Part shown: piece after piece, positions 1 through 48,836 of the stretch
Layout: each line of letters starts with the position of its first letter
Numbering within the stretch: the stretch's first letter is position 1
Sequence record: NC_005833.1
Length of the DNA stretch: 48,836 nucleotides
Source: Escherichia phage T1
Strand: one strand, 5' to 3'
The notes under the pieces: model-generated
Database searches by the model: none
Seen by the model: the letters and a program-made list of their open reading frames with translations, nothing else
What the model was told of the DNA's origin: nothing
Translations under genes and position numbers: made by a program

Positions 1-104
1 GTTGCATGGTGTGCAACTGTTGATGTGATTGTTGCTTAGAATGCAATGATTGTGAGAGGGGGGATCTAGTGTTACCAGGTTCGCCTGGTAGTCATCTCCA
101 TTTT

Positions 105-120
105 TAGCAAAAAGTGCTAT
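105..120 (-). promoter_or_regulatory. box copy near left end, reverse orientation, lacking a -10-like hexamer
   Basis: Plus strand TAGCAAAAAGTGCTAT; adjacent hairpin CCAGG ttcg CCTGG at 75-88. Confidence 0.35.
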
Positions 121-207
121 CGATTACGATTACGCTTGATTGCGTGTTAATCATTGTATATGATTTGCCTAAATCGCAATCGTATACAAAATTACGCCAA
201 ATTACGC

Positions 208-290
208 CTTATAATATACATATAGATATATGTATATATATAATATATAAGTGTTTTTTTTATTTATATATATAGATACTATTATTTGTA
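208..290. repeat. alternating AT-rich (TATATA-type) tract
   Basis: ataatatacatatagatatatgtatatatataatatataagtgttttttttatttatatatatagatac; a similar tract recurs at 30001-30070. Confidence 0.6.
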
Positions 291-396
291 ATATGGTTGT
301 ATAGCGTGTCTTTTATGTTAATCGTTGGATGCTCTGATTATGATGCTCATGTTTATATATACAGTAGTTTTATCGGCGCATATTTATTTAGGGAAA

Positions 397-423
397 TCGA
401 TTAACACGATTAACACGATTAAC
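397..423. repeat. tandem 9-bp iteron (CGATTAACA x3)
   Basis: cgattaacacgattaacacgattaacc read directly in the left intergenic region. Confidence 0.7.
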
Positions 424-538
424 CACACTTAAAATCGCCCCGCAGACCTTGACACATGCGGGTCGTCGTGTAACACTACGATTAGAGACACGGTGTTACA
501 TGTTAATCATGGTGTATATTGAAACTAAGGAGAAAGCT

Positions 539-1114
539 ATGAGTTCTTACCAGTCAGACGCAGTACAGGCAGCAATCAAGGCAGCTTACGAGAAGGCCGG
601 AGTAACGGTTGAGCAGCGACCGGAGGCAAAAGTGACCGATGTTATCCGGGCCGCCTGCGATCAGCTTTATGGTGATGGCGAGAATACCGAGTTCACATTC
701 GACGCGAATAAGATGGCTGAGGCCGCAGCAAGAAAGTCGATGCCAGACGCTGACGAACATGATGTTGCCAAAGGCGCCGAGTCCTGGTTGCTCGGGAAGA
801 CGGATGAGATTAACGAGAAGTTTAAATCCTCATTCATCACCCCGATCGTTTCTCGACACTTCTCCAAGATCGGCAAGTCGGTCAAGGTGAGCGTGACCAT
901 GAACGATGAGAAGTTGCGAGTCGTTACTATCTCAGTGAGTGACGAAGAAGTTCCGGTGAAGAAGCGCCGCAGCCGGAAAAAAGTCAGCCTGGCTGATTGT
1001 CTGGATTCGTTTGTTCCTGATGTTGATGATCTTGAGAAAGGCGACGTTACTGTAAGCACCGTGCGCGACCTGGTTCGCCAGATGAAAGCGCATATCGAAA
1101 AATGTGGACTGTAA
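539..1114 (+). CDS. hypothetical early protein, first gene of rightward early operon
   Basis: Track ORF 449..1114; start refined to ATG 539 preceded by AAGGAG; basic KKRRSRKK patch; no recognisable domain. Confidence 0.5.
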   Translation: MSSYQSDAVQAAIKAAYEKAGVTVEQRPEAKVTDVIRAACDQLYGDGENTEFTFDANKMAEAAARKSMPDADEHDVAKGAESWLLGKTDEINEKFKSSFITPIVSRHFSKIGKSVKVSVTMNDEKLRVVTISVSDEEVPVKKRRSRKKVSLADCLDSFVPDVDDLEKGDVTVSTVRDLVRQMKAHIEKCGL

Positions 1115-1126
1115 GGAGAAGTAATT

Positions 1127-1453
1127 ATGTTTAATATCAAACCATTAACAGAAGCAGAGAAACAGGCTCAGGCCAAGCAAACCGAAAACATCCAAGTGAT
1201 CGCTGATGCGCTGATTGGTAAGAGGTCAATCAAAATAAACCTCGACACTGTTGGTCAGTCATTTTTTACTAAAGGTTTGGATAAGTACGTTATAAATGTG
1301 AAGGCGAGAGACCTGGTGGCGAGAATTCAAAAGCTAAACAATCAAAAGCTAAAGCTCATCAAGGTCGAAGGCAACATGTGCGAAATTGAGAACCTCAGCG
1401 CACCAGACCCGAATAAGTGGGAAATCACCGATGTCGAGTTTATCGTAGAATAG
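1127..1453 (+). CDS. hypothetical protein (108 aa)
   Basis: Track ORF with GGAG RBS; stop TAG lies inside conserved box at 1450. Confidence 0.5.
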   Translation: MFNIKPLTEAEKQAQAKQTENIQVIADALIGKRSIKINLDTVGQSFFTKGLDKYVINVKARDLVARIQKLNNQKLKLIKVEGNMCEIENLSAPDPNKWEITDVEFIVE

Positions 1454-1499
1454 CACTTTTTGTTAAAACCGGATCGGGGTATCTTGCTATAGTTACCCC
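1450..1499 (+). promoter_or_regulatory. conserved box-hairpin element (ATAGCACTTTTTGTTAAAAC, 22 nt, TATAGT)
   Basis: Box 1450-1469; TTGTTA 1460-1465; 22-nt spacer; TATAGT 1488-1493; inverted repeat GGGGTA 1476-1481 / TACCCC 1494-1499. Confidence 0.6.
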
Positions 1500-1531
1500 A
1501 TCAAAACGAGATACCAATCAGAGGAATCACC

Positions 1532-1762
1532 ATGTCAATCGTCAAGAACCAGCAAGCCATCGATTCAACCAATAACAACCGCTTTGCTATTTTCATCACT
1601 CGCGACAACAAGCGCTTTGCAGTAAAGGCCGTACCAGGTGGATACAAAACCTACATGGAAGATAACGGAAAGTGGGTGCGGTGCGACAACCTCGCAAACT
1701 TCTTGGTCTGGAACGCAGACCTGCAGGGATTCGATGACATCAGCACTTTAATTGAGGAGTAA
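1532..1762 (+). CDS. hypothetical protein (76 aa)
   Basis: Track ORF downstream of box-hairpin element 1450-1499; RBS GAGG. Confidence 0.5.
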   Translation: MSIVKNQQAIDSTNNNRFAIFITRDNKRFAVKAVPGGYKTYMEDNGKWVRCDNLANFLVWNADLQGFDDISTLIEE

Positions 1763-1767
1763 TAATC

Positions 1768-1995
1768 ATGCCACGTTACAGCAACCTAACTCAACTAACC
1801 CGCGTCAACGGGCACATGATCCCGGCAAAATCCACTCACTACGCAATGGGAGCAAAGCACGGATTGTATTTCAAATGGCGCGGTCAATGGAACTTCACGG
1901 TTATTCGTAATTTCTACATTAGAGTTACAGGTGATGACCCGCAATCGGTCGTAGAGAACTCAATCGGCGACAACAAGATCGAGGTGCTGAAATGA
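1768..1995 (+). CDS. hypothetical protein (75 aa)
   Basis: Track ORF, tightly packed after preceding gene. Confidence 0.5.
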   Translation: MPRYSNLTQLTRVNGHMIPAKSTHYAMGAKHGLYFKWRGQWNFTVIRNFYIRVTGDDPQSVVENSIGDNKIEVLK

Positions 1996-2102
1996 ACTTC
2001 AACATAATTGCTTTCTGGTCTGCCGTATGGTTCTTTTGCGTAGGTCATGTTGTGGTTGGAATCGTAATCATGTTGCTACTGTGTGCGGGAGCGTTCGAAT
2101 GA
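1992..2102 (+). CDS. small hydrophobic protein (36 aa, single predicted TM helix)
   Basis: Manual translation MNFNIIAFWSAVWFFCVGHVVVGIVIMLLLCAGAFE; ATG overlaps upstream stop (ATGA); below 60 aa so absent from track. Confidence 0.3.
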   Translation: MNFNIIAFWSAVWFFCVGHVVVGIVIMLLLCAGAFE

Positions 2103-2272
2103 TGCGGATTCTGATTTGCATGATGGCGGCGGTCGCCATGGCTATCCTGGTAGTGTCCGGCTGCGGCGAGGCCAGGGATAGCTGTCATGAAACCGGGAGC
2201 CAGGTTACTACTTTCGTGATGGTTGGCAACGTATTGCTACCAATAACATCAAATGAAATCACTTGCGAATAG
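2099..2272 (+). CDS. small putative lipoprotein (about 57 aa)
   Basis: Inside track ORF 2027..2272; start refined to ATG 2099 overlapping preceding stop; signal-like MMRILICMMAAVAMAILVVSGC with lipobox-like VVSGC. Confidence 0.4.
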   Translation: MMRILICMMAAVAMAILVVSGCGEARDSCHETGSQVTTFVMVGNVLLPITSNEITCE

Positions 2273-2319
2273 CACTTTTTGTTAAAACTCAACTCCGGGG
2301 TTGCGATATAGTAACCCCA
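2269..2319 (+). promoter_or_regulatory. conserved box-hairpin element
   Basis: ATAGCAC 2269-2275; TTGTTA 2279-2284; 22-nt spacer; TATAGT 2307-2312; GGGGTT / AACCCC arms. Confidence 0.6.
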
Positions 2320-2343
2320 TCGACAACGAACGAGGACGCAAAC

Positions 2344-2832
2344 ATGAAAATTAAATTACTTAGCAATGGCGGTTACAAGGGATTCACCCGCGACCTGGAA
2401 GCTGACCCTATCGTGGTTGACGCGGTTAAGTGCGACTCAAGTACTGGAGGCTACCGCGTTAAGGTTGATGACCTTGTAAAAGCTGGCGTGTACGATCTTG
2501 ATTATGGCCTGTCGGTTAGCCCGGTATTTGGCCCAGCTGACTTCAACGAGAAAGACGGAACGATGTTCTTTTTTGATTGGGAAGTGAAGGCAAACATCAA
2601 GCCGCGCAAGGTTCGTCTTCTCAGCAATGGCGGCTACCCGATGCGACCAGGTTATGAGAATCGCACGTTCCCGGTTATCGTTGACTTCATTGGGACAACT
2701 GACAACTTGGTATACGTTAGCCATGAGCAACTTAAGGCAGTTGGATTCGTTGGCGGTATGAATAAAGAAGCGCTTTGCTTCTTCCATCGATGTCCAGAGC
2801 CGATCGGTATTGAGTGCGAGTTAGTATACTAA
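2344..2832 (+). CDS. hypothetical protein with internal duplication (two LLSNGGY-containing halves)
   Basis: Track ORF 2263..2832; start refined to ATG 2344; repeated KIKLLSNGGYKGF / KVRLLSNGGYPMR segments. Confidence 0.5.
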   Translation: MKIKLLSNGGYKGFTRDLEADPIVVDAVKCDSSTGGYRVKVDDLVKAGVYDLDYGLSVSPVFGPADFNEKDGTMFFFDWEVKANIKPRKVRLLSNGGYPMRPGYENRTFPVIVDFIGTTDNLVYVSHEQLKAVGFVGGMNKEALCFFHRCPEPIGIECELVY

Positions 2833-2879
2833 GCACGAATTGTTAAAAGGGGATTTGGCCTGACTGGTATAATCCCCAC
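2829..2879 (+). promoter_or_regulatory. conserved box-hairpin element
   Basis: cTAAGCACGAATTGTTAAAAG; TTGTTA 2840-2845; 22-nt spacer; TATAAT 2868-2873 (TGG-TATAAT); GGGGATT / AATCCCC arms. Confidence 0.6.
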
Positions 2880-2903
2880 ATCAACCACTAATAGGAAAGC
2901 ATC

Positions 2904-3389
2904 ATGTTAAAATTAAAAGATATTCAGTTCCCTGTAGTATTTAACACTATTAGCTGCGGTAAAATAACCTGCCACAGCAAAGATCGCGCAACAGATTCAT
3001 CATTCAATGAGTGCCACCCGTCTATTGTTGGTAATCTTATTGAGCTTCATAACAATCACAATCCTGATAACATCCCATCTCTTCCATATTATGTTGAGGG
3101 AGTCGGGCCTGGTTGGAAGGTTGGTCGCTCCATCTTCCATGCAGCAAAGCCAGAAATCAAGCCAGCGCTACAATGCACTCAGATCGAGAACATGCCATTG
3201 AGCGCGACACTAAAAGGTGTCCAACTTGATAGCGAATCCTGGATCGAGATTACCGCCACGCCTAAAACTATTGAGGTACATGATGATGTGGTGATTCTCC
3301 TGTTGCATTACGGCAGCTTTAAGCACAAGACGGTATCAGGTGAAATCAGCATTAAGCGCGGAACTCTTGTCCGCTACGAGGTGAAATAA
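2904..3389 (+). CDS. hypothetical protein (161 aa)
   Basis: Track ORF after box-hairpin element 2829-2879. Confidence 0.5.
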   Translation: MLKLKDIQFPVVFNTISCGKITCHSKDRATDSSFNECHPSIVGNLIELHNNHNPDNIPSLPYYVEGVGPGWKVGRSIFHAAKPEIKPALQCTQIENMPLSATLKGVQLDSESWIEITATPKTIEVHDDVVILLLHYGSFKHKTVSGEISIKRGTLVRYEVK

Positions 3390-3538
3390 TGACTGCATGG
3401 GTCTTGATTATCTTGATGAGCAAAGGTCCGGATCACGTATACATGGAAAGTCAACAATCATGCAACAAGGCACGGGAAGTTATCGCAGAGAACAAGCCGT
3501 TCGGATATGAAGTAAAAACTATGTGCGTTAAACGATAG
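3389..3538 (+). CDS. small hypothetical protein (49 aa)
   Basis: Manual translation; ATG overlaps upstream TAA (TAATG); stop TAG inside box at 3535. Confidence 0.3.
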   Translation: MTAWVLIILMSKGPDHVYMESQQSCNKAREVIAENKPFGYEVKTMCVKR

Positions 3539-3586
3539 CACGAATTGCTAAACCTTCCGCAAGGCCATTTGATATAGTGGCCTTAT
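3535..3586 (+). promoter_or_regulatory. conserved box-hairpin element
   Basis: ATAGCACGAATTGCTAAAC; TTGCTA 3545-3550; 22-nt spacer; TATAGT 3573-3578; AAGGCCA / TGGCCTT arms. Confidence 0.6.
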
Positions 3587-3618
3587 TGAAGCACGACAAC
3601 CAACTGGAGGTAAAATTT

Positions 3619-3993
3619 ATGAAATTCGAATGTATCAGCGATAACACCAAAAAATTTACTGTTGGCAAAATTTACGATGTTCCGACTGAGCACGCAGAGC
3701 AAACCGTAGCTCTGACCGACGACACGGGCCGCAACCGAATTGCAACCGTAACTCACAACGGTGAAGGTCTTCGCTGGAATAGCGGCGGCACTAAGTTCGC
3801 AACGTTCGGCAAGAAGCGCAAGCGCACCTTCCGCGTCAACGGCAATGTTGCAGCTAACAAGATCCATAACGTCAAGCCGTCGGAAGTTGACCGCAAGCCA
3901 GCGCTGAAGTTTAAAGAGAAGGTGGATTTATTCAATCTTGCCGCCTCGCTTGTTCTCCTGGTCGCTGCTATTTCGCTGCTTTCCATCATGTAA
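3619..3993 (+). CDS. hypothetical protein with C-terminal transmembrane anchor
   Basis: Track ORF 3577..3993; start refined to ATG 3619 after GGAGG; C-terminal LFNLAASLVLLVAAISLLSIM hydrophobic helix. Confidence 0.45.
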   Translation: MKFECISDNTKKFTVGKIYDVPTEHAEQTVALTDDTGRNRIATVTHNGEGLRWNSGGTKFATFGKKRKRTFRVNGNVAANKIHNVKPSEVDRKPALKFKEKVDLFNLAASLVLLVAAISLLSIM

Positions 3994-4000
3994 TGCTAAT

Positions 4001-4035
4001 GGGGAATCGACTCTGAACGGTTCCCCTTTCTTTTG
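4001..4035 (+). terminator. rho-independent terminator
   Basis: GGGGAA(t)CG .. CG(g)TTCCCC stem followed by TTTCTTTTGG. Confidence 0.5.
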
Positions 4036-4141
4036 GAGAAAACACTATGCCAGACTTTTCTAACTGGAATAACGAGCCGCCATCATTTCAGGAGTTGCTA
4101 TTCTGCCTCCTGGTCCTGACATTATCTCTTAAGGGTGTTTT

Positions 4142-4360
4142 ATGGCTACTATCATGACAGTAGAAGATGCAGCACGCGATGCAGTGGAAGGAATGCGCCC
4201 AAATACCTCCAGAATAGCACACTACTACAAATCTGAGGTGTCGGCAGTGCAATTGGTCCACGAAATTTTAAGGCTCCCACAAGTCGATTCAGCGCGCGTT
4301 GTGACGTGCTTAAAAAATTATTTTTGCATCACTATTAAAACGAATAGCACGAATTGCTAA
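4142..4360 (+). CDS. hypothetical protein (72 aa); a competing 36-aa ORF at 4047..4157 has the better RBS
   Basis: Track ORF; weak RBS; overlaps small ORF 4047..4157. Confidence 0.25.
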   Translation: MATIMTVEDAARDAVEGMRPNTSRIAHYYKSEVSAVQLVHEILRLPQVDSARVVTCLKNYFCITIKTNSTNC

Positions 4361-4395
4361 AACCTATCAAGGGGAATACGCTATGATTCCCCTAC
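4344..4395 (+). promoter_or_regulatory. conserved box-hairpin element
   Basis: ATAGCACGAATTGCTAAAAC; TTGCTA 4354-4359; 22-nt spacer; TATGAT 4382-4387; AGGGGAAT / ATTCCCCT arms. Confidence 0.6.
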
Positions 4396-4417
4396 ACCAA
4401 CAAACGAGGAAGCGATC

Positions 4418-4864
4418 ATGAAACACTTAATCTGCATTGAAGCGCCTAACGATCAATACACCCTGCATGGACTTGGTGTGTTCAAAGGTCACTACATTAC
4501 CGCAGGAACTTACGATGCTCGTCGCGGCGATGGCGACCTAATGATTACGTCAAAAGAAGTAAATCCGTACATCATGCAGAATCTTGGCAATAACGAATAT
4601 ATGGCCTATGGCTGCAACGCGGTGTACAAGCACGTTAAGATCCGCAAGCGTGTTGTGCGTGCATTCAAGAAGATTGCAATTAAATACTGGAAAATGAGCA
4701 AGAAAGATGCCGGACGTTGGGCGCGCAACGTTGCAGATTCATACTTCTATCGTAACGGCGAATCCTGCTACTTCCTGATCGATGAACTTATGGAAAACTA
4801 CGGTGGCGACTTCAGCCAGGGTAGCTTTGATGACTGGGCCAACTATGAGATCAGTTGCTGGTAA
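4418..4864 (+). CDS. hypothetical protein (148 aa)
   Basis: Track ORF after box-hairpin element 4344-4395; RBS GAGGAAG; double stop TAATAG. Confidence 0.5.
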   Translation: MKHLICIEAPNDQYTLHGLGVFKGHYITAGTYDARRGDGDLMITSKEVNPYIMQNLGNNEYMAYGCNAVYKHVKIRKRVVRAFKKIAIKYWKMSKKDAGRWARNVADSYFYRNGESCYFLIDELMENYGGDFSQGSFDDWANYEISCW

Positions 4865-4917
4865 TAGCACGAATTGCTAAAACTTGCTCAAGGGCATTTG
4901 TTAGAATGCCCTTCGTT
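4864..4917 (+). promoter_or_regulatory. conserved box-hairpin element
   Basis: ATAGCACGAATTGCTAAAAC; TTGCTA 4874-4879; 22-nt spacer; TAGAAT 4902-4907; AAGGGCAT / ATGCCCTT arms. Confidence 0.6.
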
Positions 4918-4947
4918 GAGTTAAGCAACCAATCAGAGGAATAAATC

Positions 4948-5478
4948 ATGGATAAAATCACAATTTGGGGCCAGACAATCAACCTGTTTCTCGGCACGCG
5001 CCGAGTGGCAATCTTTGACTTTGACGGGACACTTAGCGATGGATCTGGTCGACTTCACCTGCTGCCAACAAAGGATTTGCACTTGACTGAAAGCTGGTCT
5101 GAGTTTAACCGAGCGGCAATATTTGATAACCCAATCCAGAGCACGATCGATGTGATGAACTCTATGTTTGCCGCTGGGTATCATGTGATCATTTTAACCG
5201 GGCGAAGTGATGAGGTGCGTTACGCATCTGAGTTATGGCTTAAGCATCACGGCGCTCGATATGATTACTTAGTCATGCGACCGCATACCGACAACCGCAA
5301 AGACACGGTAATGAAAGAAGAGGCAGTGCGCGCTATCGGCATTGATAACATTCTTGCGGCTTGGGATGACTCAGTGAATATAATAAAAAAATTCAGAGAT
5401 CTAGGGATAACCACATATCAGGTTTGTGAATATGCCTGTGATAGTCGAGAGGATTTAAATAGTCATGGTGTCGATTGA
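4948..5478 (+). CDS. HAD-superfamily phosphatase (nucleotidase or polynucleotide 3'-phosphatase-like)
   Basis: HAD motif I FDFDGTL, motif II ILTGR, downstream K and WDDS; RBS GAGGAA. Confidence 0.6.
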   Translation: MDKITIWGQTINLFLGTRRVAIFDFDGTLSDGSGRLHLLPTKDLHLTESWSEFNRAAIFDNPIQSTIDVMNSMFAAGYHVIILTGRSDEVRYASELWLKHHGARYDYLVMRPHTDNRKDTVMKEEAVRAIGIDNILAAWDDSVNIIKKFRDLGITTYQVCEYACDSREDLNSHGVD

Positions 5479-5959
5479 TAACAAATCAATGGTAAGAGAG
5501 TTATTTACTTATTCTGACGGCGTTCTGTATTGGAAGGCCAAATCATCTAAATACAGTAGAGCTAAAATAGGAGGCGCGGCAGGAAGCAAGGATAAAGACG
5601 GATACATAATAATCAGAGTAAGAAACGAAACTAGAGGCGCTCACAGGCTTGTATGGATATACCATAATGGCAAGATACCTGATGGAATGGAGGTAGACCA
5701 TATGGATGGAGACATAACAAACAATAGAATAGAAAACCTAAGATTGGTAACGAGAACCATAAATAACAGGAATCAAAAAAAGAGATCTGATAACACAACC
5801 GGAGTATCCGGTGTAACTTTCATGAAAGATAGAGGAAAGTATAGGGCGCAAGTTAGAAACAAGAGACTCGGGCAGTTCGACACAATAGAAGAGGCCGCCA
5901 AAGCAGTAAAGGATGAGCGGGATAGATTAGGTTTATTCACAAAAAGACACGGGGTGTAA
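5465..5959 (+). CDS. HNH homing endonuclease with AP2-like DNA-binding domain
   Basis: YHNGKIPDGMEVDHMDGDITNNRIENL HNH core plus TGVSGV..KYRAQV AP2-like segment; AGA/ATA-rich codon usage unlike neighbours. Confidence 0.75.
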   Translation: MVSIDNKSMVRELFTYSDGVLYWKAKSSKYSRAKIGGAAGSKDKDGYIIIRVRNETRGAHRLVWIYHNGKIPDGMEVDHMDGDITNNRIENLRLVTRTINNRNQKKRSDNTTGVSGVTFMKDRGKYRAQVRNKRLGQFDTIEEAAKAVKDERDRLGLFTKRHGV

Positions 5960-5961
5960 AC

Positions 5962-6534
5962 ATGAAAACAGCTATCATTTTAAACGGCGCACCTGGTGCG
6001 GGAAAGGACACTATCGGATGCATCCTGGCTGACACTTACGATCATGTAGCGCTACGCAGCTTCAAAGCGCCAATGTTTGAGATTGCCCGAGCAATCCTGG
6101 GTGAGACTAATTTCGAGTATTTCATGTTCTTGTATGAGGACCGTCGCTATAAAGAAGAGCCAGCGTCAATCCTGAACGGTAAAAGCCCGCGCCAGTTTAT
6201 GATCTGGATTAGCGAGGAGGTCATCAAGCCGCAGTTCGGAAATCGCTTCTTCGGTATGCGAGCGGAAAGTAAGGTGAAAGAGTCGCATTCACTTTCGGTA
6301 TTTACTGACGGTGGATTCAAAGACGAGATCTTGCAGATGATTGAAGGTGACATCCAGGTCAAGCTGTGTCGAATCCATCGCAACGGTTGCAACTTTGACA
6401 ACGACAGTCGCGACTATATCTATCTTGACGATATGATCGGGGTCAACGGTTATCAGGAGTGTGACTTCTTTTCTGTCGAAGGCCATCCAGAAATTACCGC
6501 TCAGCACATAGCCGCCACGTTCATCAATAAATAG
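5962..6534 (+). CDS. P-loop nucleotide/polynucleotide kinase
   Basis: Walker A GAPGAGKDT near N-terminus (GKDT as in dNMP kinases); about 190 aa. Confidence 0.6.
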   Translation: MKTAIILNGAPGAGKDTIGCILADTYDHVALRSFKAPMFEIARAILGETNFEYFMFLYEDRRYKEEPASILNGKSPRQFMIWISEEVIKPQFGNRFFGMRAESKVKESHSLSVFTDGGFKDEILQMIEGDIQVKLCRIHRNGCNFDNDSRDYIYLDDMIGVNGYQECDFFSVEGHPEITAQHIAATFINK

Positions 6535-6582
6535 CACGAATTGCTAAAACGTCGGTGTGGTGATTTGATATAGTTACCTCAT
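6531..6582 (+). promoter_or_regulatory. conserved box-hairpin element
   Basis: ATAGCACGAATTGCTAAAAC 6531-6550; 22-nt spacer; TATAGT 6569-6574. Confidence 0.6.
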
Positions 6583-6606
6583 CGACAACGAAGAGAGAAA
6601 ATCGAA

Positions 6607-6816
6607 ATGATGGTATCAACTGATAAGTTTTTCACTTGCACCAAAACTTCTGAGGTATTCGAGCTGGTTCATACTGACAACGGTGATTTCATGCATGACG
6701 GTTGCGACGCTTTCATTGAAGTGAAAGAAAGCGACTATGACGACGGAGTTTATTACAACCCTGCGGTTAACACGCAGTTTTTTACCCCGATCGAAGAGGA
6801 AGGAGAAGAGGCATGA
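6607..6816 (+). CDS. hypothetical protein (69 aa), acidic C-terminus
   Basis: Track ORF after box-hairpin element 6531-6582. Confidence 0.45.
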   Translation: MMVSTDKFFTCTKTSEVFELVHTDNGDFMHDGCDAFIEVKESDYDDGVYYNPAVNTQFFTPIEEEGEEA

Positions 6817-7157
6817 TCACGATTAACCTGTCAGATAAACAAGCGCGTGAAATACTAGACACTATCGGAGAACAGCTTCACGTAAAAGGCGATACCGCTG
6901 AGATTCTTAACCAGATCGAAAGACAGCTAACCCCTGTGTCGACGAATCAAGCTGAGTTCGCAGCATGGAAAAGCGAACGCATCCTGCCAAATATCATCAA
7001 GGCATGGAAGCGCAAGCATAAAAAAGAAATCAACGTTGAGGATTTATTTACCGATGAATTAAGTCCTTCAAATGTTGCTCAATACCAGTTGCGATACATG
7101 GAGTCGGTTTGCAATCAGGTTTTAGGTGTAAGTTTTTCATTCAAAGGTGATAAATAA
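6813..7157 (+). CDS. hypothetical protein (114 aa)
   Basis: Track ORF; ATGA overlap with upstream gene. Confidence 0.45.
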   Translation: MITINLSDKQAREILDTIGEQLHVKGDTAEILNQIERQLTPVSTNQAEFAAWKSERILPNIIKAWKRKHKKEINVEDLFTDELSPSNVAQYQLRYMESVCNQVLGVSFSFKGDK

Positions 7158-7387
7158 TGTTCGGTTTAAGCGAAGCGGAGTGGAATGTTGTAAAGCGTGC
7201 CGCGAAAGAATTAAACAAATTCGTCAGCGGAATGAAGAAAGAAGATCGGAAAAACGACAAGATTATGATTGACGTAATTTCGACTCACCATAAAAAGGTC
7301 GAACTACTCATTGACCGCTACAAATTTGTCTGGACTGCCGGGTATATTGCAGGGCGCGTAGGTAACAAAGAGGGGGATTATGAATAA
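7157..7387 (+). CDS. hypothetical protein (76 aa)
   Basis: Track ORF; start overlaps upstream stop. Confidence 0.45.
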   Translation: MFGLSEAEWNVVKRAAKELNKFVSGMKKEDRKNDKIMIDVISTHHKKVELLIDRYKFVWTAGYIAGRVGNKEGDYE

Positions 7388-7590
7388 TGGCCAATTTACC
7401 AAAGAAAGGCGATCAGGTTCGATGTGTCACTTCACGCAATGGTAATGCTTTATCGGCGGGGTGCTTGTACGACGTAGAAAAAGTCAGTAAGTCAAAGAGG
7501 CTTGTATTCGTGTACGGCGACGATGGAAATCTGCATGAGATTGATTACCCGCAGGATGTAACTAATGGTCAATTCGAAATTAATGATTGA
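7387..7590 (+). CDS. hypothetical protein (67 aa)
   Basis: Track ORF; start overlaps upstream stop. Confidence 0.45.
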   Translation: MANLPKKGDQVRCVTSRNGNALSAGCLYDVEKVSKSKRLVFVYGDDGNLHEIDYPQDVTNGQFEIND

Positions 7591-7754
7591 CCTAAATCCC
7601 TGAGCGGTGATAGTATTAATCCCGTAGACAGACGAGGCGCAACTAAGCGCAACGCGTGAGACGATTCTCACACTTCCAGCTAACAAGCTCGGTTGCATAG
7701 TGGTTAAGCAACGCCGCAGACCCGTAAGCGGCAACAATTCAAGAGGATTGCATA

Positions 7755-7916
7755 ATGCAAAAAACTAAAGACGAATCAGTCAAAATTGAAATTAAAGTAA
7801 CTCGCAACGGTGAAACCACTCGTTATAAAAAACGATTAAATCCTGGCGAGGCTGTTATTGGTCGCATTGCTGGCGTTATGATTAAGGCGCAGGAAGATGA
7901 AGCGATTCAAAGTTAA
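7755..7916 (+). CDS. small hypothetical protein (53 aa)
   Basis: Manual translation; AAGAGGA RBS 7 nt upstream of ATG; absent from track (below 60 aa). Confidence 0.3.
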   Translation: MQKTKDESVKIEIKVTRNGETTRYKKRLNPGEAVIGRIAGVMIKAQEDEAIQS

Positions 7917-8082
7917 ATTAATTATTCGAAAGATGGGAATGTTTTGCCAGTCGTGCAAGCAATCTTTCGAAGCTGAATTATCAGCAACCAGTCAGGATGA
8001 AGCCATCACGAAAGCAAAAAAACTTTCCGGCGCTAACCTTGACACTCACAAAATAAATATTGAATTAATCAAGGAGATTTAA
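7897..8082 (+). CDS. small hypothetical protein with CxxC pair
   Basis: Track ORF; true start may be an internal Met (MGMFCQSC). Confidence 0.3.
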   Translation: MKRFKVKLIIRKMGMFCQSCKQSFEAELSATSQDEAITKAKKLSGANLDTHKINIELIKEI

Positions 8083-8083
8083 C

Positions 8084-8311
8084 ATGACAATTTTTTTATT
8101 AATTATCGCTGGTGTCATTATTTTTGGTGCTGGTTTGTTTGCTGGCTTCGCACTTGTGGCGGCAGCAATTGCGATGGACGCGAAGGATAAAACTGGTGTA
8201 TGGCTGACCTACTCACCTAAGAAGGACCAATGGGAAATGACTGGCGACCTTGCTCACTGCTATTCTAAAGCTAAGACCCACCCTAAAGGCATTAAACGAC
8301 GATTGTCGTGA
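8084..8311 (+). CDS. small membrane protein (N-terminal TM helix)
   Basis: Track ORF; IFLLIIAGVIIFGAGLFAGFALVAAAIA hydrophobic stretch; followed by terminator 8322-8342. Confidence 0.45.
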   Translation: MTIFLLIIAGVIIFGAGLFAGFALVAAAIAMDAKDKTGVWLTYSPKKDQWEMTGDLAHCYSKAKTHPKGIKRRLS

Positions 8312-8321
8312 TGAACACTAA

Positions 8322-8342
8322 CCCGCTCCGGCGGGTTTTTTT
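8322..8342 (+). terminator. rho-independent terminator ending early region
   Basis: CCCGC tccg GCGGG followed by T7. Confidence 0.65.
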
Positions 8343-8395
8343 ATGCCTGCAATATGGTAAAATAGCACTAAATGTTAAACAAAGAGGATGTATTT

Positions 8396-8920
8396 ATGAG
8401 TGAACCTAAGAACGCTCCCGTAGTCCAGGGTGGTAATTTCAAAGAGCTATACAAGAAAAAGTTTGGCACTGTACTCGCGAAAAACCGGGCTATGACGCCA
8501 GAGCAACTATTCGATCTGTCAGTGAAGTATTTCGAATGGGCCGAGGACAATGCGATCAAGGCGTCAGAATCAGCCAGCTTTCAGGGTGGCGTTTATGAGT
8601 CGCTTGTCCATAAGCCGCGCGTCTTCACCTGGACCGGATACCGACTATTCATCGGTGCAAGCGAGGCTGCAATCATTAAGTGGAAGCGAGAGGAAGAATA
8701 CAGCGAGGTTATGGAGTTTGTGGAATCGGTAATCAACGAGCAAAAATTCCAGCTTGCCGCCAACGGTGTTATTAATGCCTCCTTTATCGGTAAGGATCTC
8801 GGAATCGATAAGCCAGCCTCAATCAATATCGAAAACTCGTCAGCTTCCGCATCGACAGTAGTCGCCACTACTGAGGATGCGATGAAAGAGGCGGTAAACA
8901 GCATTCTTGATATGCTTTAA
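8396..8920 (+). CDS. terminase small subunit (positional inference)
   Basis: Track ORF 8372..8920; start refined to ATG 8396 after AAGAGGA; immediately upstream of terminase large subunit. Confidence 0.5.
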   Translation: MSEPKNAPVVQGGNFKELYKKKFGTVLAKNRAMTPEQLFDLSVKYFEWAEDNAIKASESASFQGGVYESLVHKPRVFTWTGYRLFIGASEAAIIKWKREEEYSEVMEFVESVINEQKFQLAANGVINASFIGKDLGIDKPASINIENSSASASTVVATTEDAMKEAVNSILDML

Positions 8921-8959
8921 CTTTAGGGGCGCGAGAGCGCCCACATGGGAGACTTAATC

Positions 8960-10528
8960 ATGATTCAATGGGAAGACCTTAACGCAACGCAGAAGTTAGC
9001 GATCAAGAAAATGAGCGAGGCCAATTTCGAAAAAATGATTCGGATCTGGTTCCAACTTATGCAGGCGCAGCAGTTCCAGCCTAACTGGCATCACCTTTAC
9101 CTATGTCACGAAGTGGAGGAAATTATTGCAGGGCGGCGAGGGAATACAATCTTTAACGTCACACCAGGTTCCGGTAAAACTGAAGTGTTCTCAATTCACC
9201 TTCCGGTGTACGCAATGCTTAAGTGTAAGAAGGTGCGAAACCTTAACGTGTCGTTTGCTGACAGCCTGGTTAAGCGTAACAGTAAGCGCGTCCGTGAGAT
9301 TATCAGCAGCAACGAATTTCAAGAGCTATGGCCTTGCAAGTTCGGTACATCGAAAGATGAGGAGATGCAGGTTCTTAACGAAGATGGAAAGGTTTGGTTT
9401 GAGTTGATATCCGCAGCGGCTGGCGGTCGTATTACTGGTTCGCGTGGTGGCTACATGACGCCGGGATTCTCGGGGATGGTAATGCTAGACGATATCGACA
9501 AGCCTGATGATATGTTCTCAAAGGTTAAGCGTGAGCGTACGCACATGCTATTGAAAAACACCATCCGTTCCCGTCGTATGCATAACGAGACGCCTATTAT
9601 TGCAATTCAGCAGCGACTACATGCTCAGGATTCAACCTGGTTCATGATGAATGGCGGTATGGGTATTGAGTTTGACCAAATCTCAATACCGGCGCTGGTG
9701 ACGGAAGAATACGGAAAGACACTTCCTGATTGGTTGCAGCCTTACTTTGAGCGTGATGTTTTATCGTCTGAGTATGTAGAATTGGATGGCGTTAAGCATT
9801 ACTCTTTTTGGCCAAGCAAGGAAAGCGTTCACGACCTGTTGGCGTTACGAGAAGCAGATCAGTATACCTTTGATTCTCAGTATCAGCAGAAACCGATCGC
9901 GCTGGGTGGCTCCGTGTTTAACTCAGAGTGGTGGACTTATTACGGCAGCAGTCTTGACGCTGACGAGCCAGATCCGGGTAAATATGATTACCGATTCATC
10001 ACTGCCGATACCGCTCAGAAGACAGGCGAGCTAAACGACTACACGGTATTTTGTTTGTGGGGCAAGAAGAATGATAAGGTTTACTTTATCGACGGCATTC
10101 GCGGAAAGTGGGAAGCGCCGGATATGGAGAGGCAATTTACAGCTTTCGTCAATCAGGCATGGAGGCACAATAAATCAATGGGGGTACTTCGTAAAATTTA
10201 TGTGGAAGATAAGGCGAGCGGTACGGGCTTAATCCAGAACCTCAGGAAAAAGACCCCGATCTCAATCACTCCATTGCAGCGTAACAAAGACAAAGTTACC
10301 CGAGCTATGGATGCTCAGCCAGTTATTAAAGCCGGGCGCGTGGTTCTGCCAGAAGAGCACCCTATGCTTGCTGAAATTATCGCTGAACACAGTGCCTTCA
10401 CTTACGATGACACCCATCCGCATGATGATATCGTCGATAACTTCATGGATGCGGCGAACATCGAATTGCTGACCATTGATGATCCTATCGAGAGAATGAA
10501 GCGACTCGCCGGGATGGTTAAGCGGTAA
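8960..10528 (+). CDS. terL: terminase large subunit
   Basis: Track ORF 8945..10528; about 520 aa; P-loop-like TPGSGKTE; N-terminal ATPase plus C-terminal nuclease-sized protein upstream of portal. Confidence 0.85.
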   Translation: MIQWEDLNATQKLAIKKMSEANFEKMIRIWFQLMQAQQFQPNWHHLYLCHEVEEIIAGRRGNTIFNVTPGSGKTEVFSIHLPVYAMLKCKKVRNLNVSFADSLVKRNSKRVREIISSNEFQELWPCKFGTSKDEEMQVLNEDGKVWFELISAAAGGRITGSRGGYMTPGFSGMVMLDDIDKPDDMFSKVKRERTHMLLKNTIRSRRMHNETPIIAIQQRLHAQDSTWFMMNGGMGIEFDQISIPALVTEEYGKTLPDWLQPYFERDVLSSEYVELDGVKHYSFWPSKESVHDLLALREADQYTFDSQYQQKPIALGGSVFNSEWWTYYGSSLDADEPDPGKYDYRFITADTAQKTGELNDYTVFCLWGKKNDKVYFIDGIRGKWEAPDMERQFTAFVNQAWRHNKSMGVLRKIYVEDKASGTGLIQNLRKKTPISITPLQRNKDKVTRAMDAQPVIKAGRVVLPEEHPMLAEIIAEHSAFTYDDTHPHDDIVDNFMDAANIELLTIDDPIERMKRLAGMVKR

Positions 10529-10582
10529 TAAATGAGATATAATTAGGGCTGTCAATTGACGGCCCTTTTTATTGGAGGAAAC

Positions 10583-11866
10583 ATGAAAATTGTTAAGCAT
10601 GATGGATATAACGATATCTTTAACGGCGGCGCGGACGGATCGCCTAAGCCATTCTTTATGTCTGATGCATCATATCACGTCGGTTCTTTCTACAACGACA
10701 ACGCAACCGCGAAGCGAATTGTGGATGTTATCCCGGAAGAGATGGTGACGGCTGGTTTTAAAATGTCAGGCGTTAAGGATGAAAAAGAGTTCAAGTCTTT
10801 ATGGGATAGCTACAAACTTGATTCAAGTCTGGTGGATCTTCTTTGTTGGGCACGACTTTACGGTGGCGCGGCGATGGTGGCAATCATCAAAGACAACCGG
10901 ATGTTAACCAGTCAGGCAAAGCCTGGAGCTAAACTTGAAGGCGTCCGAGTTTATGATCGATTTGCTATCACTGTTGAAAAGCGAGTCACCAATGCAAGAT
11001 CTCCTCGCTATGGTGAGCCTGAAATTTACAAGGTATCCCCTGGCGACAATATGCAGCCGTACCTGATTCATCACTCAAGAGTCTTTATTGCTGATGGTGA
11101 ACGAGTGGCGCAACAGGCAAGAAAGCAGAATCAAGGATGGGGAGCTTCGGTATTGAATAAGTCACTGATTGATGCAATCTGTGACTATGATTACTGTGAA
11201 TCTCTGGCTACTCAGATCTTGCGACGTAAGCAACAGGCTGTATGGAAGGTCAAAGGTCTTGCCGAAATGTGTGATGATGATGATGCTCAGTATGCCGCGC
11301 GCCTGCGACTTGCTCAGGTAGATGATAACTCCGGCGTAGGCCGTGCGATCGGTATCGATGCTGAGACTGAGGAATATGACGTTCTCAACTCTGATATCAG
11401 CGGAGTCCCTGAGTTCTTATCAAGCAAGATGGACCGCATCGTCTCCCTATCCGGGATTCATGAGATTATCATCAAGAATAAGAACGTAGGCGGCGTATCA
11501 GCGAGCCAAAACACAGCGCTTGAGACTTTCTATAAGCTAGTCGATCGCAAGCGCGAGGAAGATTACAGGCCGCTTCTTGAGTTCTTGTTGCCGTTCATTG
11601 TTGATGAGGAAGAGTGGTCGATCGAGTTTGAGCCTTTGTCTGTTCCGAGTAAGAAAGAGGAATCAGAGATCACGAAGAATAACGTTGAGTCAGTCACGAA
11701 GGCTATCACTGAGCAAATCATCGATCTGGAAGAAGCTCGCGACACGTTGCGATCCATTGCCCCTGAGTTCAAACTCAAGGATGGTAATAACATCAACATT
11801 CGCGAACCGGAAGAAACAACCGAACCGGAGCCGGGATTAGGGGAGAAGTTAGAAGATGAAAATTAA
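10583..11866 (+). CDS. portal protein
   Basis: Track ORF 10556..11866; start refined to ATG 10583 after GGAGGA; about 427 aa directly after terL; acidic C-terminus. Confidence 0.7.
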   Translation: MKIVKHDGYNDIFNGGADGSPKPFFMSDASYHVGSFYNDNATAKRIVDVIPEEMVTAGFKMSGVKDEKEFKSLWDSYKLDSSLVDLLCWARLYGGAAMVAIIKDNRMLTSQAKPGAKLEGVRVYDRFAITVEKRVTNARSPRYGEPEIYKVSPGDNMQPYLIHHSRVFIADGERVAQQARKQNQGWGASVLNKSLIDAICDYDYCESLATQILRRKQQAVWKVKGLAEMCDDDDAQYAARLRLAQVDDNSGVGRAIGIDAETEEYDVLNSDISGVPEFLSSKMDRIVSLSGIHEIIIKNKNVGGVSASQNTALETFYKLVDRKREEDYRPLLEFLLPFIVDEEEWSIEFEPLSVPSKKEESEITKNNVESVTKAITEQIIDLEEARDTLRSIAPEFKLKDGNNINIREPEETTEPEPGLGEKLEDEN

Positions 11867-12617
11867 TGGCGTTGCAACACAGTGGCGCTATCCTGAAATG
11901 AGCGAGCGCGCAATGTCGCGCTCCCTACAGGATGTTGCAGCCAAACTAACTGAAAAAATGCGTGACGAATTAAAGCCGATGAAATTTGACGCTACCGACG
12001 AAGAGATAGATCAGACAGAGAGGTCATTGCTTGATTACGTCGAATCACTCATCGCTCCGATTATTGGTTCTCTATCATCCGTTGCGCTCACGATCTATAA
12101 ATTCAACTCTAAGCAGTGGCTGCGCATCGCTCGCAATGCTGGAGGTAAGAAGAATCAAGCCGTGATGCTACTTGCCCTGATTGGTCCTACCGCTGCCGAA
12201 AGCTGGTACTCAGGACAATATAATCTGTGGCGATCGCAGGTTGCTACTTCTATCAGGAAATTTGCCGCCAACATGGTTACTGATTTCACTGATAAACTTC
12301 GTGCGGCATCCGGTCAGGGTAAAAGCAAGGATTTTGTTGTTGAACTTGCTAAGGAGCGATTTGGTATTTACCGGAACTGGGCCAAAAATAGAGCGTCGGG
12401 AATTGTCGGAACCTGGAACAGTAGACTGATGCGTCAGCGCATAAAAGACGCTGGTGTCTCTTACTATTTCTGGCGCGGGGTGATGGATTTACGCGAACGT
12501 GAAAAACATGTAAGATGGGAAGGTAAGCGCATAGCGGTAGATTCCGATCATGTATTCCCTGGTGAGGAATACAACTGCCGCTGTTGGGCTGTTCCAGACT
12601 TTTCTACAGGAGATTAA
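11856..12617 (+). CDS. head morphogenesis protein (Mu F-like, positional)
   Basis: 253-aa ORF immediately after portal, overlapping its stop; canonical position. Confidence 0.5.
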   Translation: MKINGVATQWRYPEMSERAMSRSLQDVAAKLTEKMRDELKPMKFDATDEEIDQTERSLLDYVESLIAPIIGSLSSVALTIYKFNSKQWLRIARNAGGKKNQAVMLLALIGPTAAESWYSGQYNLWRSQVATSIRKFAANMVTDFTDKLRAASGQGKSKDFVVELAKERFGIYRNWAKNRASGIVGTWNSRLMRQRIKDAGVSYYFWRGVMDLREREKHVRWEGKRIAVDSDHVFPGEEYNCRCWAVPDFSTGD

Positions 12618-12619
12618 AA

Positions 12620-13732
12620 ATGAAGGCAAAGCAAAGATTCGATTCAGTAAAAATCAAGGCGCACTTTGATGATAACGGTTTTTTAGTTGACCGCCCAATC
12701 GTGGCGCGAATCGGCGCTCAGGTTTACAAAACGCCGCACGGCGATCGAGTTGAGTTCCGTCCGGCGTCCGAAGTTTTCAAGCAAGACTCCTTGCAAAGTT
12801 TTGCGGGTAAGCCAATTACTGTCGGTCACGTAACGGTAACTCCGCAGAATGCTAAGGACGTTGTTGTCGGATCGTGTGCTGGCGCTGGTATTGCTTCAGG
12901 GGTTGGCGTTGAAGTTCCTTTGAGTATTTACAGCGACTACGCGATCAGCAAGGCTAAAGCAAAAGAAGCAGGTGAATTATCTGTTGGTTATACTTCGGTT
13001 GATATTGATAAGCCTGGTTGGGGTTCAAATGAGACTGGAGAATATATCTTCGAAGAGGATATGAAACAGGACGAAGCGCCGCCTGAAGGTTGGGTGAGAT
13101 TCGACGCGGTACAAACTAATATCAAGGTCAACCATATTGCCCTAGTTTTTAAAGGTCGTGCGGGAATTGCTAAATTAAATCTTGATGCCGAACAGGAGTT
13201 CCCGTATGATAATAACGTTCAATTAACTAACGAGGACAAGCAAATGAAAAAAATTAAGATCGACTCAGTTGATGTGGAAGTAACCGAAGACGTTGCGAAC
13301 CATATCGAAAAATTAACCGCGCAGATTGCCACCATTCAGGGGAAAGCTGATGGCTTCGAAGCTGAGCGCGATGCGCTGAAGGTTAAGGTTGACTCTCTGC
13401 CGGAACTTGTGAAGGCCGAGGTAGAGAAGCAAAAAGCCGATGCCGCCGCACGCGCAGAAGTTACCGCAGTAGCAGAAACCGCAGGCGTCAAACATGATGG
13501 TCTTGATATCAAAGACGTCAAGATTGCCGTAGTTAAAGCCATGCTTGATAAAGATGTTAGTGAAAAATCAGACGCATATATCGACGCTATGTTTGATGTT
13601 GCTAAAGATTCTGATATCATGGCTATTCAGCGTAAAGCAGTAAAAGGCGACTCTATCGAAGGCGGTAAGCCGGAAGAGAAAAACGACGCCGCGCCTGTTA
13701 CGCCAAATTCACGTTTAAGCAAAGTAATGTAA
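12620..13732 (+). CDS. capsid scaffolding protein (coiled-coil C-terminal half)
   Basis: Track ORF 12584..13732; start refined to ATG 12620 after AGGAG; Ala/Glu/Lys-rich helical C-terminal region; position between portal module and capsid. Confidence 0.5.
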   Translation: MKAKQRFDSVKIKAHFDDNGFLVDRPIVARIGAQVYKTPHGDRVEFRPASEVFKQDSLQSFAGKPITVGHVTVTPQNAKDVVVGSCAGAGIASGVGVEVPLSIYSDYAISKAKAKEAGELSVGYTSVDIDKPGWGSNETGEYIFEEDMKQDEAPPEGWVRFDAVQTNIKVNHIALVFKGRAGIAKLNLDAEQEFPYDNNVQLTNEDKQMKKIKIDSVDVEVTEDVANHIEKLTAQIATIQGKADGFEAERDALKVKVDSLPELVKAEVEKQKADAAARAEVTAVAETAGVKHDGLDIKDVKIAVVKAMLDKDVSEKSDAYIDAMFDVAKDSDIMAIQRKAVKGDSIEGGKPEEKNDAAPVTPNSRLSKVM

Positions 13733-13743
13733 GGGGAAATATC

Positions 13744-14220
13744 ATGGCACAAATTAATGCATCTTATCAGCGAGATATGGCGATTGCGCTTCCGGGTATG
13801 GTTGCGGATACTTCAAAGTACAATATTGACGGCGCTTGTGTCGTTAATGAAGGTGATGTTCTTGTTGGCGCTGCCGTACAAGTTGTTCAAGCTCAGGCGG
13901 TTGATGGTCATAAGTTGGTTAAGGCTCTTACTACCGGAACCACTCCTTACGGCGTGGCAATCCGATCTCACTGGCAGACTGTTAACGCTCAAAATCAGAT
14001 GATTTACGAAGATGGCGGCGCTATCAACGTGATGACTTCAGGCCGAGTATGGATGCTTTCCAAATCCACCGAAGCGCCAACTTTCGGCTCTGCCGTTAAA
14101 CTTGATGTTGATGGTCAGGAAAAATCTGATGGCACGATCGAAACAACCTGGACCTACGCTGGCGGTTGGACTAAATACAAAGATATTCAGCTTGTTGAGG
14201 TTCAGTTGCATCAACTGTAA
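13744..14220 (+). CDS. head-associated protein, paralog of next gene (decoration-like)
   Basis: N-terminal region similar to ORF 14282..15049 (..TSxYNIDGACV..); followed by strong terminator. Confidence 0.45.
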   Translation: MAQINASYQRDMAIALPGMVADTSKYNIDGACVVNEGDVLVGAAVQVVQAQAVDGHKLVKALTTGTTPYGVAIRSHWQTVNAQNQMIYEDGGAINVMTSGRVWMLSKSTEAPTFGSAVKLDVDGQEKSDGTIETTWTYAGGWTKYKDIQLVEVQLHQL

Positions 14221-14236
14221 TTAGCGTTTAATATGG

Positions 14237-14267
14237 GGACTATCCTTTTTTGGATAGTCCTTTTTTT
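14237..14267 (+). terminator. rho-independent terminator
   Basis: GGACTATCC ttttttg GATAGTCC followed by T7. Confidence 0.7.
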
Positions 14268-14281
14268 ATGGAGAAATCATT

Positions 14282-15049
14282 ATGGCTTACGAAAATTTAA
14301 TGTTGCGCCCGGCGTGTCCGGGAAATCTTTCTGATACTTCAACCTACAATATTGATGGCGCTTGCGTGGCTCAAGGTGACATTGAGTTCGGCTCAGCGGT
14401 TCAGGTTGTCGGCATCGTTGATGGTGTAAAAGTTGTTACGGCGCTTTCTGATGGTGGAACTCCTTACGGTATCGCTTTCCGTTCCCAATATGAACACCTG
14501 AGCGGTAAAATCCTCGACGGTGAAGTGTGCAACGTCGTTTCTCACGGTCGCGTGTGGGCGCTTACTTCTCTTGATGAGGCTCCCAGCTTGTTCTCAAAGT
14601 TGCAGTTTGGATCTGGTGGGGTTGTTACTGGTGGATCTGGTTACGCAGGATGGACCTTTGCTGGCGGCTTTGTTAAGCACGAAGATGGCTACATTATTGA
14701 GGTTCGGGTGAAACAAAATGCTTTCATCGTTCCACCGCCGCCGCCCCCTGTCGTTCTTGTTGAATCCGCTACAATCACCACTGACAAGGAAAGCCCTCAG
14801 CCAAACAACGTTACGATCCAGTGTGTAGCTAATGCTCTTCCGGCTAATGCAACTGATAAGACTGGCAAATGGTCAATCGACGCTACCAATATCGCCACTG
14901 TCAATCCGGACTCAGGTCTTGTAACTCCTGTTGGTGGAGAGGTAGTCGGTGATTTCAATATTACCTGGACGGCTAACGATGCCAGCAAGACGACGGCAAC
15001 CATTGCTTATCGCGTAGAAGCAGTGCCAACGCCAGAGGTTGATGTATAA
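14282..15049 (+). CDS. virion surface protein with polyproline linker and C-terminal Ig-like domain
   Basis: Paralogous N-terminal domain, PPPPPPVVL linker, then beta-rich segment typical of bacterial Ig-like domains. Confidence 0.55.
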   Translation: MAYENLMLRPACPGNLSDTSTYNIDGACVAQGDIEFGSAVQVVGIVDGVKVVTALSDGGTPYGIAFRSQYEHLSGKILDGEVCNVVSHGRVWALTSLDEAPSLFSKLQFGSGGVVTGGSGYAGWTFAGGFVKHEDGYIIEVRVKQNAFIVPPPPPPVVLVESATITTDKESPQPNNVTIQCVANALPANATDKTGKWSIDATNIATVNPDSGLVTPVGGEVVGDFNITWTANDASKTTATIAYRVEAVPTPEVDV

Positions 15050-15070
15050 CATAAAAACACTTTGACGCTT

Positions 15071-15086
15071 TAACAAAAAGTGCTAT
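15071..15086 (-). promoter_or_regulatory. box copy in antisense orientation between Ig-like protein gene and capsid gene
   Basis: Plus strand TAACAAAAAGTGCTAT (reverse complement ATAGCACTTTTTGTTA); plus strand also reads TTGACG-16-TATTAT. Confidence 0.4.
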
Positions 15087-15093
15087 TATTGAA

Positions 15094-15117
15094 GCCGTGA
15101 ACATAATCACGGTTTTT
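15094..15117 (+). terminator. rho-independent terminator / attenuator upstream of capsid gene
   Basis: CCGTGA acataa TCACGG followed by T6. Confidence 0.55.
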
Positions 15118-15139
15118 TATTAACTATGGAGAAGTAATC

Positions 15140-16099
15140 ATGACTACTAAAAAATTTGATGAAGCAGATAAAAGCAATGTTGAAATGTATCTGATCCAGG
15201 CTGGCGTAAAACAGGATGCGGCCGCAACGATGGGTATCTGGACCGCTCAGGAACTACACCGCATCAAAAGCCAGTCCTATGAAGAAGACTACCCGGTCGG
15301 CTCAGCTTTACGCGTATTCCCGGTTACAACCGAGCTTTCTCCGACCGACAAGACGTTTGAGTATATGACCTTTGATAAGGTTGGTACGGCTCAGATTATC
15401 GCAGACTACACCGACGATCTTCCGCTGGTTGATGCCCTGGGTACTTCTGAATTTGGCAAGGTGTTCCGTCTTGGTAACGCGTACCTGATCTCAATCGACG
15501 AAATCAAAGCGGGTCAGGCAACTGGTCGCCCACTGTCAACCCGTAAGGCGAGTGCGTGCCAGTTGGCGCATGATCAGCTTGTTAACCGCCTGGTGTTCAA
15601 AGGTTCCGCGCCGCACAAGATTGTGTCCGTGTTCAACCATCCGAATATCACCAAAATTACCTCTGGTAAGTGGATTGATGTATCTACTATGAAGCCGGAA
15701 ACTGCGGAAGCTGAGCTAACTCAAGCGATCGAAACCATCGAGACGATTACTCGTGGTCAGCACCGCGCAACCAACATCCTGATCCCGCCTTCCATGCGTA
15801 AGGTTTTGGCGATTCGTATGCCTGAGACAACCATGTCTTACCTGGACTATTTTAAGTCTCAGAACTCCGGTATCGAAATCGACTCTATCGCAGAGCTTGA
15901 GGATATTGACGGCGCAGGCACCAAAGGCGTACTGGTGTACGAAAAGAATCCGATGAACATGTCCATCGAGATCCCGGAAGCATTTAACATGCTGCCAGCA
16001 CAACCGAAAGACTTGCACTTTAAAGTGCCTTGCACCTCTAAGTGTACTGGTCTTACAATTTATCGCCCGATGACTATTGTCTTAATCACTGGCGTGTAA
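15140..16099 (+). CDS. major capsid protein
   Basis: 319-aa ORF with AT-rich strong RBS, flanked by rho-independent terminators; position within head module. Confidence 0.65.
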   Translation: MTTKKFDEADKSNVEMYLIQAGVKQDAAATMGIWTAQELHRIKSQSYEEDYPVGSALRVFPVTTELSPTDKTFEYMTFDKVGTAQIIADYTDDLPLVDALGTSEFGKVFRLGNAYLISIDEIKAGQATGRPLSTRKASACQLAHDQLVNRLVFKGSAPHKIVSVFNHPNITKITSGKWIDVSTMKPETAEAELTQAIETIETITRGQHRATNILIPPSMRKVLAIRMPETTMSYLDYFKSQNSGIEIDSIAELEDIDGAGTKGVLVYEKNPMNMSIEIPEAFNMLPAQPKDLHFKVPCTSKCTGLTIYRPMTIVLITGV

Positions 16100-16106
16100 T
16101 ATTATA

Positions 16107-16135
16107 GGGGCTAACTTAGTTAGTCCCTTTTTTTA
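16107..16135 (+). terminator. rho-independent terminator after capsid gene
   Basis: GGGGCTAAC .. GTTAGTCCC (one mismatch) followed by T8. Confidence 0.6.
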
Positions 16136-16149
16136 TTGGAGAAATCAAA

Positions 16150-16437
16150 ATGGCTAAAGAAAAAACTGTTGTTATCGTAAACGTTGGTGTAGCTCTTCAG
16201 ATGTTCCGTCTTGAAGATGGTTCCTTTGCTAAAGTTCTTCCAGATGAAGAGGTCACGCTTCCGGCGTCCGTTCTTGATTTACCTGGTCTGCGTTGCTTAA
16301 TTGCTCGCGAAGAAATCGAAGTTAAAGACGACAGTGCAACCAACCGCAAAATCCGCGCTGAAATGGCAAAGATCACGAAGCCAGATCCGTGGGATAAAAT
16401 GAGCGTAAAAGAGCTTGAAGACGGCGGCGAATATTAA
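16150..16437 (+). CDS. hypothetical head-module protein (95 aa)
   Basis: Track ORF between two intrinsic terminators downstream of capsid gene. Confidence 0.4.
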   Translation: MAKEKTVVIVNVGVALQMFRLEDGSFAKVLPDEEVTLPASVLDLPGLRCLIAREEIEVKDDSATNRKIRAEMAKITKPDPWDKMSVKELEDGGEY

Positions 16438-16443
16438 TCATCA

Positions 16444-16469
16444 AGGCGCTCATGTAGCGCCTTTTTTTA
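16444..16469 (+). terminator. rho-independent terminator
   Basis: AGGCGCT catgt AGCGCCT followed by T7. Confidence 0.7.
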
Positions 16470-16481
16470 TGGTGGTAAATT

Positions 16482-16892
16482 ATGAATCAAGAAACTTTAA
16501 TTGCAGTTGTTGAGCAAATGCGAAAGCTGGTTCCGGCACTTCGTAAGGTTCCAGACGAAACGCTTTATGCGTGGGTAGAAATGGCTGAGCTTTTTGTATG
16601 CCAGAAGACCTTTAAAGACGCATACGTCAAAGCGCTCGCTCTTTATGCATTGCACCTTGCTTTCCTTGACGGGGCGCTAAAAGGTGAAGATGAGGATCTG
16701 GAATCGTACTCACGACGAGTTACGTCATTCTCCCTGAGCGGTGAATTTAGCCAGACTTTCGGAGAGGTTACAAAGAACCAGTCAGGAGACATGATGCTTT
16801 CGACGCCGTGGGGTAAGATGTTCGAACAGCTTAAAGCGCGACGCCGTGGTCGATTCGCATTAATGACAGGACTCCGTGGAGGATGCCACTAA
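16482..16892 (+). CDS. head-tail connector / head completion protein (positional)
   Basis: Track ORF; position between capsid and tail genes. Confidence 0.4.
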   Translation: MNQETLIAVVEQMRKLVPALRKVPDETLYAWVEMAELFVCQKTFKDAYVKALALYALHLAFLDGALKGEDEDLESYSRRVTSFSLSGEFSQTFGEVTKNQSGDMMLSTPWGKMFEQLKARRRGRFALMTGLRGGCH

Positions 16893-17263
16893 TGAACTAC
16901 TCACAGATTGAAAGGATGGCTCGCAAAGGTGTGGCTTTCTTCACCGATCCGTCAAGACCTATGAACCTGATAAAGCAAGGTGAATACGGATATGATGAAA
17001 ACGGATTCGAGATCCCACCGATGGAACAGGTTATTCCAATATCCGGCGCGACGCGAAGACCGAACGCGCGTGAGATTGACGGGGAAACCATCCGCGCCTC
17101 AGATATTTTGGGGATCTTCAATAATGATCATGAAATAAACGAAGGTGACTATATAGAGATTGATGGCATTCGTCATGTTGTCGTTGATGCTCGCCCGGTT
17201 CAGGCGTCACTGGAACCAGTTGCCTATCGTCCAGTATTGCGGAGGGTATCAGTCGGTGGCTAA
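16883..17263 (+). CDS. head-tail joining protein (positional)
   Basis: Track ORF overlapping neighbours by a few codons. Confidence 0.4.
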   Translation: MPLMNYSQIERMARKGVAFFTDPSRPMNLIKQGEYGYDENGFEIPPMEQVIPISGATRRPNAREIDGETIRASDILGIFNNDHEINEGDYIEIDGIRHVVVDARPVQASLEPVAYRPVLRRVSVGG

Positions 17264-17699
17264 TTATCAGATTCGTAGATTTCAAGGCGAGATTGATGCG
17301 TGGATTAATGCCGCTGAAAGCACGTTAGAACATGCTATTGAGATATTCGTAAGGGATGTTCACGACGCTCTTGTTAGCCGCTCCCCTGTTGATACAGGTC
17401 GATTCAAGGGTAACTGGCAGATAACTTTTAACGAAATCCCTAACCACGCATTAAACCGATACGATAAAACTGGCGGTGTCGTCAGGGGTGAGGAACAGGC
17501 AAAAACTTATGGCATGTTCAGCCGTGGCGGCGCGATAACATCCGTTCACTTTTCAAACATGTTGATTTATGCAAACGCTCTTGAGTACGGTCATTCACAG
17601 CAAGCACCGAGCGGCGTTGTCGGTCTTGTGGCGTTAAGGCTTAGATCATATATGGCTGACGCAATCAAGCAGGCAAGGAGACAGCAAAATGCACTATGA
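17256..17699 (+). CDS. tail completion / neck protein (positional)
   Basis: Track ORF 17160..17699 overlaps upstream gene; likely GTG start at 17256 overlapping upstream stop, after GAGGG. Confidence 0.35.
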   Translation: MANYQIRRFQGEIDAWINAAESTLEHAIEIFVRDVHDALVSRSPVDTGRFKGNWQITFNEIPNHALNRYDKTGGVVRGEEQAKTYGMFSRGGAITSVHFSNMLIYANALEYGHSQQAPSGVVGLVALRLRSYMADAIKQARRQQNAL

Positions 17700-18087
17700 G
17701 TTATCAGCGGCGGCGCGAGCCGCTTTTCTATCAAAGTACAGAGACTTTCCTCACTACATGGAAAACAGAAATTTCACACCGCCGAAGGATGGCGGGATGT
17801 GGCTGAGGTTCAACTACATTGAAGGGGATACGCTTTATCTATCCATTGACAGAAAGTGTAAATCTTACATCGCAATCGTTCAGATCGGCGTAGTGTTCCC
17901 TCCAGGCTCCGGCGTTGACGAAGCAAGATTGAAAGCAAAAGAGATTGCTGATTTTTTCAAAGATGGTAAAATGCTTAACGTTGGTTATATTTTCGAGGGT
18001 GCAATCGTGCATCAAATTGTTAAACATGAAAGCGGGTGGATGATTCCGGTTCGCTTTACAGTACGAGTAGACACAAAGGAGACTTAA
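17689..18087 (+). CDS. tail component protein (positional)
   Basis: Track ORF; overlaps neighbours. Confidence 0.4.
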   Translation: MHYELSAAARAAFLSKYRDFPHYMENRNFTPPKDGGMWLRFNYIEGDTLYLSIDRKCKSYIAIVQIGVVFPPGSGVDEARLKAKEIADFFKDGKMLNVGYIFEGAIVHQIVKHESGWMIPVRFTVRVDTKET

Positions 18088-18089
18088 TT

Positions 18090-18758
18090 ATGCACTTACC
18101 AAATGGCGCACAAATTTTCGTGGAAACCTCTCGCGGGGTAGAGGTTGAGGCAACCGCTATCACTAACGCAGAAAATCCTGTTGCTACAGTTGCATCTAAG
18201 GGTGACTTGGCAAAAGGTGATTACGTTATTGTAACTCAGTCAACTTGGGCAAAGATGGTTAGTCGAGTGCTAATTGTTACTGACGCTCAGGAAACAAGTA
18301 TCACTCTTGCTGGAATTGACACCTCCGATACTCTTGTTTTCCCGGCTGGCGGCACGATGAGCTTTGCAAAAATTACTGGCTGGACTGAGATCCCTTGCGT
18401 ACAGGAGATTGGTCAGGACGGCGGCGAGCAGCAGTATTACACTTATCAGTGTTTGTCCGACGATAAAGAGCAGCAGATCCCAACGTTTAAATCTGCGGTC
18501 TCGCTAACTTACACCTTCGCGCACGAATTTGATAACCCGATCTACCCGATTCTGCGCAAGCTGGATTCGTCTGGTCAGGTAACAGCGGTTCGAATGTACG
18601 TTCCGAAAGCGAGCGAAATGCGCATGTGGGCTGGCATCTTGTCGTTTAACGATATCCCATCCACGCAGGTTAACGAAATGGAAACGGTGGAACTCGCCGT
18701 ATCCCTGAAAGGTGACTTTACTTTCATCTCATCCACTCTGGCATCGCCTGGTGCTTAA
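18090..18758 (+). CDS. major tail (tube) protein
   Basis: Track ORF 18036..18758; start refined to ATG 18090 after AGGAGA; precedes chaperone and tape measure genes. Confidence 0.5.
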   Translation: MHLPNGAQIFVETSRGVEVEATAITNAENPVATVASKGDLAKGDYVIVTQSTWAKMVSRVLIVTDAQETSITLAGIDTSDTLVFPAGGTMSFAKITGWTEIPCVQEIGQDGGEQQYYTYQCLSDDKEQQIPTFKSAVSLTYTFAHEFDNPIYPILRKLDSSGQVTAVRMYVPKASEMRMWAGILSFNDIPSTQVNEMETVELAVSLKGDFTFISSTLASPGA

Positions 18759-18794
18759 ATACCATCCACAGGGGGCTTGCACCCCCTTATTCAT

Positions 18795-18850
18795 TTCTGT
18801 AAAATCATCTTATCAACTTTATTCGATTAACTTTTAACAAAAAGTGCTAT
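18795..18850 (-). promoter_or_regulatory. box copy in antisense orientation between major tail and chaperone genes
   Basis: Plus strand TTAACAAAAAGTGCTAT 18834-18850; reverse-strand reading has TAAGAT hexamer 22 nt downstream. Confidence 0.4.
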
Positions 18851-18871
18851 CAACCAATCAGGAGAAACATC

Positions 18872-19189
18872 ATGGCTAAATTCAATTTCGTGTTGGGCCA
18901 GCTTCCAGACTTCAAACTTCCGGTGACGTTCACCATGCCAAACGGCGAGGATGCGACTATTATTTTTACAGTACGCCACCTTTCCAGTAAAGAAGTGCAA
19001 GATATGTATGCGAAGCAGGGCGAAATGAATGATAGCGATTTCATCACTAAGATAGCATCAGGATGGAATCTGGAAGAAGAATTTAACGAAGAGAATACGC
19101 GTAAGCTGGTACAGTATTATCCTTCCGCAGCGTACAATCTGACGGCAACTTACATCAAGGCGCTCGCCGGACACCGCGCAAAAAACTAA
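18872..19189 (+). CDS. tail assembly chaperone (lambda G-like)
   Basis: 105-aa ORF directly upstream of tape measure gene; ends in slippery heptamer. Confidence 0.55.
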   Translation: MAKFNFVLGQLPDFKLPVTFTMPNGEDATIIFTVRHLSSKEVQDMYAKQGEMNDSDFITKIASGWNLEEEFNEENTRKLVQYYPSAAYNLTATYIKALAGHRAKN

Positions 19190-19506
19190 AAAGGGCGGTT
19201 TATCTGTTATATCAGAAACCGCCAACAGAAGAGCAATTAAGATCGGTTGGCCTCAGTCTTTCTGACTATGAAGACGAGGAACCGGAAACGATAATCGGCG
19301 ATGCTGAAATGGTGAAGGCGTGGAATGTTTTTACGTCAATGCTCACTCAGTGGAGAAGTTCAGGCGCTGGAGCTTATGGTCTTGACTATAATGTTTTGCC
19401 TATGTTGTTCAAAATCTATAAAATAGAAGATGAAGAACTGGCATTGCAGGACGTTAGGATCATGGAAGCGAAAGCGCTTGAAATGATTGCTAAGCAAAAC
19501 AACTAA
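18872..19506 (+). CDS. tail assembly chaperone, -1 frameshift extended form (lambda G-T-like)
   Basis: The -1 frame is open from 19186 through ORF 19309..19506; slippery A_AAA_AAC at 19180-19186; stem-loop 19194-19223. Confidence 0.45.
19180..19223 (+). other. programmed -1 ribosomal frameshift site (slippery heptamer plus stem-loop)
   Basis: A_AAA_AAC at 19180-19186 as last codons of chaperone ORF; 7-nt spacer; stem GGCGGTTT 19194-19201 / AAACCGCC 19216-19223. Confidence 0.5.
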
Positions 19507-19546
19507 GCCGCCGTTTGGCGGTTTTTTCGTATATAGGGGGGGTTAT

Positions 19547-22420
19547 ATGGTTGATAAGGTAGCAGGTCTATCTCTTGACGTTGACGTGTCAACAGTTCAG
19601 CGCGCTGTCAAGTCACTGAAAGAGTTTTCAAAGGCCAACGATCAGGCCGCTGATTCTATGGGTTCTTTAATCAATGAGTCAGAGGTTGCAAAACAGAAGG
19701 CCAAAGAACACGCCGAACAACTCAGGCGCCAGAGAAAAGAGTATGAGGCCGTGGAGAAGGCAATCGATCCTACAGTATCAAAAATGGAAAGGTTGAAGAT
19801 TGCATCTCAGCAGCTTGATAAACTCTGGCAGCAGGGAGTCGTTCCAGATGAGACTTTTTTCCGTTTGGGTGAAATGCTGGATCTGCAAAACGCAAAACTT
19901 GCTCGCAGCCGGGCCATGCTGACAGAAGAAGGGCAGGCAGCATTGCAAGAGGCGAAAGCAAAAGAGCAGGCGGCAGTGCGTAGCAAGGCGTTCATGGATG
20001 CCCTGAATGGTCAAGTTAACGCGATCGGTAAGACTCATGCTGAATTGATGGAACTGAAAGCGGCTGAGCTTGGTTTATCGAAAGAAGCAGCACCACTAAT
20101 CGCAAAACTTAAAGATCAAGGCCGGGCTATGAATGCAGCAGGTATTAGCGCCGGGGAATACAGACAGGCAATGCGAATGCTTCCTGCGCAGATCACAGAT
20201 GTCGTAACATCTCTTGCATCCGGTATGCCAGTATGGATGGTTGCTATCCAACAGGGCGGTCAGATTAAGGATTCGTTCGGCGGGATCGGTAACACGTTTA
20301 AAGTGTTGCTGAGTTATATTAATCCGGTCACGGCAGGTGTTGGCGTTCTTGTTGGTTCGTTAGGTATTCTAGCGAAAGCTGGTTATGACTCTTACAAATC
20401 AATAACTGATATTCAGAATGCGCTTATTGAGACTGGAGGTTATGCAGGTGTTACGGCTGAAGAGCTTGATTCAGTGTCTAAAAAGATCGCGCAGACAAGC
20501 AACTCAACCATTGGGAGTATTCGCGAGATTGTAACGGAGTTGGCGAGTTCTGGTAAGTACACCCGCGAGCAGATCCAGAACATCACTAAGGCTACCGCAG
20601 AGTGGTCAGCGTCAACAGGAAAATCAGCAAGTCAAATTATTTCTGAGTTCGAAAAAATAGCAAGCGATCCGGTAAAAGGACTGAAGAAGTTAAACGAGCA
20701 ATATAATTTCCTTGAAAAAGGGCAGCTTACCTATATCGATACATTAAGCCGGACGAAAGGAGAAACTGAGGCTGTATCAGAGGCTACAAAACTATTCGCA
20801 GACGTAATGGAAAAGCGAATGAAGTCGATCGCGGATAACGCTACTCCTCTGGAAAAGATGTGGAGCGATATTAAACAATGGGCTTCGGACGCGTGGGGAT
20901 GGGTTGGTGATCATACACTCGGGGCACTAAACCTGATTATCGACGTTGTTCAGGGTACAGTGATTCAGGTTAAAATGATTCTTGCGAAGGGTGATGAATA
21001 CATCTCAAACTTTATCGCCTCAGCCATAAAGGCAACTCAGTCACTGCCTGGAATGAGTGACTTCGGCGCTGATGTACTGAAGGAGCAGGAGAATATTGTA
21101 AAAAGTTCTCGCGACAACTACGATCAGTTAGCTTCAGATCTTGACGCTATTAACGCTCGTGTAGAAAAAGGCGAGATGGGATACATTGAAGCAATGAGGC
21201 AGCGCCGCACCCTTGAAAAGCAGTACAGTGAGGAAACTAAGGAGGCAATAAGGAAAGAAGCAGAAGAGATCGAGAAGCGAAACCGAGAACGAAATAAGCA
21301 GTCGAAAATTGTACGATCACCGACAGAGCAATTCGACAAGGAGTTAATTTCACTCAGGGCTCAACTTAAGGTATTGCAGGAGCATAAGGAGATCGGTCAA
21401 AAACTATCAGCACAGAGAAAGGCGCTGTTTACAACTGAGGCTACGATCGCTGTTCTTCGCGAAGCTAGTTCTAAGCGCCAGTTGTCTGCGGAAGAAAAAG
21501 CGTTGCTGGCAAGTCAGGAGAGAGTTATTGAGCTTGCGAAACAGAAGGCCGAGATTGGCGATCAGATTGTTAAGCAACAGCAGTTGAATGATCTTACCGA
21601 TAAATCTCTGAAGTTTGTCAATGAGATGACGGCGGCGACGGAACAGCTTAACGCGTCACGCGGTCTTAGTACTCGCGACATGGAACGACAAGCTGAACTA
21701 GCTAAAATCACCACTGATTACATCAACTCCGGCGGCAGCGAAGGAGACGAGAAACTTCAGAACATGATTAAGGCGCAAAATGATTACTACGCTGCGGAAG
21801 ATGCCAAGCGAGCTGACTGGTTGGCAGGTGCTGAAAGTGCTTTTGCTGATTACGGTGATGCAGCAATGGATATGTACGGCAATGTTAACGAGATCGCGTC
21901 AAGTGCCCTTAACGGAATGTCAGATATGATGGTTCAATTTCTGACCACAGGAAAAGCGAACTTTGAGGACTTTGCGAAAAATATCATCGGCATGATTATA
22001 AAGATGATTGCTCAGATGGTAATCTTCAATACGATCTCAGGCATGATGGGCGGTAAGACGTGGAGCTTTGCTGGAGGGGCGTCGTCTGGTGCTTCTGCGG
22101 CATCACAGGCAACCCCTACACCTGCTGCTTCTGTTTTTAGATCTGTATCTTCCGGCGGGGCCGCTGTATCACTTGCTGCCGCAGCGGGTAGCGTGGCAAC
22201 CTCTGGATTCAACGCATCAAACTCGGCGCCAAAGGTGGTAAACCATTCAGGAGGTGGAACGGTCGTTGACGTTAGCGGAATGGAGGTGAAAGTTGACAAC
22301 GGTTCAGATCCGAGGGGGATTTCTCAGGGCGTGGAAATGATGTTCAAAAAAATGATTCGTGAGTCTTGTTCGCAGGGCGGCGAGGTTTATAATTACATTC
22401 AGGAAAAAACAGGAGGCTAA
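19547..22420 (+). CDS. tail tape measure protein
   Basis: Track ORF 19487..22420; start refined to ATG 19547 after G-rich RBS; long helical Ala/Glu/Lys/Gln-rich protein with Gly/Ala/Ser-rich C-terminus. Confidence 0.85.
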
Positions 22421-22422
22421 TA

Positions 22423-22776
22423 ATGGCGACACTTGACACTTTTGGTTGGTGTACGCAGGTTCAAGGGGGCGGTGGCTCCCTTACCACTACCAACAGCGAC
22501 CGCTCTATTCAGTTCGGTAACGGGTACATGCAACTTGCATCATCTGGATTTAACACCACGCGGCGTGAATATTCAGTCGTCTATGCCGGGGAAGATTTCA
22601 TGGCTGTTTACGACTTCTGCAACTCTCACCGCATTAAGCCGTTCGCATGGACGCCGCCGGACGGTAAGATCGGGATATGGGTAGTAAAGCCTAACAGTTT
22701 GGGAGCGAAGCCAGTATCGCGCGACGTGATGGAGATTAACGTCACGTTTATGGAGCAATTTACATCTATGGAGTAA
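22423..22776 (+). CDS. minor tail protein (lambda M-like)
   Basis: 117-aa ORF directly after tape measure gene. Confidence 0.55.
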   Translation: MATLDTFGWCTQVQGGGGSLTTTNSDRSIQFGNGYMQLASSGFNTTRREYSVVYAGEDFMAVYDFCNSHRIKPFAWTPPDGKIGIWVVKPNSLGAKPVSRDVMEINVTFMEQFTSME

Positions 22777-22792
22777 CGCCATATAACAAAAG

Positions 22793-22827
22793 CCCGCCTT
22801 GCGCGGGTTTTTTTGTAGCTGTAGAAT
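22793..22827 (+). promoter_or_regulatory. terminator-promoter composite between M-like and L-like genes
   Basis: Hairpin CCCGC cttg GCGGG plus T7 run; overlapping TTGCGC 22799-22804, 17 nt, TAGAAT 22822-22827. Confidence 0.55.
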
Positions 22828-22855
22828 GGTTGCAGGTAAACAAGAGGAAAAATCA

Positions 22856-23638
22856 ATGAGCGAAAACAAAAAACTTTATGATGAAGAAAGCGGAAAGAGC
22901 CTGTTTCACAACTGCCTTCAATCACTATATCCGGGAGAGATAATCACTCTCATCGAAGTTGATGGTAGTAAGTTCGGCGCTCAGGTGTACCGATTCCACG
23001 GTGAGAATATCCAGTACACTCCAGAAGAAATCATGCAGGCCCAGCAAACTGGAACGCTACCGCCGAAGGAAATTACATTCCGTGGCGAGAAATACGGGGC
23101 GCGACCGTTCGGTATATCCGGGATCTCGTTTGACAGTTCCGGGAAGGCAACAAAACCACAATTAACGGTGGCAAACATTGATAGTCGCGTATCTGCGATG
23201 ATTCGTGCATATAACGGACTAATGCAAGCTAAGGTGACTATCTGGATAACTCAGCGTGAGCTTATTAACTCCGATGGCTCAATCGCTGATGGAGCTTACC
23301 GTAAACTGGTATACTATATCGAGCGTCCGAACTATGTTGATAAAAGCGTTGCGCGGTTCGATCTCACATCACCTTACGATATGGACGGCATAATGATCCC
23401 GTCTCGACTCACGCAAAGCGTATGCTATTTTGCACAACGAGGGTGGTATAAAACAGGGAAAGGCTGCGGATACAACGGGCAAAATGGTTACTTCGATAAA
23501 GACAATAATCCTGTAGACGATCCGTCGCTGGATTTTTGCCCGGGAACGGTAACGGCCTGCCGCCTGAGATTCGGCGCAAACAATGAATTGGATTTTGGCG
23601 GTTGCGCTGTCGCTTCATTACAGAGGAAAAATCAATGA
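22856..23638 (+). CDS. minor tail protein (lambda L-like)
   Basis: Track ORF 22799..23638; start refined to ATG 22856 after AAGAGGA; C-terminal cysteine cluster. Confidence 0.6.
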   Translation: MSENKKLYDEESGKSLFHNCLQSLYPGEIITLIEVDGSKFGAQVYRFHGENIQYTPEEIMQAQQTGTLPPKEITFRGEKYGARPFGISGISFDSSGKATKPQLTVANIDSRVSAMIRAYNGLMQAKVTIWITQRELINSDGSIADGAYRKLVYYIERPNYVDKSVARFDLTSPYDMDGIMIPSRLTQSVCYFAQRGWYKTGKGCGYNGQNGYFDKDNNPVDDPSLDFCPGTVTACRLRFGANNELDFGGCAVASLQRKNQ

Positions 23639-24369
23639 TTAGTGCAAAAATTAAACTTGAAATTATGACTCACGCTCAGGAAGAATACCCCCGCGAATGC
23701 TGCGGGGTAGTCACCCAAAAGGGCCGCGTGCAAAAATACCATCGCATTGATAATGTGCATCGTGATCCCGAGAATCATTTCATGATGGATGCTGTACAAT
23801 ACGCTTGCATTGAGGACGATGCGGAATCAACAACAATAGCAATTGTTCACAGCCACACAGGAGACGGGGCTACAACTCTACCAAGCGCTCACGATACGTG
23901 CATGTGCAACGAGATGGAAGTTACCTGGATTATTGTTAGCGTGCCGGAAGGGGATATGCGATTTGTGAAGCCGGAGAAATTGCCTCTGATTGGTCGTCCG
24001 TGGTCATTAGGATCATTCGACTGTTACGGTCTTGTTATGGCGTGGCACAAAGAGCACGGCGTAGAATTGCGCGATCGCCGATTGAATTTTGAATGGTGGA
24101 AACCTGAGTACGGAATTAATCTCTATCAGGATTATTACAAGCAGGATGGCTTCGTTGAGATTCCAGATCAGAATAATCCGTCATTCGGTGATATGGTAAT
24201 CATGCAGATAGGGCAAAACGTTCCGGTATGGAACCATGCAGGGATTTACCTGGGAGATAATCAGATCTTGCATCATGCCTTCGGCAAGCTATCTCGTCGT
24301 GATATTTATTCCGGATGGTATCAGGATCATACTGTTTTAATCGTTCGCCATAAGGATCTTAAATTATGA
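23635..24369 (+). CDS. tail assembly protein (lambda K-like; MPN/JAB plus NlpC/P60-type)
   Basis: Track ORF 23602..24369; start refined to ATG 23635 (ATGA overlap); HSHTG..D metal-site-like motif, Cys/His pairs. Confidence 0.6.
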   Translation: MISAKIKLEIMTHAQEEYPRECCGVVTQKGRVQKYHRIDNVHRDPENHFMMDAVQYACIEDDAESTTIAIVHSHTGDGATTLPSAHDTCMCNEMEVTWIIVSVPEGDMRFVKPEKLPLIGRPWSLGSFDCYGLVMAWHKEHGVELRDRRLNFEWWKPEYGINLYQDYYKQDGFVEIPDQNNPSFGDMVIMQIGQNVPVWNHAGIYLGDNQILHHAFGKLSRRDIYSGWYQDHTVLIVRHKDLKL

Positions 24370-24965
24370 ATGATGTAAAAGTAATTAAATTGTCAGGTTC
24401 ACTTGGGAGACGCTTCGGCGTCTTTCACCGTTACGCTGTTGACTCTTACCCGGAAGCCATACGGGCGCTATCCAGTCAGGTTGACGGATTTAAAGAATAC
24501 ATGCAAAGCGAGGTAGGATCTCGTAGCAAGTTTGCAATATTTGTGGATGGCGTTAACGTGGGACACCATGAAGAGGAAAAATTCAAGTGCGCGAAAGAGA
24601 TAAGAATCGTACCGATCCCTACTGGCTCTAAGACAGGAGGTCTATTTCAGGTTGTATTGGGCGCGGCAATAATGGTTGCAGCATTCTATACTGGCGGCGC
24701 GTCTCTGGCTTTAATGGGCACAATGTCCTCGTCTCTGTTTATGATGGGCGGCGCTATGGTGCTGGGCGGCGTGATGCAGATGATTTCACCGCAGCCGGGT
24801 GGCGCAAACTTTGAAGTTCAATCAAGCAAGAATAAACCTTCGTACGCGTTCGGCGGTGCTGTCAATACGACGGCGGCGGGATACCCTCTCCCGGTCCCGT
24901 ATGGATATCGCGCCGGAGGTGGGGCAACTTTCTCAGCAGGTTCTTATGCCGAGGATATGAGTTAA
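24366..24965 (+). CDS. tail assembly protein (lambda I-like)
   Basis: 199-aa ORF with Gly/Ala-rich hydrophobic C-terminal half; ATGA overlap with upstream gene. Confidence 0.6.
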   Translation: MNDVKVIKLSGSLGRRFGVFHRYAVDSYPEAIRALSSQVDGFKEYMQSEVGSRSKFAIFVDGVNVGHHEEEKFKCAKEIRIVPIPTGSKTGGLFQVVLGAAIMVAAFYTGGASLALMGTMSSSLFMMGGAMVLGGVMQMISPQPGGANFEVQSSKNKPSYAFGGAVNTTAAGYPLPVPYGYRAGGGATFSAGSYAEDMS

Positions 24966-24971
24966 AATTAA

Positions 24972-25006
24972 CCCGCCTTGCGCGGGTTTTTTTTCGCCTG
25001 TATAAT
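24972..25006 (+). promoter_or_regulatory. terminator-promoter composite between I-like and J-like genes (near-identical second copy)
   Basis: Same CCCGCCTTGCGCGGG + T-run; TTGCGC 24978-24983, 17 nt, TATAAT 25001-25006. Confidence 0.55.
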
Positions 25007-25042
25007 GAGTCCACCGATAAATAGCACAAAAAGGTAAACATC

Positions 25043-28000
25043 ATGATTCAAAAAGTGATAAGCGGATCTAAAGGTGGGTCACAGAAGCCTCATAACCCAG
25101 TTGAGATGGAGGACAATCTAATCTCAATCAACAAAATCAAGATCCTGTTAGCTGTATCTGATGGTGAAATTGACGAAACATTCAGCCTGAAGCAGTTGAT
25201 GTTTAACTCAGTCCCGGTGCAAAACGAGGATGGCTCATTTAACTTCGAGGGAGTAAAGGCAGAGTTCAGACCGGGGACGCAGACTCAGGAATATATCAAG
25301 GGAATGGAAGATAGCTCTAGTGAGGTAACTGTAAATCGTGAGGTTACTACCGATAACCCATACACAATCTCAGTAACCAACAAAACGCTGTCGGCAATCC
25401 GTATCAAAATGTTCATGCCTCGCGGCGTACGAATTGAAAGTAACGGTGATAAAAATGGCGTAAGAGTTGAGTATGAGGTGCAACAAGCTGTTGATGGCGG
25501 CTCGTTTGAGACGGTGCTCACCGATGTAATCGAAGGCAAAACAATGTCAGGTTACGATCGAAGCAGACGTGTAAACCTACCTAACTTCAACAATCAGGTG
25601 ATATTCAGAGTGGTTCGGAAAACTCCAGACTCTAACGACTCGAACGTTGTTGACGCGATTCAGGTAAAGAGCTATGCCGAGGTGATTGATGCCAAATTCC
25701 GTTATCCGCTGACTGGTCTTCTTTTTGTCGAGTTTGATTCGAAGATGTTCCCAAACCAGTTACCTACGATCTCAATTCGTAAGCGCTGGAAGATTGTAAA
25801 CGTTCCGTCAAACTATGATCCAGAATCACGAACTTATAACGGAAATTGGGATGGAACTTTTAAGAAGGCATGGACGAATAATCCGGCCTGGGTGCTTTAT
25901 GACCTGATGATTAATCAGCGTTATGGCTTGGATCAGAAAGAGCTTGGTATCGCTGTAGATAAATGGGCGCTCTACGAGGCTGCGCAATATTGCGATCAGA
26001 TGGTTCCTGATGGGAAGGGCGGGACGGAACCTCGATACCTTTGCGACGTGATAATCCAGTCTCAGACTGACGCTTACAAGGTTATCCGAGATATTTGCTC
26101 AATCTTTCGTGGTATGAGCTTTTGGAATGGTGAGAGCATTTCGGTAATCATCGACAGGCCGCGTGAACCTGCGTACATCTTCACTAACGACAACGTTGTT
26201 AATGGTGACTTCTCCTACACGTTCGCAAGCGAAAAGAGCATGTACACGACGTGTAATGTGATGTTTGATGATGAACAAAACATGTATCAGCAGGACGTTG
26301 AGCCAGTATTCGATCGTGAGGCTACTCTACGGTTTGGGAACAACGTTACGAGCATTACAGCGATCGGTTGCACACGTCGAAGCGAGGCCAACCGACGCGG
26401 GAGATGGATTCTGAAAACTAACCTCCGCAGCACTACGGTAAACTTCGCTACCGGGCTTGAGGGCATGATCCCGACAATCGGAGATGTTGTGGCAATAGCT
26501 GATAACTTCTGGTCAAGTAACTTGACAATGAACCTGTCAGGGCGTTTGCTCGAAGTGTCTGGAAGTCAGATTTTCTTGCCGTTCCGGGTGGATGCACGCG
26601 CTGGTGACTTTATTATCGTAAATAAGCCAGATGGCAAGCCTGTGAAGCGCACAATCTCAAGTGTTAGTGCGGATGGTAAGACTATAGAGGTTAACATTGG
26701 CTTTGGCTTTCCTGTGAAGCCTAACACGGTATTCGCTATCGACCGCACCGACATTGCGTTACAGCAGTACGTCGTGACAAAAATCGATAAGGGCGATGAT
26801 GATGAGGAATTTACCTACAAAATAACGGCGGTGGAGTACGATCCTAACAAGTATGATGAGATTGATTACGGAGTTAACATCGACGACCGACCGACGAGCA
26901 TCGTTGAACCAGATCAGATCCCTAGACCGAAAAATGTGCAAGTATCCTCAGAGTCGAGAATCGTCCAGGGGATGAGCGTAGAAACGATGATTGTTAGCTG
27001 GGATAAAGTTCCGTACGCTGTTTTCTATGACGTCCAGTGGCGAAAGGATAACGGCAACTGGCAAAATGTACCGCAGACAGCAAACAAAGAGGTATACGTT
27101 GAAGGTATTTACGCTGGCAACTATCAGGTTCGCGTTCGCTCAGTCGCTGGTTCGGGCACGACTTCAGGCTGGTCAAATATCGTCGCGGCAACGTTGACGG
27201 GTAAACAGGGTGAACCGGGCCGACCGATTAACCTCACAGCTACGGATGATGTTGTTTTTGGTATCCGTACAAAATGGGGGTTCTCTGATGGTTCTGGAGA
27301 TACAGCCTATACAGAGTTGCAACAGTCACCGGATGGAACAGTGGATAACGCAAGTTTGCTTTCTTTGATTCCGTATCCGCAGCATGAGTATTATCACTCA
27401 CCAATGCCTGGAGGGAATATTGTTTGGTATCGGGTAAGGACGGTTGACAGGATCGGTAACGTGTCTCAGTGGACTGATTTTGTCAGAGGTATGGCATCAA
27501 CAAACGTTGACGATATCATTGGGGAGATTTCTGTTGATATCGAAAACTCACCTGGTTACGAGTGGCTTGTTGATAACGCAACAGACAACGCGGCGCAGAA
27601 CTCAGCTAACGCAGAGGCAGCAATAGAAAACGCGCTCGCCAATGACAAAGACGCGATCTACATGAAGAAGGAGAACGGAAAACGAAAAGCTGAGTACACG
27701 AAATCACTGAAACTTATTGCTGATGAGACGCAGGCACGAGTGACGGCGATCGAGCAATTGAAGGCAAGTTTTGGCGATCAGATTAGCGCTAGCAACAGCG
27801 AGCTGCGTGAGGTTATCGCAACCGAGACTGAAGCACTATCGCGTGAGATTGACCAGCTTAAGGCTCAGATTGGTGACGATATTCAGGCAAGTCTGACTGA
27901 TATTCGGGAGGTTATCGCAACCGAGACTGAAGCACTATCGCGTGAGATTGACCAGCTTAAGGCTCAGATTGGTGACGATATTCAGGCAAGTCTGACTGAT

Positions 28001-28561
28001 ATTCGGGAGGCTATCGCGAACGAGACTGAGGCTAGAACGCAAGCTGACTTAACACTTAGCGCGCGGCTTGGAAATAACGAGGCGGCACTTGCTCAAAAAC
28101 TAGACTCGTGGAGTAACGCGGATTCTACTGGTGCAATGTACGGTGTCAAGTTGGGTCTGAAATACAACGGCCAGGAATACAGTGCAGGCATGGCTATGTC
28201 TCTAGTTGGTTCCGGAGCTGCGGTTAAGGCGCAGATTTTGTTTGAGGCGTCACGATTTGCCATCATGACTGGAATGAATGGTCAGACTCAGTACCCCTTC
28301 GTTGTTGAGAATGGTCAGGTTATTTTAAGTAGCGCGATTATCAAGAACGGATTCATCACCAACGCAATGATTGGAAACTTCATCCAGTCGAATAACTATG
28401 TATTTAACCAGTCCGGATGGAGGCTTGACAAGGGTGGAACATTCGAAAATTACGGAAGTGACGGTGAGGGTGCAATGAAGCAAACTAATACCACAATATC
28501 TGTTAGGGATGCGAGTGGTCGCCTGAGGGTTCAGATTGGCAGGTTGACTGGCTCATGGTAA
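25043..28561 (+). CDS. tail tip / host specificity protein (lambda J-like central fibre)
   Basis: 1172-aa ORF following M/L/K/I-like genes; contains a 2 x 99 bp perfect in-frame tandem repeat. Confidence 0.8.
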   Translation: MIQKVISGSKGGSQKPHNPVEMEDNLISINKIKILLAVSDGEIDETFSLKQLMFNSVPVQNEDGSFNFEGVKAEFRPGTQTQEYIKGMEDSSSEVTVNREVTTDNPYTISVTNKTLSAIRIKMFMPRGVRIESNGDKNGVRVEYEVQQAVDGGSFETVLTDVIEGKTMSGYDRSRRVNLPNFNNQVIFRVVRKTPDSNDSNVVDAIQVKSYAEVIDAKFRYPLTGLLFVEFDSKMFPNQLPTISIRKRWKIVNVPSNYDPESRTYNGNWDGTFKKAWTNNPAWVLYDLMINQRYGLDQKELGIAVDKWALYEAAQYCDQMVPDGKGGTEPRYLCDVIIQSQTDAYKVIRDICSIFRGMSFWNGESISVIIDRPREPAYIFTNDNVVNGDFSYTFASEKSMYTTCNVMFDDEQNMYQQDVEPVFDREATLRFGNNVTSITAIGCTRRSEANRRGRWILKTNLRSTTVNFATGLEGMIPTIGDVVAIADNFWSSNLTMNLSGRLLEVSGSQIFLPFRVDARAGDFIIVNKPDGKPVKRTISSVSADGKTIEVNIGFGFPVKPNTVFAIDRTDIALQQYVVTKIDKGDDDEEFTYKITAVEYDPNKYDEIDYGVNIDDRPTSIVEPDQIPRPKNVQVSSESRIVQGMSVETMIVSWDKVPYAVFYDVQWRKDNGNWQNVPQTANKEVYVEGIYAGNYQVRVRSVAGSGTTSGWSNIVAATLTGKQGEPGRPINLTATDDVVFGIRTKWGFSDGSGDTAYTELQQSPDGTVDNASLLSLIPYPQHEYYHSPMPGGNIVWYRVRTVDRIGNVSQWTDFVRGMASTNVDDIIGEISVDIENSPGYEWLVDNATDNAAQNSANAEAAIENALANDKDAIYMKKENGKRKAEYTKSLKLIADETQARVTAIEQLKASFGDQISASNSELREVIATETEALSREIDQLKAQIGDDIQASLTDIREVIATETEALSREIDQLKAQIGDDIQASLTDIREAIANETEARTQADLTLSARLGNNEAALAQKLDSWSNADSTGAMYGVKLGLKYNGQEYSAGMAMSLVGSGAAVKAQILFEASRFAIMTGMNGQTQYPFVVENGQVILSSAIIKNGFITNAMIGNFIQSNNYVFNQSGWRLDKGGTFENYGSDGEGAMKQTNTTISVRDASGRLRVQIGRLTGSW
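27811..28008 (+). repeat. perfect in-frame tandem duplication, 2 x 99 bp, inside J-like gene
   Basis: 27811-27909 and 27910-28008 read identically; encodes a 33-aa unit twice, followed by a diverged third unit. Confidence 0.8.
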
Positions 28562-28566
28562 TATCA

Positions 28567-28595
28567 AGGGCATCGAGAGATGCCCTTTTCTTTTG
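28567..28595 (+). terminator. rho-independent terminator after J-like gene
   Basis: AGGGCATC gaga GATGCCCT followed by TTTCTTTT. Confidence 0.6.
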
Positions 28596-28606
28596 GAGGA
28601 TTTATT

Positions 28607-28912
28607 ATGGCGTACGGTATATCAACTTGGGACGCAAATGGCGTTTATAATAACTATGGAATTAAGCCTATTACGGTTGTTGGTTGGAACTTTTTGTCAG
28701 CAGGCCAGAATTCAGCATCGTTCAGCTATCAAGTGCCTCCTGGTATGCATGTGAACTACGTTATAAGCCTTGACGATGGCGCCATTAGTGGGCCTGGCAG
28801 GAAAATTATTGCTAGCGGTAATACGATAACAGTAACGCCAACAAACTCACCTGGGCCAAACGTGTACCCATCATCAAACTGTTACTTAATAGCATATCTG
28901 GAGAATGATTAA
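28607..28912 (+). CDS. hypothetical protein, paralog of next gene
   Basis: Track ORF 28580..28912; start refined to ATG 28607 after GGAGGA; MAYGISTWDANG resembles MSYGAFIDVNGN of next ORF. Confidence 0.4.
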   Translation: MAYGISTWDANGVYNNYGIKPITVVGWNFLSAGQNSASFSYQVPPGMHVNYVISLDDGAISGPGRKIIASGNTITVTPTNSPGPNVYPSSNCYLIAYLEND

Positions 28913-29601
28913 TGTCATACGGTGCTTTTATAGATGTAAACGGAAACCCATTCATAACCCCGTTATCCACGCCATTCGCTTTATATGCGAGAGGGGAAAT
29001 TCAATCAGTAAATGTTAGTGGTTCACAGGTTGCGGAGAGATACGTTCGGATACCTACAGGTGTTCCGGTTATAGCTTTTTGCAAAACAACAAACACGCAG
29101 CAGGGGACCGCGCTTTCAGCCTTTACTTTCAGAAGCGGACCCAATGTTGGAACTGTTTATATAAGGGGGACAAATCCAGCAAACCAATCATACACGCTAA
29201 CATACTACATATTTGCCATATTTGAGCAGTCACTACCGAGATGGGGTATGGCAATATGGGATGCGTCAGGAAAGCTAGTGCTGACAAATGAGACAAAAGT
29301 CCTTAGTGATTTGGTTACAATCGGCACTCCTGGATACGCTGGCGGTGGATTAAACATAGACACAACACTCAGCGGAAGCTACGCGGTTGTTCCAACTATA
29401 CTTGGCAACTATCAAGTTGTTATTGGAAGGTTGCCAACTGGGCAACCAATAATAGGAAACTCAACAGCAGGCAGTTCATGCAGGTACAACGGGAGCACAA
29501 CGAGAATAAATGCAGCAGCAACCACTGCGGCAGGTCAGATAATGAACACAACGAATAATGGAAATATTATAACAGCAATCAAAACGGCAGCATACGACTA
29601 A
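28912..29601 (+). CDS. hypothetical protein, possible tail accessory
   Basis: 229-aa ORF, ATGA overlap; ATA/AGA-rich codon usage; followed by bidirectional terminator. Confidence 0.4.
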   Translation: MSYGAFIDVNGNPFITPLSTPFALYARGEIQSVNVSGSQVAERYVRIPTGVPVIAFCKTTNTQQGTALSAFTFRSGPNVGTVYIRGTNPANQSYTLTYYIFAIFEQSLPRWGMAIWDASGKLVLTNETKVLSDLVTIGTPGYAGGGLNIDTTLSGSYAVVPTILGNYQVVIGRLPTGQPIIGNSTAGSSCRYNGSTTRINAAATTAAGQIMNTTNNGNIITAIKTAAYD

Positions 29602-29624
29602 GCCCCTTGCGGGGCTTTTATTTT
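29601..29624. terminator. bidirectional terminator between convergent genes
   Basis: AGCCCC ttgc GGGGCT flanked by T-run (plus) and A-run (minus). Confidence 0.6.
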
Positions 29625-29850
29625 ATATCGAGCAATCGTGAGATTTGAAGTTTTTCTCTGATACATAGTTGAAGGAGAATGGGTATCCAGCACGCAATAC
29701 CATCTCCTTTCCGCGCATCTTAGATCCAAAAACGTAAACCGAGTACTCCGCGCCGCCTGATTCATAAATTGCCGTGCAAGTGCGCTCAGGCATCGATGAG
29801 CAACCAGTCAGGATGAATGCCGCAGCGATAATGGTGATTAACTTTTTCAT
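29623..29850 (-). CDS. small outer-membrane-type lipoprotein (Cor/Llp-like superinfection exclusion candidate)
   Basis: 75 aa; signal peptide with lipobox LTGC (MKKLITIIAAAFILTGCSS); lone reverse-strand gene after tail module. Confidence 0.5.
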   Translation of the reverse strand: MKKLITIIAAAFILTGCSSMPERTCTAIYESGGAEYSVYVFGSKMRGKEMVLRAGYPFSFNYVSEKNFKSHDCSI

Positions 29851-30000
29851 TTGTATGTCCTCGTCGTTAGTGTGATTGCATTGTATGTCGCATTTACTTT
29901 TATTGCAATAGAGCGATTACAATTTTTTTCGTGTAACAGGCGTATATTTTTGTAACCGGAATGGGTGTTACAAAATCGCCTCCATCCGACCGCAGGGAGA

Positions 30001-30070
30001 TATGATAAAAACTCTATATAATATATATAGATAGATAATATTTAATTTTAGCTTTATATATATAATTATT
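30001..30070. repeat. second alternating AT-rich tract with flanking GTGTAACA-type repeats
   Basis: ctctatataatatatatagatagataatatttaattttagctttatatatataattattg; CGTGTAACAGG at 29929 and 30099. Confidence 0.6.
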
Positions 30071-30318
30071 GTTGTGTAACAGTTGTATATCGTGTAACAG
30101 GTGATTTGATTGATTCGTCAAATTTCTATCATGTATGTTCAAAATTTAATCAATCTGGATTCTATTTGTAGGTATCTCTGTATTTCTAATAAAAAGCGGT
30201 TACAAGTGTTACGCAATAGACAGCGCATAAAAATCTACTTAAGCCATTGATTCTGTTGATGCTGGTTGTAACTTGAGCAATATAGACACGCAATTACACA
30301 CTGATTACATGTATTCGA

Positions 30319-30346
30319 TTGACTAAACGCTGTTAATGGCTATAAT
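30319..30346 (+). promoter_or_regulatory. sigma70-like promoter for recombination operon
   Basis: TTGACT 30319-30324, 16-nt spacer, TATAAT 30341-30346, about 30 nt upstream of exonuclease start. Confidence 0.6.
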
Positions 30347-30377
30347 GGATTCATCGTAAACGAAGGAGATAAACGCA

Positions 30378-31442
30378 ATGTTCCAGGTATTCACATCAAG
30401 CCAGCTTTCTAACGACGAGTATCATAGAAACGAAGGTTGGGCGTCAGAGTATGTAAGCGGATCGAGTCTTGCAGAAATTTATCAGACCTGCCCTGCTAAC
30501 TGGAGATTCAAGAAGAACGAGACAACGAAAGCTCTGGAGTTCGGTACTCAGTCGCACACCAACTTTGAGAGTCGAGATCTGTTTACTGCAACGTATGCTA
30601 GATGCCCTGCTCCGTCAGAGTTTAAGGATCTGATTACTTCGCAGGCGGCGCTGGCAGCAAAATTAAAATCATTCGGCCTGAAAGGTACATCCGGTAAGCA
30701 GTACCCGGACCTCATCAAAATGATGGTTGATTGTGGTGAAGAACTCAACGTTCAATACCTGATTGAACTGATCGCAGAAGCTGAGGCCCGTGCTGAAGGA
30801 AAACAACTTGTTGACGCGGACAAATACGACGCTTGCATGAAGATGAGAGCCATCCTTGAGCAGAATCCCGATCATGAAGCGTGCATCAACAGTGAAACGG
30901 CGCAGCGTGAGATTTCAATCTTCGGTGAGATATCCGGCGTAAAAGTTAAGGTTCGACTTGACCATCTGGACTACAAAGAGAATGTTCCAGGTCGTGTCCT
31001 GACTGGTTATGATGAGAATGGCGATCCGGTATTTGAAGACGTAATTTTCCCGGAAGCACTGATTATCACAGATTTCAAAACTACGATGAGCGCCAACCCG
31101 TTAGAGTTCCCGAGACTGGCATACAATCACGGCTATTACCTGAAGATGGCATTGCAGCATGACCTGCTACGACGCGCAATCCAGGCTGGAGCTTTTGAAG
31201 GTAACTTCCCGGAAGACATTCCGATCGTGGTTCGATTGCTTGCGCAGGAGAAAAAAGAGCCTTATATCGCACTGGCTTACCGTATGACTATGGAGCAAAT
31301 CAGGATAGGTCGTAACCAGTACATTAGCGTAGTCCACACTTACAAGGCTTGCTCTGAAATGGATGTTTGGCCTGGGTACGCTGGCGACGCAAGCGAGATC
31401 GAACTTGAAACGCCATCATGGGTGCGTTACCAAAATAAGTAA
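30378..31442 (+). CDS. PD-(D/E)XK-type exonuclease (recombination exonuclease)
   Basis: 354-aa ORF; IITDFKTT motif consistent with a D..(D/E)xK nuclease core; sigma70-like promoter 30319-30346; first gene of exo-annealase-SSB set. Confidence 0.55.
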   Translation: MFQVFTSSQLSNDEYHRNEGWASEYVSGSSLAEIYQTCPANWRFKKNETTKALEFGTQSHTNFESRDLFTATYARCPAPSEFKDLITSQAALAAKLKSFGLKGTSGKQYPDLIKMMVDCGEELNVQYLIELIAEAEARAEGKQLVDADKYDACMKMRAILEQNPDHEACINSETAQREISIFGEISGVKVKVRLDHLDYKENVPGRVLTGYDENGDPVFEDVIFPEALIITDFKTTMSANPLEFPRLAYNHGYYLKMALQHDLLRRAIQAGAFEGNFPEDIPIVVRLLAQEKKEPYIALAYRMTMEQIRIGRNQYISVVHTYKACSEMDVWPGYAGDASEIELETPSWVRYQNK

Positions 31443-31513
31443 ACGGCATAAATAGCTAAACAAATAATTAATGAGGTGTTATAATGCACCTCATACACCA
31501 ATCAGGAGAAGTT

Positions 31514-32164
31514 AAGATGCAATTATCACCAGAAACAAACGAAATCCTTCCCGCACTGTTCAATGCTCGCAATAAATTTGCTAAAGCAAAGAAGGACGCA
31601 AAAAACAATCACCTGAAAAATTCATACGCAACTCTTGATGCAATGATGGCTGCGGTTAGTCCGGCGCTAACCGACAACGATATTATGATCCTGCAATCAA
31701 TGCTGGACACCAGCACTGAAACAACCTTCCATCTTGAAACGATGCTGATTCACAAATCCGGGCAGTGGGCCAAATTCTTCATGATGATGCCGATTGCAAA
31801 GCGCGATCCGCAAGGCGTAGGTTCTGCAATGACGTATGCTCGACGTTACTCATTAGCCGCAGCGCTGGGGATTAGCCAGAGTGATGACGATGCTCAGCTT
31901 GCAGTGAAATCCGTCAAGGACTGGAAAAAAGAACTTGATGCGTGTGAAGACATCGAGTCACTGAAAGATGTATGGGCCAACGCTTACCGCCAGACTGACA
32001 CGGCGAGCAAGTCAATCATTCAGGATCACTACAACGCATTGAAGGCTAAATTTGAGATCGGTAAAGCTCGCGGCATTCGCCCGGCGCAACCGGAACAGAA
32101 AAAACAGGTTGAAGCAACAAGCGCGAAGCCTGTACAATCCCAATCAATCACCAACTTCGAATAA
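31514..32164 (+). CDS. single-strand annealing protein (Erf/RecT-like, positional)
   Basis: Track ORF 31484..32164; start refined to ATG 31514 after AGGAG; between exonuclease and SSB. Confidence 0.45.
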   Translation, partial: KMQLSPETNEILPALFNARNKFAKAKKDAKNNHLKNSYATLDAMMAAVSPALTDNDIMILQSMLDTSTETTFHLETMLIHKSGQWAKFFMMMPIAKRDPQGVGSAMTYARRYSLAAALGISQSDDDAQLAVKSVKDWKKELDACEDIESLKDVWANAYRQTDTASKSIIQDHYNALKAKFEIGKARGIRPAQPEQKKQVEATSAKPVQSQSITNFE

Positions 32165-32210
32165 TCATCAGGGCGGCTTAGGTCGCCCATAAAATTTAGG
32201 AGAGAAAAAC

Positions 32211-32633
32211 ATGCATATTATCACTGGCGAGATCCGCAAAGAACCAAAGATTCTTGAACGTAACGGCGGCAATACTTATATTATCGAACTGGCAGAAAGC
32301 TATAAGCCTCGTGATGGCGATCGCGAATACACCAACTACACGTTCTTTTTTAGCGACGGTGGGAAGCCAGGCCTTGCTGACTGGTATCGTGAAGCGTTCC
32401 AAGTTGGTCGAGTTATCTCAGTATCGTGCGAGACGTTGAAGATCTCATCACGCGAACACAACGGAATGATTTACAATTCATTGCAGGCGGCTGACTTCCC
32501 TAAACTAGTATTTAGTCAACGAGGTCAAAGCAACCAGCAACAACGAGCGCCTCAGCAACAACAGCGTTCTCAGCAGCAATCACAACCACAACCAAATCAA
32601 CAATCAACATTTGACGACGATATTCCATTCTAA
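32211..32633 (+). CDS. ssb: single-stranded DNA-binding protein
   Basis: 140 aa; Gln-rich linker and C-terminal acidic tip ..FDDDIPF characteristic of bacterial-type SSB. Confidence 0.8.
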   Translation: MHIITGEIRKEPKILERNGGNTYIIELAESYKPRDGDREYTNYTFFFSDGGKPGLADWYREAFQVGRVISVSCETLKISSREHNGMIYNSLQAADFPKLVFSQRGQSNQQQRAPQQQQRSQQQSQPQPNQQSTFDDDIPF

Positions 32634-32638
32634 AGAGA

Positions 32639-32664
32639 AGCCCCGCATTGCGGGGCTTTTTATT
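32639..32664. terminator. bidirectional terminator between ssb and convergent tail fibre gene
   Basis: AGCCCCG cattg CGGGGCT followed by T5. Confidence 0.65.
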
Positions 32665-32694
32665 ACTTCATCTCAATTGCCTTCGGAAATGAGT

Positions 32695-34881
32695 CTACGT
32701 ATTTTTTAAGCTTTCAACAAACTCTCCAGATACCATTCTTTCATGATTTCTTTTGCACTCTTCAACCTTCTTGTTGTAAATCGAGTCATTAGGCATCTCA
32801 ACTCGAACGCTAACAAAAACATCACTCGGAATGTCAATAGGATCTCCGTCGCTATACCCATCCTTATGATTTCTTGCGAATGAAGGCGCGTTATCATGAG
32901 TTCTATGATAAGTCTTGATAACCAAAGACCCATCAGGGTTAACATCATAATCTACCCACAATATAGGCTGTCCGTTAATGTCTTTTGGTATCTCTATACC
33001 ACCATTAACACCACCCCACGCTAGATCAGAATTTAGTGATAAACACCCCCTTATCAAATACTCGCCAGTAGAAATCCTCTCAACTGTACAACCTTCGCTC
33101 TCGTCGTTTGTTCTATGGCTCCCGTTGCCAAAAATATCAACGATGGGCGAGGCTCTTTTTATAAATCCGTTAGAGTCAACGGTTGTATTGCCTGTATTCC
33201 ATATAACCTGGGTAGATTGCCATTGCCCCGCTCCTGTCTGTTTTCTGAGCCTCACATCCTTATAGTGTGGAGAGGTCATTGATGCGTCTTCAATAACAAA
33301 ACCGAAAGCACTACCATCTCCTTGACCGTTTCTATGACGAACAGATATAGCTGTGACCCATCCAACAGAATTAACATTGTAACTTGCAAGGCTGCTAGGC
33401 TGAGATGATAAGGCGTTAACATAATCTACCCAGCTTGATTTCTCGTTAGATGCCGGACTTGATACAACGTTACCGGAAGAACTTGCCTGAAACGGTATCC
33501 ACGGAGAAAACTTTGCATTATTGCCGTTTTTCATCCTTATGTAAAAAGTGCCGCGACCCGCTCTTGCGTATTCGTTTTGAGAATTTCCAGATTCTGGGGC
33601 AGTACCCAAATAAGTAAAAGGCGTAAATCTCTGAATGCAAGCGCTTGCACCGTTAGCTCCATTAGGAAGAACCTCAAGCATACCTGCCGTAGCCTCAGGA
33701 TAGCCCCTACTAGCGGTAGCTAAAGCACTTGATGATTGCATATATATTCCAGGGCCATCACCTTCACCAGTTATTGAATCAAGATGTTTTTCCCCTAAGT
33801 TAGTTCTATCAAGTTTGTAAACCTTTAGGCTTGTCCTTGCCTGCTCCTCGGTAGTTCCACCAGTGCCACCAAAATTAACCCCTAGAGCCTTGTTTTCACT
33901 TCCATCATGAGTCATGGCGCCCCAGTCGCCGCTATCCTTGACGATCAGCTTAAATCCGGTCCTATCGTCATTTGAATAGATTTCCGTTAAATCTCCGCGA
34001 GGTTGATTTAATCTATTTACTGCTAGATTTTTCTTTGATTGCTCCTTGTCAGCAAGGCCAGAAAGATTTCCGTCCTTAGTTAAAAGATTGTCAGCATTAA
34101 CGCTATTTGCTGCGTCCTGAGCTTCCTGAGCACTTACCGCTGCCGCGTCTTTAGCGCTAACCGCCGCATCGCGTGCTGCCTGGGCATCGTTTTTTGCTGA
34201 GGTTGCAGTTTGCGCCGCAGTCTGAGCATCATTAACATAGCCAGATAGATCGCCTTTAGCGTCATTGATTGCCTGAATGGCCGCCGCCTCTTCAGAGTTA
34301 ATATGCGTAACGGCTGAATTTTCTTTTTGCTGCACATTAGTGATAGCCTTGTCTTTTGCTGCATTAATGCTACCAATAGCGCTATCTGAGATTTGCTGCG
34401 TCTGGTTTTTTATTGAGATAGACTCGTCACGCGCTGAATTAGCTGAGTCGCGAGCAAGCTCCGCTTGATTCTGCGCAGCTTCTGCGGCTGATTTGTTTGA
34501 CTTAATTTCTTGAACGATATTGTTCAGGTTGTCCATATCAAGATCGGCAATAATATCCAATGCCGATGCGATCTCAGTCTCTTTGCTCTGGTAGTACCGA
34601 AGCGTCTCAGCGACGTTTTGCGCAAGACCGTTAACGGTCAATGAATCGTTAAGCAAGATCACATACTTACCGTCAGCGGCAGTCTGACCATCCGTAGAGA
34701 TAGCCTTTAGCTCTGTGTCGCTCACAATGTCGCTGATTACCGCCAGTTTAATTGGTTGCTCCAGGAATACGATAGTTGCACCGACTCGAATCAGAGCAAG
34801 CTGATCTTTCCATTTTGTATCGGTTCCGTGAACCGTACCGTCTGCATCCATTGATGCAGTACCGCGTCTATATAAAGCCAT
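32695..34881 (-). CDS. tail fibre protein
   Basis: 728-aa reverse-strand ORF; long Ala/Gln/Asp/Ser-rich helical N-terminal region, Gly/Ser/Asn-rich beta-like C-terminal region. Confidence 0.6.
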   Translation of the reverse strand: MALYRRGTASMDADGTVHGTDTKWKDQLALIRVGATIVFLEQPIKLAVISDIVSDTELKAISTDGQTAADGKYVILLNDSLTVNGLAQNVAETLRYYQSKETEIASALDIIADLDMDNLNNIVQEIKSNKSAAEAAQNQAELARDSANSARDESISIKNQTQQISDSAIGSINAAKDKAITNVQQKENSAVTHINSEEAAAIQAINDAKGDLSGYVNDAQTAAQTATSAKNDAQAARDAAVSAKDAAAVSAQEAQDAANSVNADNLLTKDGNLSGLADKEQSKKNLAVNRLNQPRGDLTEIYSNDDRTGFKLIVKDSGDWGAMTHDGSENKALGVNFGGTGGTTEEQARTSLKVYKLDRTNLGEKHLDSITGEGDGPGIYMQSSSALATASRGYPEATAGMLEVLPNGANGASACIQRFTPFTYLGTAPESGNSQNEYARAGRGTFYIRMKNGNNAKFSPWIPFQASSSGNVVSSPASNEKSSWVDYVNALSSQPSSLASYNVNSVGWVTAISVRHRNGQGDGSAFGFVIEDASMTSPHYKDVRLRKQTGAGQWQSTQVIWNTGNTTVDSNGFIKRASPIVDIFGNGSHRTNDESEGCTVERISTGEYLIRGCLSLNSDLAWGGVNGGIEIPKDINGQPILWVDYDVNPDGSLVIKTYHRTHDNAPSFARNHKDGYSDGDPIDIPSDVFVSVRVEMPNDSIYNKKVEECKRNHERMVSGEFVESLKNT

Positions 34882-34901
34882 AGTATAAACTCCTTAAGTA
34901 A

Positions 34902-34945
34902 ATAGCACGAATTGCTAAGCAATGATTTTATCATTGTGATACCTG
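34902..34945 (+). promoter_or_regulatory. box copy between two reverse-strand genes (tail fibre and primase)
   Basis: ATAGCACGAATTGCTAAGC 34902-34920; hexamer position poor (TACCTG). Confidence 0.35.
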
Positions 34946-34960
34946 CCTTGCAATGGGCAA

Positions 34961-34983
34961 TAAAAAACCGCCCGAAGGCGGTT
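34961..34983 (-). terminator. rho-independent terminator of primase gene (reverse strand)
   Basis: AACCGCC cgaa GGCGGTT preceded on plus strand by A6 (T-run on reverse strand). Confidence 0.6.
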
Positions 34984-35917
34984 AGAGTAGGTCACTTGCT
35001 GAGAATAATTTGGCTTGCATTCCTGAGCGGTATCCTCCGGGATTCGGTATGATTATTTTTAATTGTCTGTCGTCTGCCATGTACAAGGTATCCTTGTCTG
35101 AAGGTTCACACGCCACCCTTACCTCTCGATCACCTTTATACCTGTATGCAACCATTTCGAGGTTTTCAGGGGTGAAGCAGGCCCATACCTCTTGCTTTGT
35201 GTGAAATGCAATATGCTGAGCATCAATCCAGTTAAGGCATAAGTAGATCGCCTTTTCAGTTTTACCAGTCACGGCAACCGAGCAACTCGTGTATTTCTTC
35301 GCATAAAATGACTCTCTTCCTTCTTCATCAATAATCAAAATATTGCAAAACTCATCATCAAGCCCATCCTCGTGCACAAGTTGACACGGTATAGTGTGAA
35401 ATACGCTCTCTCTTCCATCCTCGCTACGCTTTATACCGACATCGAATGATTCGGTGGGTAGTGACTCAAACACGCTCAACGGCGTATTTACACGTTTCTC
35501 TGTGCGCTCCATAACCTTCATCACCGCCTCATGTTCAGCCATCATGACATTGACACCTGACACCGGAGTCCGGCGCGCTTTCTTGTTTGCCTTGACGATG
35601 TATTCCTGCGGAACCTTTCCGAGAAATCTTCCCAGGATGTTTACGCATTCGCTGTACGGCATACCAGTCAACTTCATCAGCCAGCCAATACCAGAGTCGT
35701 TACCGCATGAGTTGCAGATCGCACCGCCGTCGCCCGGGGTGTTCAGGTTATCAGTCCAGCGAAATCGGTCTTTACCGCCGCAGTTGGGGCAGGGTTGGTG
35801 CTTCTTATTAAAAACATTATTCGGCAATCCGCAGATTGATTGGAAAGCCTCGCGCCATAACCCCTTCATGTACGGTAAAACGTCCTCTTTCTGAAACATC
35901 ATAAATTCTTCGTTCAC
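34982..35917 (-). CDS. DNA primase (zinc-ribbon type)
   Basis: CPNCGGKDRFRWTD..CNSCG zinc-binding motif as in phage primase-helicase zinc domains; own terminator 34961-34983. Confidence 0.55.
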   Translation of the reverse strand: MNEEFMMFQKEDVLPYMKGLWREAFQSICGLPNNVFNKKHQPCPNCGGKDRFRWTDNLNTPGDGGAICNSCGNDSGIGWLMKLTGMPYSECVNILGRFLGKVPQEYIVKANKKARRTPVSGVNVMMAEHEAVMKVMERTEKRVNTPLSVFESLPTESFDVGIKRSEDGRESVFHTIPCQLVHEDGLDDEFCNILIIDEEGRESFYAKKYTSCSVAVTGKTEKAIYLCLNWIDAQHIAFHTKQEVWACFTPENLEMVAYRYKGDREVRVACEPSDKDTLYMADDRQLKIIIPNPGGYRSGMQAKLFSASDLL

Positions 35918-35929
35918 TTCCAGATCTCC

Positions 35930-35969
35930 AAAATAAAAAACGCGTAGAAGGATGTTAACCCGCTACGCG
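35930..35969 (-). terminator. rho-independent terminator after HTH gene (reverse strand)
   Basis: CGCGTAG .. CTACGCG inverted repeat; plus-strand A-run 35930-35940 is the reverse-strand T-run. Confidence 0.5.
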
Positions 35970-35978
35970 TCGTTTGTT

Positions 35979-36431
35979 TTAACTAAAAATGCTATTGGTC
36001 GTTCCGATATCTTCCCTCTTCACGACGCGCATAAATTTCTTGTTCTTGCATCGCTTCTCAAGGCACTTGCCGTTACCGTCAAACTTCAGGTCGAATCGCA
36101 ACCATGCGGCCCTAAACCCTTTGCACCCCTGTCGGCGGTAAGCACGATGCGCAGCTTCAGCGCCTTGCCATGAAATCATATTGCGTTCTTTCCAGCCTTG
36201 CACCGTCTGATTGCTAACCTTCAGAGCCTTTGCGCAGGCCGCCGGGCCGCCGTAATATTCGATAAGGGCATCAAGTCGCGCTCGCAGTCCGGCGCGCGTT
36301 TCTTCTTTATGAATATAGAACCCGCAACGCTGGCGAGGCTTTTTATCTTTACCGCGCCGTGTTCCGTTGTTACCATTGATGTGACGTTTATCGATTTCAC
36401 CAGTTGACTCTGCGATACGTTGAATACTCAT
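35979..36431 (-). CDS. HTH DNA-binding protein (possible transcriptional regulator)
   Basis: 150 aa; basic; helix-turn-helix-like AACAKALKVSNQTVQGW segment. Confidence 0.4.
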   Translation of the reverse strand: MSIQRIAESTGEIDKRHINGNNGTRRGKDKKPRQRCGFYIHKEETRAGLRARLDALIEYYGGPAACAKALKVSNQTVQGWKERNMISWQGAEAAHRAYRRQGCKGFRAAWLRFDLKFDGNGKCLEKRCKNKKFMRVVKREDIGTTNSIFS

Positions 36432-36443
36432 CTTGATTCCCCT

Positions 36444-36500
36444 ATAGCACTTTTTGCTAAAAACGTTTACTTTATGCCGTGTATTATAGCGTAAACGTTA
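36444..36500 (+). promoter_or_regulatory. conserved box-hairpin element upstream of helicase
   Basis: ATAGCACTTTTTGCTAAAAAC; TTGCTA 36454-36459; 22-nt spacer; TATTAT 36482-36487; AACGTTTAC / GTAAACGTT arms. Confidence 0.55.
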
Positions 36501-36524
36501 CAACGATTCAAAGGATTAATAGCC

Positions 36525-38543
36525 GTGACAATGAACATTAAAAAACAGATTGCATTACTTGGCGATGACTATATAAAGAGAACTCAGGAGCGATTTACTG
36601 TTGGTGAGGTTGTTCCTTATCCGTACCAGGTTGTTGCTTATGCCGAGATCGCGAAACGCCTATCAAATTACGAGCATCCATTCTTCGTTAAAGCGTCTGT
36701 ATCCGCAGGTAAGACAATCATCTTCGCTATGGTGGCAAAGCAGTGTCAGAAAATGGGCTTAAAAATGCTTGTCCTGGCTCGTCAGGGTGAGATTGTCGAT
36801 CAGGATAGCGAAGAGATCGACAACTTCGGGGTAACGAACTCCATCTTCTCAGCGTCACTTGGAATCAAGTCCTGCTACTTCCCGATCGTGGTTGGCTCAG
36901 AGGGTACTGTTGCAAATGGCCTCGACAATGAGTTAGCTGATTTCGTCCCGCATGTAATTGGGATCGACGAATGTCACCAGGTGGATTGGGAAGACCTTGC
37001 GCAAGCCATCGAGGGTAAGGAAACAATGGAACAAATGAGGGGCGAGAAAGGGAAAATTATCATGGACGGAGATATTCCCCTGATTGGTAATGATGGAAAG
37101 CCTTTGCTTGGAACTAAGCGCAGTCAGTACACGATCGTAATCATGGAAATGATGCGGCGCTGTAAAAAGGTTCACGGTCACGATCTCAGAATATTTGGTA
37201 TGACTGGATCTGAATTTCGTGGCGTAGTTCCTATTCTGGTAGAGAATCCGAAAGCATTGGGATTCTGGCGTGAGCGAGTAACTGATATCGACACAAACTA
37301 TCTGATTGAGTTCGGCTCTGTCGTTCCGACTATATTCGGATCAACAGACGGAGTTCATTACGATCTTGATAAGTTCAAGGCGTCTAGCGAGGACGGAGTG
37401 CAGGACTTTACAGAGAAAGACATGAAGGCTATGGAAGATGAGATCCTTCATGATAAATCTCTGACTCAGCGAATCATGCAAATGGTCGCCAAAAAGGCAG
37501 AAGAACGCAATGCGGTCCTGATTACATGTGCTGGTGTGCGCCACTGCAAAGAGGCAGCGGCAGCACTTCCTCCGGGAAGCACCTATGCAATTATTACTGG
37601 CGACACAGACAACAAAGCGCGCAAGAAGATTCTTGACGATGTAAGGGCCGGAAAAATTAAATACACCTTTCAGGTAATGGCGCTCACTACTGGCGTTAAC
37701 GTTCCAAATTGGGATTTCAGTGTCATACTCCGCAAGATAGGATCGCTCACTCTGTTGATTCAACTTTTGGGTAGGGGTATGCGACTGCTTAAATCCTGGC
37801 AGGTTGCTGAAGGAATGGTTAAGCAGGACCATCTGGTATGGGATTTTGCAGGTACGATGGATGAGCTGGGTCAGCTTTATTTCGATCCGATACTTGAGCA
37901 GGCGCAATTCCAGAAGCGTTTTGAAAACGGCAAAGATCCGAAAACATGTCCGAAATGCGGTTGCGTAAATAGCTTCTATGCTCGACGATGCGTTAATGTC
38001 ATTGATGGTGAGCGTTGCGATCATTTCTGGACTTCTCAGATTTGTGAGGACCAGGTTGACGAGCGAACCGGGAAAATCCTTGTTAAAGGATGCGGTGCAG
38101 AGAATGACGTTGTTGCGCGAGTCTGTCGTTGTTGTGATGCTTCTCTTGTCGATCCTAACCTGAAGTTATCCGGTAAGGCGTACACCAAGAATGACTGGTA
38201 TGAAGTAAAGAATTTTGAGGTTACGCTAACCAAAAACCAGAAAGGCATAATATACAAATACACTCTGATTAACGACGATGGTGATGAGTTCAAGGCGTAT
38301 GAAAAATTCTTCCCCGAGTCTGACTCTAAGATTTGCGGTACGCTATGGAAAACTAAAGGTGTACTTCCTCATGTGTCAGATCCTAAAATGCGCCGCTACT
38401 TTATCGGAATGAAGAACGCCATCAAGATTTTGCAATACTCACATCATATTGCTCACCCGGTGCGCGTAACTCATCGTCGCAACCAGAAGAAAGAAGATAT
38501 CATCTCACGCAAAGACTTCGGTATGGAGGATATCCCGGAATGA
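36525..38543 (+). CDS. SF2 DNA helicase (DEAH-type) with C-terminal zinc-ribbon
   Basis: Walker A SVSAGKT, motif II IGIDECH; C-terminal CPKCGC..CRCCD cysteine clusters. Confidence 0.8.
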   Translation: MTMNIKKQIALLGDDYIKRTQERFTVGEVVPYPYQVVAYAEIAKRLSNYEHPFFVKASVSAGKTIIFAMVAKQCQKMGLKMLVLARQGEIVDQDSEEIDNFGVTNSIFSASLGIKSCYFPIVVGSEGTVANGLDNELADFVPHVIGIDECHQVDWEDLAQAIEGKETMEQMRGEKGKIIMDGDIPLIGNDGKPLLGTKRSQYTIVIMEMMRRCKKVHGHDLRIFGMTGSEFRGVVPILVENPKALGFWRERVTDIDTNYLIEFGSVVPTIFGSTDGVHYDLDKFKASSEDGVQDFTEKDMKAMEDEILHDKSLTQRIMQMVAKKAEERNAVLITCAGVRHCKEAAAALPPGSTYAIITGDTDNKARKKILDDVRAGKIKYTFQVMALTTGVNVPNWDFSVILRKIGSLTLLIQLLGRGMRLLKSWQVAEGMVKQDHLVWDFAGTMDELGQLYFDPILEQAQFQKRFENGKDPKTCPKCGCVNSFYARRCVNVIDGERCDHFWTSQICEDQVDERTGKILVKGCGAENDVVARVCRCCDASLVDPNLKLSGKAYTKNDWYEVKNFEVTLTKNQKGIIYKYTLINDDGDEFKAYEKFFPESDSKICGTLWKTKGVLPHVSDPKMRRYFIGMKNAIKILQYSHHIAHPVRVTHRRNQKKEDIISRKDFGMEDIPE

Positions 38544-38956
38544 TTACAGACAAAGGTGATTATTTAGAATTTTACGAGAGAGACACAAGCGACACTCGAA
38601 AGGAGGATGCTCATCAGGTGGATTGTGTATCTTGGCTGAAATACAATTTTCCTCACCTTCTATTTTGGCACACTGTCAATGAAGGTGAAAAAACAATCAC
38701 ATCGGCGCTCAGGGATGAGCAGGCAGGATTACTTAAAGGCGTGTCAGACTTCGTTATCCTGATTGGTGTTAACTCACGATACCCGTTTGCAGCAATCGAA
38801 CTTAAGCGGGTTAATAAGTCAGGCAAAGGAAAGGCGTCACCAGTCAGCGACAAGCAAAGGGAATTTCTCCAAAAGGTCCGGGAGCGTGGCGGCTTCTCTG
38901 CCGTCGCATACGGATTCGGGCAATTCAAGATCGCAATTTACGAAATGATGAAATAG
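38540..38956 (+). CDS. VRR-NUC domain nuclease
   Basis: SWL, GVSDFVIL, AAIELKR, SDKQREFL, GGFSAVA motif order typical of VRR-NUC PD-(D/E)XK nucleases; ATGA overlap with helicase. Confidence 0.65.
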   Translation: MITDKGDYLEFYERDTSDTRKEDAHQVDCVSWLKYNFPHLLFWHTVNEGEKTITSALRDEQAGLLKGVSDFVILIGVNSRYPFAAIELKRVNKSGKGKASPVSDKQREFLQKVRERGGFSAVAYGFGQFKIAIYEMMK

Positions 38957-39000
38957 CACTTTTTGTTAAAACTGCCGGGATGGAATCTGGCATTATTATC
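38953..39000 (+). promoter_or_regulatory. conserved box-hairpin element upstream of dam
   Basis: ATAGCACTTTTTGTTAAAAC; TTGTTA 38963-38968; 22-nt spacer; CATTAT 38991-38996. Confidence 0.55.
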
Positions 39001-39023
39001 TCACCAAAACGAGAGGAATAAAA

Positions 39024-39737
39024 ATGAAAGACTTTAATGATATCGAAACTATCGACTTTGCAGAAACTGGTTGCTCATTCACTCGCGAAGCAATAGCATC
39101 AGGCGGTTATTATCAGGCATTGAAAACGCCAACCTGTAAAGAGATTTCAGGGCGTCGATACAAGGGGACAAATACCCCTGACGCTGTTCGTGATTTATGG
39201 TCAACTCCGCGAGAGGTTATTGCATACCTTGAGGGTCGTTATGGGAAATATGATCTCGACGCTGCGGCAAGCGAAGAAAATAAAGTTTGCGAGAAGTTTT
39301 ACTCTCAGGAAACAAACTGCTTAAAACGTTGGTGGGGAAAGAATAAGCACGTTTGGTTAAATCCTCCTTATAGCCGACCTGATATATTTGTCAAGAAGGC
39401 CATTGAGCAAATGGAGCACAACAATCAGATCGATATGCTTTTACCTGCAGATAACTCTACTGCGTGGTTTACTGAAGCGCGGCAGAACGCAGCTGAAATA
39501 ATCTGGATTGAAGCGGACTTGACTGAGGATATTGACGGCAATGAATACGCACGATCCGGTCGCCTGGCTTTCATATCCGGTGAAACTGGAAAGGCCGTAG
39601 ACGGTAATAACAAAGGTTCGGTAATTTTTATTATGCGCGAACTTAAAGAAGGTGAGGTGCAACAGACTCACTACATCCCAATCACAAGCATTTGCCCTTC
39701 GGTGAAAAACAAACGAGCAAAGGTGAGGAAAGTATGA
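39024..39737 (+). CDS. dam: DNA N6-adenine methyltransferase (Dam-type)
   Basis: NPPY catalytic motif (WLNPPYS); size and context typical of phage Dam. Confidence 0.75.
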   Translation: MKDFNDIETIDFAETGCSFTREAIASGGYYQALKTPTCKEISGRRYKGTNTPDAVRDLWSTPREVIAYLEGRYGKYDLDAAASEENKVCEKFYSQETNCLKRWWGKNKHVWLNPPYSRPDIFVKKAIEQMEHNNQIDMLLPADNSTAWFTEARQNAAEIIWIEADLTEDIDGNEYARSGRLAFISGETGKAVDGNNKGSVIFIMRELKEGEVQQTHYIPITSICPSVKNKRAKVRKV

Positions 39738-39985
39738 TGAGCGAAAAAATGGTTCCTGTTAAATTAACTGAGCAAGGTTTATGGCTACTTTATCGAGCTA
39801 CGTGCTGCGAAATTATGGAGCGAAACGGATTGACTCAGGATGTTATTGGTTGCGATCTGTGGGAGTTCACTAGTTCTCTTGATATGTCTTTCGATGAGAT
39901 AAAAAATGAATACATAGAGAACTGGCCTTCAATCATACAGAAAGACGTGGAAGAACTTAAAGCTGATACAATCGTACAGCACTAA
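39734..39985 (+). CDS. hypothetical protein (83 aa)
   Basis: Track ORF 39692..39985; start refined to ATG 39734 (ATGA overlap with dam). Confidence 0.4.
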   Translation: MMSEKMVPVKLTEQGLWLLYRATCCEIMERNGLTQDVIGCDLWEFTSSLDMSFDEIKNEYIENWPSIIQKDVEELKADTIVQH

Positions 39986-40030
39986 TTGCTAAAACTACCC
40001 GGCGAAAGTCGGGTATAGTTATTTCATAGA
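39975..40030 (+). promoter_or_regulatory. conserved box-hairpin element (variant ACAGCAC)
   Basis: TTGCTA 39986-39991; 22-nt spacer; TATAGT 40014-40019; CCCGGCGAAAGTCGGG inverted repeat. Confidence 0.55.
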
Positions 40031-40051
40031 AACGAAATGAGGAATCAGAAG

Positions 40052-40261
40052 ATGGCACGCATTAACGCAAACTTTTTCAATATCGCTCAGCAGTCCGCAA
40101 AAATGGCTGTTCATATTACGAACAAGCAAGGCGGCAACTTCGATTGGGATATTGCTATGAACTTCCTTAAAATGTCTTATTACCGTTGCTCAGTTGAAGA
40201 AGTCGAAGGCTTCATCTCTGACGTGGAGAAATTAACTAATGCTGATAAAAAAGCAAGGTAA
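40052..40261 (+). CDS. hypothetical protein (about 69 aa)
   Basis: Track ORF 40037..40261; start refined to ATG 40052 after GAGGAA; preceded by box-hairpin element. Confidence 0.4.
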   Translation: MARINANFFNIAQQSAKMAVHITNKQGGNFDWDIAMNFLKMSYYRCSVEEVEGFISDVEKLTNADKKAR

Positions 40262-40511
40262 GCGCGAAGTGTGGGAGCACGCAAAGGAATGCGGCATCTC
40301 AGACGATATAGCATTAATTGCTAAATACTTTGATATAAAGGATGTTAGCATTATATCAAACGGCAAGATTTCATTTATGGAAGGTATGCCGAGAAAAATG
40401 CAAAGAGTTCCAGCCACTCCATCACTTGAGTTTTACCGCGAAGAGGGAAAGAGAATTGAGCGAGAAAGAAAATCCACAAAAAACGGCAAGTCTTCCCGGC
40501 TTAAATATTAA
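40239..40511 (+). CDS. hypothetical protein (90 aa)
   Basis: Track ORF; overlaps next ORF in another frame. Confidence 0.3.
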   Translation: MLIKKQGKREVWEHAKECGISDDIALIAKYFDIKDVSIISNGKISFMEGMPRKMQRVPATPSLEFYREEGKRIERERKSTKNGKSSRLKY

Positions 40512-40743
40512 TGCGGACGAATACCAGGCAATATGGATCGGGAAAAAGCAGGTTAAGCAAATCCCTTTCTCTGACTGGTTGCCACCTGACTTTGTTAATG
40601 TGCTTTGCACTATCGGTATTGAGCAGGAGTTGCATATAGGTTACTACTCACCTGGCCGAAACAGTATGATGCTTGAGGTTGACGGAAAGCTCGTTGAGTT
40701 TAAATCTTCAGATCTAGGATTCTGGTTAAAGGCTGTGGCATGA
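40342..40743 (+). CDS. hypothetical protein; start uncertain (possible TTG at 40456 after AAGAGGGA)
   Basis: Track ORF overlapping 40239..40511 by about 170 nt; no in-frame ATG near end of upstream ORF. Confidence 0.3.
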   Translation: MLALYQTARFHLWKVCREKCKEFQPLHHLSFTAKRERELSEKENPQKTASLPGLNINADEYQAIWIGKKQVKQIPFSDWLPPDFVNVLCTIGIEQELHIGYYSPGRNSMMLEVDGKLVEFKSSDLGFWLKAVA

Positions 40744-40821
40744 AACTTTATTTTGCTGTAGTATTAACACCGCTAATTTCATTTTCAGTAATGTATTTCA
40801 TTATCATGTAAGGATTAAAAT

Positions 40822-41955
40822 ATGTCACAAGCTAAAATCACTACCGAGCAACTTATCGAAGAGCGCATGAGCGGCCTGACACTTCGCGAGATCGCGGAAA
40901 AGTACGGTATGCACATTCGCACTGTCGAGGCGCGTCACGCAAAACTTGCAAAAGAAGGCCACTTCCACGGCAACGAGCATGTTGCTAAGATGGTTCCGGA
41001 AGGCTTCATGGTAAAAGGCACGTCAACCATGATTGACGCGGAAGGTAACGAGAAGATTCGTTGGGTTAAGACATCAGTTGATAATGAGCGCCTTGAGGTT
41101 CTAATGGAAAAAGCGCGTGAAGCATTCTGTTCAGAGTTGCCTAAGGCTATTCCATCTGAATCACCTGACGTTAGTTTTGATGAAGACACGCTTGCGATGT
41201 ATCCAGTTTTTGATTTGCACATTGGTGCTCTTGCTCACAAACATGAGTGCGGCGAAAACTACGACACAGCGACAGCAGAGAAGGTTATGAATGGGTTCTT
41301 TGACTACGCTGTAGATAAGGCGCCAAACTCAAAGAATGCCGTATTGGTATTGGGTGGCGATTTCCTACATTACGACTCTTTGGAGTCTAAGACTCCAGCG
41401 TCAGGCCATTACTTAGATTCTGACAGTCGTTACGCTAAGCTTGTTTATGTCGCAATCCGATCAGTACGACGCGCAGTCTCTCGAATGCTGGAGAAGCACC
41501 AAGTTATTGATATTAAAGCAATAAGTGGGAATCACGACGAATCAGGGATGGTTTGGTTGCGCGCTGCGCTTGCTGCATTTTATGAAGATGAGCCGCGCGT
41601 AAATGTTGATGTTAGCCCTGCCGCAATGATGATGACCAGCTTTGGTAAGACCCTTATTGGATACACTCACGGGCATCAAATGCGAAAAGCAGATACTCGA
41701 CTAAGTGTTATGGCAACTGATTTTCGTAAGTTGTTTGGTCAAAGTGATTACGTTTACACGCATAGCGGTCACTGGCACAGTCAAAAGATTACAGAAACAA
41801 ACTTGGGTATTGATGAGGTTCATGGTCAGCTTGGAAGTCCTGACGCATACTCTGCCAATGGCGGTTGGAGGTCTCAGCGTCAAGCTGCTGTGATTGTCTA
41901 TCACAAGGAATTTGGTGAGGTTGGACGATTCATTTGTCGACCTGAAATGTTCTAA
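40822..41955 (+). CDS. HTH domain fused to calcineurin-like metallophosphoesterase
   Basis: N-terminal HTH-like LTLREIAEKYGMHIRTV; C-terminal GGDFLHYD and ISGNHDE metallophosphatase motifs. Confidence 0.6.
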   Translation: MSQAKITTEQLIEERMSGLTLREIAEKYGMHIRTVEARHAKLAKEGHFHGNEHVAKMVPEGFMVKGTSTMIDAEGNEKIRWVKTSVDNERLEVLMEKAREAFCSELPKAIPSESPDVSFDEDTLAMYPVFDLHIGALAHKHECGENYDTATAEKVMNGFFDYAVDKAPNSKNAVLVLGGDFLHYDSLESKTPASGHYLDSDSRYAKLVYVAIRSVRRAVSRMLEKHQVIDIKAISGNHDESGMVWLRAALAAFYEDEPRVNVDVSPAAMMMTSFGKTLIGYTHGHQMRKADTRLSVMATDFRKLFGQSDYVYTHSGHWHSQKITETNLGIDEVHGQLGSPDAYSANGGWRSQRQAAVIVYHKEFGEVGRFICRPEMF

Positions 41956-42010
41956 ATAGCACCTTTTGTTAAAACAGTACCCGCGAAAGCGGGTATTATT
42001 GTTTTATAGA
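41956..42010 (+). promoter_or_regulatory. conserved box-hairpin element upstream of HNH gene
   Basis: ATAGCACCTTTTGTTAAAAC; TTGTTA 41966-41971; 22-nt spacer; TATTAT 41994-41999; CCCGCGAAAGCGGG inverted repeat. Confidence 0.55.
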
Positions 42011-42027
42011 AACAAGAGGAGATTGCA

Positions 42028-42510
42028 ATGAACTGGCACGAGCATTACGAATATAGGGATGGTGTTCTATATCACAAGGTAAAGCCATGCAGAAGGCATG
42101 ATGTAAATATTGGGGATGTTGCTGGAAGGGTTGCCAAAAACGGCTATCACTATGTTGTTCACAAGAACAGGCCGTATAAGAGATCTCGAGTTATATGGGA
42201 GATGTTTAATGGTGAGATACCAGATGGTTTTGTTATAGATCATCTGAATCACAATGCCACCGATGATAGGATCGATAACCTTGAGTGTAAGCCAAGAAGA
42301 GAGAATATGGTTAATGTTAAGTTAAGGATTGATAGCACGACCGGAGTAACTGGCGTATCAAGAAAGAGGGATAACAAGTGGAGGGCGTACATAACAATTA
42401 TGGGTAAGCAGAAGTGCAAGAGCTTTGACACGTTTGAGGAAGCTTGCGCGCAGAGGATTGAATGGTCAGTAACTCATGATTTTCACCCAAATCACGGTGG
42501 AACATACTAA
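42028..42510 (+). CDS. HNH homing endonuclease with AP2-like domain
   Basis: GEIPDGFVIDHLNHNATDDRIDNL HNH core, TGVTGVS..KWRAYI AP2-like segment; AGA/AGG/ATA-rich codons. Confidence 0.75.
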   Translation: MNWHEHYEYRDGVLYHKVKPCRRHDVNIGDVAGRVAKNGYHYVVHKNRPYKRSRVIWEMFNGEIPDGFVIDHLNHNATDDRIDNLECKPRRENMVNVKLRIDSTTGVTGVSRKRDNKWRAYITIMGKQKCKSFDTFEEACAQRIEWSVTHDFHPNHGGTY

Positions 42511-42560
42511 TAGCACCTTTTACCTAACCCGCGCCACAGAAGTGCGGCATAGTAACCACA
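42510..42560 (+). promoter_or_regulatory. diverged box-hairpin element
   Basis: ATAGCACCTTTTACCTAA; 22-nt spacer; CATAGT 42548-42553; CGCGCCACAGAAGTGCGGC region. Confidence 0.45.
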
Positions 42561-42582
42561 TCGAAAACAGAGATGCTATATC

Positions 42583-42759
42583 ATGAAGATAGTCAAGTGC
42601 ATCCGAAATGACTCCAAAACACTTCCATTCCGTGTAAATCAGATCTATAGTGTTGGTTATGATTTCGGTGGGGGATTATTTGAGATTTACGACGGGCGAG
42701 GTTCAGCAATCCAGACTCCTCTGAACGGTCACTACCTGGAATTTATTGAGATAGATTAA
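42583..42759 (+). CDS. small hypothetical protein (58 aa)
   Basis: Manual translation downstream of box element 42510-42560; weak RBS. Confidence 0.3.
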   Translation: MKIVKCIRNDSKTLPFRVNQIYSVGYDFGGGLFEIYDGRGSAIQTPLNGHYLEFIEID

Positions 42760-42877
42760 CAATAGCATTCATCACCTTACAGGCTGGCATGATTTACATG
42801 CTGGCCTTTTTGCGTTGTGTCAAATAAATTTGAAGGTTAAAATCGACTCACTTGTTCAAAAAATATATGGTGAGATT

Positions 42878-43093
42878 ATGAAAGAGTTTTTAACGGCTGC
42901 TACGTCAAGCACTGGCGGTGCTTCGTTGGTAGGGGCGGCGACAGGGCAACTTTATATTGCTGGCGCTACATTCATTTGCTTTCTGCTTTTTGGTGCCTGG
43001 GGAGCGTACTGGAAGTATCGTGATAGCAAGGCAATTCAGGAAGCGTTAAACGATGGCGATCTAAATAAGGCGCTTAAGATCAGGGGGAGATAA
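42878..43093 (+). CDS. holin (pinholin-like, two TMDs)
   Basis: Track ORF 42815..43093; start refined to ATG 42878; Gly/Ala/Ser/Thr-rich TMD1 then TMD2 [21 protein letters not shown]; immediately upstream of endolysin. Confidence 0.6.
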
Positions 43094-43581
43094 TGAGTTT
43101 AAAAAATAACGTTATAGGCGCATCAATCGGGGCCGCTTTGACGTTGACACCTACCCTACTGGAACGGATCGAAGGTATAGAATACGAGGTTTATTACGAT
43201 ATCGCCGGAGTCCCTACCGTATGCAGCGGAATAACCGGGCCTGACGTCATACCTGGTAAGAAATACACTAAGCGAGAATGCGATGCATTGCTGATAAAAC
43301 ATATCGGCGTCGCTCAGCGATACGTTGACAAGAAGGTTAAGGTTGACATTCCGGTAACTATGCGCGCATCACTGTATAGCTTCACTTTCAACGTTGGGAC
43401 TGGCGCTTTCGGATCGTCTACAATGCTTAAGCTAATCAATCAGCGCAAGCACAAAGAAGCGTGTAATCAGTTATGGCGATGGGTATACTACTACAACCCA
43501 AAAACCAAAAAGCGCGAAGTGTCGAGAGGGATCAAGAATCGGCGCGCTGAAGAATACGCATATTGCGTTAAGGAACTATAA
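43093..43581 (+). CDS. endolysin, GH24-type lysozyme with N-terminal SAR-like signal-anchor
   Basis: E-D-T catalytic pattern ..[26 protein letters not shown]..; N-terminal weakly hydrophobic [19 protein letters not shown]. Confidence 0.8.
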
Positions 43582-43982
43582 TGAAACTTAAGAAAACGTG
43601 CATTGCAATTACGGTTGCTGTTGGTGTGATTTCTCTATCCGGTTGTTCGACGGCATCTGCTCTGAGTGGTTTACTTTCTGACTCCCCGGATGTTACGGCG
43701 CAGGTTGGCGCTGAGAACACAAAACAACTAGCAGGAGTAACAGCAAAGGCGGATGATAAGCGAGAAGTGAAGGTGAGTGATTCAAATATTGGCAAGATTG
43801 ACTCATCCGTCAAGAAGTCCGTGGAGGTGTCAACCATTCAGGCCAACACGGTTAACGCTGAAAGCATCACAGTAACCAAATCTGGAAGCTGGTACGATCC
43901 TGTGGTTTGCTGGATTCTCGTTTTTATTGTCCTGTTGCTGTTTTATTTTTTAATTCGTAAGCACGAAAAAAAGGAGGCGTAA
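43581..43982 (+). CDS. unimolecular spanin (u-spanin)
   Basis: N-terminal lipoprotein signal with lipobox LSGC plus C-terminal TM helix CWILVFIVLLLFYFLI; last gene of lysis cassette. Confidence 0.7.
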   Translation: MKLKKTCIAITVAVGVISLSGCSTASALSGLLSDSPDVTAQVGAENTKQLAGVTAKADDKREVKVSDSNIGKIDSSVKKSVEVSTIQANTVNAESITVTKSGSWYDPVVCWILVFIVLLLFYFLIRKHEKKEA

Positions 43983-43998
43983 GCCTCCTTTCTTATTT
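43965..43998. terminator. bidirectional terminator between lysis cassette and convergent leftward operon
   Basis: A7 then AGGAGGC gtaa GCCTCCT then T-rich. Confidence 0.65.
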
Positions 43999-44104
43999 GT
44001 ACCTTTTGACGTGAAGTAGCAACTCCCCATCCTGATCGCAAAGATTGTGCTCACCGTCGTTATTGGCCCTCATCGAAGTGAGCAGTAGGCTAAGTAATCC
44101 TTGC

Positions 44105-44512
44105 TCAAATTCTTCTTTCGTAAGCTGGAGCCTTGCGCACAATTCGACGTTCCGATCTATCAATGTTTCTACGTTCGCCAAACAAGTCTTCATCACTCAT
44201 TTCTCCAATGTGCATCATTTCCCACGTATATCGATTGTTGTAGCCATCAATACACATCAGCTTCATCATTACCGGGCGCTTGATCTTTCCCTTGCACCAG
44301 TAAAATCCACCCTTGCAATCAAGATAACCCTCAGTCACGCAGCGTGCGCAAAACTCCTTAGACAGCGCGCTTGTAAATTCACGGCGAGTCATTCCGGCGG
44401 CCTTAGCAAATCGCTCACTTTCCTTGTGGGCGTATATAAATTTCGCTATGTGCTGTCGAGTGTATTTGTCGTAACCTTCGCAGAACCTGAACAGATCTAA
44501 AAGAAGAAGCAT
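44105..44512 (-). CDS. hypothetical protein (135 aa)
   Basis: Track reverse ORF downstream of P-loop NTPase gene; Cys-rich. Confidence 0.4.
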   Translation of the reverse strand: MLLLLDLFRFCEGYDKYTRQHIAKFIYAHKESERFAKAAGMTRREFTSALSKEFCARCVTEGYLDCKGGFYWCKGKIKRPVMMKLMCIDGYNNRYTWEMMHIGEMSDEDLFGERRNIDRSERRIVRKAPAYERRI

Positions 44513-44516
44513 ATTA

Positions 44517-46085
44517 TTAACCCATCAGTCGAGGATTGATGAAAACAATATCATCAATCCGGCAAGTGTAGTTCATCTCTTCGAGCGTGATCAGCAGGCT
44601 GTCGATTCGCTCAGCTACTTTTTGTTGACCGTTGAACGGCGTAACGTTACGGCACTTTGCAACAATGCTATGAATAGGTGCGCGACCTTTGTTCTTCTTT
44701 GCGATCTCAGTGATAACATCAATCAGCTTACGAGATTCAGCCTCATCACCAGCATACCCGGCGGCGCTGGCAGACGACAGATAGGTTCTGGAAAGCTCAT
44801 TGAAAATCATGATCGCTTCCTGCATTGTTTCAAGGTCAATCTCACGGTTGGAACGGTTCGGTGATTCACCCTCCCAGTTCTTGATTGTGTGAAGAACTGA
44901 AGCAATGCGCAAAGCGTGCTTATCGAACTTGCCGAGATGACCGCGTAGCATTGAGTGAGAGTATTTGCCCCCGGCTGCGAAATCCGGCTCCATAGCCTGG
45001 CGAGCAAGGTTTAATTCACGCATAGCATTACGGCTTACAGAGAGAACAACGTTGTCCTCCTTCATAATGTTGTGCACAAGTCGATAATATTTACTCACCA
45101 ATCCTCGATCGACTTCCTTATACAGTGCATCACCATTTTCATCGCAAAGAATACGAGTGCCTAAAAGAGGTTCCTCGCGAACCAATAGGAAACGCTCAGA
45201 TACACCGATACCGCGCTGGCCTGCGTCCATGATACCCTTGATTGTTTCATCCTGCGCAATGACGCAGATCGAACCGACCGGGCAAAGAGATAAGTTATTG
45301 TCCTGATTTGAACGCGCAACCTCCATATGGTTTTTATCCCACGCCTTGAGGATAAGCTCGCTGTTTGATTTCTTATCAGAACCGCCATAAGTCAGGCCAA
45401 GCAATGTATTTATTGCCGTTGCCTCATCAGAGATTACGGAAAAGTGGCCTTGAACAGCAGCTACTTTCGCAAGACCTTCCGGTGTAGGATCTGATACCGC
45501 GAAAACAATATCAGCCATCTTCTTGATCTTCTCTTCCAGTTTTTCCTTGTCCTCGTACAGCGCCGCCGTCGTGTTACCCTTCGGATCGTTTTTGATTTCC
45601 TTCTCGATCTGACGTAGCTGACTGGTTAAACGGATACGTTCCTTTTTGCGCTCTTCATTCAGTCTCTGAATCTCTGCGCGCATAGGTGTAATCGCCGCTG
45701 AGTTAATCGCGGATTTACCTGTTGATGGTGGCTGGCTAATCACCATATAAAGAGCGGTCGGTTGTTCTTCTCCGTGATATTGCACCCAAAACTTCCCTAG
45801 CATCGCGGCTGAGATGCACCCAATGAAATGAGCGTACGCAGACGAAACAGGAAACTGTACAGACTCAGCTTTTGCTTTTGCATATTCGAATACCAGGTTA
45901 TCGCCACCTAACGAAATCAGCGGGAACTTATCGTTTCCACTGTTGATATCGATCGGGTCTTGCCAAAACGAAACTGAATCCCCGTAGCTGTTTTCACGAA
46001 TTGCGATCGCCACCGGATTAACTCCAGTGCTATTTGCGATCTCAATAATCTGTTGGTAATTCAGTTTTGGCTTAATATTAAACAT
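44517..46085 (-). CDS. P-loop NTPase (possible replication-associated ATPase)
   Basis: Track ORF 44517..46148; start refined to Met 46085 (ATG sharing one base with HNH stop); Walker A-like QPPSTGKS. Confidence 0.55.
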   Translation of the reverse strand: MFNIKPKLNYQQIIEIANSTGVNPVAIAIRENSYGDSVSFWQDPIDINSGNDKFPLISLGGDNLVFEYAKAKAESVQFPVSSAYAHFIGCISAAMLGKFWVQYHGEEQPTALYMVISQPPSTGKSAINSAAITPMRAEIQRLNEERKKERIRLTSQLRQIEKEIKNDPKGNTTAALYEDKEKLEEKIKKMADIVFAVSDPTPEGLAKVAAVQGHFSVISDEATAINTLLGLTYGGSDKKSNSELILKAWDKNHMEVARSNQDNNLSLCPVGSICVIAQDETIKGIMDAGQRGIGVSERFLLVREEPLLGTRILCDENGDALYKEVDRGLVSKYYRLVHNIMKEDNVVLSVSRNAMRELNLARQAMEPDFAAGGKYSHSMLRGHLGKFDKHALRIASVLHTIKNWEGESPNRSNREIDLETMQEAIMIFNELSRTYLSSASAAGYAGDEAESRKLIDVITEIAKKNKGRAPIHSIVAKCRNVTPFNGQQKVAERIDSLLITLEEMNYTCRIDDIVFINPRLMG

Positions 46086-46624
46086 CACAATAAACTCCTT
46101 AGTTGACGGCGTGAATGATACACCGTCAATGGTACACGCGTTTTGCAAAAAGTGCTATTCGATCCGTGATTCTCATGAAAACCGTATAGCCTTTCCGCTT
46201 CCTTCCTTGCTTTAGCCGCTGCATCCAGCGTCATGAAGGTCCCTAAGTGTTTTGTCTTTTTATTTATGGTTATGTTTGCCGTGTATCTATTTGTTTTTTT
46301 ATTCCAATACACTCCCATAACTCCTGTGTTTGATGACACTACTCCCTTGTTTCTTAGGTTGTCTTGCCTAGTTACTAGCCTGAGATTCTCAATTCTGTTA
46401 TCGTCTCTTTCATGGTTTATGTGGTCTACATCCATTCCTTCTGGTATGTTTCCGTAGTGTATTTTCCATACTATTCGATGGGCGTATTCAAATACACCTC
46501 CTGGAAAACATATTGACCGATAACCTTTTTTATTAACAGTTCCGGCAAGTAGATTTCGTCTTCTTCCGATTCTCCACTCTTTCCAGTACAGTCTCCCGCT
46601 AACGTATTTCAGTTCATCTTTCAT
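46085..46624 (-). CDS. HNH homing endonuclease with AP2-like domain
   Basis: GNIPEGMDVDHINHERDDNRIENL core; AGA/ATA-rich codons; last 25 codons read through a box-hairpin element. Confidence 0.75.
   Translation of the reverse strand: MKDELKYVSGRLYWKEWRIGRRRNLLAGTVNKKGYRSICFPGGVFEYAHRIVWKIHYGNIPEGMDVDHINHERDDNRIENLRLVTRQDNLRNKGVVSSNTGVMGVYWNKKTNRYTANITINKKTKHLGTFMTLDAAAKARKEAERLYGFHENHGSNSTFCKTRVPLTVYHSRRQLRSLL
46100..46160 (-). promoter_or_regulatory. conserved box-hairpin element, reverse strand, inside 3' end of HNH ORF
   Basis: Reverse complement reads ATAGCACTTTTTGCAAAA, 22 nt, TATCAT, then RBS and ATG of P-loop NTPase gene. Confidence 0.55.
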
Positions 46625-47037
46625 AAGTATTTACTCTCAAAGGTTGTGCCGTCTGCGATACTAAAACCAACCTCTTCGCGGAATAAGGTCCAGCGGCAAC
46701 CGTCCTCATCAAAGATGTAACCAGCTACGCCTCCAAGAGCGCGACCGCTTTCTACCTGGTAACGCTTTCCAACCTTGAATGATTTTTTCATTGGGTTGCG
46801 ATGGTCAAGTCCGGTGCACTTGAGCGTCTTTGTTTTCAACTCGGTGAACTTCGCGAAGAAGATTTCATCAGATCCGTGAATATGTAATTCATCATGCTTT
46901 TCAAGTTTTAAATACTTCCCGCATTTTAACTTTACTTCACGAGTATCATCATAGCGCTCACGACCTTTGTACAGATTGTTTACTTCGAATCCTGTGATTT
47001 TGTCTGCGGAAGTGCATTTAAGTTTGATTGATTTCAT
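46621..47037 (-). CDS. hypothetical protein (138 aa)
   Basis: Track reverse ORF downstream of reverse-oriented box element. Confidence 0.45.
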   Translation of the reverse strand: MKSIKLKCTSADKITGFEVNNLYKGRERYDDTREVKLKCGKYLKLEKHDELHIHGSDEIFFAKFTELKTKTLKCTGLDHRNPMKKSFKVGKRYQVESGRALGGVAGYIFDEDGCRWTLFREEVGFSIADGTTFESKYL

Positions 47038-47059
47038 TGTGTTCGCTCCTGATTGGTTA

Positions 47060-47117
47060 TCTTGAATAAGGCCACTTTATCAAATGACCTTACGGCAATA
47101 TTAACAAATCGTGCTAT
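47060..47117 (-). promoter_or_regulatory. conserved box-hairpin element, reverse strand
   Basis: Reverse complement reads ATAGCACGATTTGTTAA, 22 nt, TAAAGT, with AAGGTCA / TGGCCTT arms. Confidence 0.55.
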
Positions 47118-47327
47118 TTACCAGGGAATATAATCGTCAACGTCCTCATTAATATCATCACCGGGTAACTCAAAGTTAGGATCGTATTCGCTTTCAGCAT
47201 CCATATCCATATCACCAAGAGCCTCGTCAAGTGTGATTTCTTTATATGCTACCTTGATGCACCATTCGGAACTAAGTCCGGCATCAAGCGCTGCAAAATA
47301 ACGAGTCCAGAAATTATCTTGTTCCAT
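47118..47327 (-). CDS. small acidic protein with SSB C-terminal-tail-like tip (..DVDDYIPW)
   Basis: 69 aa, highly acidic C-terminal half; last residues resemble this phage's SSB tail ..FDDDIPF. Confidence 0.5.
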   Translation of the reverse strand: MEQDNFWTRYFAALDAGLSSEWCIKVAYKEITLDEALGDMDMDAESEYDPNFELPGDDINEDVDDYIPW

Positions 47328-47330
47328 TAA

Positions 47331-47555
47331 TTAGCCCCACGAATTAATGTAAATCGAGTTAGCCTCAAGCGTTGCACGAACATCCGCATCTGTTGCATTT
47401 ATCAGTCGAGAGCCTGGCACGCTTCCGATAACACTATTTCCGTTACGCGTCTTAGTTACCGTCATTGAAATAAAGCCTGAAGACTTATCCATCTTGATAA
47501 ATACACGGCCTTTTGCGTTCAGGTGCTTGATGATATTCTCAACTTTAATGCTCAT
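47331..47555 (-). CDS. hypothetical protein (74 aa)
   Basis: Track ORF 47331..47639; start refined to Met 47555 after AAGGAA, so upstream box element stays intergenic. Confidence 0.4.
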   Translation of the reverse strand: MSIKVENIIKHLNAKGRVFIKMDKSSGFISMTVTKTRNGNSVIGSVPGSRLINATDADVRATLEANSIYINSWG

Positions 47556-47574
47556 TTTTGATTCCTTTGTTTTG

Positions 47575-47633
47575 TTTGGTATGGGAGTAATATACCTTAC
47601 TCCCCGATGTGTGTCTTTAGCAATTTGTGCTAT
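47575..47633 (-). promoter_or_regulatory. conserved box-hairpin element, reverse strand
   Basis: Reverse complement reads ATAGCACAAATTGCTAAAG, 22-23 nt, (G)TATAT(T), GGGGAGTA / TACTCCC arms. Confidence 0.55.
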
Positions 47634-47772
47634 CAGCACTCAGAAATTACTTTACACTCTTTGATCGTGCCGCCGAGAACTACCTTTTGCATCATTGCTT
47701 TTTGGCGACTATCGTAAACGCGAACATTTTTTACGCTGTTAAACTTTCCTGTATAGAAAGTGTGAACATAAA

Positions 47773-48093
47773 TCATTTTTTACCGTCCCATGTTTGATAT
47801 GCCGTAACCAGGTTAATGCTATGGTCGAACTCGTCAACGCTAAGCGATCCGATTCTAACAAGCTCTTTGTTGTGCTTAATGTCAACCATCCGGCTATATG
47901 GATGACCTGGCGCGTATTTAAATAGACGCTTGCTGTCGGCAATGTCTGCGTTAATTCCGTAGAATCGGCCTACTGCCGCCTTAACGCGCTCCATGATGTT
48001 TTTTTCGTGGATTGCCGCCGCGTTATTTAGTGCCGCAACCGTACTTCCGTTAATCTTCGGTGACTTCGTTGTGATTTTGTAAGTGTGGTTCAT
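47773..48093 (-). CDS. hypothetical protein (106 aa)
   Basis: Track ORF 47773..48159; start refined to Met 48093 after GGGGGA. Confidence 0.4.
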   Translation of the reverse strand: MNHTYKITTKSPKINGSTVAALNNAAAIHEKNIMERVKAAVGRFYGINADIADSKRLFKYAPGHPYSRMVDIKHNKELVRIGSLSVDEFDHSINLVTAYQTWDGKK

Positions 48094-48109
48094 TATTCCC
48101 CCTAACCAG

Positions 48110-48328
48110 TCAGGATAGCTTTCTAGCTTCATCAATGATAACAGGTTCGAGACGCTCAAGTCGAACGCGGAACGTGTTCATAAATCCCTCGTTATTCTTC
48201 AATAACTCGAAGGCGTCCGTAGCTTCAATGGCGCTACTACCCATGTAAGCGATTACGCGCTTCTGTGTTTTTCGTGAGATCGCCACTACGCGGTAAATAT
48301 TATCACTCATACAATGCCTCCTTAACAC
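48110..48328 (-). CDS. hypothetical protein (72 aa)
   Basis: Track reverse ORF in leftward operon. Confidence 0.4.
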   Translation of the reverse strand: MLRRHCMSDNIYRVVAISRKTQKRVIAYMGSSAIEATDAFELLKNNEGFMNTFRVRLERLEPVIIDEARKLS

Positions 48329-48674
48329 GATCCGCTACGAATGAGTTAACGGTGATTGAATAGTCAGCCACGAAGCAAGGAGCAACACTGCCTGGCTCAG
48401 TGCGCATGAATGGTTTATTGAACTGAGTGATTACCTCGCCAGTATCGTTATCAATTAAGCGAGACGCGCCTAAGCGGTCCACCACGCGCGTTACGCGGTC
48501 CACGCACTCCATTACATCACTTACGTCATAATAGGCGGTTAGAGCGGCTATCATTGCCTTCTCTTGCTTGTTGTGAATCTTACGCGCAATGTTCTCTATC
48601 GCAACGTGCACTTTCTCGTCAGTCTGGATTACCGAGCTGGCTGAGAAGTCCAGATCTGTGAACTGCTTAAACAT
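48303..48674 (-). CDS. hypothetical protein (123 aa), first gene of leftward operon
   Basis: Track reverse ORF; GAGGAAAG RBS; preceded by box element 48690-48751. Confidence 0.45.
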   Translation of the reverse strand: MFKQFTDLDFSASSVIQTDEKVHVAIENIARKIHNKQEKAMIAALTAYYDVSDVMECVDRVTRVVDRLGASRLIDNDTGEVITQFNKPFMRTEPGSVAPCFVADYSITVNSFVADRVKEALYE

Positions 48675-48689
48675 AATACTTTCCTCGTT

Positions 48690-48751
48690 TACTGTTGATG
48701 TGATGAATCATACCCAGTAGACATGGATAAGTCGTTAGCAAAAAATGCTAT
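48690..48751 (-). promoter_or_regulatory. conserved box element, reverse strand, upstream of first leftward gene
   Basis: Reverse complement reads ATAGCATTTTTTGCTAA, 22 nt, GTATGA. Confidence 0.5.
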
Positions 48752-48836
48752 TCCAATAATTGCTCATTATTCCATCAATACTGGAATATCTGGAATAATC
48801 ACGATCATGATTGATCTCTAATGATGAGATGTGATT

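Follow-up and report, generated by a model that had tools for sequence, protein, structure and literature searches.

A lineage-specific repeat module resembling a replication origin adjoins the likeliest packaging site of phage T1

Positions 1-448 of the phage T1 genome are the right-hand part of a divergent control region of about 700 bp. Next to the likeliest packaging (pac) site, this region holds a previously undescribed, lineage-specific module of short repeats and an AT tract that looks like a replication origin. Judging from the genomes compared, T1's relatives keep the layout of this module and swap its repeat in concert at every position. Our best reading, to which we give somewhat less than even confidence, is a pac-proximal block followed by an iteron and unwinding-element module laid out like the replicon of an iteron plasmid.

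The window analysed is the complete T1 genome (48,836 bp), which agrees with the published length and is colinear with Tunavirus T1 MN153797 at 99.8% identity. On a circular map, 48,675-48,836 joins 1-538 to form a divergent non-coding intergenic region of ~700 bp; in relatives, T1's two record ends are contiguous there, within a divergent intergenic region of ~690 bp. A preliminary description of the DNA had treated positions 1-448 as a terminal region, which is an artefact of the coordinates, as the region runs on across both record ends. The features listed in that description are all present, with coordinates off by no more than 1 nt. It had called their combination typical of replication origin, packaging initiation or operator regions without choosing among the three, and each of these fits a different sub-segment. 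Packaging initiation suits only positions ~1-100 plus the last ~100 nt of the record, given the homology to the pac region of phage TLS, the literature and a pattern of conservation that tracks the small terminase (TerS). Operator and promoter function belongs to 449-508, with a second conserved promoter at 136-164. A replication origin would lie in 121-430, a proposal now better founded, as the architecture is conserved, the repeats are replaced in concert and the AT tract is extremely unstable as a duplex. We therefore describe the region as an ultra-conserved block spanning the record origin (48,733-120), an iteron cassette (121-430), and a rightward early promoter whose -10 is overlapped by an inverted repeat (449-508).

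Repeats are concentrated here. Counting exact tandem arrays of 14 nt or more with units of 6-12 nt, four of the genome's fifteen lie within the first 448 nt, the two longest included, and none of 1000 dinucleotide shuffles attained three tandem arrays. As for coding potential, the region contains only short AT-derived ORFs, which are disrupted by indels in relatives. Junction-spanning ORFs proposed by automated annotation were not upheld.

The block at 48733-48836 plus 1-120 is kept in all nine Tunavirus loci that we aligned, and its conservation exceeds that of the flanking genes even though it is non-coding. AV106 and SH6 share the block and then diverge from T1 immediately past position 120. 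Within it are a 14-nt direct repeat found nowhere else in the genome (GATGTGATTGTTGC, at 48828-48836/1-5 and 22-35), a palindrome (TTGCAtggtgTGCAA, 2-16), TGATTG repeats within 1-120, and four copies of TATTCCA/TGGAATA (48749, 48768, 48782, 48791). A degenerate direct-repeat element at 48733-48751 (minus strand) is part of a leftward promoter, whose -10, TATGAT at 48707-48712 on the same strand, precedes the first minus-strand gene (ATG 48674); relatives have TATGAT, TATAGT or TATTAT in its place. The segment carrying the direct-repeat element and the TGGAATA copies extends into Klebsiella Webervirus phages, and 159 Klebsiella phage records were among the matches to the block as a query.

Headful packaging of T1, whose DNA is terminally redundant and partly permuted, is established (PMC5238451, PMC11447400), and the T1 pac has been cited as upstream of terS (PMC11417361) and as lying within the corresponding untranslated region (PMC7718038). 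For TLS, the pac end was mapped to the record start by restriction analysis (PMC11447400). A check of the TLS sequence showed that HindIII first cuts at 5876 and EcoRV at 2733, in agreement with the reported fragments, and the direction is rightward. The order of elements around this mapped end is the same as in T1, with a TGATT repeat field at the homologous place. In addition, the block varies with the small terminase in the way a recognition sequence should. TerS, a member of the P22 gp3 family (Pfam GP3_package match, 7.4e-10), shows 99-100% identity in every genome that keeps the block, against 50% in TLS, whose block sequence differs. The iteron cassette at 121-430 does not follow this pattern, as it varies while TerS stays constant. 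The records of relatives break at T1-equivalent positions 1/2, 55, 56, 69, ~84 and 89; these are circumstantial indications of physical ends, and 1/2 probably reflects the T1 convention. One of the breakpoints at 55-89 comes from a record with an assembly overlap (S2_02, with a terminal overlap of ~127 bp that is typical of an assembler). Taken from sequence comparison, 48,733-120 is most likely the pac recognition site for the small terminase and the place of the first headful cut, from which packaging would proceed rightward via the early genes toward terS, 8.4 kb away. We infer the exact T1 pac position within this block; our literature search found no mapping of a T1-family origin, of transcription start sites or of a pac cut at the nucleotide level.

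Two features inside the block deserve separate comment. The hairpin CCAGG-ttcg-CCTGG previously noted at 75-88 exists in T1, where the stem extends to 7 bp (TACCAGG-ttcg-CCTGGTA, 73-90), but its perfect pairing is specific to T1. In all nine relatives the stem contains a C/T mismatch, with more breaks in some, and we found no compensatory change; the sequence is conserved and the structure is not. We also ruled the hairpin out as a terminator, since neither strand has an adjacent T run. The other feature, which had been overlooked, lies on the minus strand at 102-120 and is a perfect match (19/19) to the direct-repeat promoter element of T1 and TLS, ATAGCACnnnTTGnTAAAA. There are twenty-one copies of this element in the genome at two or fewer mismatches (0.16 expected); in most of them (fourteen, by eye) a -10 hexamer follows at a distance of exactly 19 nt (20 in one or two). 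At 102-120 GAACCT takes the place of the -10, and no minus-strand ORF occurs before the next direct-repeat element. With neither a -10 at +19 nor an ORF after it, we consider this copy an orphan and not a canonical direct-repeat promoter.

Past position 120, the dominant repeat is GATTAACA. Five of its six genome copies, plus one degenerate copy, fall at 145-508, where 0.09 would be expected (~50-fold enrichment), and they lie on either side of the genome's least stable 100 bp. Three of the iterons form the tandem 9-bp array already noted (CGATTAACA x2.9, plus strand, 398-423), located 26-51 nt upstream of the -35 hexamer of the early promoter, P_E. Dispersed inverted copies had been missed. 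One lies at 145-152 (TGTTAATC on the plus strand, GATTAACA on the minus), within the spacer of a second promoter, P2; another (TGTTAATC, minus-strand orientation) is at 316-323, and a third, also inverted, is at 501-508 in the leader of the first gene. The remaining two tandem repeats required small corrections. The array listed as CGATTACG x2 is real, but its unit is CGATTA x2.3 at 121-134 (plus strand), and AAATTACGCC x2 occupies 189-208 (plus strand), 1 nt from where it had been placed. Both duplications are retained in the closest relatives only: that of CGATTA is kept just in T1 and ULIM2, and the second copy of AAATTACGCC is lost in type-B relatives.

Other lineages carry different repeats in the same arrangement. 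LeonhardEuler has CTAGACA, with four of five genome copies in the region, AV106 has CGGTTGCA and TLS has GTGAACA / CGTGAAC; all three motifs sit at positions and orientations equivalent to those in T1. Klebsiella phage Sushi has eight copies of TTTGTGG, all within the intergenic region. The correspondence can be followed site by site: a type-B relative has its own motif at ~155, equivalent to T1 145-152; LeonhardEuler and AV106 have theirs at the equivalent of 316-323; and the tandem iterons at 398-423 are matched by CTAGACAG x2, TCGGTTGCA x3 or, in TLS, CGTGAACA x2. Comparing T1, LeonhardEuler, AV106 and TLS, no lineage's region contains the motifs of another. A short repeat concentrated at the locus, as in iteron origins, is thus present in T1 and, with their own motifs, in four other phages. 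We would expect these iterons to be bound by a protein.

The AT tract described at 208-290 was confirmed (11% GC in the 90-nt window from 209). Our duplex-stability scan identified the 100-nt window from 203 (203-302) as the least stable in the genome (dG -97.0, compared to a mean of -136.8 and sd of 6.8), making it a candidate DNA-unwinding element. In ISF002, LeonhardEuler, AV106 and TLS the homologous tract likewise ranks among the two least stable windows; across the five genomes, T1 included, the top two are this tract and that of a second module, R2, discussed below. At the level of computed instability, then, the iterons do adjoin an AT-rich unwinding element, and the region may have origin activity.

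A promoter scan predicted a sigma-70-type promoter, P2 (TTGATT-N17-TATGAT, 136-164, plus strand), directed into the AT tract with no ORF downstream. The pattern TTGnnn-N17-TAnnnT occurs at the identical position in nine of ten genomes with changed hexamers (TTGTCA/TAGAAT, TTGACC/TACAAT or TTGTAA/TACCAT in relatives). Type-B relatives have a 10-nt deletion immediately downstream of it.

The rightward early promoter P_E (449-477, plus strand) is predicted as TTGACA-N17-AACACT, with the -10 at 472-477 and a spacer ending in TGT (469-471), an extended -10 TG motif. An AAGGAG ribosome-binding site (527-532) and the ATG at 539 follow. TTGAC is kept in nine of ten genomes (TTGACA in seven, TTGACG in two; L006 is deleted here), and the TGT plus a -10-like hexamer is found in types A and B. 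P_E therefore combines a conserved -35 and -10 at the 16-18-nt spacing of sigma-70 promoters with a ribosome-binding site and a gene. The inverted pair that had been reported just upstream of the first gene is present (TGTAACAC at 469-476, GTGTTACA at 493-500) and, as already pointed out, lies outside 1-448. It forms an operator-like inverted repeat, CGTGTAACAC / GTGTTACA (467-500), overlapping the -10 and ~+10 to +17. The arms change together: type A has TGTAACAC/GTGTTACA and type B has TGTCACAA/TTATGACA, and complementarity persists at 6-7 of 8 positions. Such concerted change in an inverted repeat over a core promoter is what an operator would display. The left arm also shares eight of ten bases with the iteron aCGATTAACAc, and all six genome copies of TGTAACA lie in this region or R2, and nowhere else.

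R2 is a paralogous module at 29852-30378, in the cor-recE intergenic region. Here, GTGTAACA iterons lie on both sides of the second least stable AT tract, and positions 219-309 of the module described above (R1) align with 30015-30095. R2 also has a promoter matching the sigma-70 consensus at eleven of twelve positions (TTGACT-N16-TATAAT). Its iterons are kept in all Tunavirus lineages examined. With conserved iterons alongside conserved replication proteins, R2 is no weaker than R1 as a candidate primary origin.

We searched for a protein that might read the R1 iterons. Only one of seventy-six proteins has alleles that track iteron type: gp77 (T1p77), the 191-aa product of the first early gene (539-1114, plus strand). 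It is on this account our candidate for the iteron- and operator-binding protein, and its alleles make up one family. Because gp77 adjoins the iterons, however, the co-variation may simply reflect linkage in a cassette that is exchanged as a unit. In TLS and Sushi, the first gene has no detectable homology to gp77. A Pfam search of gp77 returned only sub-threshold matches to DUF7174 and AcrF2, with no recognised DNA-binding domain and no Rep_3 or other Rep signature, and its PHROGs matches are families of unknown function. A search of 1.8 billion proteins produced only ten clusters, all from one small phage family. Using Foldseek, we obtained no significant match in the PDB and, among viral models, only uncharacterised Drexlerviridae proteins; the resemblance of gp77 to winged-helix-like folds is weak. 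The classical DNA-negative mutants of T1, in genes 1 and 2, lie at the opposite end of the genetic map, which makes gp77 probably dispensable for replication. We considered five further proteins (the DUF3987 helicase-like protein, the SF2 helicase, the primase, the Cro/XRE-like protein and T1p10) and rejected them as readers of the lineage-specific iterons, since each is 95-100% identical across lineages with different iterons. They could instead read the conserved iterons of R2.

Scans for other known signals gave negative results. Neither TTWTNCACA nor the relaxed DnaA box occurs in 48601-600, the IHF consensus is absent from the same interval, and the region has no Fis consensus. The lack of DnaA and IHF sites counts against an iteron-type origin, where they are common though not universal. 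GATC sites are not clustered (three, at 63, 48803 and 48813, compared to ~3.4 expected). GC skew tracks the direction of transcription and does not locate an origin, and no Rfam family matched anywhere in the genome at gathering thresholds. The papers on TLS and SU57, both of which sought oriC-like or lambda-like features, found neither an origin nor iterons.

The motifs and their enrichment, the conserved layout, the concerted motif replacement, the unstable tract and the conserved promoters were all observed directly. They could be connected as follows. A lineage-specific DNA-binding protein, most likely gp77, would bind the iterons and the operator and in doing so throttle the two rightward promoters. 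This binding, together with transcription entering the AT tract, would open the tract as one of two origin-like sites, the other being the paralogous module at 29.85-30.38 kb. A broader version of the hypothesis, which we find doubtful, is that T1-like phages (Tunavirus, Tlsvirus and Webervirus) carry, at the chromosome end that is packaged, an exchangeable plasmid-style iteron replicon whose initiator and autoregulator is the hypervariable first early protein (in Tunavirus the gp77 family), small, new and winged-helix-like in fold. This protein would read both the lineage-specific 7-9-bp iterons and the related operator, and would fire one of two paralogous origins, R1 at the left end and R2 between cor and recE.

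The same elements could serve transcription alone, with the iterons and inverted repeat as operators through which an early-gene regulator, gp77 or some other protein, represses or times both rightward early promoters, the AT tract as a curved, UP-like or nucleoid-protein site that boosts or silences them, and no origin at all. We judge this possible, if on balance unlikely. Iterons do occur in the P2 spacer (145-152), at ~-87 to -62 of P_E and in the leader (501-508), the inverted repeat overlaps the P_E -10, both AT-rich modules lie upstream of strong sigma-70 promoters, and a swapped cassette of operator and regulator is the classic pattern of phage immunity regions. The probable dispensability of gp77 for DNA synthesis points the same way. 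Moreover, the iterons, at 8-9 bp with 9-bp spacing, are shorter than the classical 17-22-bp plasmid iterons, and AT-rich DNA upstream of strong promoters can serve transcription by itself; both observations count against an origin. However, the AT tracts are 150-250 nt upstream of the strong promoters, too great a distance for UP elements, and an instability 5-6 sd below the genome mean has been kept in five genomes despite differing flanks. A role limited to transcription also leaves a conserved promoter firing into the tract with no ORF downstream, and an order of elements that matches iteron replicons. A small non-coding RNA or leader is improbable: P2 could give an AT-rich transcript of ~90 nt ending at a T8 run (258-265), or a leftward RNA could start from the orphan element and cross the conserved block. 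P2 is indeed conserved without an ORF after it, and the T8 run does follow AT-rich palindromes. Yet nothing in Rfam matches, a -10 at the usual fixed distance is missing from the orphan element, relatives do not keep the structure of the only GC hairpin, no covariation supports a fold, and the type-B deletion of 10 nt falls just downstream of P2.

We likewise find it quite improbable that all of 1-448 is a pac site, in the form of an extended terminase recognition or bending region like pacL/pacR of SPP1. The region does adjoin the block aligned with the mapped TLS pac end, and other phages have repeated boxes and bent DNA in their pac regions, which we counted in favor of this idea. Nevertheless, lineages A, B and C share TerS and TerL at 98.9-100% identity while their iterons are wholly different, AV106 and SH6 share nothing with T1 past position 120, and the paralogous module at 30 kb lies where no pac is known. 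The notion that the repeats are functionless slippage products of low-complexity, unconstrained intergenic DNA is scarcely credible to us. As slippage would have it, neither the perfect hairpin nor two of the tandem repeats have been conserved. But the observed number of arrays was never reached by shuffling, the motif is ~50-fold enriched, and the non-coding block is better conserved than the flanking genes. Slippage would also have to produce concerted motif replacement at dispersed positions in both orientations, which we see in Tunavirus types A-C, with TLS and Sushi sharing the layout.

T1 belongs to the original T phages, and phages related to it are common both as therapy candidates and as laboratory contaminants. 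Our results provide two short, conserved candidate origin targets for T1-like phages (121-540 and 29,852-30,378), name one candidate binding protein, and predict a pattern of specificity swapping. Separating the probable pac block from the iteron cassette is useful for phage engineering, for transducible plasmids and for choosing a genome coordinate origin. If the broader hypothesis is true, origin specificity would be a swappable module, as in lambda O/ori; if the region acts in transcription alone, it would still be the family's master early-control switch.

The pac block resembles that of TLS in several respects. In both phages it occupies the intergenic region from which the leftward and rightward early operons diverge, with a P22 gp3-type terS several kb downstream; both also have a flanking direct-repeat element and a field of TGATT(G/T) repeats, and TLS packaging is rightward (PMC11447400). 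The sequence similarity is patchy, however, with TAGACCGATTGGTC x2 in TLS at the place of the TGGAATA repeats of T1. For TLS, pac was assigned from restriction mapping and a 6-nt resemblance to the P22 pac (PMC11447400). The 21-nt intergenic direct repeats of TLS and T1 (aaATAGCACnnnTTGnTAAAA; PMC11447400) are represented by the perfect copy at 102-120 (minus strand) and the degenerate one at 48733-48751. Canonical copies are followed by a -10 exactly 19 nt downstream and by a gene; the copy at 48733-48751 has both, and that at 102-120 has neither.

Candidate origin features find parallels elsewhere. As in the T7 primary origin, T4 oriF/ori(uvsY) and the pR-activated lambda ori, T1 has a promoter ~40 nt upstream of an AT tract with no gene between, though here it is a predicted host sigma-70 promoter, and any R-loop or primer RNA is putative. 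The origins of SaPIs, from work by Ubeda et al. in 2007, reportedly have sets of short repeats flanking an AT-rich region of ~80-90 bp, with specificity that varies among related elements. SPP1, with oriL and oriR, has two related origins in one genome. T1 is like the SaPIs in its short, lineage-varying repeats flanking AT-rich DNA, and like SPP1 in its two related origin-like sites. The SaPI reader is a helicase-type Rep, whereas the DUF3987 protein and SF2 helicase of T1 are 97-99.6% identical across lineages with different R1 iterons, so such helicase-like proteins could read only the conserved iterons of R2. Compared to iteron plasmids (F ori2/RepE, pSC101, P1 oriR and pPS10), T1 differs in having iterons of 8-9 bp rather than 17-22 bp, in lacking a DnaA box, and in being a virulent phage with its own primase and helicases. 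It shares with them an AT tract, iterons, a promoter with an iteron-related inverted repeat and a candidate binding-protein gene, and, as in those plasmids, iteron and protein change together between lineages.

The window has the published length of coliphage T1 (48,836 bp; PMC5238451), and its first 1,200 nt are colinear with Tunavirus T1 isolate MN153797 at 99.8 per cent identity. On the plus strand the first gene begins at ATG 539, with an AAGGAG ribosome-binding site upstream, and the last gene call is on the minus strand with its start at 48,674. Nine related Tunavirus genomes have records that open elsewhere; in these, the window ends adjoin each other inside one intergenic region of ~690 bp that separates a leftward from a rightward operon. 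The term ‘left terminal’ in the preliminary description is thus a coordinate convention, and the proper unit of study is 48,675–48,836 joined to 1–538.

All elements listed in that description are present, with coordinates shifted by no more than one base. These are tandem repeats of CGATTA (2.3 copies, 121–134), AAATTACGCC (two copies, 189–208), and CGATTAACA (2.9 copies, 398–423), an AT tract, a hairpin at 75–88, and the inverted pair TGTAACAC (469–476) and GTGTTACA (493–500). Four of the fifteen exact tandem arrays in the genome fall within the first 448 nt, where none of 1,000 dinucleotide-preserving shuffles gave even three. The AT tract is real: the 100-nt window from 203 has the lowest duplex stability in the genome (−97.0 versus a mean of −136.8, sd 6.8). 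Overlooked in the preliminary description were inverted copies of GATTAACA at 145, 316, and 501. Of the six copies of this motif in the genome, five fall at 145–508, against 0.09 expected, with a degenerate sixth at 417. The tandem arrays, the AT tract, and the iteron clustering are all beyond chance. Three features are weak. The T1 hairpin has a 7-bp stem spanning 73–90, but its perfect form is peculiar to T1, since the stem is mismatched in all nine relatives (with a compensating change in none). Likewise, only the closest relatives share the CGATTA and AAATTACGCC duplications.

A block of ~220 bp across coordinate 1 (48,733–120) is almost invariant in the Tunavirus alignment. AV106 and SH6 keep this block, yet have nothing in common with T1 from 121 on. 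The block includes TGATTG repeats; it also holds four copies of TATTCCA/TGGAATA (48749–48797, two per orientation), a palindrome (2–16), and a 14-nt direct repeat, GATGTGATTGTTGC, found at 48,828–5 and 22–35 and nowhere else in the genome. In TLS, which belongs to a different subfamily, restriction analysis placed the pac end at the start of the record, with a pac–HindIII fragment of 5.88 kb and another of 2.7 kb (PMC11447400). The first HindIII and EcoRV sites in the TLS sequence (5,876 and 2,733) fit these fragments, so TLS packaging starts at the record start and runs rightward. The order of elements at this end is that of T1: direct-repeat element, palindromic repeat, and TGATT repeat field. 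T1 pac has itself been placed ‘upstream of terS’ (PMC11417361) and within the untranslated stretch where the genome begins (PMC7718038), and the pac-proximal location of the region is already established in the literature for both phages. T1 TerS is a member of the P22 gp3 family; all lineages that retain the block match it at 99–100 per cent identity, and TLS, with a different block sequence, at 50 per cent. Several independent relatives’ records open within a 35-nt zone of the block, at T1-equivalent positions 55 (Shfl1), 56 (S2_02), 69 (SH2), ~84 (IME347), and 89 (IME167, Henu5_2), while other records begin at T1 position 1 or 2. The S2_02 record carries a terminal duplication of ~127 bp that is probably an assembler overlap. 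The breakpoints at 55–89 hint at physical ends there but prove nothing. From homology and the literature, we conclude that bases 1 to ~100 belong to the putative terminase recognition/cleavage region.

The 19-nt core of the TLS intergenic repeat has twenty-one T1 copies with at most two mismatches, against 0.16 expected (e.g. at 1450, 2269, 3535, 4344, 4864, 6531, 36444, 38953, 41956, and 47099). A comparison of all copies with their flanks shows a rigid geometry: in most of them, exactly 19 nt (20 in one or two cases) separate the repeat from a −10-like hexamer, after which come ~30 nt, a ribosome-binding site, and an ATG. The hexamer is often of the extended-10 type, TG(n), and sits in a hairpin loop. 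This module looks like a dedicated promoter class in which an element at about −50 to −32 substitutes for the normal −35. A degenerate minus-strand copy at 48,733–48,751, with TATGAT downstream at 48,707–48,712 (TATGAT, TATAGT, or TATTAT in relatives), is the predicted leftward promoter of the first minus-strand gene. A perfect copy at 102–120, also on the minus strand, is an orphan, as it has neither a −10 at the fixed distance nor a downstream gene. The TATTCCA/TGGAATA copies lie just upstream of the leftward promoter and may serve a widely conserved regulator as its operator. In Klebsiella Webervirus phages, DNA-level conservation of the block is limited to these copies and the direct-repeat element; matches to the block included 159 Klebsiella phage records.

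The iteron cassette spans 121–538, and from 121 on the Tunavirus genomes split into three lineages. At the GATTAACA positions of T1, ULIM2, and ISF002, the motif in the LeonhardEuler group is CTAGACA, with four of five genome copies there; in the AV106/SH6 group it is CGGTTGCA. Iteron orientation and copy arrangement are equal between lineages, and each lineage’s region is free of the others’ motifs. An equivalent arrangement is built from CGTGAAC in TLS and from TTTGTGG in Klebsiella phage Sushi, where all eight copies in the examined 2.66-kb stretch fall in a 704-bp intergenic region. Such concerted replacement at scattered sites would be expected for the binding sites of a sequence-specific protein that differs between lineages. 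Shigella phage vB_SsoS_008 combines iterons and a first gene of the LeonhardEuler type with a T1-type leader fragment, ATGTTAATCATGGTGTATATTGAAACTAAGGAGAAAGC, which has been inserted ahead of the phage’s own leader (aligned positions ~495–545), and has no P2 promoter segment (T1 136–164). We interpret this mosaic as a putative recombination footprint between cassette types. The T1 homing/HNH endonuclease genes at 5465–5959, 42014–42496, and 46085–46624 have no counterpart in ISF002, LeonhardEuler, and AV106 (a mere 14 per cent fragment of the third was matched), in agreement with a published remark that the HNH genes of T1 are missing from its relatives.

The cassette’s AT tract and one other tract are the least stable DNA in T1, ISF002, LeonhardEuler, AV106, and TLS. 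P2, a predicted sigma-70-type promoter on the plus strand, points into the cassette tract. Nine of ten genomes have it at exactly the same place, with both hexamers differing (TTGATT/TATGAT, TTGTCA/TAGAAT, TTGACC/TACAAT, TTGTAA/TACCAT) and a spacer that is always 17 nt. Downstream of the tract lies the rightward early promoter (TTGACA at 449, then AACACT after a 17-nt spacer whose last bases are TGT), whose −10 is overlapped by the inverted repeat (469–476/493–500). Both arms of this repeat are altered in the second lineage, with six to seven of eight positions still complementary, and its left arm, CGTGTAACAC, has eight of ten bases in common with the iteron unit aCGATTAACAc. The 9-mer GTAACACTA occurs in this −10 region (470–478, plus strand) and again right after the hairpin (65–73, minus strand).

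The second least stable part of the T1 genome is a non-coding stretch between cor and recE (29,852–30,378; R2). GTGTAACA iterons lie on both sides of its AT tract, which aligns with 219–309 of the left-end module, and a near-consensus promoter (TTGACT-N16-TATAAT, 30319–30346) follows the tract. TGTAACA has six genome copies, two at the early-promoter inverted repeat (469, 494) and the others in R2. TLS has a counterpart of R2, and the same (G/T)GAACA motif is found in both TLS modules; the family thus possesses a pair of paralogous iteron/AT-tract modules. Both the R2 iterons and the replication proteins are conserved across the three Tunavirus lineages examined. As a candidate primary origin, R2 equals or surpasses the left-end module. 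The leftward early operon that starts at the left-end intergenic region ends with genes for a helicase-like DUF3987 protein of 522 aa (44517–46085, minus strand), which the TLS annotation calls an ATPase, and a small protein (44105–44512, minus strand) that it describes as HTH-containing. Both are 97–100 per cent identical across Tunavirus lineages and are candidate readers of the conserved GTGTAACA iterons.

For the lineage-specific iterons, we compared all seventy-six T1 proteins by tblastn with one genome per lineage and TLS. The DUF3987 protein, the SF2 helicase, the primase, the Cro/XRE-like protein, and T1p10 were rejected as readers, since they are 95–100 per cent identical in all three Tunavirus lineages and cannot explain iterons that differ. 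Only gp77, encoded immediately downstream by the first early gene (539–1114), tracks iteron type: identity is 90 per cent within the lineage and 53 per cent to the second, and BLAST found no match in the third-lineage genome, whose first gene is a remote homologue (hhalign probability 97 per cent). The N-terminal part of gp77 is variable and acidic; the centre and C-terminus are conserved, and the centre is basic with a KKRRSRKK stretch. An AlphaFold model (pLDDT 75) contains a helix-helix-beta-hairpin segment at residues 88–134. The family is fast-evolving, very small (ten representative clusters among 1.8 billion proteins), and restricted to Drexlerviridae. Pfam and PHROGs assigned no function and Foldseek found nothing significant in the PDB, so gp77 is a candidate reader only; its co-variation may simply come from linkage within the swapped cassette. 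Sub-threshold Pfam matches were to DUF7174 and the DNA mimic AcrF2, which would allow an anti-defence role.

Chance repeats and a structured RNA are both poorly supported as explanations of the region. It is also unlikely that the whole region is pac, given a terminase that stays constant and iterons that do not. The main rival to the reading favoured below, and a plausible one, has the same protein-binding sites but no origin function. The SU57 paper found no origin, and the TLS paper claims a genome without such repeats. In the accessible literature, excluding the original T1 and Rtp genome papers, we found no description of the iteron cassette, its concerted replacement across genera, P2 reading into the AT tract, the paralogous R2, or the co-variation of gp77 with the iterons.

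We favour a packaging block adjoining an iteron/unwinding-element module that would govern early transcription and is probably one of two origins. This preference comes from two likenesses. The left-end cassette runs from a promoter into the AT tract, through iterons, to a promoter with an iteron-related operator and a co-varying gene, which is the element order of iteron plasmid replicons; and P2 with its AT tract recalls the T7 and T4 origins, where a promoter lies upstream of an unwinding tract.

Follow-up and report, generated by a model that had tools for sequence, protein, structure and literature searches.

Recurrent box-hairpin elements of phage T1 as candidate class II promoters of the MarA/SoxS/Rob type

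The published marbox, 5'-gcannwwntgnnaaa-3', is bound by proteins that act as monomers with two helix-turn-helix motifs; in class II promoters it stands in the forward orientation, overlaps the -35 element and is centred between -36 and -55. In micF, the standard class II promoter, the A site is GCAC, the B site CAAA overlaps the -35, and the activator holds sigma region 4 off this hexamer. As to phages, the T4 middle promoters, which require the phage proteins MotA and AsiA, carry a MotA box centred near -30, with 11 to 13 bp between it and the -10. The T4-type phages RB49 and phi1 reportedly contain PeSL (promoter-early stem-loop) cassettes, in which an efficient terminator stands apart from a canonical sigma70 -35/-10 promoter. 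Mycobacteriophage L5 has many asymmetric stoperators, oriented with transcription, at which the phage repressor binds and elongation is blocked. The T1 box considered here is itself already in print as an unexplained 21-nt direct repeat (T1 2004; German et al. 2024, PMC11447400). In TLS these repeats, aaATAGCACnnnTTGnTAAAA, are oriented with transcription and lie about 76 nt 5' of start codons; they were noted also for T1, Rtp and Rogue1, and the authors, who considered a stoperator, an enhancer and an UP element, did not settle on a function (German et al. 2024, PMC11447400). In the searchable literature we found neither a marbox interpretation of the T1 box nor binding, footprint or transcription-start data for T1-like phages.

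The TLS repeat is the same element as that of T1; its fixed distance to a -10, its hairpin and its marbox identity are not reported in the TLS paper. Judged by its sequence, the T1 box is a marbox, the asymmetric 20-bp site of MarA/SoxS/Rob in E. coli. Compared with MN153797, the T1 DNA shows 99.9% identity along 7 kb. In the window, i.e. the whole stretch of T1 DNA analysed (NC_005833.1, 48,836 nt), a search for the box ATAGCACNNNTTGYTAAAAC with at most two mismatches gave 16 matches against 0.01 expected. Six of the seven left-arm copies are among them, which confirms the shared box that the initial annotation had placed upstream of early genes; the seventh copy is real, but its box deviates (TAAGCAC...AAAAG) and begins at 2830, not at 2829. 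The left-arm elements are the following.

1450..1500, plus strand: element 1; marbox 1450-1469 (ATAGCACTTTTTGTTAAAAC), 18-bp gap, TGc and -10 TATAGT 1488-1493, predicted start A1500; hairpin 1472-1502; upstream ORF stop TAG 1451-1453; downstream gene from 1532
2269..2319, plus strand: element 2; marbox 2269-2288, -10 TATAGT 2307-2312, predicted start A2319; hairpin 2297-2318 (GGGGTTGC/GTAACCCC); downstream gene from 2344
2830..2880, plus strand: element 3; variant box TAAGCACGAATTGTTAAAAG 2830-2849, TGg and -10 TATAAT 2868-2873, predicted start A2880; hairpin 2849-2877; downstream gene from 2904
3535..3585, plus strand: element 4; marbox 3535-3554, TGa and -10 TATAGT 3573-3578, predicted start A3585; hairpin 3554-3591 (core 3561-3584); downstream gene from 3619
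4344..4394, plus strand: element 5, candidate orf65 promoter; marbox 4344-4363, -10 TATGAT 4382-4387, predicted start A4394; hairpin 4370-4393; orf65 from 4418; within the Porf65-gfp reporter (Laganenka et al. 2019)
4864..4914, plus strand: element 6; marbox 4864-4883, TGt and -10 TAGAAT 4902-4907 (the micF hexamer), predicted start about 4914; hairpin 4883-4925; polynucleotide kinase gene from 4948
6531..6581, plus strand: element 7; marbox 6531-6550, TGa and -10 TATAGT 6569-6574, predicted start A6581; hairpin 6551-6586 with G.U pairs; downstream gene from 6607

The gap between TTGNTA and the hexamer (TATAGT, TATAAT, TATGAT or TAGAAT) is exactly 22 nt in each of the seven copies, as had been claimed, and it recurs in 10 to 12 more T1 copies on both strands and likewise in TLS and Rtp. 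A wider set, drawn from 126 related records, comprises 381 distinct box elements; their best -10-like hexamer lies at offset 22 in 263 cases, with 19 cases at 23 and 10 at 21. These 22 nt are made up of 18 bp and the last four bases of the box (AAAC). That they form no sigma70 -35/-10 spacer is borne out, and the element profile has no -35 hexamer at -35 to -30. The initial annotation had missed a G at -14 in 84% of the elements, i.e. an extended -10, which suggests independence of a -35, as well as C-1 (72%), A+1 (84%) and an A-rich leader ATCGAAACGA...GAGGA. Its idea of an upstream box followed by a sometimes TGn-extended -10 stands, the box probably taking the place of the -35, and its comparison with T4 MotA promoters is a fair one as regards the upstream box, the good and often TGn-extended -10 and the shared core TTGCT. 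However, the T1 box is centred at about -40.5, and MotA/AsiA-type proteins were not found. Taken at the sequence level, the data support the view that the elements are promoters with a protein-binding box in place of the -35. Stop codons do sit inside the box: the upstream ORF (at least 45 codons) ends in or beside it in 241 of 287 elements, using the TAG of aTAGcac in 126 of these 241 and the TAA of TTGnTAA in 32. Elsewhere in T1 the following features were located.

36444..36494, plus strand: helicase-gene element; marbox 36444-36463, -10 TATTAT 36482-36487
36511..36483, minus strand: canonical pir promoter, back to back with element 36444; TTGAAT 36511-36506, 17-nt spacer, TATAAT 36488-36483
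38953..39003, plus strand: dam (orf20) element; marbox 38953-38972, -10 CATTAT 38991-38996; within the published Pdam-gfp reporter
39976..40026, plus strand: element whose box holds GCACTAATTGCTAAA (39979-39993); -10 TATAGT 40014-40019; hairpin ACCCGGCGAAAGTCGGGT entirely inside the spacer
41956..42006, plus strand: element with marbox 41956-41975, hairpin ACCCGCGAAAGCGGGT, then T-rich TATTATTGTTTTAT; stem terminator-like, and TATTAT 41994-41999 also serves as predicted -10
42510..42560, plus strand: degenerate copy ATAGCACCTTTTACCTAACC; CATAGT at 22-nt offset
35945..35995, minus strand: primase-gene element; box 35976-35995, -10 TAACAT 35952-35957; hairpin GCGTAG...CTACGC plus T6, a full intrinsic terminator with the -10 in its loop
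46108..46158, minus strand: right-arm early element; box 46139-46158, -10 TATCAT 46115-46120
47067..47117, minus strand: right-arm early element; box 47098-47117, -10 TAAAGT 47074-47079
47583..47633, minus strand: right-arm early element; box 47614-47633, -10 TATATT at offset 23
48701..48751, minus strand: right-arm early element; box 48732-48751, -10 TATGAT at offset 23

The phage profile, GCAC(T/G)(A/T)(A/T)TTG(C/T)TAAA, fits the marbox at 10 of 10 specified positions, and its variable positions coincide with the n and w positions of the latter. gcactaattgctaaa, the published consensus marbox, is also found among the MarA sites from ChIP-seq and in vitro work, together with gcattaattgctaaa, gcattttttgctaaa and gcactaaatgttaaa. 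T1 positions 39979-39993 (GCACTAATTGCTAAA) equal the consensus at 15 of 15 positions, six other T1 copies match it at 14 of 15, and the site at T1 8365 is identical to the pheP site. Scored with a matrix made from 30 E. coli MarA ChIP-seq sites and nothing else, the T1 boxes reach 14.7 to 20.1 bits against a median of 13.5 for the ChIP sites; T1 has 25 sites of at least 14.5 bits (0.48 expected) and 16 of at least 17 bits (0.05 expected). The E. coli micF promoter, taken from the genome, reads ACAGCACTGAATGTCAAAAC, 18 nt, TAGAAT, and its T1 counterpart ATAGCACGAATTGCTAAAAC, 18 nt, TATAGT or TAGAAT, with 14 to 16 of 20 box positions identical. The likeness to micF includes the asymmetric 20-bp box with A site GCAC and B site (C/T)AAA, its forward orientation over the -35 position, the 18 bp from box end to -10 and the lack of a functional -35. 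Thus, the elements do not look like a phage-specific promoter class, since the box is that of the host; nor does the suggested palindrome bound by a dimer agree with a box whose conservation is asymmetric (invariant C-44, 3' AAAAC, 5' AAAT), as published marboxes are bound by monomers. T1 differs from host class II promoters in having about 20 near-consensus copies in a 49-kb virulent genome, a TGn-extended -10 wrapped in an RNA hairpin, and the upstream stop codon in the box; binding of the host protein to it is putative.

Based on the sequence identity, geometry, conservation and fold statistics, we infer host-factor binding, the start sites and a role of the hairpin, and propose, with a probability of roughly 0.7, that the elements are marbox promoters, by which we mean sigma70 promoters of the MarA/SoxS/Rob class II type. 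The 20-bp marbox, in the forward orientation, would span -50 to -31 relative to the predicted start, with the A site GCAC at -47 to -44 and the B site YTAAA at -37 to -33, and would be bound by a monomer of a host AraC-family protein, either the constitutive Rob or the stress-induced MarA or SoxS, RamA being a further candidate in Klebsiella and Salmonella. The bound monomer would replace the -35 contact and recruit RNA polymerase via alpha-CTD and sigma70 region 4, sigma70 would read the extended -10 TGnTAtaaT 18 bp 3' of the box, and transcription would start at the conserved CA, 7 nt past the hexamer. In T1, about 17 such putative promoters would serve the left- and right-arm early, replication and middle genes. 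Near-perfect marboxes at the micF spacing suggest that the T1-like virulent phages probably switch genes on via host stress activators.

As to the inverted repeat, it is indeed copy-specific, and the TGnTATA part of the -10 region is in the loop in 7 of the 7 left-arm copies, as had been noticed. These copies fold with -11.9 to -18.9 kcal/mol (z from -2.0 to -4.5 against dinucleotide shuffles) and have loops of 4 to 8 nt; for 296 elements, the MFE averages -12.1 with a median z of -2.96, and about 300 distinct box-hairpin copies were found across T1-like phages. The spacer (-30 to -16) pairs with -9 to about -1 or +5, so that RNA started at +1 would lack the 5' arm and the hairpin could fold only in read-through RNA from the upstream gene. 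Sense-strand stems hold 97 G.T against 16 A.C pairs in all copies and 17 against 8 after redundancy control (p = 0.11 against equality), and the sense fold is more stable than the antisense one in 208 cases versus 80; the G.T excess leans to an RNA-level stem and away from a cruciform, which is suggestive only. As for arm covariance across related phages, almost no compensatory change is seen in orthologous copies. Some copies are full intrinsic terminators, and among 55 non-redundant stems 12 have at least four T within the next 8 nt; a standard terminator scan (stem plus T-tract) accepts none of the seven in the left arm, and the consensus 3' of the stem is ATCGAAAC. The hairpin probably marks or stabilises upstream transcript ends, although this is the weak part of our proposal; it would end, pause or 3'-stabilise the upstream message, and in this case each cassette would close one transcription unit and open the next. 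Like PeSLs, the elements are small repeated promoter and stem-loop cassettes between small early ORFs, in variable regions and at mosaic breakpoints; unlike in PeSLs, the T1 stem surrounds the -10, and most T1 stems have no U tract.

The view preferred in the initial annotation, that the box is the target of a phage activator which redirects the host polymerase in a MotA-like manner, seems to us unlikely; the candidates would be Orf65, Pir or some unrecognised early protein. Only three canonical sigma70 promoters are evident in T1 (left end, recE and pir), and an immediate-early regulator switching on the box promoters would give a classical cascade; however, early promoters have to fire ahead of any phage protein. 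Orf65 reportedly activates its own promoter, a box promoter (element 4344; Laganenka et al. 2019), which leaves room for a phage factor; it is also reported to repress pir, the leader of which carries box 36444 (from about +13 to +32 of the mRNA), and Pir to activate dam, preceded by box 38953. On the other hand, Porf65 is reportedly Pir-independent, and the published reporters containing element 4344 or 38953 were measured in E. coli that had not been infected, for which reason we count them as activity without phage proteins, in favour of host activation through the marbox. The coincidence with the host marbox extends to its degenerate positions and to the micF spacing. The box is invariant over three subfamilies, whereas Pir, a conserved phage regulator, has unlike recognition helices in T1, TLS and Rtp, Orf65 occurs in close relatives only (absent from Rtp, weakly present in TLS), and a validated query sequence found no MarA- or SoxS-like ORF in T1, TLS or Rtp; a host factor fits this conservation. 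A Pfam scan of 19 T1 early and middle proteins also gave no AraC-type or other DNA-binding domain. A phage activator would be favoured by the boxes of phages reported on Pseudomonas and Vibrio, 18 in Motto (reported host Pseudomonas aeruginosa) and 15 in Vc1 (reported host Vibrio cholerae). These two species are not known to have mar/sox/rob; if the host reports are right and the hosts lack these genes, MarA/SoxS/Rob are not strictly required, and the extended -10 alone could provide activator-independent transcription.

That the elements are plain extended -10 promoters, and that the box is no activator site but instead a stoperator, a hotspot where recombination shuffles cassettes, or an UP-like or enhancer element, appears quite improbable. 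This alternative, which unites the suggestions of the TLS authors (stoperator, enhancer or UP element; PMC11447400) with a PeSL-like role, is favoured by the frequent G-14, by orphan T1 boxes without a -10 and by the overlap of the elements with mosaic breakpoints among related phages: when T1 is compared with its relatives, 35 of 100 breaks in homology lie within elements, which make up 7.1% of the region. Yet the fixed 18-bp distance and single orientation to the -10, kept in about 70% of some 380 copies, are unneeded for recombination or a roadblock, L5 stoperators have no fixed relation to a -10, the invariant G/C positions (GCAC, TG) are unlike an alpha-CTD UP element, and the marbox match is far above chance. 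The hairpins could also be mere rho-independent terminators of upstream genes, with incidental -10-like hexamers, as is suggested by the WebGeSTer and TransTermHP terminator annotations that the depositors gave to the equivalent stems of phage SA32RD and by the proper U tracts at copies 35995 (minus strand) and 41956; we find this very doubtful, considering the scan result for the left-arm stems, the consensus ATCGAAAC after the stem, and the hexamer, G-14 and CA+1 at a fixed box distance wherever the stem sits. Scarcely credible is an action of the repeat as DNA, be it an extruded hairpin or cruciform promoter of the N4 virion RNA polymerase type or a dimer operator. The hexamer is in the loop in every one of the seven copies, but N4 hairpin promoters have 3-nt loops, unlike those seen here; the arms differ between copies and thus offer no common protein site, while the -10, TGn and CA+1 are those of ordinary sigma70 promoters. 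The tolerance of G.T over A.C on the sense strand and the stabler sense folds lean the same way, and according to the TLS authors there is no phage RNA polymerase or sigma gene (PMC11447400). At copy 36444 each predicted transcript lacks at least one arm, and there the repeat AACGTTTAC...GTAAACGTT may thus be bound by a protein.

Orphan boxes without a -10 lie at T1 8362, 25021, 15067-15086, 18831-18850 and 34902. TLS, Rtp and other Drexlerviridae have numbers of putative box promoters similar to that of T1.

The sequence analyzed (NC_005833.1) is the 48,836-bp genome of coliphage T1, 99.9% identical to MN153797 over 7 kb, and the box ATAGCACNNNTTGYTAAAAC occurs in it 16 times at up to two mismatches, against 0.01 matches expected. 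All seven left-arm copies of the element (box, copy-specific hairpin and -10 hexamer) listed in the initial annotation are present, at 1450, 2269, 2830, 3535, 4344, 4864 and 6531, the third being a variant that starts at 2830. The spacer described as invariant is indeed so, since exactly 22 nt separate TTGNTA of the box from TATAGT, TATAAT, TATGAT or TAGAAT in seven of these seven copies, and each of them folds into a hairpin of its own (-11.9 to -18.9 kcal/mol; z from -2.0 to -4.5). The association with stop codons extends to most of a larger set, the upstream ORF terminating in or beside the box in 241 of 287 elements. Additional T1 copies lie on the minus strand ahead of the right-arm early genes, as well as ahead of replication and middle genes. 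An identical layout is seen in TLS and Rtp, T1-like phages of two other subfamilies. Another 120 stretches came from a scan of IMG/VR, almost all of them belonging to T1-like genomes 40 to 52 kb long, and the best -10-like hexamer stands at offset 22 (the number of nucleotides between TTGNTA and the hexamer) in 263 of 381 distinct elements.

As an observation, the box is already published. The re-annotation of phage TLS (German et al., 2024; PMC11447400) described it as a 21-nt direct repeat, aaATAGCACnnnTTGnTAAAA, running in the same orientation as transcription about 76 nt 5' of start codons and found also in T1, Rtp and Rogue1. Its authors could find only three sigma70-like promoters and neither a polymerase nor a sigma gene, and put forward three possible roles for the repeat, those of stoperator, enhancer site and UP element; the fixed distance to the -10 hexamer and the hairpin are absent from their account. 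These three guesses concern a conserved repeat that has been without explanation since 2004.

In our analysis the box matches the marbox, the 20-bp sequence to which MarA, SoxS and Rob, activators of the AraC family, bind in E. coli. The definition used by the Grainger laboratory, 5'-gcannwwntgnnaaa-3', is asymmetric, and in class II promoters, of which micF is the standard example, the site is in forward orientation and overlaps the -35. The phage profile GCAC(T/G)WWTTG(C/T)TAAA fits this definition at 10 of the 10 specified positions, and its degenerate positions fall where the marbox definition has n or w. The marbox has GCAC as its A site and CAAA as its B site, and gcactaattgctaaa has been published as its consensus; T1 39979-39993 reproduces this consensus completely (15/15), six T1 copies match it at 14/15, and T1 8365-8379 has the same sequence as the pheP site. 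Strong MarA sites, found by ChIP-seq and in vitro, include gcattaattgctaaa, gcattttttgctaaa and gcactaaatgttaaa, and 15-mers identical to those of T1 are bound strongly in vitro by E. coli MarA. With a weight matrix derived from 30 E. coli MarA ChIP sites alone, the T1 boxes score 14.7 to 20.1 bits, while the median of the ChIP sites themselves is 13.5, and 25 T1 sites reach at least 14.5 bits, against 0.48 expected.

The arrangement of the promoter agrees with this as well. Every copy with a -10 hexamer at offset 22 or 23 is oriented forward as in micF, so that GCAC forms the end farther from the -10 and AAA the nearer one. The micF promoter, taken from the E. coli chromosome, reads ACAGCACTGAATGTCAAAAC, 18 nt, TAGAAT; its T1 counterpart reads ATAGCACGAATTGCTAAAAC, 18 nt, and then TATAGT or TAGAAT. 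As the T1 gap is 18 bp, the same as in micF, the 22 nt of the initial annotation break down into the final four marbox bases and the 18-bp gap of class II. The centre of the box is about -40.5 from the predicted start, the class II range being -36 to -55 and the micF value -41.5. According to cryo-EM of SoxS and Rob at micF, one monomer sits on GCAC (A site) and CAAA (B site), prevents sigma region 4 from engaging the -35 and touches the alpha-CTD and sigma; Rob is constitutive and abundant. At the level of sequence, the elements thus agree in consensus, orientation and position with class II marbox promoters in every respect. In the searchable literature, the coverage of which leaves out the 2004 T1 and 2006 Rtp genome papers, no link between marboxes and phages, T1-like ones included, was found, nor was any mapping of transcription starts in Drexlerviridae.

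The anatomy of the element was derived from 296 copies aligned on the box and numbered from the predicted, not mapped, start. The box spans -52 to -31 and is nearly invariant, GCAC and TG being kept at 97 to 100%; its variable positions are -43 (T/G), -42 and -41 (A/T) and -37 (C/T). The usual location of the -35 reads AAAACn. Further downstream there is an extended -10, with G-14 in 84% and T-15 in 48% of the elements, and a hexamer with the consensus TAtaaT, followed by C-1 (72%), A+1 (84%) and the A-rich leader ATCGAAACGA...GAGGA. The predicted -10 region and start are therefore of the ordinary sigma70 type without a -35. A scan of 1-8500 for canonical promoters and terminators gave matches no commoner than in shuffled sequences, and none at the elements.

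The other known classes that share some features with the element do not account for it or fit it less well than the marbox. The initial annotation had likened it to T4 promoters dependent on MotA, in which the centre of the box is close to -30 and 11 to 13 bp lie between box and -10; the T1 box differs in ending 18 bp before the hexamer and in having its centre near -40.5, and among 19 T1 early and middle proteins, a subset of the ORFs, that were scanned against Pfam, no MotA or AsiA domain was found. The sigma54 promoter, TGGCAC-N5-TTGC, resembles the box in wording, but its GG and GC elements are exactly 10 bp apart, and TAGCAC-N3-TTGC has AG in place of GG and a spacing 2 bp shorter. UP elements are A/T-rich tracts at -40 to -60, targets of alpha-CTD without invariant G/C positions, and do not agree with the conservation of GCAC and TG. 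A DNA hairpin promoter, also considered initially, would be comparable to those of N4, which have a short stem and a 3-nt loop and are read by a phage-encoded RNA polymerase; this idea is not supported, as the loops of the seven copies are 4 to 8 nt long, no phage polymerase or sigma gene is reported, and the stems show a sense-strand G.T bias. An Lrp site fits in part. The outer arms of the box, TAGCA and TGCTA, agree with the 15-bp Lrp consensus with its A/T centre (YAGHAWATTWTDCTR); C-44, which is invariant, and the conserved AAAT and AAAAC flanks depart from it, and the marbox accounts for more positions.

As to the hairpin, a rho-independent terminator is one candidate, and in a related genome the depositors annotated the equivalent stems as such. 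Two copies, 35995 (minus strand) and 41956, do combine a stem with a U tract. Yet none of the seven left-arm stems (0/7) is called by the terminator scan, the consensus after the stem is ATCGAAAC, and four or more T within the next 8 nt occur after only 12 of 55 non-redundant stems; most stems have no U tract, a few are full terminators, and the seven left-arm copies lack the features of an intrinsic terminator. Most 5' arms fall between -31 and -16, and 3' arms between -9 and -1, some reaching about +10; TGnTA sits in the loop, and the commonest 3' end of the stem is -1. Since RNA begun at +1 lacks the 5' arm, only read-through RNA could fold. Over all copies, sense-strand stems tolerate G.T far more than A.C (97 vs 16), and the sense fold is better than the antisense one in 208 cases vs 80. 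After collapse to 96 dissimilar clusters the counts weaken to 17 vs 8 (background ratio 0.66) and 59 vs 36 (p = 0.08), so that action of the stem at the RNA level is suggestive. Within orthologous copies, which form small and near-uniform groups, 74 of 99 pairs of the arms are invariant and one is changed on both sides. We suppose, with low confidence, that the upstream message is terminated or stabilised by the stem and that the marbox promoter restarts transcription directly after the stem.

Which protein would bind the box was considered for both phage and host. No MarA- or SoxS-like ORF was found by phmmer among all six-frame ORFs of T1, TLS and Rtp, the MarA query having been checked against PDB entry 1BL0. 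Pir, a conserved phage regulator with a Cro-like helix-turn-helix, could be thought of as the binder, but its recognition helix varies among T1, TLS and Rtp whereas the box does not, and Porf65, the promoter at 4344, is reported to be independent of Pir (Laganenka et al., 2019); both points speak against it. Orf65 is reported to activate its own promoter, that is, element 4344, and to repress pir. Its homologues are limited to close Tunavirus relatives, which argues against it as the general factor of the box; it has no Pfam domain, its AlphaFold model is uninformative (pLDDT 51), and no relationship links it to the 'GntR-like' protein that phage Motto encodes. The published orf65 and dam reporter fusions, which include elements 4344 and 38953, were measured in E. 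coli without infection (Laganenka et al., 2019). Taken together with the lack of a phage MarA-like ORF, the evidence on Pir and Orf65, and the necessity for early promoters to fire before phage proteins are made, this favours a host activator, for which MarA, SoxS or Rob would be the candidates. Boxes are also kept in Motto (18; reported host P. aeruginosa) and Vc1 (15; reported host V. cholerae). If these hosts are real, activators of the MarA/SoxS/Rob type cannot be essential, and the extended -10 may suffice. The genomes of both, one a 'Pseudomonas' and the other a 'Vibrio' phage by name, have about 45% G+C and are collinear with those of enterobacterial T1-like phages, and the hosts reported for them are surprising given promoters with marboxes of the enterobacterial type. 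Vibrio phage vB_VpP_1 shares with T1 the head genes alone and has no boxes.

T1-like phages (Drexlerviridae) are common in gut and sewage, are frequent laboratory contaminants and are candidates for phage therapy. They are not known to encode an RNA polymerase or a sigma factor, and only about three canonical promoters are found per genome. The class II marbox reading offers a concrete, testable model of their transcription. If true, it would link the expression of phage genes with the regulators through which the host reacts to antibiotics, bile salts and oxidative stress, a connection that bears on phage-antibiotic combinations.

Marboxes are also present upstream of late genes, in five regions with a common order of intrinsic terminator, sigma70-like promoter and marbox in a non-activating position:

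8320-8396, late-gene upstream region with a marbox
24971-25044, late-gene upstream region with a marbox
34881-34982, minus strand, late-gene upstream region with a marbox
15063-15140, late-gene upstream region with a marbox
18771-18872, late-gene upstream region with a marbox

The marbox overlies the start site in the case of terS and falls within the spacer of TTGACG-16-TATTAT in that of the major capsid gene; for the tail chaperone gene and two tail fibre genes its place is about +5 to +37. The orientation of these sites varies; two of them are kept in TLS and one in Rtp. They could be operators, one factor then activating early and repressing late promoters. It is conceivable, though in our estimate unlikely (perhaps one chance in five), that the whole temporal programme of T1-like phages is built on host MarA, SoxS, Rob and RamA. 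In this case about 15 class II marbox promoters would turn on the early and middle genes, while marboxes that overlap the start, follow it closely or stand in the spacer would repress the promoters of terS, the major capsid gene, the tail chaperone gene and the two tail fibre genes. During replication, some 20 near-consensus marboxes per genome copy would titrate the activator and free the late genes; the same titration would serve as a decoy blunting the mar/sox/rob response of the host to stress and antibiotics. Between the capsid-gene promoter and its ribosome-binding site there is a terminator-like hairpin (15095-15120; GCCGTG...CACGG followed by T7). The predicted start lies inside its 5' arm, so RNA initiated at this promoter would escape and read-through RNA would stop.

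The elements also tend to coincide with breaks in homology between phages. When T1 1-8500 was compared with related phages, 35 of 100 internal homology breakpoints, which are not independent of each other, fell inside elements, which make up 7.1% of the region. The cassette of box, hairpin-wrapped -10 and leader marks junctions at which related phages exchange early genes, and resembles in this the promoter-early stem-loop cassettes of T4-type phages. Homing/HNH endonuclease genes are located among the early and middle genes (5465-5959, 42028-42510 and 46085-46624), the one at 42028 having its own box promoter at 41956.

As for the remaining promoters, pir has a canonical one on the minus strand (TTGAAT, 17 nt, TATAAT; 36476-36511). 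Its -10 shares bases with that of the helicase marbox promoter on the plus strand, and the marbox falls in the pir leader. The two promoters should exclude each other, a possible explanation for the repression of pir that has been published. recE is preceded by a strong canonical promoter, TTGACT-17-TATAAT (30318-30346), and the recE, left-end and pir promoters match the only three sigma70 promoters reported for TLS. Repeated motifs are shared by 395-500, upstream of the canonical promoter of the first gene, and 29900-30230, upstream of that of recE, together with long TATATA tracts (about 215-290 and 30015-30070). GTGTAACA or TGTTACA motifs occur in both regions, and CGATTAACA repeats in 395-500; these regions could bind Pir or some other regulator, or could act as signals for replication or packaging. 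Finally, a perfect box at 101-120 (minus strand) points towards the record's left end. It is accompanied by a GC hairpin, ACCAGGcgaaCCTGGT, without a -10 at offset 22; as the genome is circularly permuted, this box comes to stand some 200 nt upstream of 48751, the right-arm element.

Follow-up and report, generated by a model that had tools for sequence, protein, structure and literature searches.

Two short genes that follow gene 74 in Escherichia phage T1 (NC_005833.1; our window is this whole stretch of DNA, 48,836 nucleotides long) are, on the strength of their sequence evolution, almost certainly real and co-translated. Considered as a whole, the evidence is best explained by their products, gp73 and gp72, being an accessory, co-translated pair made up of a membrane peptide and an outer-membrane hairpin lipopeptide that would work on the envelope, a reading that we put forward tentatively and to which we give somewhat less than an even chance. 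As a finding, the pair is ordinary and already known, in that two long-annotated hypothetical genes have been re-identified.

The initial annotation had presented both open reading frames (ORFs), here called B and C, as unannotated, which proved to be mistaken: they have been catalogued since 2004, and an exact look-up returns the T1 proteins ST73 and ST72. ORF B is AAP49927.1 / YP_003871.1 ('hypothetical protein ST73 [Escherichia phage T1]', CPTT1_005), and ORF C is AAP49928.1 / YP_003872.1 ('ST72', CPTT1_006); the UniRef/UniProt name of the latter is 'Lipoprotein', and the prediction that it is membrane-targeted thus already stands in UniProt. The notes of the SA32RD record independently put YP_003872 at the position of ORF C. 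As for related genomes, the annotation of MN153797 omits B and begins C late, at 2120, that of SH2 omits B, and that of AV106 includes both. The full-length matches of B to phrog_25570 (E = 3.1e-26, residues 1-36 of 36) and of C to phrog_8628 (E = 7e-29, residues 1-57, profile positions 6-65 of 66) make the two ORFs members of these families, and since both families are labelled 'unknown function', membership gives no mechanism. A literature search returned no publication on ST72 and nothing on either protein.

A chained gene unit in the left-end cluster of T1

Over positions 1500-2800, T1 matches Tunavirus T1 isolate 22 (MN153797) at 99.9% identity, and about 60 further Tunavirus genomes, of Escherichia and Shigella phages, match it at 82-88%. 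ORFs B and C come last in a unit of four genes, gp75-gp74-gp73-gp72, which has repeat and hairpin elements at both of its ends and sits in the left-end cluster of small same-strand ORFs, with two sigma-70-like promoter matches upstream of the unit at 136-244. Judged by position alone, B and C would be expressed early. The unit contains the following features.

1449..1511, plus strand: upstream boundary element, made up of the 21-nt Drexlerviridae repeat (AATAGCACTTTTTGTTAAAAC) and, after it, a hairpin, GGGGTA..TACCCC, enclosing a -10-like TATAGT
1532..1762, plus strand: gp75 (T1p75), the first gene of the unit, 76 aa, phrog_11449, labelled function unknown
1768..1995, plus strand: gene A, or gp74, 75 aa, Pfam DUF7274 (E = 7e-41)
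1981..1986, plus strand: Shine-Dalgarno-like GAGGTG, 5 nt 5' of the start codon of ORF B
1992..2102, plus strand: ORF B, or gp73, ATG at 1992 and TGA at 2100-2102, 36 aa, MNFNIIAFWSAVWFFCVGHVVVGIVIMLLLCAGAFE
2087..2091, plus strand: Shine-Dalgarno-like GGGAG, 7 nt 5' of the start of ORF C, within the final codons of ORF B
2099..2272, plus strand: ORF C, or gp72, predicted lipoprotein precursor, ATG at 2099 and TAG at 2270-2272, 57 aa, MMRILICMMAAVAMAILVVSGCGEARDSCHETGSQVTTFVMVGNVLLPITSNEITCE
2268..2330, plus strand: downstream boundary element, in which the 21-nt repeat, including the TAG stop of ORF C, is followed by a hairpin, GGGGTT..AACCCC, around TATAGT

ORFs B and C lie exactly where the initial annotation had placed them, in coordinates and in sequence, and the ATGA chaining that it described recurs in related loci. 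The TGA stop of gene A (1993-1995) overlaps the start of ORF B as ATGA, and the ATG of ORF C at 2099 overlaps the TGA of ORF B (2100-2102) in the same way; the A/B junction is kept in 22 of 22 fetched loci and the B/C junction in 21 of 22, the one exception, L005, being without ORF C altogether. Both starts have a Shine-Dalgarno sequence of their own, and the GAGGT of the site that precedes ORF B is present in all 22 loci. Ribosomes that end on gp74 would restart at B via the ATGA overlap, and likewise those that end on B at C, and because of these restarts and the separate Shine-Dalgarno sites, gp74, gp73 and gp72 are expected to be made together. The AlphaFold2 model of gene A is confident (pLDDT 89), and a fold search with it gave no informative match.

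The distribution of ORF B was compiled from tblastn of phage records, an exact-sequence cluster look-up and the fetched loci. By tblastn, ORF B is found in 53 phage records and ORF C in 52, all of them Tunavirus and nearly all full-length. Nei-Gojobori dN/dS values for the annotated frames, calculated on a gap-free alignment of 17 distinct sequences, are 0.187 for A, 0.078 for B and 0.161 for C, as against about 0.86-3.9 for the two alternative frames; one of the 17, L019 (ISF001), shows odd substitutions and was treated with caution, and L015 (vB_SsoS_008), with its many apparent frameshifts, was left out of all analyses. Third codon positions make up 22 of the 38 variable columns in B and 37 of the 67 in C. 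The terminal codons of ORF B (C-A-G-A-F-E) vary solely at synonymous third positions (GCG/GCT/GCA/GCC, GGA/GGG/GGT), which indicates that the B peptide and the purine-rich ribosome-binding site of C are both retained. Frame-specific dN/dS, conserved overlaps and full-length relatives together bear out the proposal that B and C are genuine, translationally chained small genes. Moreover, since ORF B has the most constrained amino-acid sequence of the three coupled genes, it appears to be more than a coupling device.

Predicted products of the two genes

The description of gp73 as a single-TM peptide is upheld by its sequence, which has one hydrophobic span with its best 19-residue window at residues 14-32 (summed Hessa dG -1.75 kcal/mol, mean Kyte-Doolittle 2.7) and contains no basic residue. 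Among 12 distinct versions of the peptide, 18 of the 36 residues never change, W9, W13-F14-F15, G18-H19 and LC.GAFE at the C-terminus being among them. The protein is very probably membrane-integral, to judge from these features, and would enter the inner membrane as a single helix, the span of which would contain the conserved H19 and aromatic residues. Scans of B with Pfam, NCBIfam, PADLOC and PHROG found no holin, type I toxin or other functional family.

The invariant G18-H19 in the middle of the span and the aromatic cluster, together with the stronger constraint on B than on the other two coupled genes (dN/dS 0.078) and the fact that either ORF can occur on its own (B in L005, C in L021), would suit a rival account, according to which gp73 is a viroporin- or toxin-like inner-membrane peptide that acts in early depolarisation or host shut-off, the role of gp72 being unrelated. 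We regard this as quite unlikely, given that B has no similarity to a holin, a type I toxin or any other family and that it has neither a charged tail nor flanking basic residues.

Two features were assigned within ORF C.

2099..2164, plus strand: predicted signal peptide II and lipobox of C, residues 1-21 (n-region R3, h-region I4-V19), lipobox V19-S20-G21-C22
2183..2266, plus strand: predicted beta-hairpin of mature C, residues 29-56, turn G43-N44, between the conserved Cys29 and Cys56

The lipobox that had been proposed for C (VVSGC) satisfies a PROSITE-type lipoprotein rule, with the cysteine at residue 22 (codon 2162-2164). The rule was our own regular-expression version of the PS51257-type rule of PROSITE, its terms being a basic residue in the first 7 residues, an uncharged hydrophobic core, and [LVI][ASTVI][GAS]C with the Cys at 15-35. 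It is passed by 16 of 20 full-length copies of ORF C; Cys22 is retained in most homologues, distant ones included, and R3, present in T1, is shared by at least 90% of homologues. In the whole of T1, only three ORFs have a credible lipobox, namely C, a 133-aa ORF at 43581..43982 and the gene for the lipoprotein Cor. Since residue +2 of gp72 is Gly, an outer-membrane location is predicted under the +2 rule of Lol sorting. We consider it highly likely from the sequence that gp72 is exported, and likely that it is lipidated in T1; it would then be sorted to the outer membrane.

AlphaFold2 modelling of C, using a 20-sequence alignment, returned a helix at residues 2-19, a poorly defined linker and two strands, 29-42 and 45-56, with moderate confidence (mean pLDDT 69; linker residues 24-27 below 50; the tip block 41-50 reaching 82). 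Cys56, G43, P48 and I49 are invariant in the family and Cys29 is nearly so; for G43, P48 and I49 this extends to homologues with as little as 35-41% identity. Residues 39-49 (FVMVGNVLLPI) make the tip of the modelled hairpin hydrophobic on both faces, and its base is polar. Because Cys29 and Cys56 are positioned at the open end of the hairpin in this model, we infer that they probably form a disulfide in the periplasm.

Comparisons of C with known proteins gave little beyond its signal peptide. Scans of Pfam, NCBIfam and PADLOC returned only weak lipoprotein signal-peptide matches (LptM, LpoB, BamD and LppK, with E of at least 0.02), Foldseek of the model against the PDB gave a best E of 2.9, and an HMM search of PDB sequences gave a single chance match, to NusG (E = 1.3). 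Across PHROG, Pfam, NCBIfam, PADLOC and the PDB, no similarity was found to defence-system proteins, holins, type I toxins or solved structures.

Two further candidate explanations for the hairpin were tried and rejected. An internal paralogue, or mimicry of a T1 virion protein, was dismissed because tblastn of mature C against the T1 genome gave chance-level matches only. Mimicry of the TonB box, the motif of which is [DE]-T-[ILMV]-[TV]-V, by a hairpin strand was dismissed on inspection of the alignments, in which the motif is absent; T1 reads E-T-G-S-Q and V-T-T-F-V, and the homologue P0049 alone has a partial TonB-box-like match, E-T-V-S-Y.

Family distribution, variants and boundary elements

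The ORF C family hardly extends beyond Tunavirus: in word-indexed and in exhaustive HMM searches, which covered billions of proteins, all relatives were Tunavirus-like except for a few distant ones. The five distant homologues (P0054, P0055, P0056, P0059 and P0060), at 35-41% identity, are small and each has a lipobox of its own, with LTVTGC, LAAC and LAGC among the versions seen. The core T-Y-V-M-x-G-K/N-V/M-x-V/I-P-I is common to all five, and the cysteine pair is also present in P0054, P0055, P0056 and P0059. They come from phage-like gene arrays of uncultured phages; P0056 is found on a 91-kb contig, within a long array of small overlapping ORFs without Pfam matches, and P0054, on a contig of 64% GC, is chained through a GTGA overlap. 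Among the cultured phages of the phage collection, there were no distant ORF C forms and no relatives of the 91-kb contig.

Within the Tunavirus-like set, two diverged forms (P0049 and P0057) carry Tyr at the site of the lipobox Cys and retain the hydrophobic leader, both hairpin cysteines and the VMVG..LLPIT core. P0049 lies in L021, which lacks B and has C directly after gene A; P0057 lies in L027, where B is present. The idea that a lipobox in C and the presence of B are linked was rejected, L027 having B and a C without a lipobox. Other variants of the lipobox region are Asp at +2 in IME18, for which inner-membrane retention is predicted, C22F in DELF2, and Val at -1 in L003. The Tyr of P0049 and P0057, the Val at -1 and the Asp at +2 indicate that lipidation and outer-membrane placement are not essential to the family, and these variants, combined with the conserved leader and hairpin, suggest that export and the hairpin are constant features and that the lipid anchor is usual, not obligatory.

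In a rival account, the lipid anchor is incidental, with the active form of gp72 being a periplasmic hairpin peptide, either tethered to the inner membrane or released, and outer-membrane sorting being irrelevant. The forms in which Tyr replaces Cys while leader, cysteines and core are kept (P0049, P0057) speak for this, as do the substitutions in IME18 and DELF2, but the passing of the lipobox rule by most full-length copies and the occurrence of a lipobox in all of the most distant homologues argue that lipidation is ancestral and selected, and we therefore hold an incidental anchor to be unlikely.

The gene for gp72 has also been lost or broken repeatedly. L005 has a precise deletion of ORF C that fuses the last sense codon of B (GAA) to the downstream repeat (TTCGAA/TAGCAC), EF3-1 has a frameshift in ORF C, and P0050-52 are truncated forms; in P0058, found on contigs of about 50 kb, a deletion has produced an in-frame fusion of C to the C-terminal part of the homologue of 3619..3993. 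These deletions and frameshifts, and the loss of the lipobox Cys, show that the gene is dispensable, and accessory rather than needed for lytic growth, which fits an accessory envelope role.

Such natural knock-outs of ORF C could also mean that B and C are functionless passengers in a recombination-prone cassette region, or that B is a mere coupling device for C, as could the gain and loss of cassettes at repeats in this region (T1 and L028 lack ORF D, and L005 lacks both C and D). We consider this extremely unlikely in view of the strong frame-specific purifying selection on both peptides, which is strongest on B, and of the conservation of residues down to 35-41% identity in unrelated phages.

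The repeats themselves are of separate interest. The 21-nt repeat aaATAGCACnnnTTGnTAAAA has 23 matches in T1, as compared with 0.46 expected by chance, and most of these copies are followed, at a distance of about 8-12 nt, by an inverted repeat of 4-10 bp that surrounds or adjoins a -10-like box (TATAGT, TATAAT, TATTAT or TATGAT). The stems vary among the paralogous T1 copies, and the orthologous copy 3' of C/D shows a compensatory change of G:C to T:A, from GGGGTT..AACCCC to GTGGTT..AACCAC, in L014, L017, L019 and L020. The hairpin that partners most of the 21-nt repeats, as read from these sequences, is one with a covarying stem, found in this analysis. The cassette gains and losses that separate T1, L028 and L005 from the other loci fall exactly at the repeat elements. 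An Rfam scan of T1 positions 1-7000 gave no match at E up to 1. The 21-nt Drexlerviridae repeat has been described in phage TLS, where its function was posed as an open question (PMC11447400). PeSL (promoter-early stem-loop) cassettes of T4-type phages (PMC2839356, PMC4122927) resemble the T1 unit in that promoter-like motifs with stem-loops flank it and that cassettes are gained and lost there, but the T1 element has a different motif sequence (ATAGCACnnnTTGnTAAA) and a distance of 22 nt, not 17, from TTGnTA to the -10-like box, and any promoter or terminator role that it has is putative. A repeat with a covarying hairpin that marks the points of cassette gain and loss may be more useful than the finding of B and C itself.

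Proposed function and comparison with known systems

In the reading that we prefer, an accessory pair on the envelope, gp72 would be exported by the Sec pathway, would receive its lipid at Cys22 and be processed by signal peptidase II, and would be taken by the Lol pathway to the inner leaflet of the outer membrane. Once mature, it would be a 36-residue lipopeptide with a beta-hairpin body of about 28 residues, a hydrophobic tip and, probably, the Cys29-Cys56 disulfide. This hairpin would bind a conserved, periplasm-facing envelope component, to the benefit of the infected cell or of the phage in competition, for example by blocking incoming phages post-adsorption or by protecting the envelope; it would not work by blocking the receptor FhuA, which is the job of Cor. 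The accessory status of the gene, its place in a small-ORF cluster behind the sigma-70-like matches and its receptor independence fit a role in competition or protection, and a part in superinfection exclusion, as the initial annotation had suggested, or in envelope competition is possible, if rather less probable than not.

There is also a slim chance that gp72 represents a new class of envelope effector, a lipid-tethered, disulfide-stapled hairpin of about 28 residues that would act by strand addition onto a periplasm-exposed host machine, with gp73 as its partner or as a viroporin-like element. Candidates for the docking machine would be TonB, the Lpt bridge, Bam or Lol components, or the siphophage DNA-entry channel, all of which we name with strong reservation. 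If true, this would amount to a Tunavirus system of receptor-independent exclusion or envelope remodelling, distinct from Cor. Confirmation of a function would give T1 a second, receptor-independent envelope effector beside Cor, and two PHROG families would gain a role. The exclusion and envelope genes of T1-like phages matter for cocktail design, because these phages often contaminate laboratories and are candidates for therapeutic use.

The known T1 lipoprotein closest in kind is Cor (ORF30), which has 75 aa and is encoded at 29623..29850 on the minus strand, next to tail genes. Its counterpart Llp, of T5 and BF23, depends on a disulfide. Cor is an FhuA-blocking lipoprotein (PMC5238451, PMC13164509), and a structure of FhuA with Llp is available (8A60; PMC13164509). 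Like gp72, Cor (of phi80, N15 and T1) and Llp are small phage lipoproteins with a signal peptide II, a predicted outer-membrane location and accessory status, but mature gp72 has 36 aa, as against about 60 for theirs, and PHROG and Pfam scans found no sequence or profile similarity between them, C giving only phrog_8628. In tblastn of mature C against the T1 genome, the Cor gene included, there was only a chance-level stretch at 29659-29757 (E = 23). The two also differ in distribution and surroundings: Cor occurs in 192 records from many genera, of which only 8 are Shigella phages, tracks the use of FhuA and neighbours tail genes, whereas C has about 52 records, all Tunavirus and 21 of them from Shigella phages, and belongs to the left-end small-ORF cluster. 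The separate location and distribution of Cor argue that C is not a second receptor-blocking copy, and we rejected C as an exclusion lipoprotein of the Cor/Llp type for its lack of homology, its lack of linkage to a tail or receptor module and its different distribution.

A second comparison is with spanins. The unimolecular spanin of T1 is gp11, and we take the 133-aa ORF at 43581..43982 to be the unimolecular spanin. Two-component Rz/Rz1 spanins resemble B and C in being encoded by overlapping genes and in pairing an inner-membrane protein with a small outer-membrane lipoprotein. However, the inner-membrane subunit of Rz/Rz1 has a periplasmic coiled-coil, whereas B, at 36 aa, is almost all hydrophobic span and is without such a domain; the mature Rz1-type lipoprotein is proline-rich, whereas mature C has one proline; and spanin genes lie in a lysis cassette, whereas B and C lie outside any. 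The pair was on these grounds (no coiled-coil domain, no lysis cassette, not proline-rich) rejected as a two-component spanin. The loose resemblance, and a weak match of C to an Rz-like spanin PHROG (E = 0.12) that covers the signal peptide only, leave the related proposal that gp73 and gp72 modulate lysis or envelope stability, by holding the spanin or pinholin in check or by guarding against lysis from without, and have no part in exclusion. We judge it very unlikely, since the putative spanin ORF is about 41 kb away, B has no periplasmic domain, and mature C, with its single proline, has no spanin-like sequence.

The third comparison is with small envelope proteins that block DNA entry or the tail lysozyme post-adsorption, such as Imm and Sp of T4, gp15 of HK97 and Ltp of TP-J34. 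No homology of gp72 or gp73 to Imm, Sp, gp15 or Ltp was found in Pfam, PHROGs or the PDB. These proteins are nonetheless like gp72 and gp73 in being small membrane or periplasmic proteins that are made by the resident phage and are dispensable for its growth, and by this analogy post-adsorption blocking, as in the class of Imm/Sp, HK97 gp15 and Ltp, is the class of mechanism that we consider most likely for gp72 and gp73.

Start codon of the lipoprotein gene and quality of the sample

In the T1 record MN153797, the start of the lipoprotein gene (ST72, 2099-2272) is placed at the internal Met8 (2120-2272), which strips the basic n-region from the signal peptide. The ATG at 2099 is the start kept by every relative, even where the sequence is ATGATT. 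At 90% identity, the 57-aa lipoprotein falls in a cluster whose representative is a 75-aa DUF7274 protein, the family of the gene at 1768..1995, and most members of the cluster are proteins of that kind; this looks like a clustering artefact of the protein collection. Two related loci, L015 (MK335533, vB_SsoS_008) and L019 (MG049919, ISF001), have, in all genes of the region, numerous seeming frameshifts or unusual substitutions of a non-conservative kind, anomalies that look like sequencing or assembly errors and not biology. L015 was excluded from every analysis, and L019 was retained in the dN/dS set and treated with caution.

Small genes of the left-end cluster and a natural fusion

The gene downstream of the lipoprotein gene (2344-2832; 162 aa, phrog_9595) encodes a product whose halves, KIKLLSNGGYKGF and KVRLLSNGGYPMR, are homologous to each other; phrog_13367 matches it twice, and the DNA is repeated as well, at 2359 and 2620. 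MN153797 labels the gene 'Radical SAM superfamily', for which this analysis gave no Pfam support. More small proteins with hydrophobic ends are encoded in the same cluster, at 3389-3538 and 3619-3993, and include the following:

a 49-aa product with the N-terminus MTAWVLIILMS
a product with a LAASLVLLVAAISLLSIM tail at its C-terminus

The left-end region appears rich in ORFs for membrane-directed products.

In P0058, a homologue of the lipoprotein found on contigs of about 50 kb, the stretch equivalent to 2099-2210 is fused to a region homologous to 3760-3993. A natural deletion that removed about 1.5 kb of small genes has brought the lipoprotein's signal peptide, with the first strand of its hairpin, into frame with the tail-anchored C-terminal portion of the 3619..3993 product.

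The 21-nt repeat and cassette gain and loss

The 21-nt Drexlerviridae repeat, ATAGCACnnnTTGnTAAA, is already known, and its function was posed as an open question (PMC11447400). It occurs at 23 sites genome-wide, among them:

1449-1511
2268-2330
3534-3582
4343-4391
4863-4911
6530-6592

Most T1 copies have a short hairpin 3' of the repeat, whose stems vary in sequence from copy to copy and which encloses or adjoins a -10-like TATAGT/TATAAT box. In one orthologous copy, a G:C pair of the stem is replaced by T:A in L014, L017, L019 and L020, a compensatory change. The -10-like box lies 22 nt from TTGnTA, a gap that exceeds standard sigma-70 promoter spacing.

Relatives carry an additional 63-aa ORF (MADFMHQMIAVFKGSDD...) between the lipoprotein gene and the repeat; it is missing from T1 and L028, and L005 lacks both genes. 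The sites of its presence or absence are:

T1, 2270-2275
L002, 2283-2474
L005, about 2829
L028, 742

Because the junctions at which the 63-aa ORF or the lipoprotein gene is absent fall precisely at GAA-TAG of the repeat, the 21-nt repeats look like recombination breakpoints of gene cassettes. They would in this respect resemble the PeSL (promoter-early stem-loop) elements of T4-type phages.

Follow-up and report, generated by a model that had tools for sequence, protein, structure and literature searches.

Escherichia phage T1 carries a gene for a phosphatase of the HAD superfamily and a gene for a P-loop kinase on either side of a free-standing HNH endonuclease gene, an arrangement that raises the question of whether the two flanking products heal nucleic-acid ends together or act on nucleotides. 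We analyzed this locus within the window, that is, the whole 48,836-nucleotide stretch of T1 DNA (NC_005833.1). At a probability of roughly 0.63, we read it as a conserved nucleotide-metabolism pair, composed of a deoxynucleoside monophosphate kinase (DNK) and a phosphatase of the PNKP/Dmp clade and split by the HNH gene, and not as a Pnkp-like end-healing system. The sequence-only reading, which had offered a two-gene end-healing system and a dNMP kinase plus nucleotidase as alternatives, is partly supported by the analysis. The features concerned are as follows.

4948..5478, + strand: 176-aa phosphatase (HAD superfamily, PNKP/Dmp clade)
5350..5478, + strand: 3' terminus of the HAD gene, divergent and travelling with the HNH gene; a co-conversion-like tract
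5465..5959, + strand: free-standing homing-type endonuclease with HNH_3 and possibly AP2, 164 aa; a mobile insertion
5962..6534, + strand: predicted DNK (deoxynucleoside monophosphate kinase), 190 aa, in the T1-like subfamily of the gp1/Dnk family
40822..41955, + strand: metallophosphoesterase ('DNA repair exonuclease'), 377 aa, away from the pair

Locus layout and the mobile HNH gene

All three open reading frames were recovered on the + strand exactly where they had been placed, together with the motifs attributed to them: DxDGT in the first (F-D24-F-D26-G-T28) and a Walker-A sequence in the third (G9-A-P-G-A-G-K15-D16-T17). The HNH ATG precedes the HAD stop by 14 nt, confirming the proposed overlap of these genes, and the kinase ATG follows the HNH stop by 2 nt. 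A promoter/terminator scan of the locus disclosed no convincing promoter and no terminator between the three genes. The 2.2-kb interval corresponds to Tunavirus T1 MN153797 at 99.9% identity, and this record carries the same three CDSs, annotated as '3'-phosphatase, 5'-polynucleotide kinase', 'homing endonuclease' and 'putative kinase'.

The central product matched HNH_3 in Pfam (2.1e-22), phrog_99 (8e-61) and 'HEase' in PADLOC (3e-11). Its earlier description as an HNH-AP2 protein stands for the HNH part; the AP2 domain is only suggested, because the Pfam match (3.4e-4, 21.3 bits) falls below the cut-off of 33.3 bits. T1 encodes two further HNH paralogues, 39–42% identical, and the one at 46085–46624 also matched AP2 under the cut-off (2e-6, 28.4 bits). 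Compared with free-standing phage HNH homing endonucleases, which combine HNH_3 with an AP2-like module, the T1 gene is intergenic, sporadic even among nearly identical genomes and accompanied by a divergent flank, and its AP2 module is sub-threshold; we regard the product as a putative homing enzyme.

The distribution of the gene is narrow. Coverage of the interval from end to end is limited to 6 of 117 related phage records, and among the 80 T1-like viral contigs sampled for synteny, the HNH gene stands between HAD and kinase in just two (L006 and L008), with a remnant in a third (L039). HNH-less relatives carry at this position a 108-bp spacer that codes a 36-aa hydrophobic ORF. Against two of them, SH6 and LeonhardEuler, the nucleotide identity of T1 falls from >90% to about 50–60% from HAD nt ~400 (~5350) and is restored 2 nt ahead of the kinase ATG, whereas the HNH-bearing JMPW2 is essentially identical to T1 throughout, including the divergent stretch. 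The HNH gene is mobile and inserted here recently: it is confined to a few close relatives, and it replaced the 108-bp spacer and brought the divergent flank along. It does sit between the phosphatase and kinase genes, as the sequence-only reading described, yet as an insertion into an otherwise contiguous pair and not as a simple separator.

The kinase and the gp1/Dnk family

Profile searches placed the kinase in phrog_139, named 'deoxynucleoside monophosphate kinase' (1.1e-46), together with T4 gp1 (1.8e-65) and R1DNK, the kinase of phage Rao1 (5.7e-44). All three align to a common span of the profile (positions ~82–260). T4 Pnkp was assigned to phrog_505, where the T1 kinase had no match in PHROGs; the T4 gp1 and T4 Pnkp query sequences were verified against PDB. 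The best fold match was 1DEK, with a P-loop core and a helical NMP-binding domain. By BLASTP, the T1 kinase is 43% identical to R1DNK over its full length (3e-47), and it shares 46% identity with the kinase of Klebsiella phage VAC2 and scores 161 bits against that of Bas06 KarlJaspers; VAC2 is recorded as a member of Drexlerviridae, to which Bas06 belongs as well. The family as a whole is large, with 5017 clusters at 50% identity. Published biochemistry is decisive here: purified R1DNK phosphorylates dAMP, dGMP, dCMP and dTMP in vitro, and its K15A mutant is inactive (bioRxiv 10.1101/2024.12.20.629578). Because dNMP-kinase activity has been demonstrated for this homologue, we infer the same activity for the T1 kinase, in line with the dNMP-kinase half of the second alternative in the sequence-only reading.

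Residue-level comparison points in the same direction. The P-loop has the form G-x4-G-K-D-T (G9APGAGKDT17), and G14, K15 and D16 are invariant both in a 38-sequence set and in 128–130 family members; the GKD(T) P-loop and PHROG 139 are common to the T1 kinase and the phage DNKs R1DNK, T5 Dnk and T4 gp1 (PDB 1DEK/1DEL). The gp1 substrate-site residues listed in PMC10653934 were mapped on a 131-sequence alignment, and most dNMP-site residues are kept across 130 family members. R68, R132, M135 and W152 of gp1 correspond to R61, R77, M80 and F97 of the T1 kinase, and D175, E181, R197 and D204 to D116, E122, R140 and D148; all eight are conserved in the T1 family. The dNMP phosphate-binding set of gp1 (K37, R68, R132, R177) is retained in part: R68 and R132 are R61 and R77; no residue aligns with K37, but an invariant K35 lies two residues upstream; and R177 aligns with Gly118, invariant in T1-type kinases. 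Since gp1 Arg177 is replaced by an invariant Gly, substrate contacts probably differ in detail. The T1 kinase is also ~50 residues shorter than gp1, carries an invariant Glu (E85) in place of Thr140, and has an invariant D-S-R as its lid motif; compared directly with gp1 and T5 Dnk, it reaches marginal scores (2–16 bits).

Other searches were less informative. The kinase ORF returned nothing above threshold in Pfam, a PDB sequence search with either the single sequence or the 38-sequence profile recovered the P-loop only, and NCBIfam and PADLOC gave nothing useful for kinase or HAD. The kinase family aligned weakly with the single T4 gp1 sequence in hhalign (80% probability over 74 columns), and with T4 Pnk over the P-loop only (27 columns); the direct score between T1 kinase and T4 Pnk was 1.5 bits. 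The catalytic Asp and Arg that follow strand 2 in T4 Pnk, D35 and R38, form an Asp-x-x-Arg motif that is absent from the T1 kinase, where the corresponding segment reads S33-F34-K35-A-P and contains no acidic residue; F34 and K35 are nearly invariant in the family. Identity as a Pnk-type polynucleotide 5'-kinase was rejected on the missing strand-2 Asp/Arg and the lack of likeness beyond the P-loop. In place of these weak alignments, PHROG membership, fold and published work support the assignment of the T1 protein as a predicted gp1/Dnk-type dNMP kinase, and not a Pnk-type 5'-OH kinase, and the assignment is strong.

These results bear directly on the proposal of a split Pnkp, in which the HAD would trim 3'-phosphates and the P-loop protein would phosphorylate 5'-OH ends, countering nucleic-acid-cleaving defences as T4 Pnkp does. 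The phosphatase is indeed nearest to Pnkp phosphatase domains in sequence and fold, the pair is fused in some phages, a DNA ligase gene is adjacent in phages S2 and GJ1, and the metallophosphoesterase partner of many relatives is reminiscent of bacterial Pnkp. Set against this, the kinase resembles T4 Pnk at its P-loop only and has a proven dNMP kinase as homologue, a T1-type HAD occurs in Krischvirus besides a complete pseT, and T1 differs from the T4 Pnkp setting in having no ligase: a scan of 20 T1 ORFs, each >=100 aa and located outside the structural block, found no such gene, nor is one annotated anywhere in the T1 record. tRNA genes are likewise absent from T1. RNA repair was rejected because ligase and tRNA genes are lacking and the kinase belongs to a different family, and the end-healing alternative as a whole appears very unlikely.

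The phosphatase between Pnkp and Dmp

The HAD protein matched HAD_PNKP in Pfam (PF25109; 6.9e-17, above the gathering score), and its fold agrees with a PNKP-type phosphatase; a homology search with the protein retrieved close T1-like relatives only. Residue roles in the T4 phosphatase domain follow PMC3592404 together with general background on these enzymes. All residues essential to the T4 Pnkp phosphatase have counterparts in the T1 HAD, those of Arg176 and Arg213 included, and the set comprises D24, D26, T28, R35, T84, R86, R111, D119, K123, D140 and D141 (DxDxT and motifs II–IV). The T1 HAD is thus genuinely related to the phosphatase domain of T4 Pnkp, and the PNKP-type homology suspected earlier is borne out. 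It has the DxDxT acylphosphatase fold in common with the phosphatase domains of T4 Pnkp (pseT) and Capnocytophaga Pnkp1. Unlike the T4 domain, however, it is stand-alone, and its partner, to which it is fused N-terminally in some relatives, is a kinase of the gp1 type and not of the Pnk type; it also has ~10 extra residues (LLPT..ESWxEFN) after motif I and does not conserve Arg279.

The same protein falls in phrog_415, a family named 'polynucleotide kinase' that also holds the experimentally characterised T5 Dmp, an anti-Kongming 5'-deoxyribonucleotidase, and VPG01 Dmp. Profile searches divide the locus: the phosphatase is PNKP-type by homology (HAD_PNKP), and the kinase, in phrog_139, is not Pnk-type. 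They also correct a widespread annotation error: a protein without a kinase domain has been labelled 'polynucleotide kinase' or '3'-phosphatase, 5'-polynucleotide kinase', and its PHROG includes a 5'-deoxynucleotidase. The T1 HAD and Dmp share a DxDGT-x4-HR motif and an insertion after motif I that is missing from T4 Pnkp. Motif III of the T1 HAD nevertheless follows the Pnkp pattern (RKDxVxKEE) and not that of Dmp, and the scores lean the same way: a T1-type HAD profile gave 42–45 bits with T4 Pnkp versus about 9–18 bits with Dmp, the reciprocal Dmp profile gave 5.9 bits with the T1 HAD, and Pfam HAD_PNKP did not match Dmp at all. Some HAD alleles carry a Cys-rich tail. The kept Arg176/Arg213 equivalents, the Cys-rich tails and the Pnkp-leaning profile scores are compatible with a polynucleotide substrate, on which the enzyme may act.

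In the nucleotide-metabolism reading that we prefer, the T1 kinase would convert dNMPs to dNDPs, from which host NDK would produce the dNTPs needed to synthesise phage DNA. The dNMPs would come from the known degradation of host DNA by T1. The HAD would be a Mg-dependent aspartyl-phosphatase from the clade of the T4 Pnkp 3'-phosphatase domain and T5 Dmp, probably sharing a pathway with the kinase and acting there on substrates at the nucleotide level or on products of DNA breakdown. Its most likely role would be to take 3'-phosphates off 3'-dNMPs, 3',5'-bisphosphates or 3'-phosphate-ended fragments, with the products feeding the kinase; we know of no T1 nuclease that leaves 3'-phosphates. We infer that 3'-phosphate removal is to be favoured, with a Dmp-like 5'-nucleotidase as its main rival.

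The DNK family also connects the locus to the Kongming defence. R1DNK is the trigger of Kongming, R61Q is one escape mutation, and the kinases of VAC2 and Bas06 likewise act as triggers (bioRxiv 10.1101/2024.12.20.629578). R61 of R1DNK aligns with gp1 Arg68. The T1 kinase belongs to this Kongming-triggering DNK family, which means that T1 carries a known immune trigger; T1 itself was among the phages of the published Kongming panel (bioRxiv 10.1101/2024.12.20.629578). A rival explanation follows, in which the HAD would serve as a Dmp-like antidote, a 5'-deoxynucleotidase that lowers dAMP and offsets the Kongming response (dITP synthesis) provoked by the DNK. In addition to the common phrog_415 membership, motif and insertion, Dmp homologues reportedly occur together with DNKs (bioRxiv 10.1101/2024.12.20.629578), as the T1 HAD does, and in Vequintavirus a deoxynucleotidase HAD of the NT5C type overlaps the kinase gene. 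Against this rival stands Rao1, whose cassette consists of a metallophosphoesterase (gp56), a T1-type HAD (gp57, 193 bits against the T1 HAD) and the DNK (gp58). Despite this full cassette, Rao1 is Kongming-sensitive, its infection is accompanied by rising dAMP, and it can be rescued by providing T5 Dmp in trans (bioRxiv 10.1101/2024.12.20.629578). The sensitivity of a phage bearing a T1-type HAD, together with its rescue by Dmp, argues that the T1-type HAD is not an effective dAMP-depleting Dmp. Direct similarity weighs on the same side, with 2 bits between the T1 HAD and T5 Dmp against 25 bits for the T4 Pnkp phosphatase, as does the missing HAD_PNKP match of Dmp. In view of how Rao1 behaves and of the low direct scores, equivalence to T5 Dmp was set aside as the main explanation, and we consider the antidote role unlikely.

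Pairing across phages and the metallophosphoesterase

Synteny was examined in the same 80 T1-like contigs. HAD lies upstream of the kinase on the same strand at 71 of the 80 loci; an overlap, typically of 4 nt, is present at 29 and a gap of <=150 nt at 14, the remaining pairs being split by inserted genes. Beyond these phages, the pair overlaps in Kagunavirus ST20 and Aeromonas phage LAh4 and abuts in Erwinia phage S2 (Autographiviridae), where a DNA ligase follows. Fusion proteins with HAD at the N-terminus and kinase at the C-terminus are rare and form three clusters on 44–60 kb contigs; apart from an adjacent metallophosphoesterase, the neighbours of the fused gene (RdgC, NinH, PAPS reductase and Dam) give little functional hint. 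HAD and kinase are an ancestral, functionally linked pair found in T1-like phages and at least three other phage lineages.

Lone kinase or HAD genes also sit in a nucleotide-metabolism context. The Vequintavirus kinase lies beside thyA and nrdA, that of phiEcoM-GJ1 lies beside a dUTPase gene and is abutted by a ligase gene, and the T1-type HAD of a Krischvirus overlaps nrdB, with rnlA and the complete pseT encoded by the same genome. The opposite possibility, that the adjacency is meaningless and two unrelated accessory genes happen to share a variable early region of T1-like phages, draws on the solitary occurrence of each gene in several lineages, on the 25 of 80 T1-like loci where 0.6–2 kb of other genes intervene, and on the deletion of dnk from Rao1 without fitness cost (bioRxiv 10.1101/2024.12.20.629578). 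It is at odds with the recurrence of adjacent pairs in at least four phage lineages of different genome architecture and with the existence of true HAD–kinase gene fusions, and is the least probable explanation considered here. In the preferred nucleotide-metabolism reading, the ancestral order would be HAD directly followed by kinase, usually with a 4-nt overlap; many relatives would join the pair to a metallophosphoesterase 'exonuclease' as a cassette, and the HNH gene would have entered between HAD and kinase in T1 and a few close relatives.

This reading describes an ordinary nucleotide-salvage pair that is largely explained already. Published genome papers already assign these genes to nucleotide metabolism, which makes the finding a modest one and for the most part known. 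The roles of the HAD and the metallophosphoesterase bear on host-DNA recycling by T1-like phages, whose enzymes have never been assigned (PMC11447400).

The T1 metallophosphoesterase matched phrog_704 (7e-155) and, weakly, Pfam Metallophos (2.4e-3), and is 45% identical to the ST20 protein encoded directly upstream of HAD–kinase. A metallophosphoesterase gene was present in the fetched flank upstream of HAD at 29 of the 80 T1-like loci, with a spacing of ~40 nt at the loci inspected, and also occurs in ST20, Erwinia phage S2 and VAC2 and next to the fused gene on one contig (L096). Metallophosphoesterase, T1-type HAD and DNK may tentatively be viewed as a not-yet-recognised cassette, either for the breakdown and salvage of host DNA by T1-like phages, with the HAD as a DNA-end or deoxynucleotide 3'-phosphatase, or with the HAD tuning the dITP immunity that the DNK provokes. 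In the first case, the T1-type HAD would represent a new stand-alone activity, distinct from Pnkp and Dmp. The cassette is seen repeatedly, in several phage lineages, and in some cases as a fusion. In LAh4 and Proteus phage 309, the same position is occupied by metallophosphoesterases of other families.

Naming, domain content and genomic partners of the HAD phosphatase and the kinase

The T1 HAD phosphatase (4948–5478) and its homologues are named “polynucleotide kinase” or “3'-phosphatase, 5'-polynucleotide kinase” (phrog_415, GenBank), yet they contain no kinase domain, and phrog_415 also includes the T5 5'-deoxynucleotidase Dmp. Some HAD alleles carry a Cys/His-rich C-terminal tail (C-x-H ... 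C-x2-C) that, judged by its sequence, resembles a zinc ribbon; the T1 and SH6 proteins are devoid of this tail.

L002, 2549–3160 (LeonhardEuler): HAD with Cys/His-rich tail, 203 aa
L087, 3384–3995 (Erwinia phage S2): HAD with Cys/His-rich tail

In Vequintavirus WalterGehring (L084, 3992–5193), an NT5C-family HAD of the 5'(3')-deoxyribonucleotidase type (Pfam, 5e-6) overlaps the 3' end of a homologue of the T1 dNMP kinase (5962–6534), with thyA and nrdA nearby, representing a second kinase–phosphatase pairing that is independent of the HAD–kinase pair. The T4-like phage Krischvirus GEC-3S (L094, 2841–4474) has a stand-alone T1-type HAD gene that overlaps nrdB at the latter's end, and it additionally encodes a complete pseT, the polynucleotide kinase-phosphatase gene, plus rnlA. 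In two phages that are not related to each other, the kinase gene is directly adjoined by one for an ATP-dependent DNA ligase.

L087, 3384–5530 (Erwinia phage S2): HAD–kinase–ligase
L088, 3244–4618 (phiEcoM-GJ1): ligase–kinase–dUTPase

The HAD–kinase junction and homing-type endonucleases

A conserved 36-aa hydrophobic ORF (MNLYEFIAAHPVLTVIILLIINHTIINVAKLFLGRY) is positioned between HAD and kinase in the HNH-less Tunavirus relatives SH6 and LeonhardEuler.

L003, 3077–3190 (SH6): 36-aa hydrophobic ORF
L002, 3157–3267 (LeonhardEuler): 36-aa hydrophobic ORF

This ORF is gone from T1, lost through insertion of the HNH_3 gene (5465–5959). Separately, the HAD–kinase interval of one T1-like contig (L039, 5780–6567) holds just a short HNH remnant, and its kinase reading frame is split into three pieces. 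Two further free-standing HNH_3 endonuclease genes, with 39% and 42% identity to the 5465–5959 protein, respectively, bring the paralogous homing-type endonucleases of T1 to three.

42028–42510, +: HNH_3 endonuclease gene
46085–46624, −: HNH_3 endonuclease gene

The upstream gap and a distant metallophosphoesterase-like protein

The 84-nt gap 5' of the T1 HAD gene contains an 8-bp inverted repeat, after which no T-run was found.

4890–4913, +: inverted repeat (AAGGGCAT ... ATGCCCTT)

A TTGCTA/TAGAAT promoter-like pair, read by eye and not called by the promoter scan, overlaps this repeat.

Elsewhere in T1, a 377-aa protein combines an HTH-like N-terminal segment with metallophosphoesterase motifs.

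40822–41955, +: 377-aa protein with DxH, GD, GNHD, GH and GHxH motifs

It is a candidate for the T1 factor that degrades host DNA, a role as yet unassigned. Genes of this type directly adjoin the HAD–kinase pair in many other phages.

Follow-up and report, generated by a model that had tools for sequence, protein, structure and literature searches.

The closest described counterparts of the repeated element considered here are the marboxes, the sites that MarA, SoxS and Rob bind, whose consensus has been given as 5'-gcactaattgctaaa-3' (PMC5684230) and as 5'-gcannwwntgnnaaa-3' (PMC12052159). At class II promoters, the marbox overlaps the −35 position, with its centre between −36 and −55; RamA, for example, binds at around −41 on micF, reading CACT-7X-AAA (PMC8811837). 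At class I promoters, a backward marbox lies upstream of the −35, with its centre between −56 and −85. Marboxes are also found at repressed promoters: the rob promoter is reportedly one that MarA, SoxS and Rob repress (Schneiders & Levy 2006, J Biol Chem 281:10049), and at pbpG, a marbox overlapping the promoter spacer leads to repression by the same three proteins (PMC12052159). Moreover, at lpxC (P1/P2) and mla (P1/P2), one marbox activates one promoter and overlaps another (PMC12052159, PMC5684230).

From the phage side, a 21-nt intergenic repeat, aaATAGCACnnnTTGnTAAAA, has been described in phage TLS, where 18 intergenic copies lie ~76 nt before start codons, and it is also present in T1, Rtp and Rogue1 (German, DeGiulio, Ramsey, Kropinski and Misra 2024, PMC11447400). 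All of the TLS copies were reported to run along transcription; the function was left open, with a stoperator, an enhancer or an UP element being suggested. This repeat is the same element as the T1 box analysed below. The marbox is not mentioned by German et al. (2024), and the reversed copy that TLS itself carries upstream of its capsid gene is not described there; among searchable papers, we found none that links the T1/TLS repeat to the marbox.

RESULTS AND DISCUSSION

The repeated box of phage T1 resembles the marbox

The window, which is the whole 48,836-nt sequence of Escherichia phage T1 (NC_005833.1), contains an asymmetric 18-base box with an A/T-rich centre, ATAGCACTTTTTGTTAAA in the box-strand reading. 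There are 13 matches with up to three mismatches (0.06 expected from shuffles), and a PWM scan recognizes ~22 real copies. Seventeen of these read ATAGCAC to TAAA along the neighbouring genes, with a −10 hexamer 20–21 nt downstream, and three are opposed to their genes, as an earlier note on this DNA had proposed. Two of the latter, which it placed at 15071–15086 and 18834–18850, lie within exact reversed 18-mers, at 15069–15086 and 18833–18850 (TTTAACAAAAAGTGCTAT on the plus strand); the third is a variant, ATAGCACGAATTGCTAAG, at 34902–34919, flanked by the minus-strand genes 32695..34881 and 34982..35917. The orientation is fixed: it is forward at 17/17 promoters in T1 and 18/18 in LL5, and reversed at all 53 box-bearing loci upstream of capsid genes.

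The T1 copies fit all 10 of the specified marbox positions, and the version found in relatives, ATAGCACTAATTGCTAA, fits 15/15. In the reverse comparison, a PWM derived solely from T1 ranks the established marbox first in each of the micF, marRAB and rob regions (10.7, 18.7 and 13.8 bits, respectively), with no unrelated runner-up reaching 4 bits; in rob, a second marbox-like site that abuts the top one scores 10.9. The spacing also agrees: micF of Escherichia coli reads GCACTGAATGTCAAA-N20-TAGAAT, and the pattern GCAC..AAA-N20-TAnnnT is present at 14 of the 19 forward T1 copies (p ~5e-22), with two more at N21. If the start is taken to be 7 nt past the −10 (all starts are predicted), the forward box occupies about −50 to −33, overlapping the −35 with its centre at ~−40/−41, as expected for class II. 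Seventeen forward copies, and the antisense side of the copy at 18833, share this arrangement (forward, ~−41, 20 nt from AAA to the −10) with the micF-type promoters that MarA, SoxS, Rob and RamA act on; they differ from these host promoters in being near-consensus and in numbering ~22 in 49 kb. At marO, by comparison, the −35 comes 16 nt after the marbox. The three reversed boxes do not conform to class I, and no −35/−10 pair lies at a class I distance from any of them.

At the level of sequence, the identity with the marbox, the spacings, the orientation and their conservation are thus established. We lean towards the view that the box is a marbox-type site, whose action depends on its orientation and which is recognized by an activator with two helix-turn-helix motifs, like MarA, SoxS and Rob, and that its reversed copies hold late promoters down. 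The binder would then be one of these three, with Rob, an abundant protein, as the most plausible; a scan of T1 ORFs revealed no AraC-type protein. Against this reading, the box varies less in the phage than the marbox consensus demands (at A3 and T11), which could reflect another reader or recent copying, and many of the forward promoters have extended −10 elements, so they might fire without an activator.

The forward copies

On the plus strand, boxes with TATAGT at N20 are located at 1450..1467, 2269..2286, 3535..3552 (of the GAATTGCTAAA type), 6531..6548 and 39976..39993 (ACAGCACTAATTGCTAAA). The variant TAAGCACGAATTGTTAAA at 2830..2847 has TATAAT at this distance, with TATGAT following the box at 4344..4361, TAGAAT that at 4864..4881, TATTAT that at 41956..41973 and TAGCAT that at 40308..40325, the last being inside a gene. 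TATTAT also follows the helicase gene box (36444..36461); the pir promoter, TTGAAT-17-TATAAT, is divergent and has this box downstream of it. Upstream of dam, the box (38953..38970) has CATTAT at N20 and TATTAT at N23, and the copy at 8362..8379 is 16 nt before the small-terminase ATG, leaving no room for a −10. On the minus strand, the hexamers at N20 are TAACAT for the primase gene box (35978..35995), TATCAT for 46141..46158 and TAAAGT for 47100..47117, and those at N21 are TATATT for 47616..47633 and TATGAT for 48734..48751. A further minus-strand box (103..120) points beyond the left end of the permuted map and lacks a −10 at N20.

The reversed copies lie at putative late promoters

Each of the three reversed boxes overlaps or abuts a conserved, predicted sense-strand σ70 promoter of a late gene. 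The first of these promoters, TTGACG-16-TATTAT upstream of the capsid gene, had already been picked out in the earlier note and is borne out by our analysis: on the plus strand at 15062–15089, it comprises TTGACG (15062–15067), a 16-nt spacer and an extended −10, TGc-TATTAT (hexamer at 15084–15089), with a predicted start at ~15095–15097. It matches the σ70 consensus at 10/12 positions, has the TG, and is the best plus-strand σ70 match in the 20-kb structural module; across the distinct contexts of related capsid promoters, TTGnnn and TATnnT are each kept in 31/31. The minus-strand box (15069..15086) takes up the spacer together with the initial 3 nt of the −10, and ends 53 nt before the start codon of the major capsid protein gene (15140..16099, plus strand), which itself ends at a terminator (16106–16128). 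Between the promoter and the capsid RBS, there is a plus-strand stem-loop with a T-run (15091..15116; −12.6 kcal/mol, z −5.5), whose stem covaries among relatives and whose 5' arm contains the predicted start; it would act as a terminator for upstream read-through only.

A reversed box is present 30–120 nt upstream of the capsid gene at 53 loci of related phages, which represent 31 distinct contexts; TLS itself and the TLS-like LL5 have such a copy. The box is absent from the capsid promoter in JK06 and Rtp-type relatives. Its position and orientation are kept down to 55–58% capsid identity as the flanks diverge, and this excludes the suggestion in the earlier note that the reversed copies might be relics.

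The nearest likeness is to rob, where the promoter reads AACAGCAAAAAATGCTATTAT, against TTTAACAAAAAGTGCTATTAT for the T1 capsid promoter: in both, a backward marbox sits between the −35 and the −10 in the same register, with its ATAGCA end overlapping the −10. The T1 site also resembles pbpG, where the marbox overlaps the promoter spacer. It differs from rob in belonging to a virulent phage, in lying upstream of a capsid gene, and in being followed by a hairpin and T-run. At rob, a ternary complex reportedly forms and open-complex formation is blocked. In T1, where the box fills the −35/−10 spacer and the extended −10 takes its TGcTAT from it, a bound protein would hinder RNA polymerase. The overlap with core promoter elements that characterizes repression of the rob/pbpG type is seen here in the box enclosed by TTGACG (15062) and TATTAT (15089), and again at the tail-fibre gene, where the box lies over the predicted start.

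The second reversed box (18833..18850, minus strand) precedes the ATG of the tail-assembly chaperone gene (18872) by 21 nt, and a reversed copy follows the major tail gene in 26 related loci (20 contexts). Exactly 20 nt past it on the same strand is an extended −10, TGA-TAAGAT (18807..18815; hexamer at 18807–18812), with an antisense start predicted at ~18800. Of the distinct relatives, 20/20 retain TAnnnT and 17/20 retain TGn across a 20-nt gap that varies, which supports the idea that this box drives a conserved promoter on the opposite strand. The putative sense promoter of the chaperone and tape-measure genes (18777..18805, plus strand) consists of TTGCAC (18777–18782), situated in the loop of a terminator (18770–18787), a 17-nt spacer and TAAAAT (18800–18805), with a start predicted at ~18812; relatives keep its TTGC and TAnAAT. 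Because the two −10 elements and starts interlock, polymerase could occupy only one of these promoters, and the box would act by activating a class II antisense promoter that competes with the sense one. In comparison with lpxC and mla, as described by the Grainger laboratory, the competing promoters of T1 are on opposite strands, face to face.

The third box (34902..34919, plus strand) runs counter to the tail-fibre gene (32695..34881, minus strand), whose conserved sense promoter (34925..34953, minus strand) is predicted to comprise TTGCAA (34953–34948), a 17-nt spacer and TGa-TAAAAT (−10 at 34930–34925). The box extends over roughly +1 to +17 of the predicted transcript and ends 20 nt before the start codon, such that a protein bound there would hinder polymerase at this promoter. 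Tunavirus relatives retain this box, as do two relatives with 73–76% primase identity. The second and third reversed boxes are missing in TLS-like phages; given this, and the lack of the first in JK06/Rtp-type capsid promoters, the arrangement is not essential to the family.

Alternative explanations

The only detectable phage transcription factor in T1 is Pir (Orf23; 35979..36431, minus strand), a Cro-like regulator with a single HTH, and the box might be the operator of Pir dimers bound to a quasi-dyad, TAGCA-N5-TGYTA, from which Pir would activate at ~−41 at forward copies and repress at reversed ones, the resemblance to the marbox being coincidental or convergent. Reporter experiments showed activation of Pdam and repression of Ppir by Pir (Laganenka et al. 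2019, PMC6737242), and both promoters carry the box at positions that predict these signs; additionally, a perfect 5+5 dyad, with a distance of 10 bp between the half-sites, occurs in roughly half of the boxes, and boxes co-occur with Pir homologues in T1-like phages. Pir could thus be a binder or co-factor of the box. However, a Cro-type operator would be dyadic, indifferent to orientation and co-varying with the recognition helix, and the box is none of these: the dyad is interrupted at invariant positions (A1 with A17, C7 with T11, and A18), every promoter holds strictly to one orientation, a constraint that a symmetric dimer would not impose, and the box is unchanged where the helix of Pir is wholly different (VSNQTVQGW versus VCCVRLTNAY or VPYVTVRNAY). 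The same asymmetry and fixed orientation leave the bidirectional binding site envisaged in the earlier note unsupported. Furthermore, Phol and PrecE are also regulated by Pir, yet the box is absent from their 150-bp reporter regions, and the GTAAACG/CGTTTAC repeats common to both Pir-repressed promoters are better operator candidates. We, therefore, consider Pir unlikely to be the reader of the box.

Two further proposals were weighed. That all of the reversed copies are promoters of regulatory antisense RNAs, aimed at the 3' ends of the structural genes upstream, is encouraged by the conserved box-N20-TGA-TAnnnT at the chaperone site and, in T1, by the T and A of a −10 in the hexamer at N20 of the capsid site (TATACA), but we judge it quite improbable as a general account. 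The capsid hexamer conforms to TAnnnT in just 2/31 distinct relatives, that at the tail-fibre site (TACCTG) lies in a variable stretch and is not conserved, and the conserved features of both sites are those of sense-strand promoters; the antisense promoters suggested in the earlier note are thus supported at 18833 only. Even there, the transcript immediately meets the reverse face of the terminator hairpin, which in many relatives is followed by UUGUGAUU, so that the RNA may be only ~40 nt long. The notion that the boxes are protein-independent, UP-element-like enhancers or stoperator-like roadblocks, with the reversed copies as inactive leftovers, strikes us as barely credible: both options were raised for the TLS repeat by German et al. 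(2024), and the A/T-rich centre would suit an UP element, but an invariant, G/C-containing core (GCAC) would not, and a fixed N20 to the −10 without a usable −35 marks an activator site. In T1, nothing comparable to the stoperator-binding repressor of L5 was detected, and since the reversed copies keep their place and orientation from one subfamily to another, they are not leftovers.

A possible role in temporal control

If the box is indeed a marbox-type site, the forward copies would constitute class II activator-dependent promoters serving the early and replication genes, and the reversed copies would place the same kind of site on activator-independent σ70 promoters of late structural genes. 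With the box-binding factor available, the early promoters would be on and the three late promoters held down by binding at the reversed boxes; relief could come later, for example, if the factor is titrated by replicating phage DNA, with its ~22 sites per genome. More tentatively, and with slightly less confidence than in the reading above, the whole temporal programme of the T1-like Drexlerviridae may be wired to the mar/sox/rob regulon of the host: some 20 near-consensus forward marboxes would make the early and replication promoters dependent on MarA, SoxS or Rob, and the backward ones would shut off the capsid, tail and fibre genes until the factor is titrated or is lost after host shut-off. 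Were this so, phage development would sense bile salts, oxidants, salicylate and antibiotics via host regulators, and the question of repeat function posed by German et al. (2024) would be answered by host-regulon wiring.

Finally, the host marbox promoters, for which no such feature has been described, differ from most of the phage copies in a further respect: in the latter, an inverted repeat brackets the −10.

Distribution and orientation of the repeated box

The genome of coliphage T1 (48,836 bp, with 99.9% identity to Tunavirus T1 MN153797) carries rightward genes from ~0.5 to 32.6 kb, where small early genes are followed by the packaging, head and tail module; leftward genes for the tail fibre, primase and pir from 32.7 to 36.4 kb; rightward genes including helicase, dam and lysis functions from 36.5 to 44.0 kb; and leftward genes from 44.1 to 48.7 kb. 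Throughout these blocks an 18-base element, the box, recurs: the 18-mer ATAGCACTTTTTGTTAAA has 13 matches at three or fewer mismatches, against 0.06 expected, and a scan with a matrix built from the T1 boxes (PWM) gives ~22 real copies, the GAATTGCTAAA and TAATTGCTAAA subtypes included. The same repeat is known from phage TLS, where it is given as aaATAGCACnnnTTGnTAAAA; its function is described as an open question for T1-like phages, with stoperators, enhancers and UP elements offered as possibilities (German et al. 2024, PMC11447400). Among the matches listed from a pattern scan of IMG/VR, most were single chance matches, and clusters of boxes occurred in T1-like contigs, Rtp among them.

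Seventeen copies are oriented along their genes (forward, reading from ATAGCAC to TAAA). Three are reversed: the exact 18-mer at 15069–15086 (site 1, capsid) and 18833–18850 (site 2, tail chaperone), with ATAGCAC on the minus strand within the rightward structural module, and ATAGCACGAATTGCTAAG at 34902–34919 (site 3), on the plus strand immediately upstream of the leftward tail-fibre gene. The earlier note had located and oriented these copies correctly, and the TTGACG-16-TATTAT that it had read upstream of the capsid gene is confirmed at 15062–15089.

Promoter geometry of the forward copies

A TAnnnT hexamer begins exactly 20 nt past the box (the N20 gap) in 14 of the 19 forward or unassigned copies, and at 21 nt in two more; this motif occupies 1.5% of positions in the T1 genome, giving p ~5 × 10−22 for the enrichment at N20. 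Extended −10 elements are present at many of these promoters, and such promoters may not need an activator. The TTGTTA or TTGCTA within the box was considered as a −35 element and rejected, since its TTG lies 22 nt from the conserved −10 and is thus not usable. Judged from sequence, a forward box with its −10 at N20 resembles an activator-dependent promoter; this pattern recurs among the 18 forward copies of LL5, a TLS-like phage, and in two further T1-like genomes.

An inverted repeat brackets or abuts the −10 in 16 of 19 forward box promoters (RNAfold z < −2; mean z −3.4), within the 42 nt past the box (for example, 1468–1509, 3553–3594, 4882–4923, 6549–6590 and 41974–42015), and its stem sequence varies from copy to copy. 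At the boxes at 41956, 39976 and 35978, a hairpin is followed by a T-rich −10 region, as if the terminator of the upstream gene were packed between box and −10. Two forward box-like sequences leave no space for a −10 or start site before the ATG: 8362–8379, 16 nt before that of the late gene for the small terminase, and 25021–25038, 4 nt before that of a 1172-aa tail protein, the score of the latter being within the range of shuffled sequences. A degenerate forward box at 42510–42527 (ATAGCACCTTTTACCTAA, N20, CATAGT) precedes a small ORF (42583–42759); it lies ~300 nt before the holin gene and outside the 150-bp Phol reporter region of Laganenka et al. In T1 no box separates the large-terminase gene from the portal gene, where many relatives have a forward copy (loci L012–L048, at locus positions ~1185–1710).

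Marbox-like sequence of the box

Marboxes, the binding sites of the host stress regulators MarA, SoxS and Rob, have the ChIP-seq consensus 5'-gcactaattgctaaa-3' for Escherichia coli MarA (PMC5684230), also written 5'-gcannwwntgnnaaa-3' (PMC12052159). All specified consensus positions are matched by the T1 box GCACTTTTTGTTAAA, 14/15 by GCACGAATTGCTAAA, and 15/15 by the box of relatives, GCACTAATTGCTAA(A). The marbox is non-palindromic and orientation-specific: in class II promoters it is forward and overlaps the −35, and in class I promoters it is reversed and further upstream (PMC12052159). In the RamA–micF transcription complex, the site is centred near −41 and reads CACT-7X-AAA along transcription (PMC8811837), to which the CACT-TTTTGTT-AAA of T1 corresponds. 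The 20-nt gap from box to −10 in the T1 forward copies is also that of the micF promoter in E. coli K-12 (GCACTGAATGTCAAA-N20-TAGAAT), where the 5' end annotated for micF lies 8 nt past the hexamer. Moreover, the PWM, built from T1 boxes alone, finds the known marbox as its top match in the regulatory regions of micF, marRAB and rob (10.7, 18.7 and 13.8 bits, respectively), the next-best match scoring <2 bits for micF as for marRAB. The rob promoter holds a second marbox-like sequence, forward-oriented AAAACACTGAATGCTAAA, that abuts the backward marbox (L201, the rob promoter locus, 181–198, minus strand; 10.9 bits), and the next match there scores 3.4. Several independent comparisons of this kind thus agree in identifying the T1 box as a marbox-type sequence. 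Our literature search found no link of T1 or Drexlerviridae to MarA, SoxS or Rob, and nothing relevant on a T1 or Drexlerviridae transcriptome.

Reversed copies at late promoters

Fifty-three related loci, in 31 distinct contexts and with capsid identity down to ~57%, share the reversed box of site 1, which precedes the capsid gene by 30–120 nt; TLS is one of them. TTGnnn-16-TATnnT is present in every one of the 31 contexts, its TAT being the end of the box, and GTGCTAT provides a TGn extended −10; the opposite-strand hexamer at N20 is TAnnnT in just 2. What is conserved is therefore a promoter in the sense direction whose spacer holds a backward marbox, an arrangement like that of E. coli rob, whose type of repression we propose here for a virulent phage. 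In JK06 and in one phage of the Rtp type, a TGTATAAT promoter occupies the capsid position without the box. Downstream of the box, a covarying hairpin with a T-run occupies 15091–15116 (−12.6 kcal/mol, z −5.5); as the predicted capsid start falls within its 5' arm, it may block upstream read-through yet let capsid-promoter transcripts pass. A role of the box in 5' UTR RNA was rejected as its common function, as the site 1 box is upstream of the predicted start.

At site 2, the major-tail terminator (18770–18787) lies upstream of a sense promoter, TTGCAC-17-TAAAAT, with its −35 in the terminator loop and a conserved TAnAAT. On the minus strand, the box is followed by a variable 20 nt and TGA-TAAGAT; among 20 distinct relatives, the antisense TAnnnT is kept in all and TGn in 17. 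The sense −10 (18800–18805) and antisense −10 (18807–18812) are separated by 1 bp, and each predicted start is at the far edge of the opposing hexamer, so interlocked that the two promoters would be mutually exclusive. Within ~15 nt the predicted antisense transcript would run into the terminator hairpin from its reverse side, and in many relatives the hairpin is followed by UUGUGAUU, which suggests that this RNA may be very short. Competition with the sense promoter seems a more likely purpose than a self-acting regulatory antisense RNA.

At site 3, TTGCAA-17-TGa-TAAAAT is conserved on the tail-fibre strand (34953–34925), with the reversed box starting 5 nt past this −10 and so covering the predicted start region; the plus-strand N20 hexamer falls within a variable stretch. 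This conservation is seen in Tunavirus and two more distant relatives, a narrower range than for sites 1 and 2, as the primase-based locus search gave almost solely close relatives. The copy is absent from TLS-like and Vc1-like phages, and reversed copies are not universal across the family. The suggestion in the earlier note that reversed copies might drive antisense RNAs survives, as an antisense promoter, at site 2 alone; its observation stands, and its interpretation in that part.

The promoters on which the three reversed boxes lie are all activator-independent and serve late structural genes. Class I activation of these genes was rejected for want of space and of a −35/−10 at the class I distance. 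The reversed boxes occupy positions from which interference by a bound marbox protein is known or would be expected, and the forward boxes positions where the same protein would activate, so that orientation-dependent activation and interference could provide a simple early/late logic. We lean, by a modest margin of belief, towards marbox regulation of this kind, with rob-type repression from backward marboxes, operating in a virulent phage. Most promoters of a classic virulent coliphage would then be run by a host activator of antibiotic and stress responses, with the orientation rule of its site separating early from late genes, and growth of T1-like phages would depend on rob, marA, soxS and their inducers. 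As the same sites occur in Klebsiella Weberviruses, this would bear on phage therapy against Enterobacteriaceae that are exposed to bile or treated with antibiotics. It would also supply ~20 natural high-affinity marboxes of defined promoter geometry for the study of MarA, SoxS and Rob, and offers a testable answer to the published question on the T1/TLS repeat.

Candidate readers of the box

A Pfam scan of the concatenated T1 proteins of unknown function revealed no AraC/XylS-type protein or MarA homologue; the sole helix-turn-helix protein was Orf23 (35979..36431), with a weak P22_Cro/YdaS match. Orf23 corresponds to Pir in Laganenka et al. 2019, whose CRISPRi guide maps within the gene, and its family is limited to T1-like phages. 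In the AlphaFold model (mean pLDDT 81.8; residues 41–130 confident, 93–97), the core is a single HTH of the Cro type, with matches to Xfaso 1 Cro (TM 0.73) and N15 Cro, and Orf23 was rejected as a MarA-like protein on this basis. Reporter assays show that Pdam and Phol are activated by Pir, whereas Ppir and PrecE are repressed (Laganenka et al. 2019, PMC6737242). That Pir itself reads the box is conceivable, as boxes are present in Pdam and Ppir (they are absent from Phol and PrecE over the 150 bp used), but we regard it as unlikely: the invariant positions lack dyad symmetry, orientation is fixed everywhere, and the box is the same in phages with quite different Pir recognition helices. Were Pir nevertheless the reader, the architecture of the family's early/late switch would still be defined. 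We infer that host factors fit better, abundant Rob being the obvious candidate, although most Rob is sequestered when cells are unstressed (PMC5684230).

Before its Cro-like domain, Pir has a near-invariant N-terminal motif in its homologues (RIAxSTGEIDKRxxNGNNGTRRGKDKKPR, residues 6–33), modelled with low confidence and matching no known family. Its gene shares a −10 region with that of the helicase: at 36462–36525, divergent promoters are superimposed such that the minus-strand TTGAAT-17-TATAAT of pir overlaps the plus-strand TATTAT of the helicase box promoter. The box at 36444–36461 lies on the downstream side of the pir start as predicted, a placement that may account for the autoregulation reported for Pir. 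The PrecE promoter is TTGACT-16-TATAAT. GTAAACG/CGTTTAC repeats are common to both Pir-repressed promoters (~30320–30375 and 36462–36510), where they occur in the spacer and immediately past the −10, and these are a candidate Pir operator other than the box.
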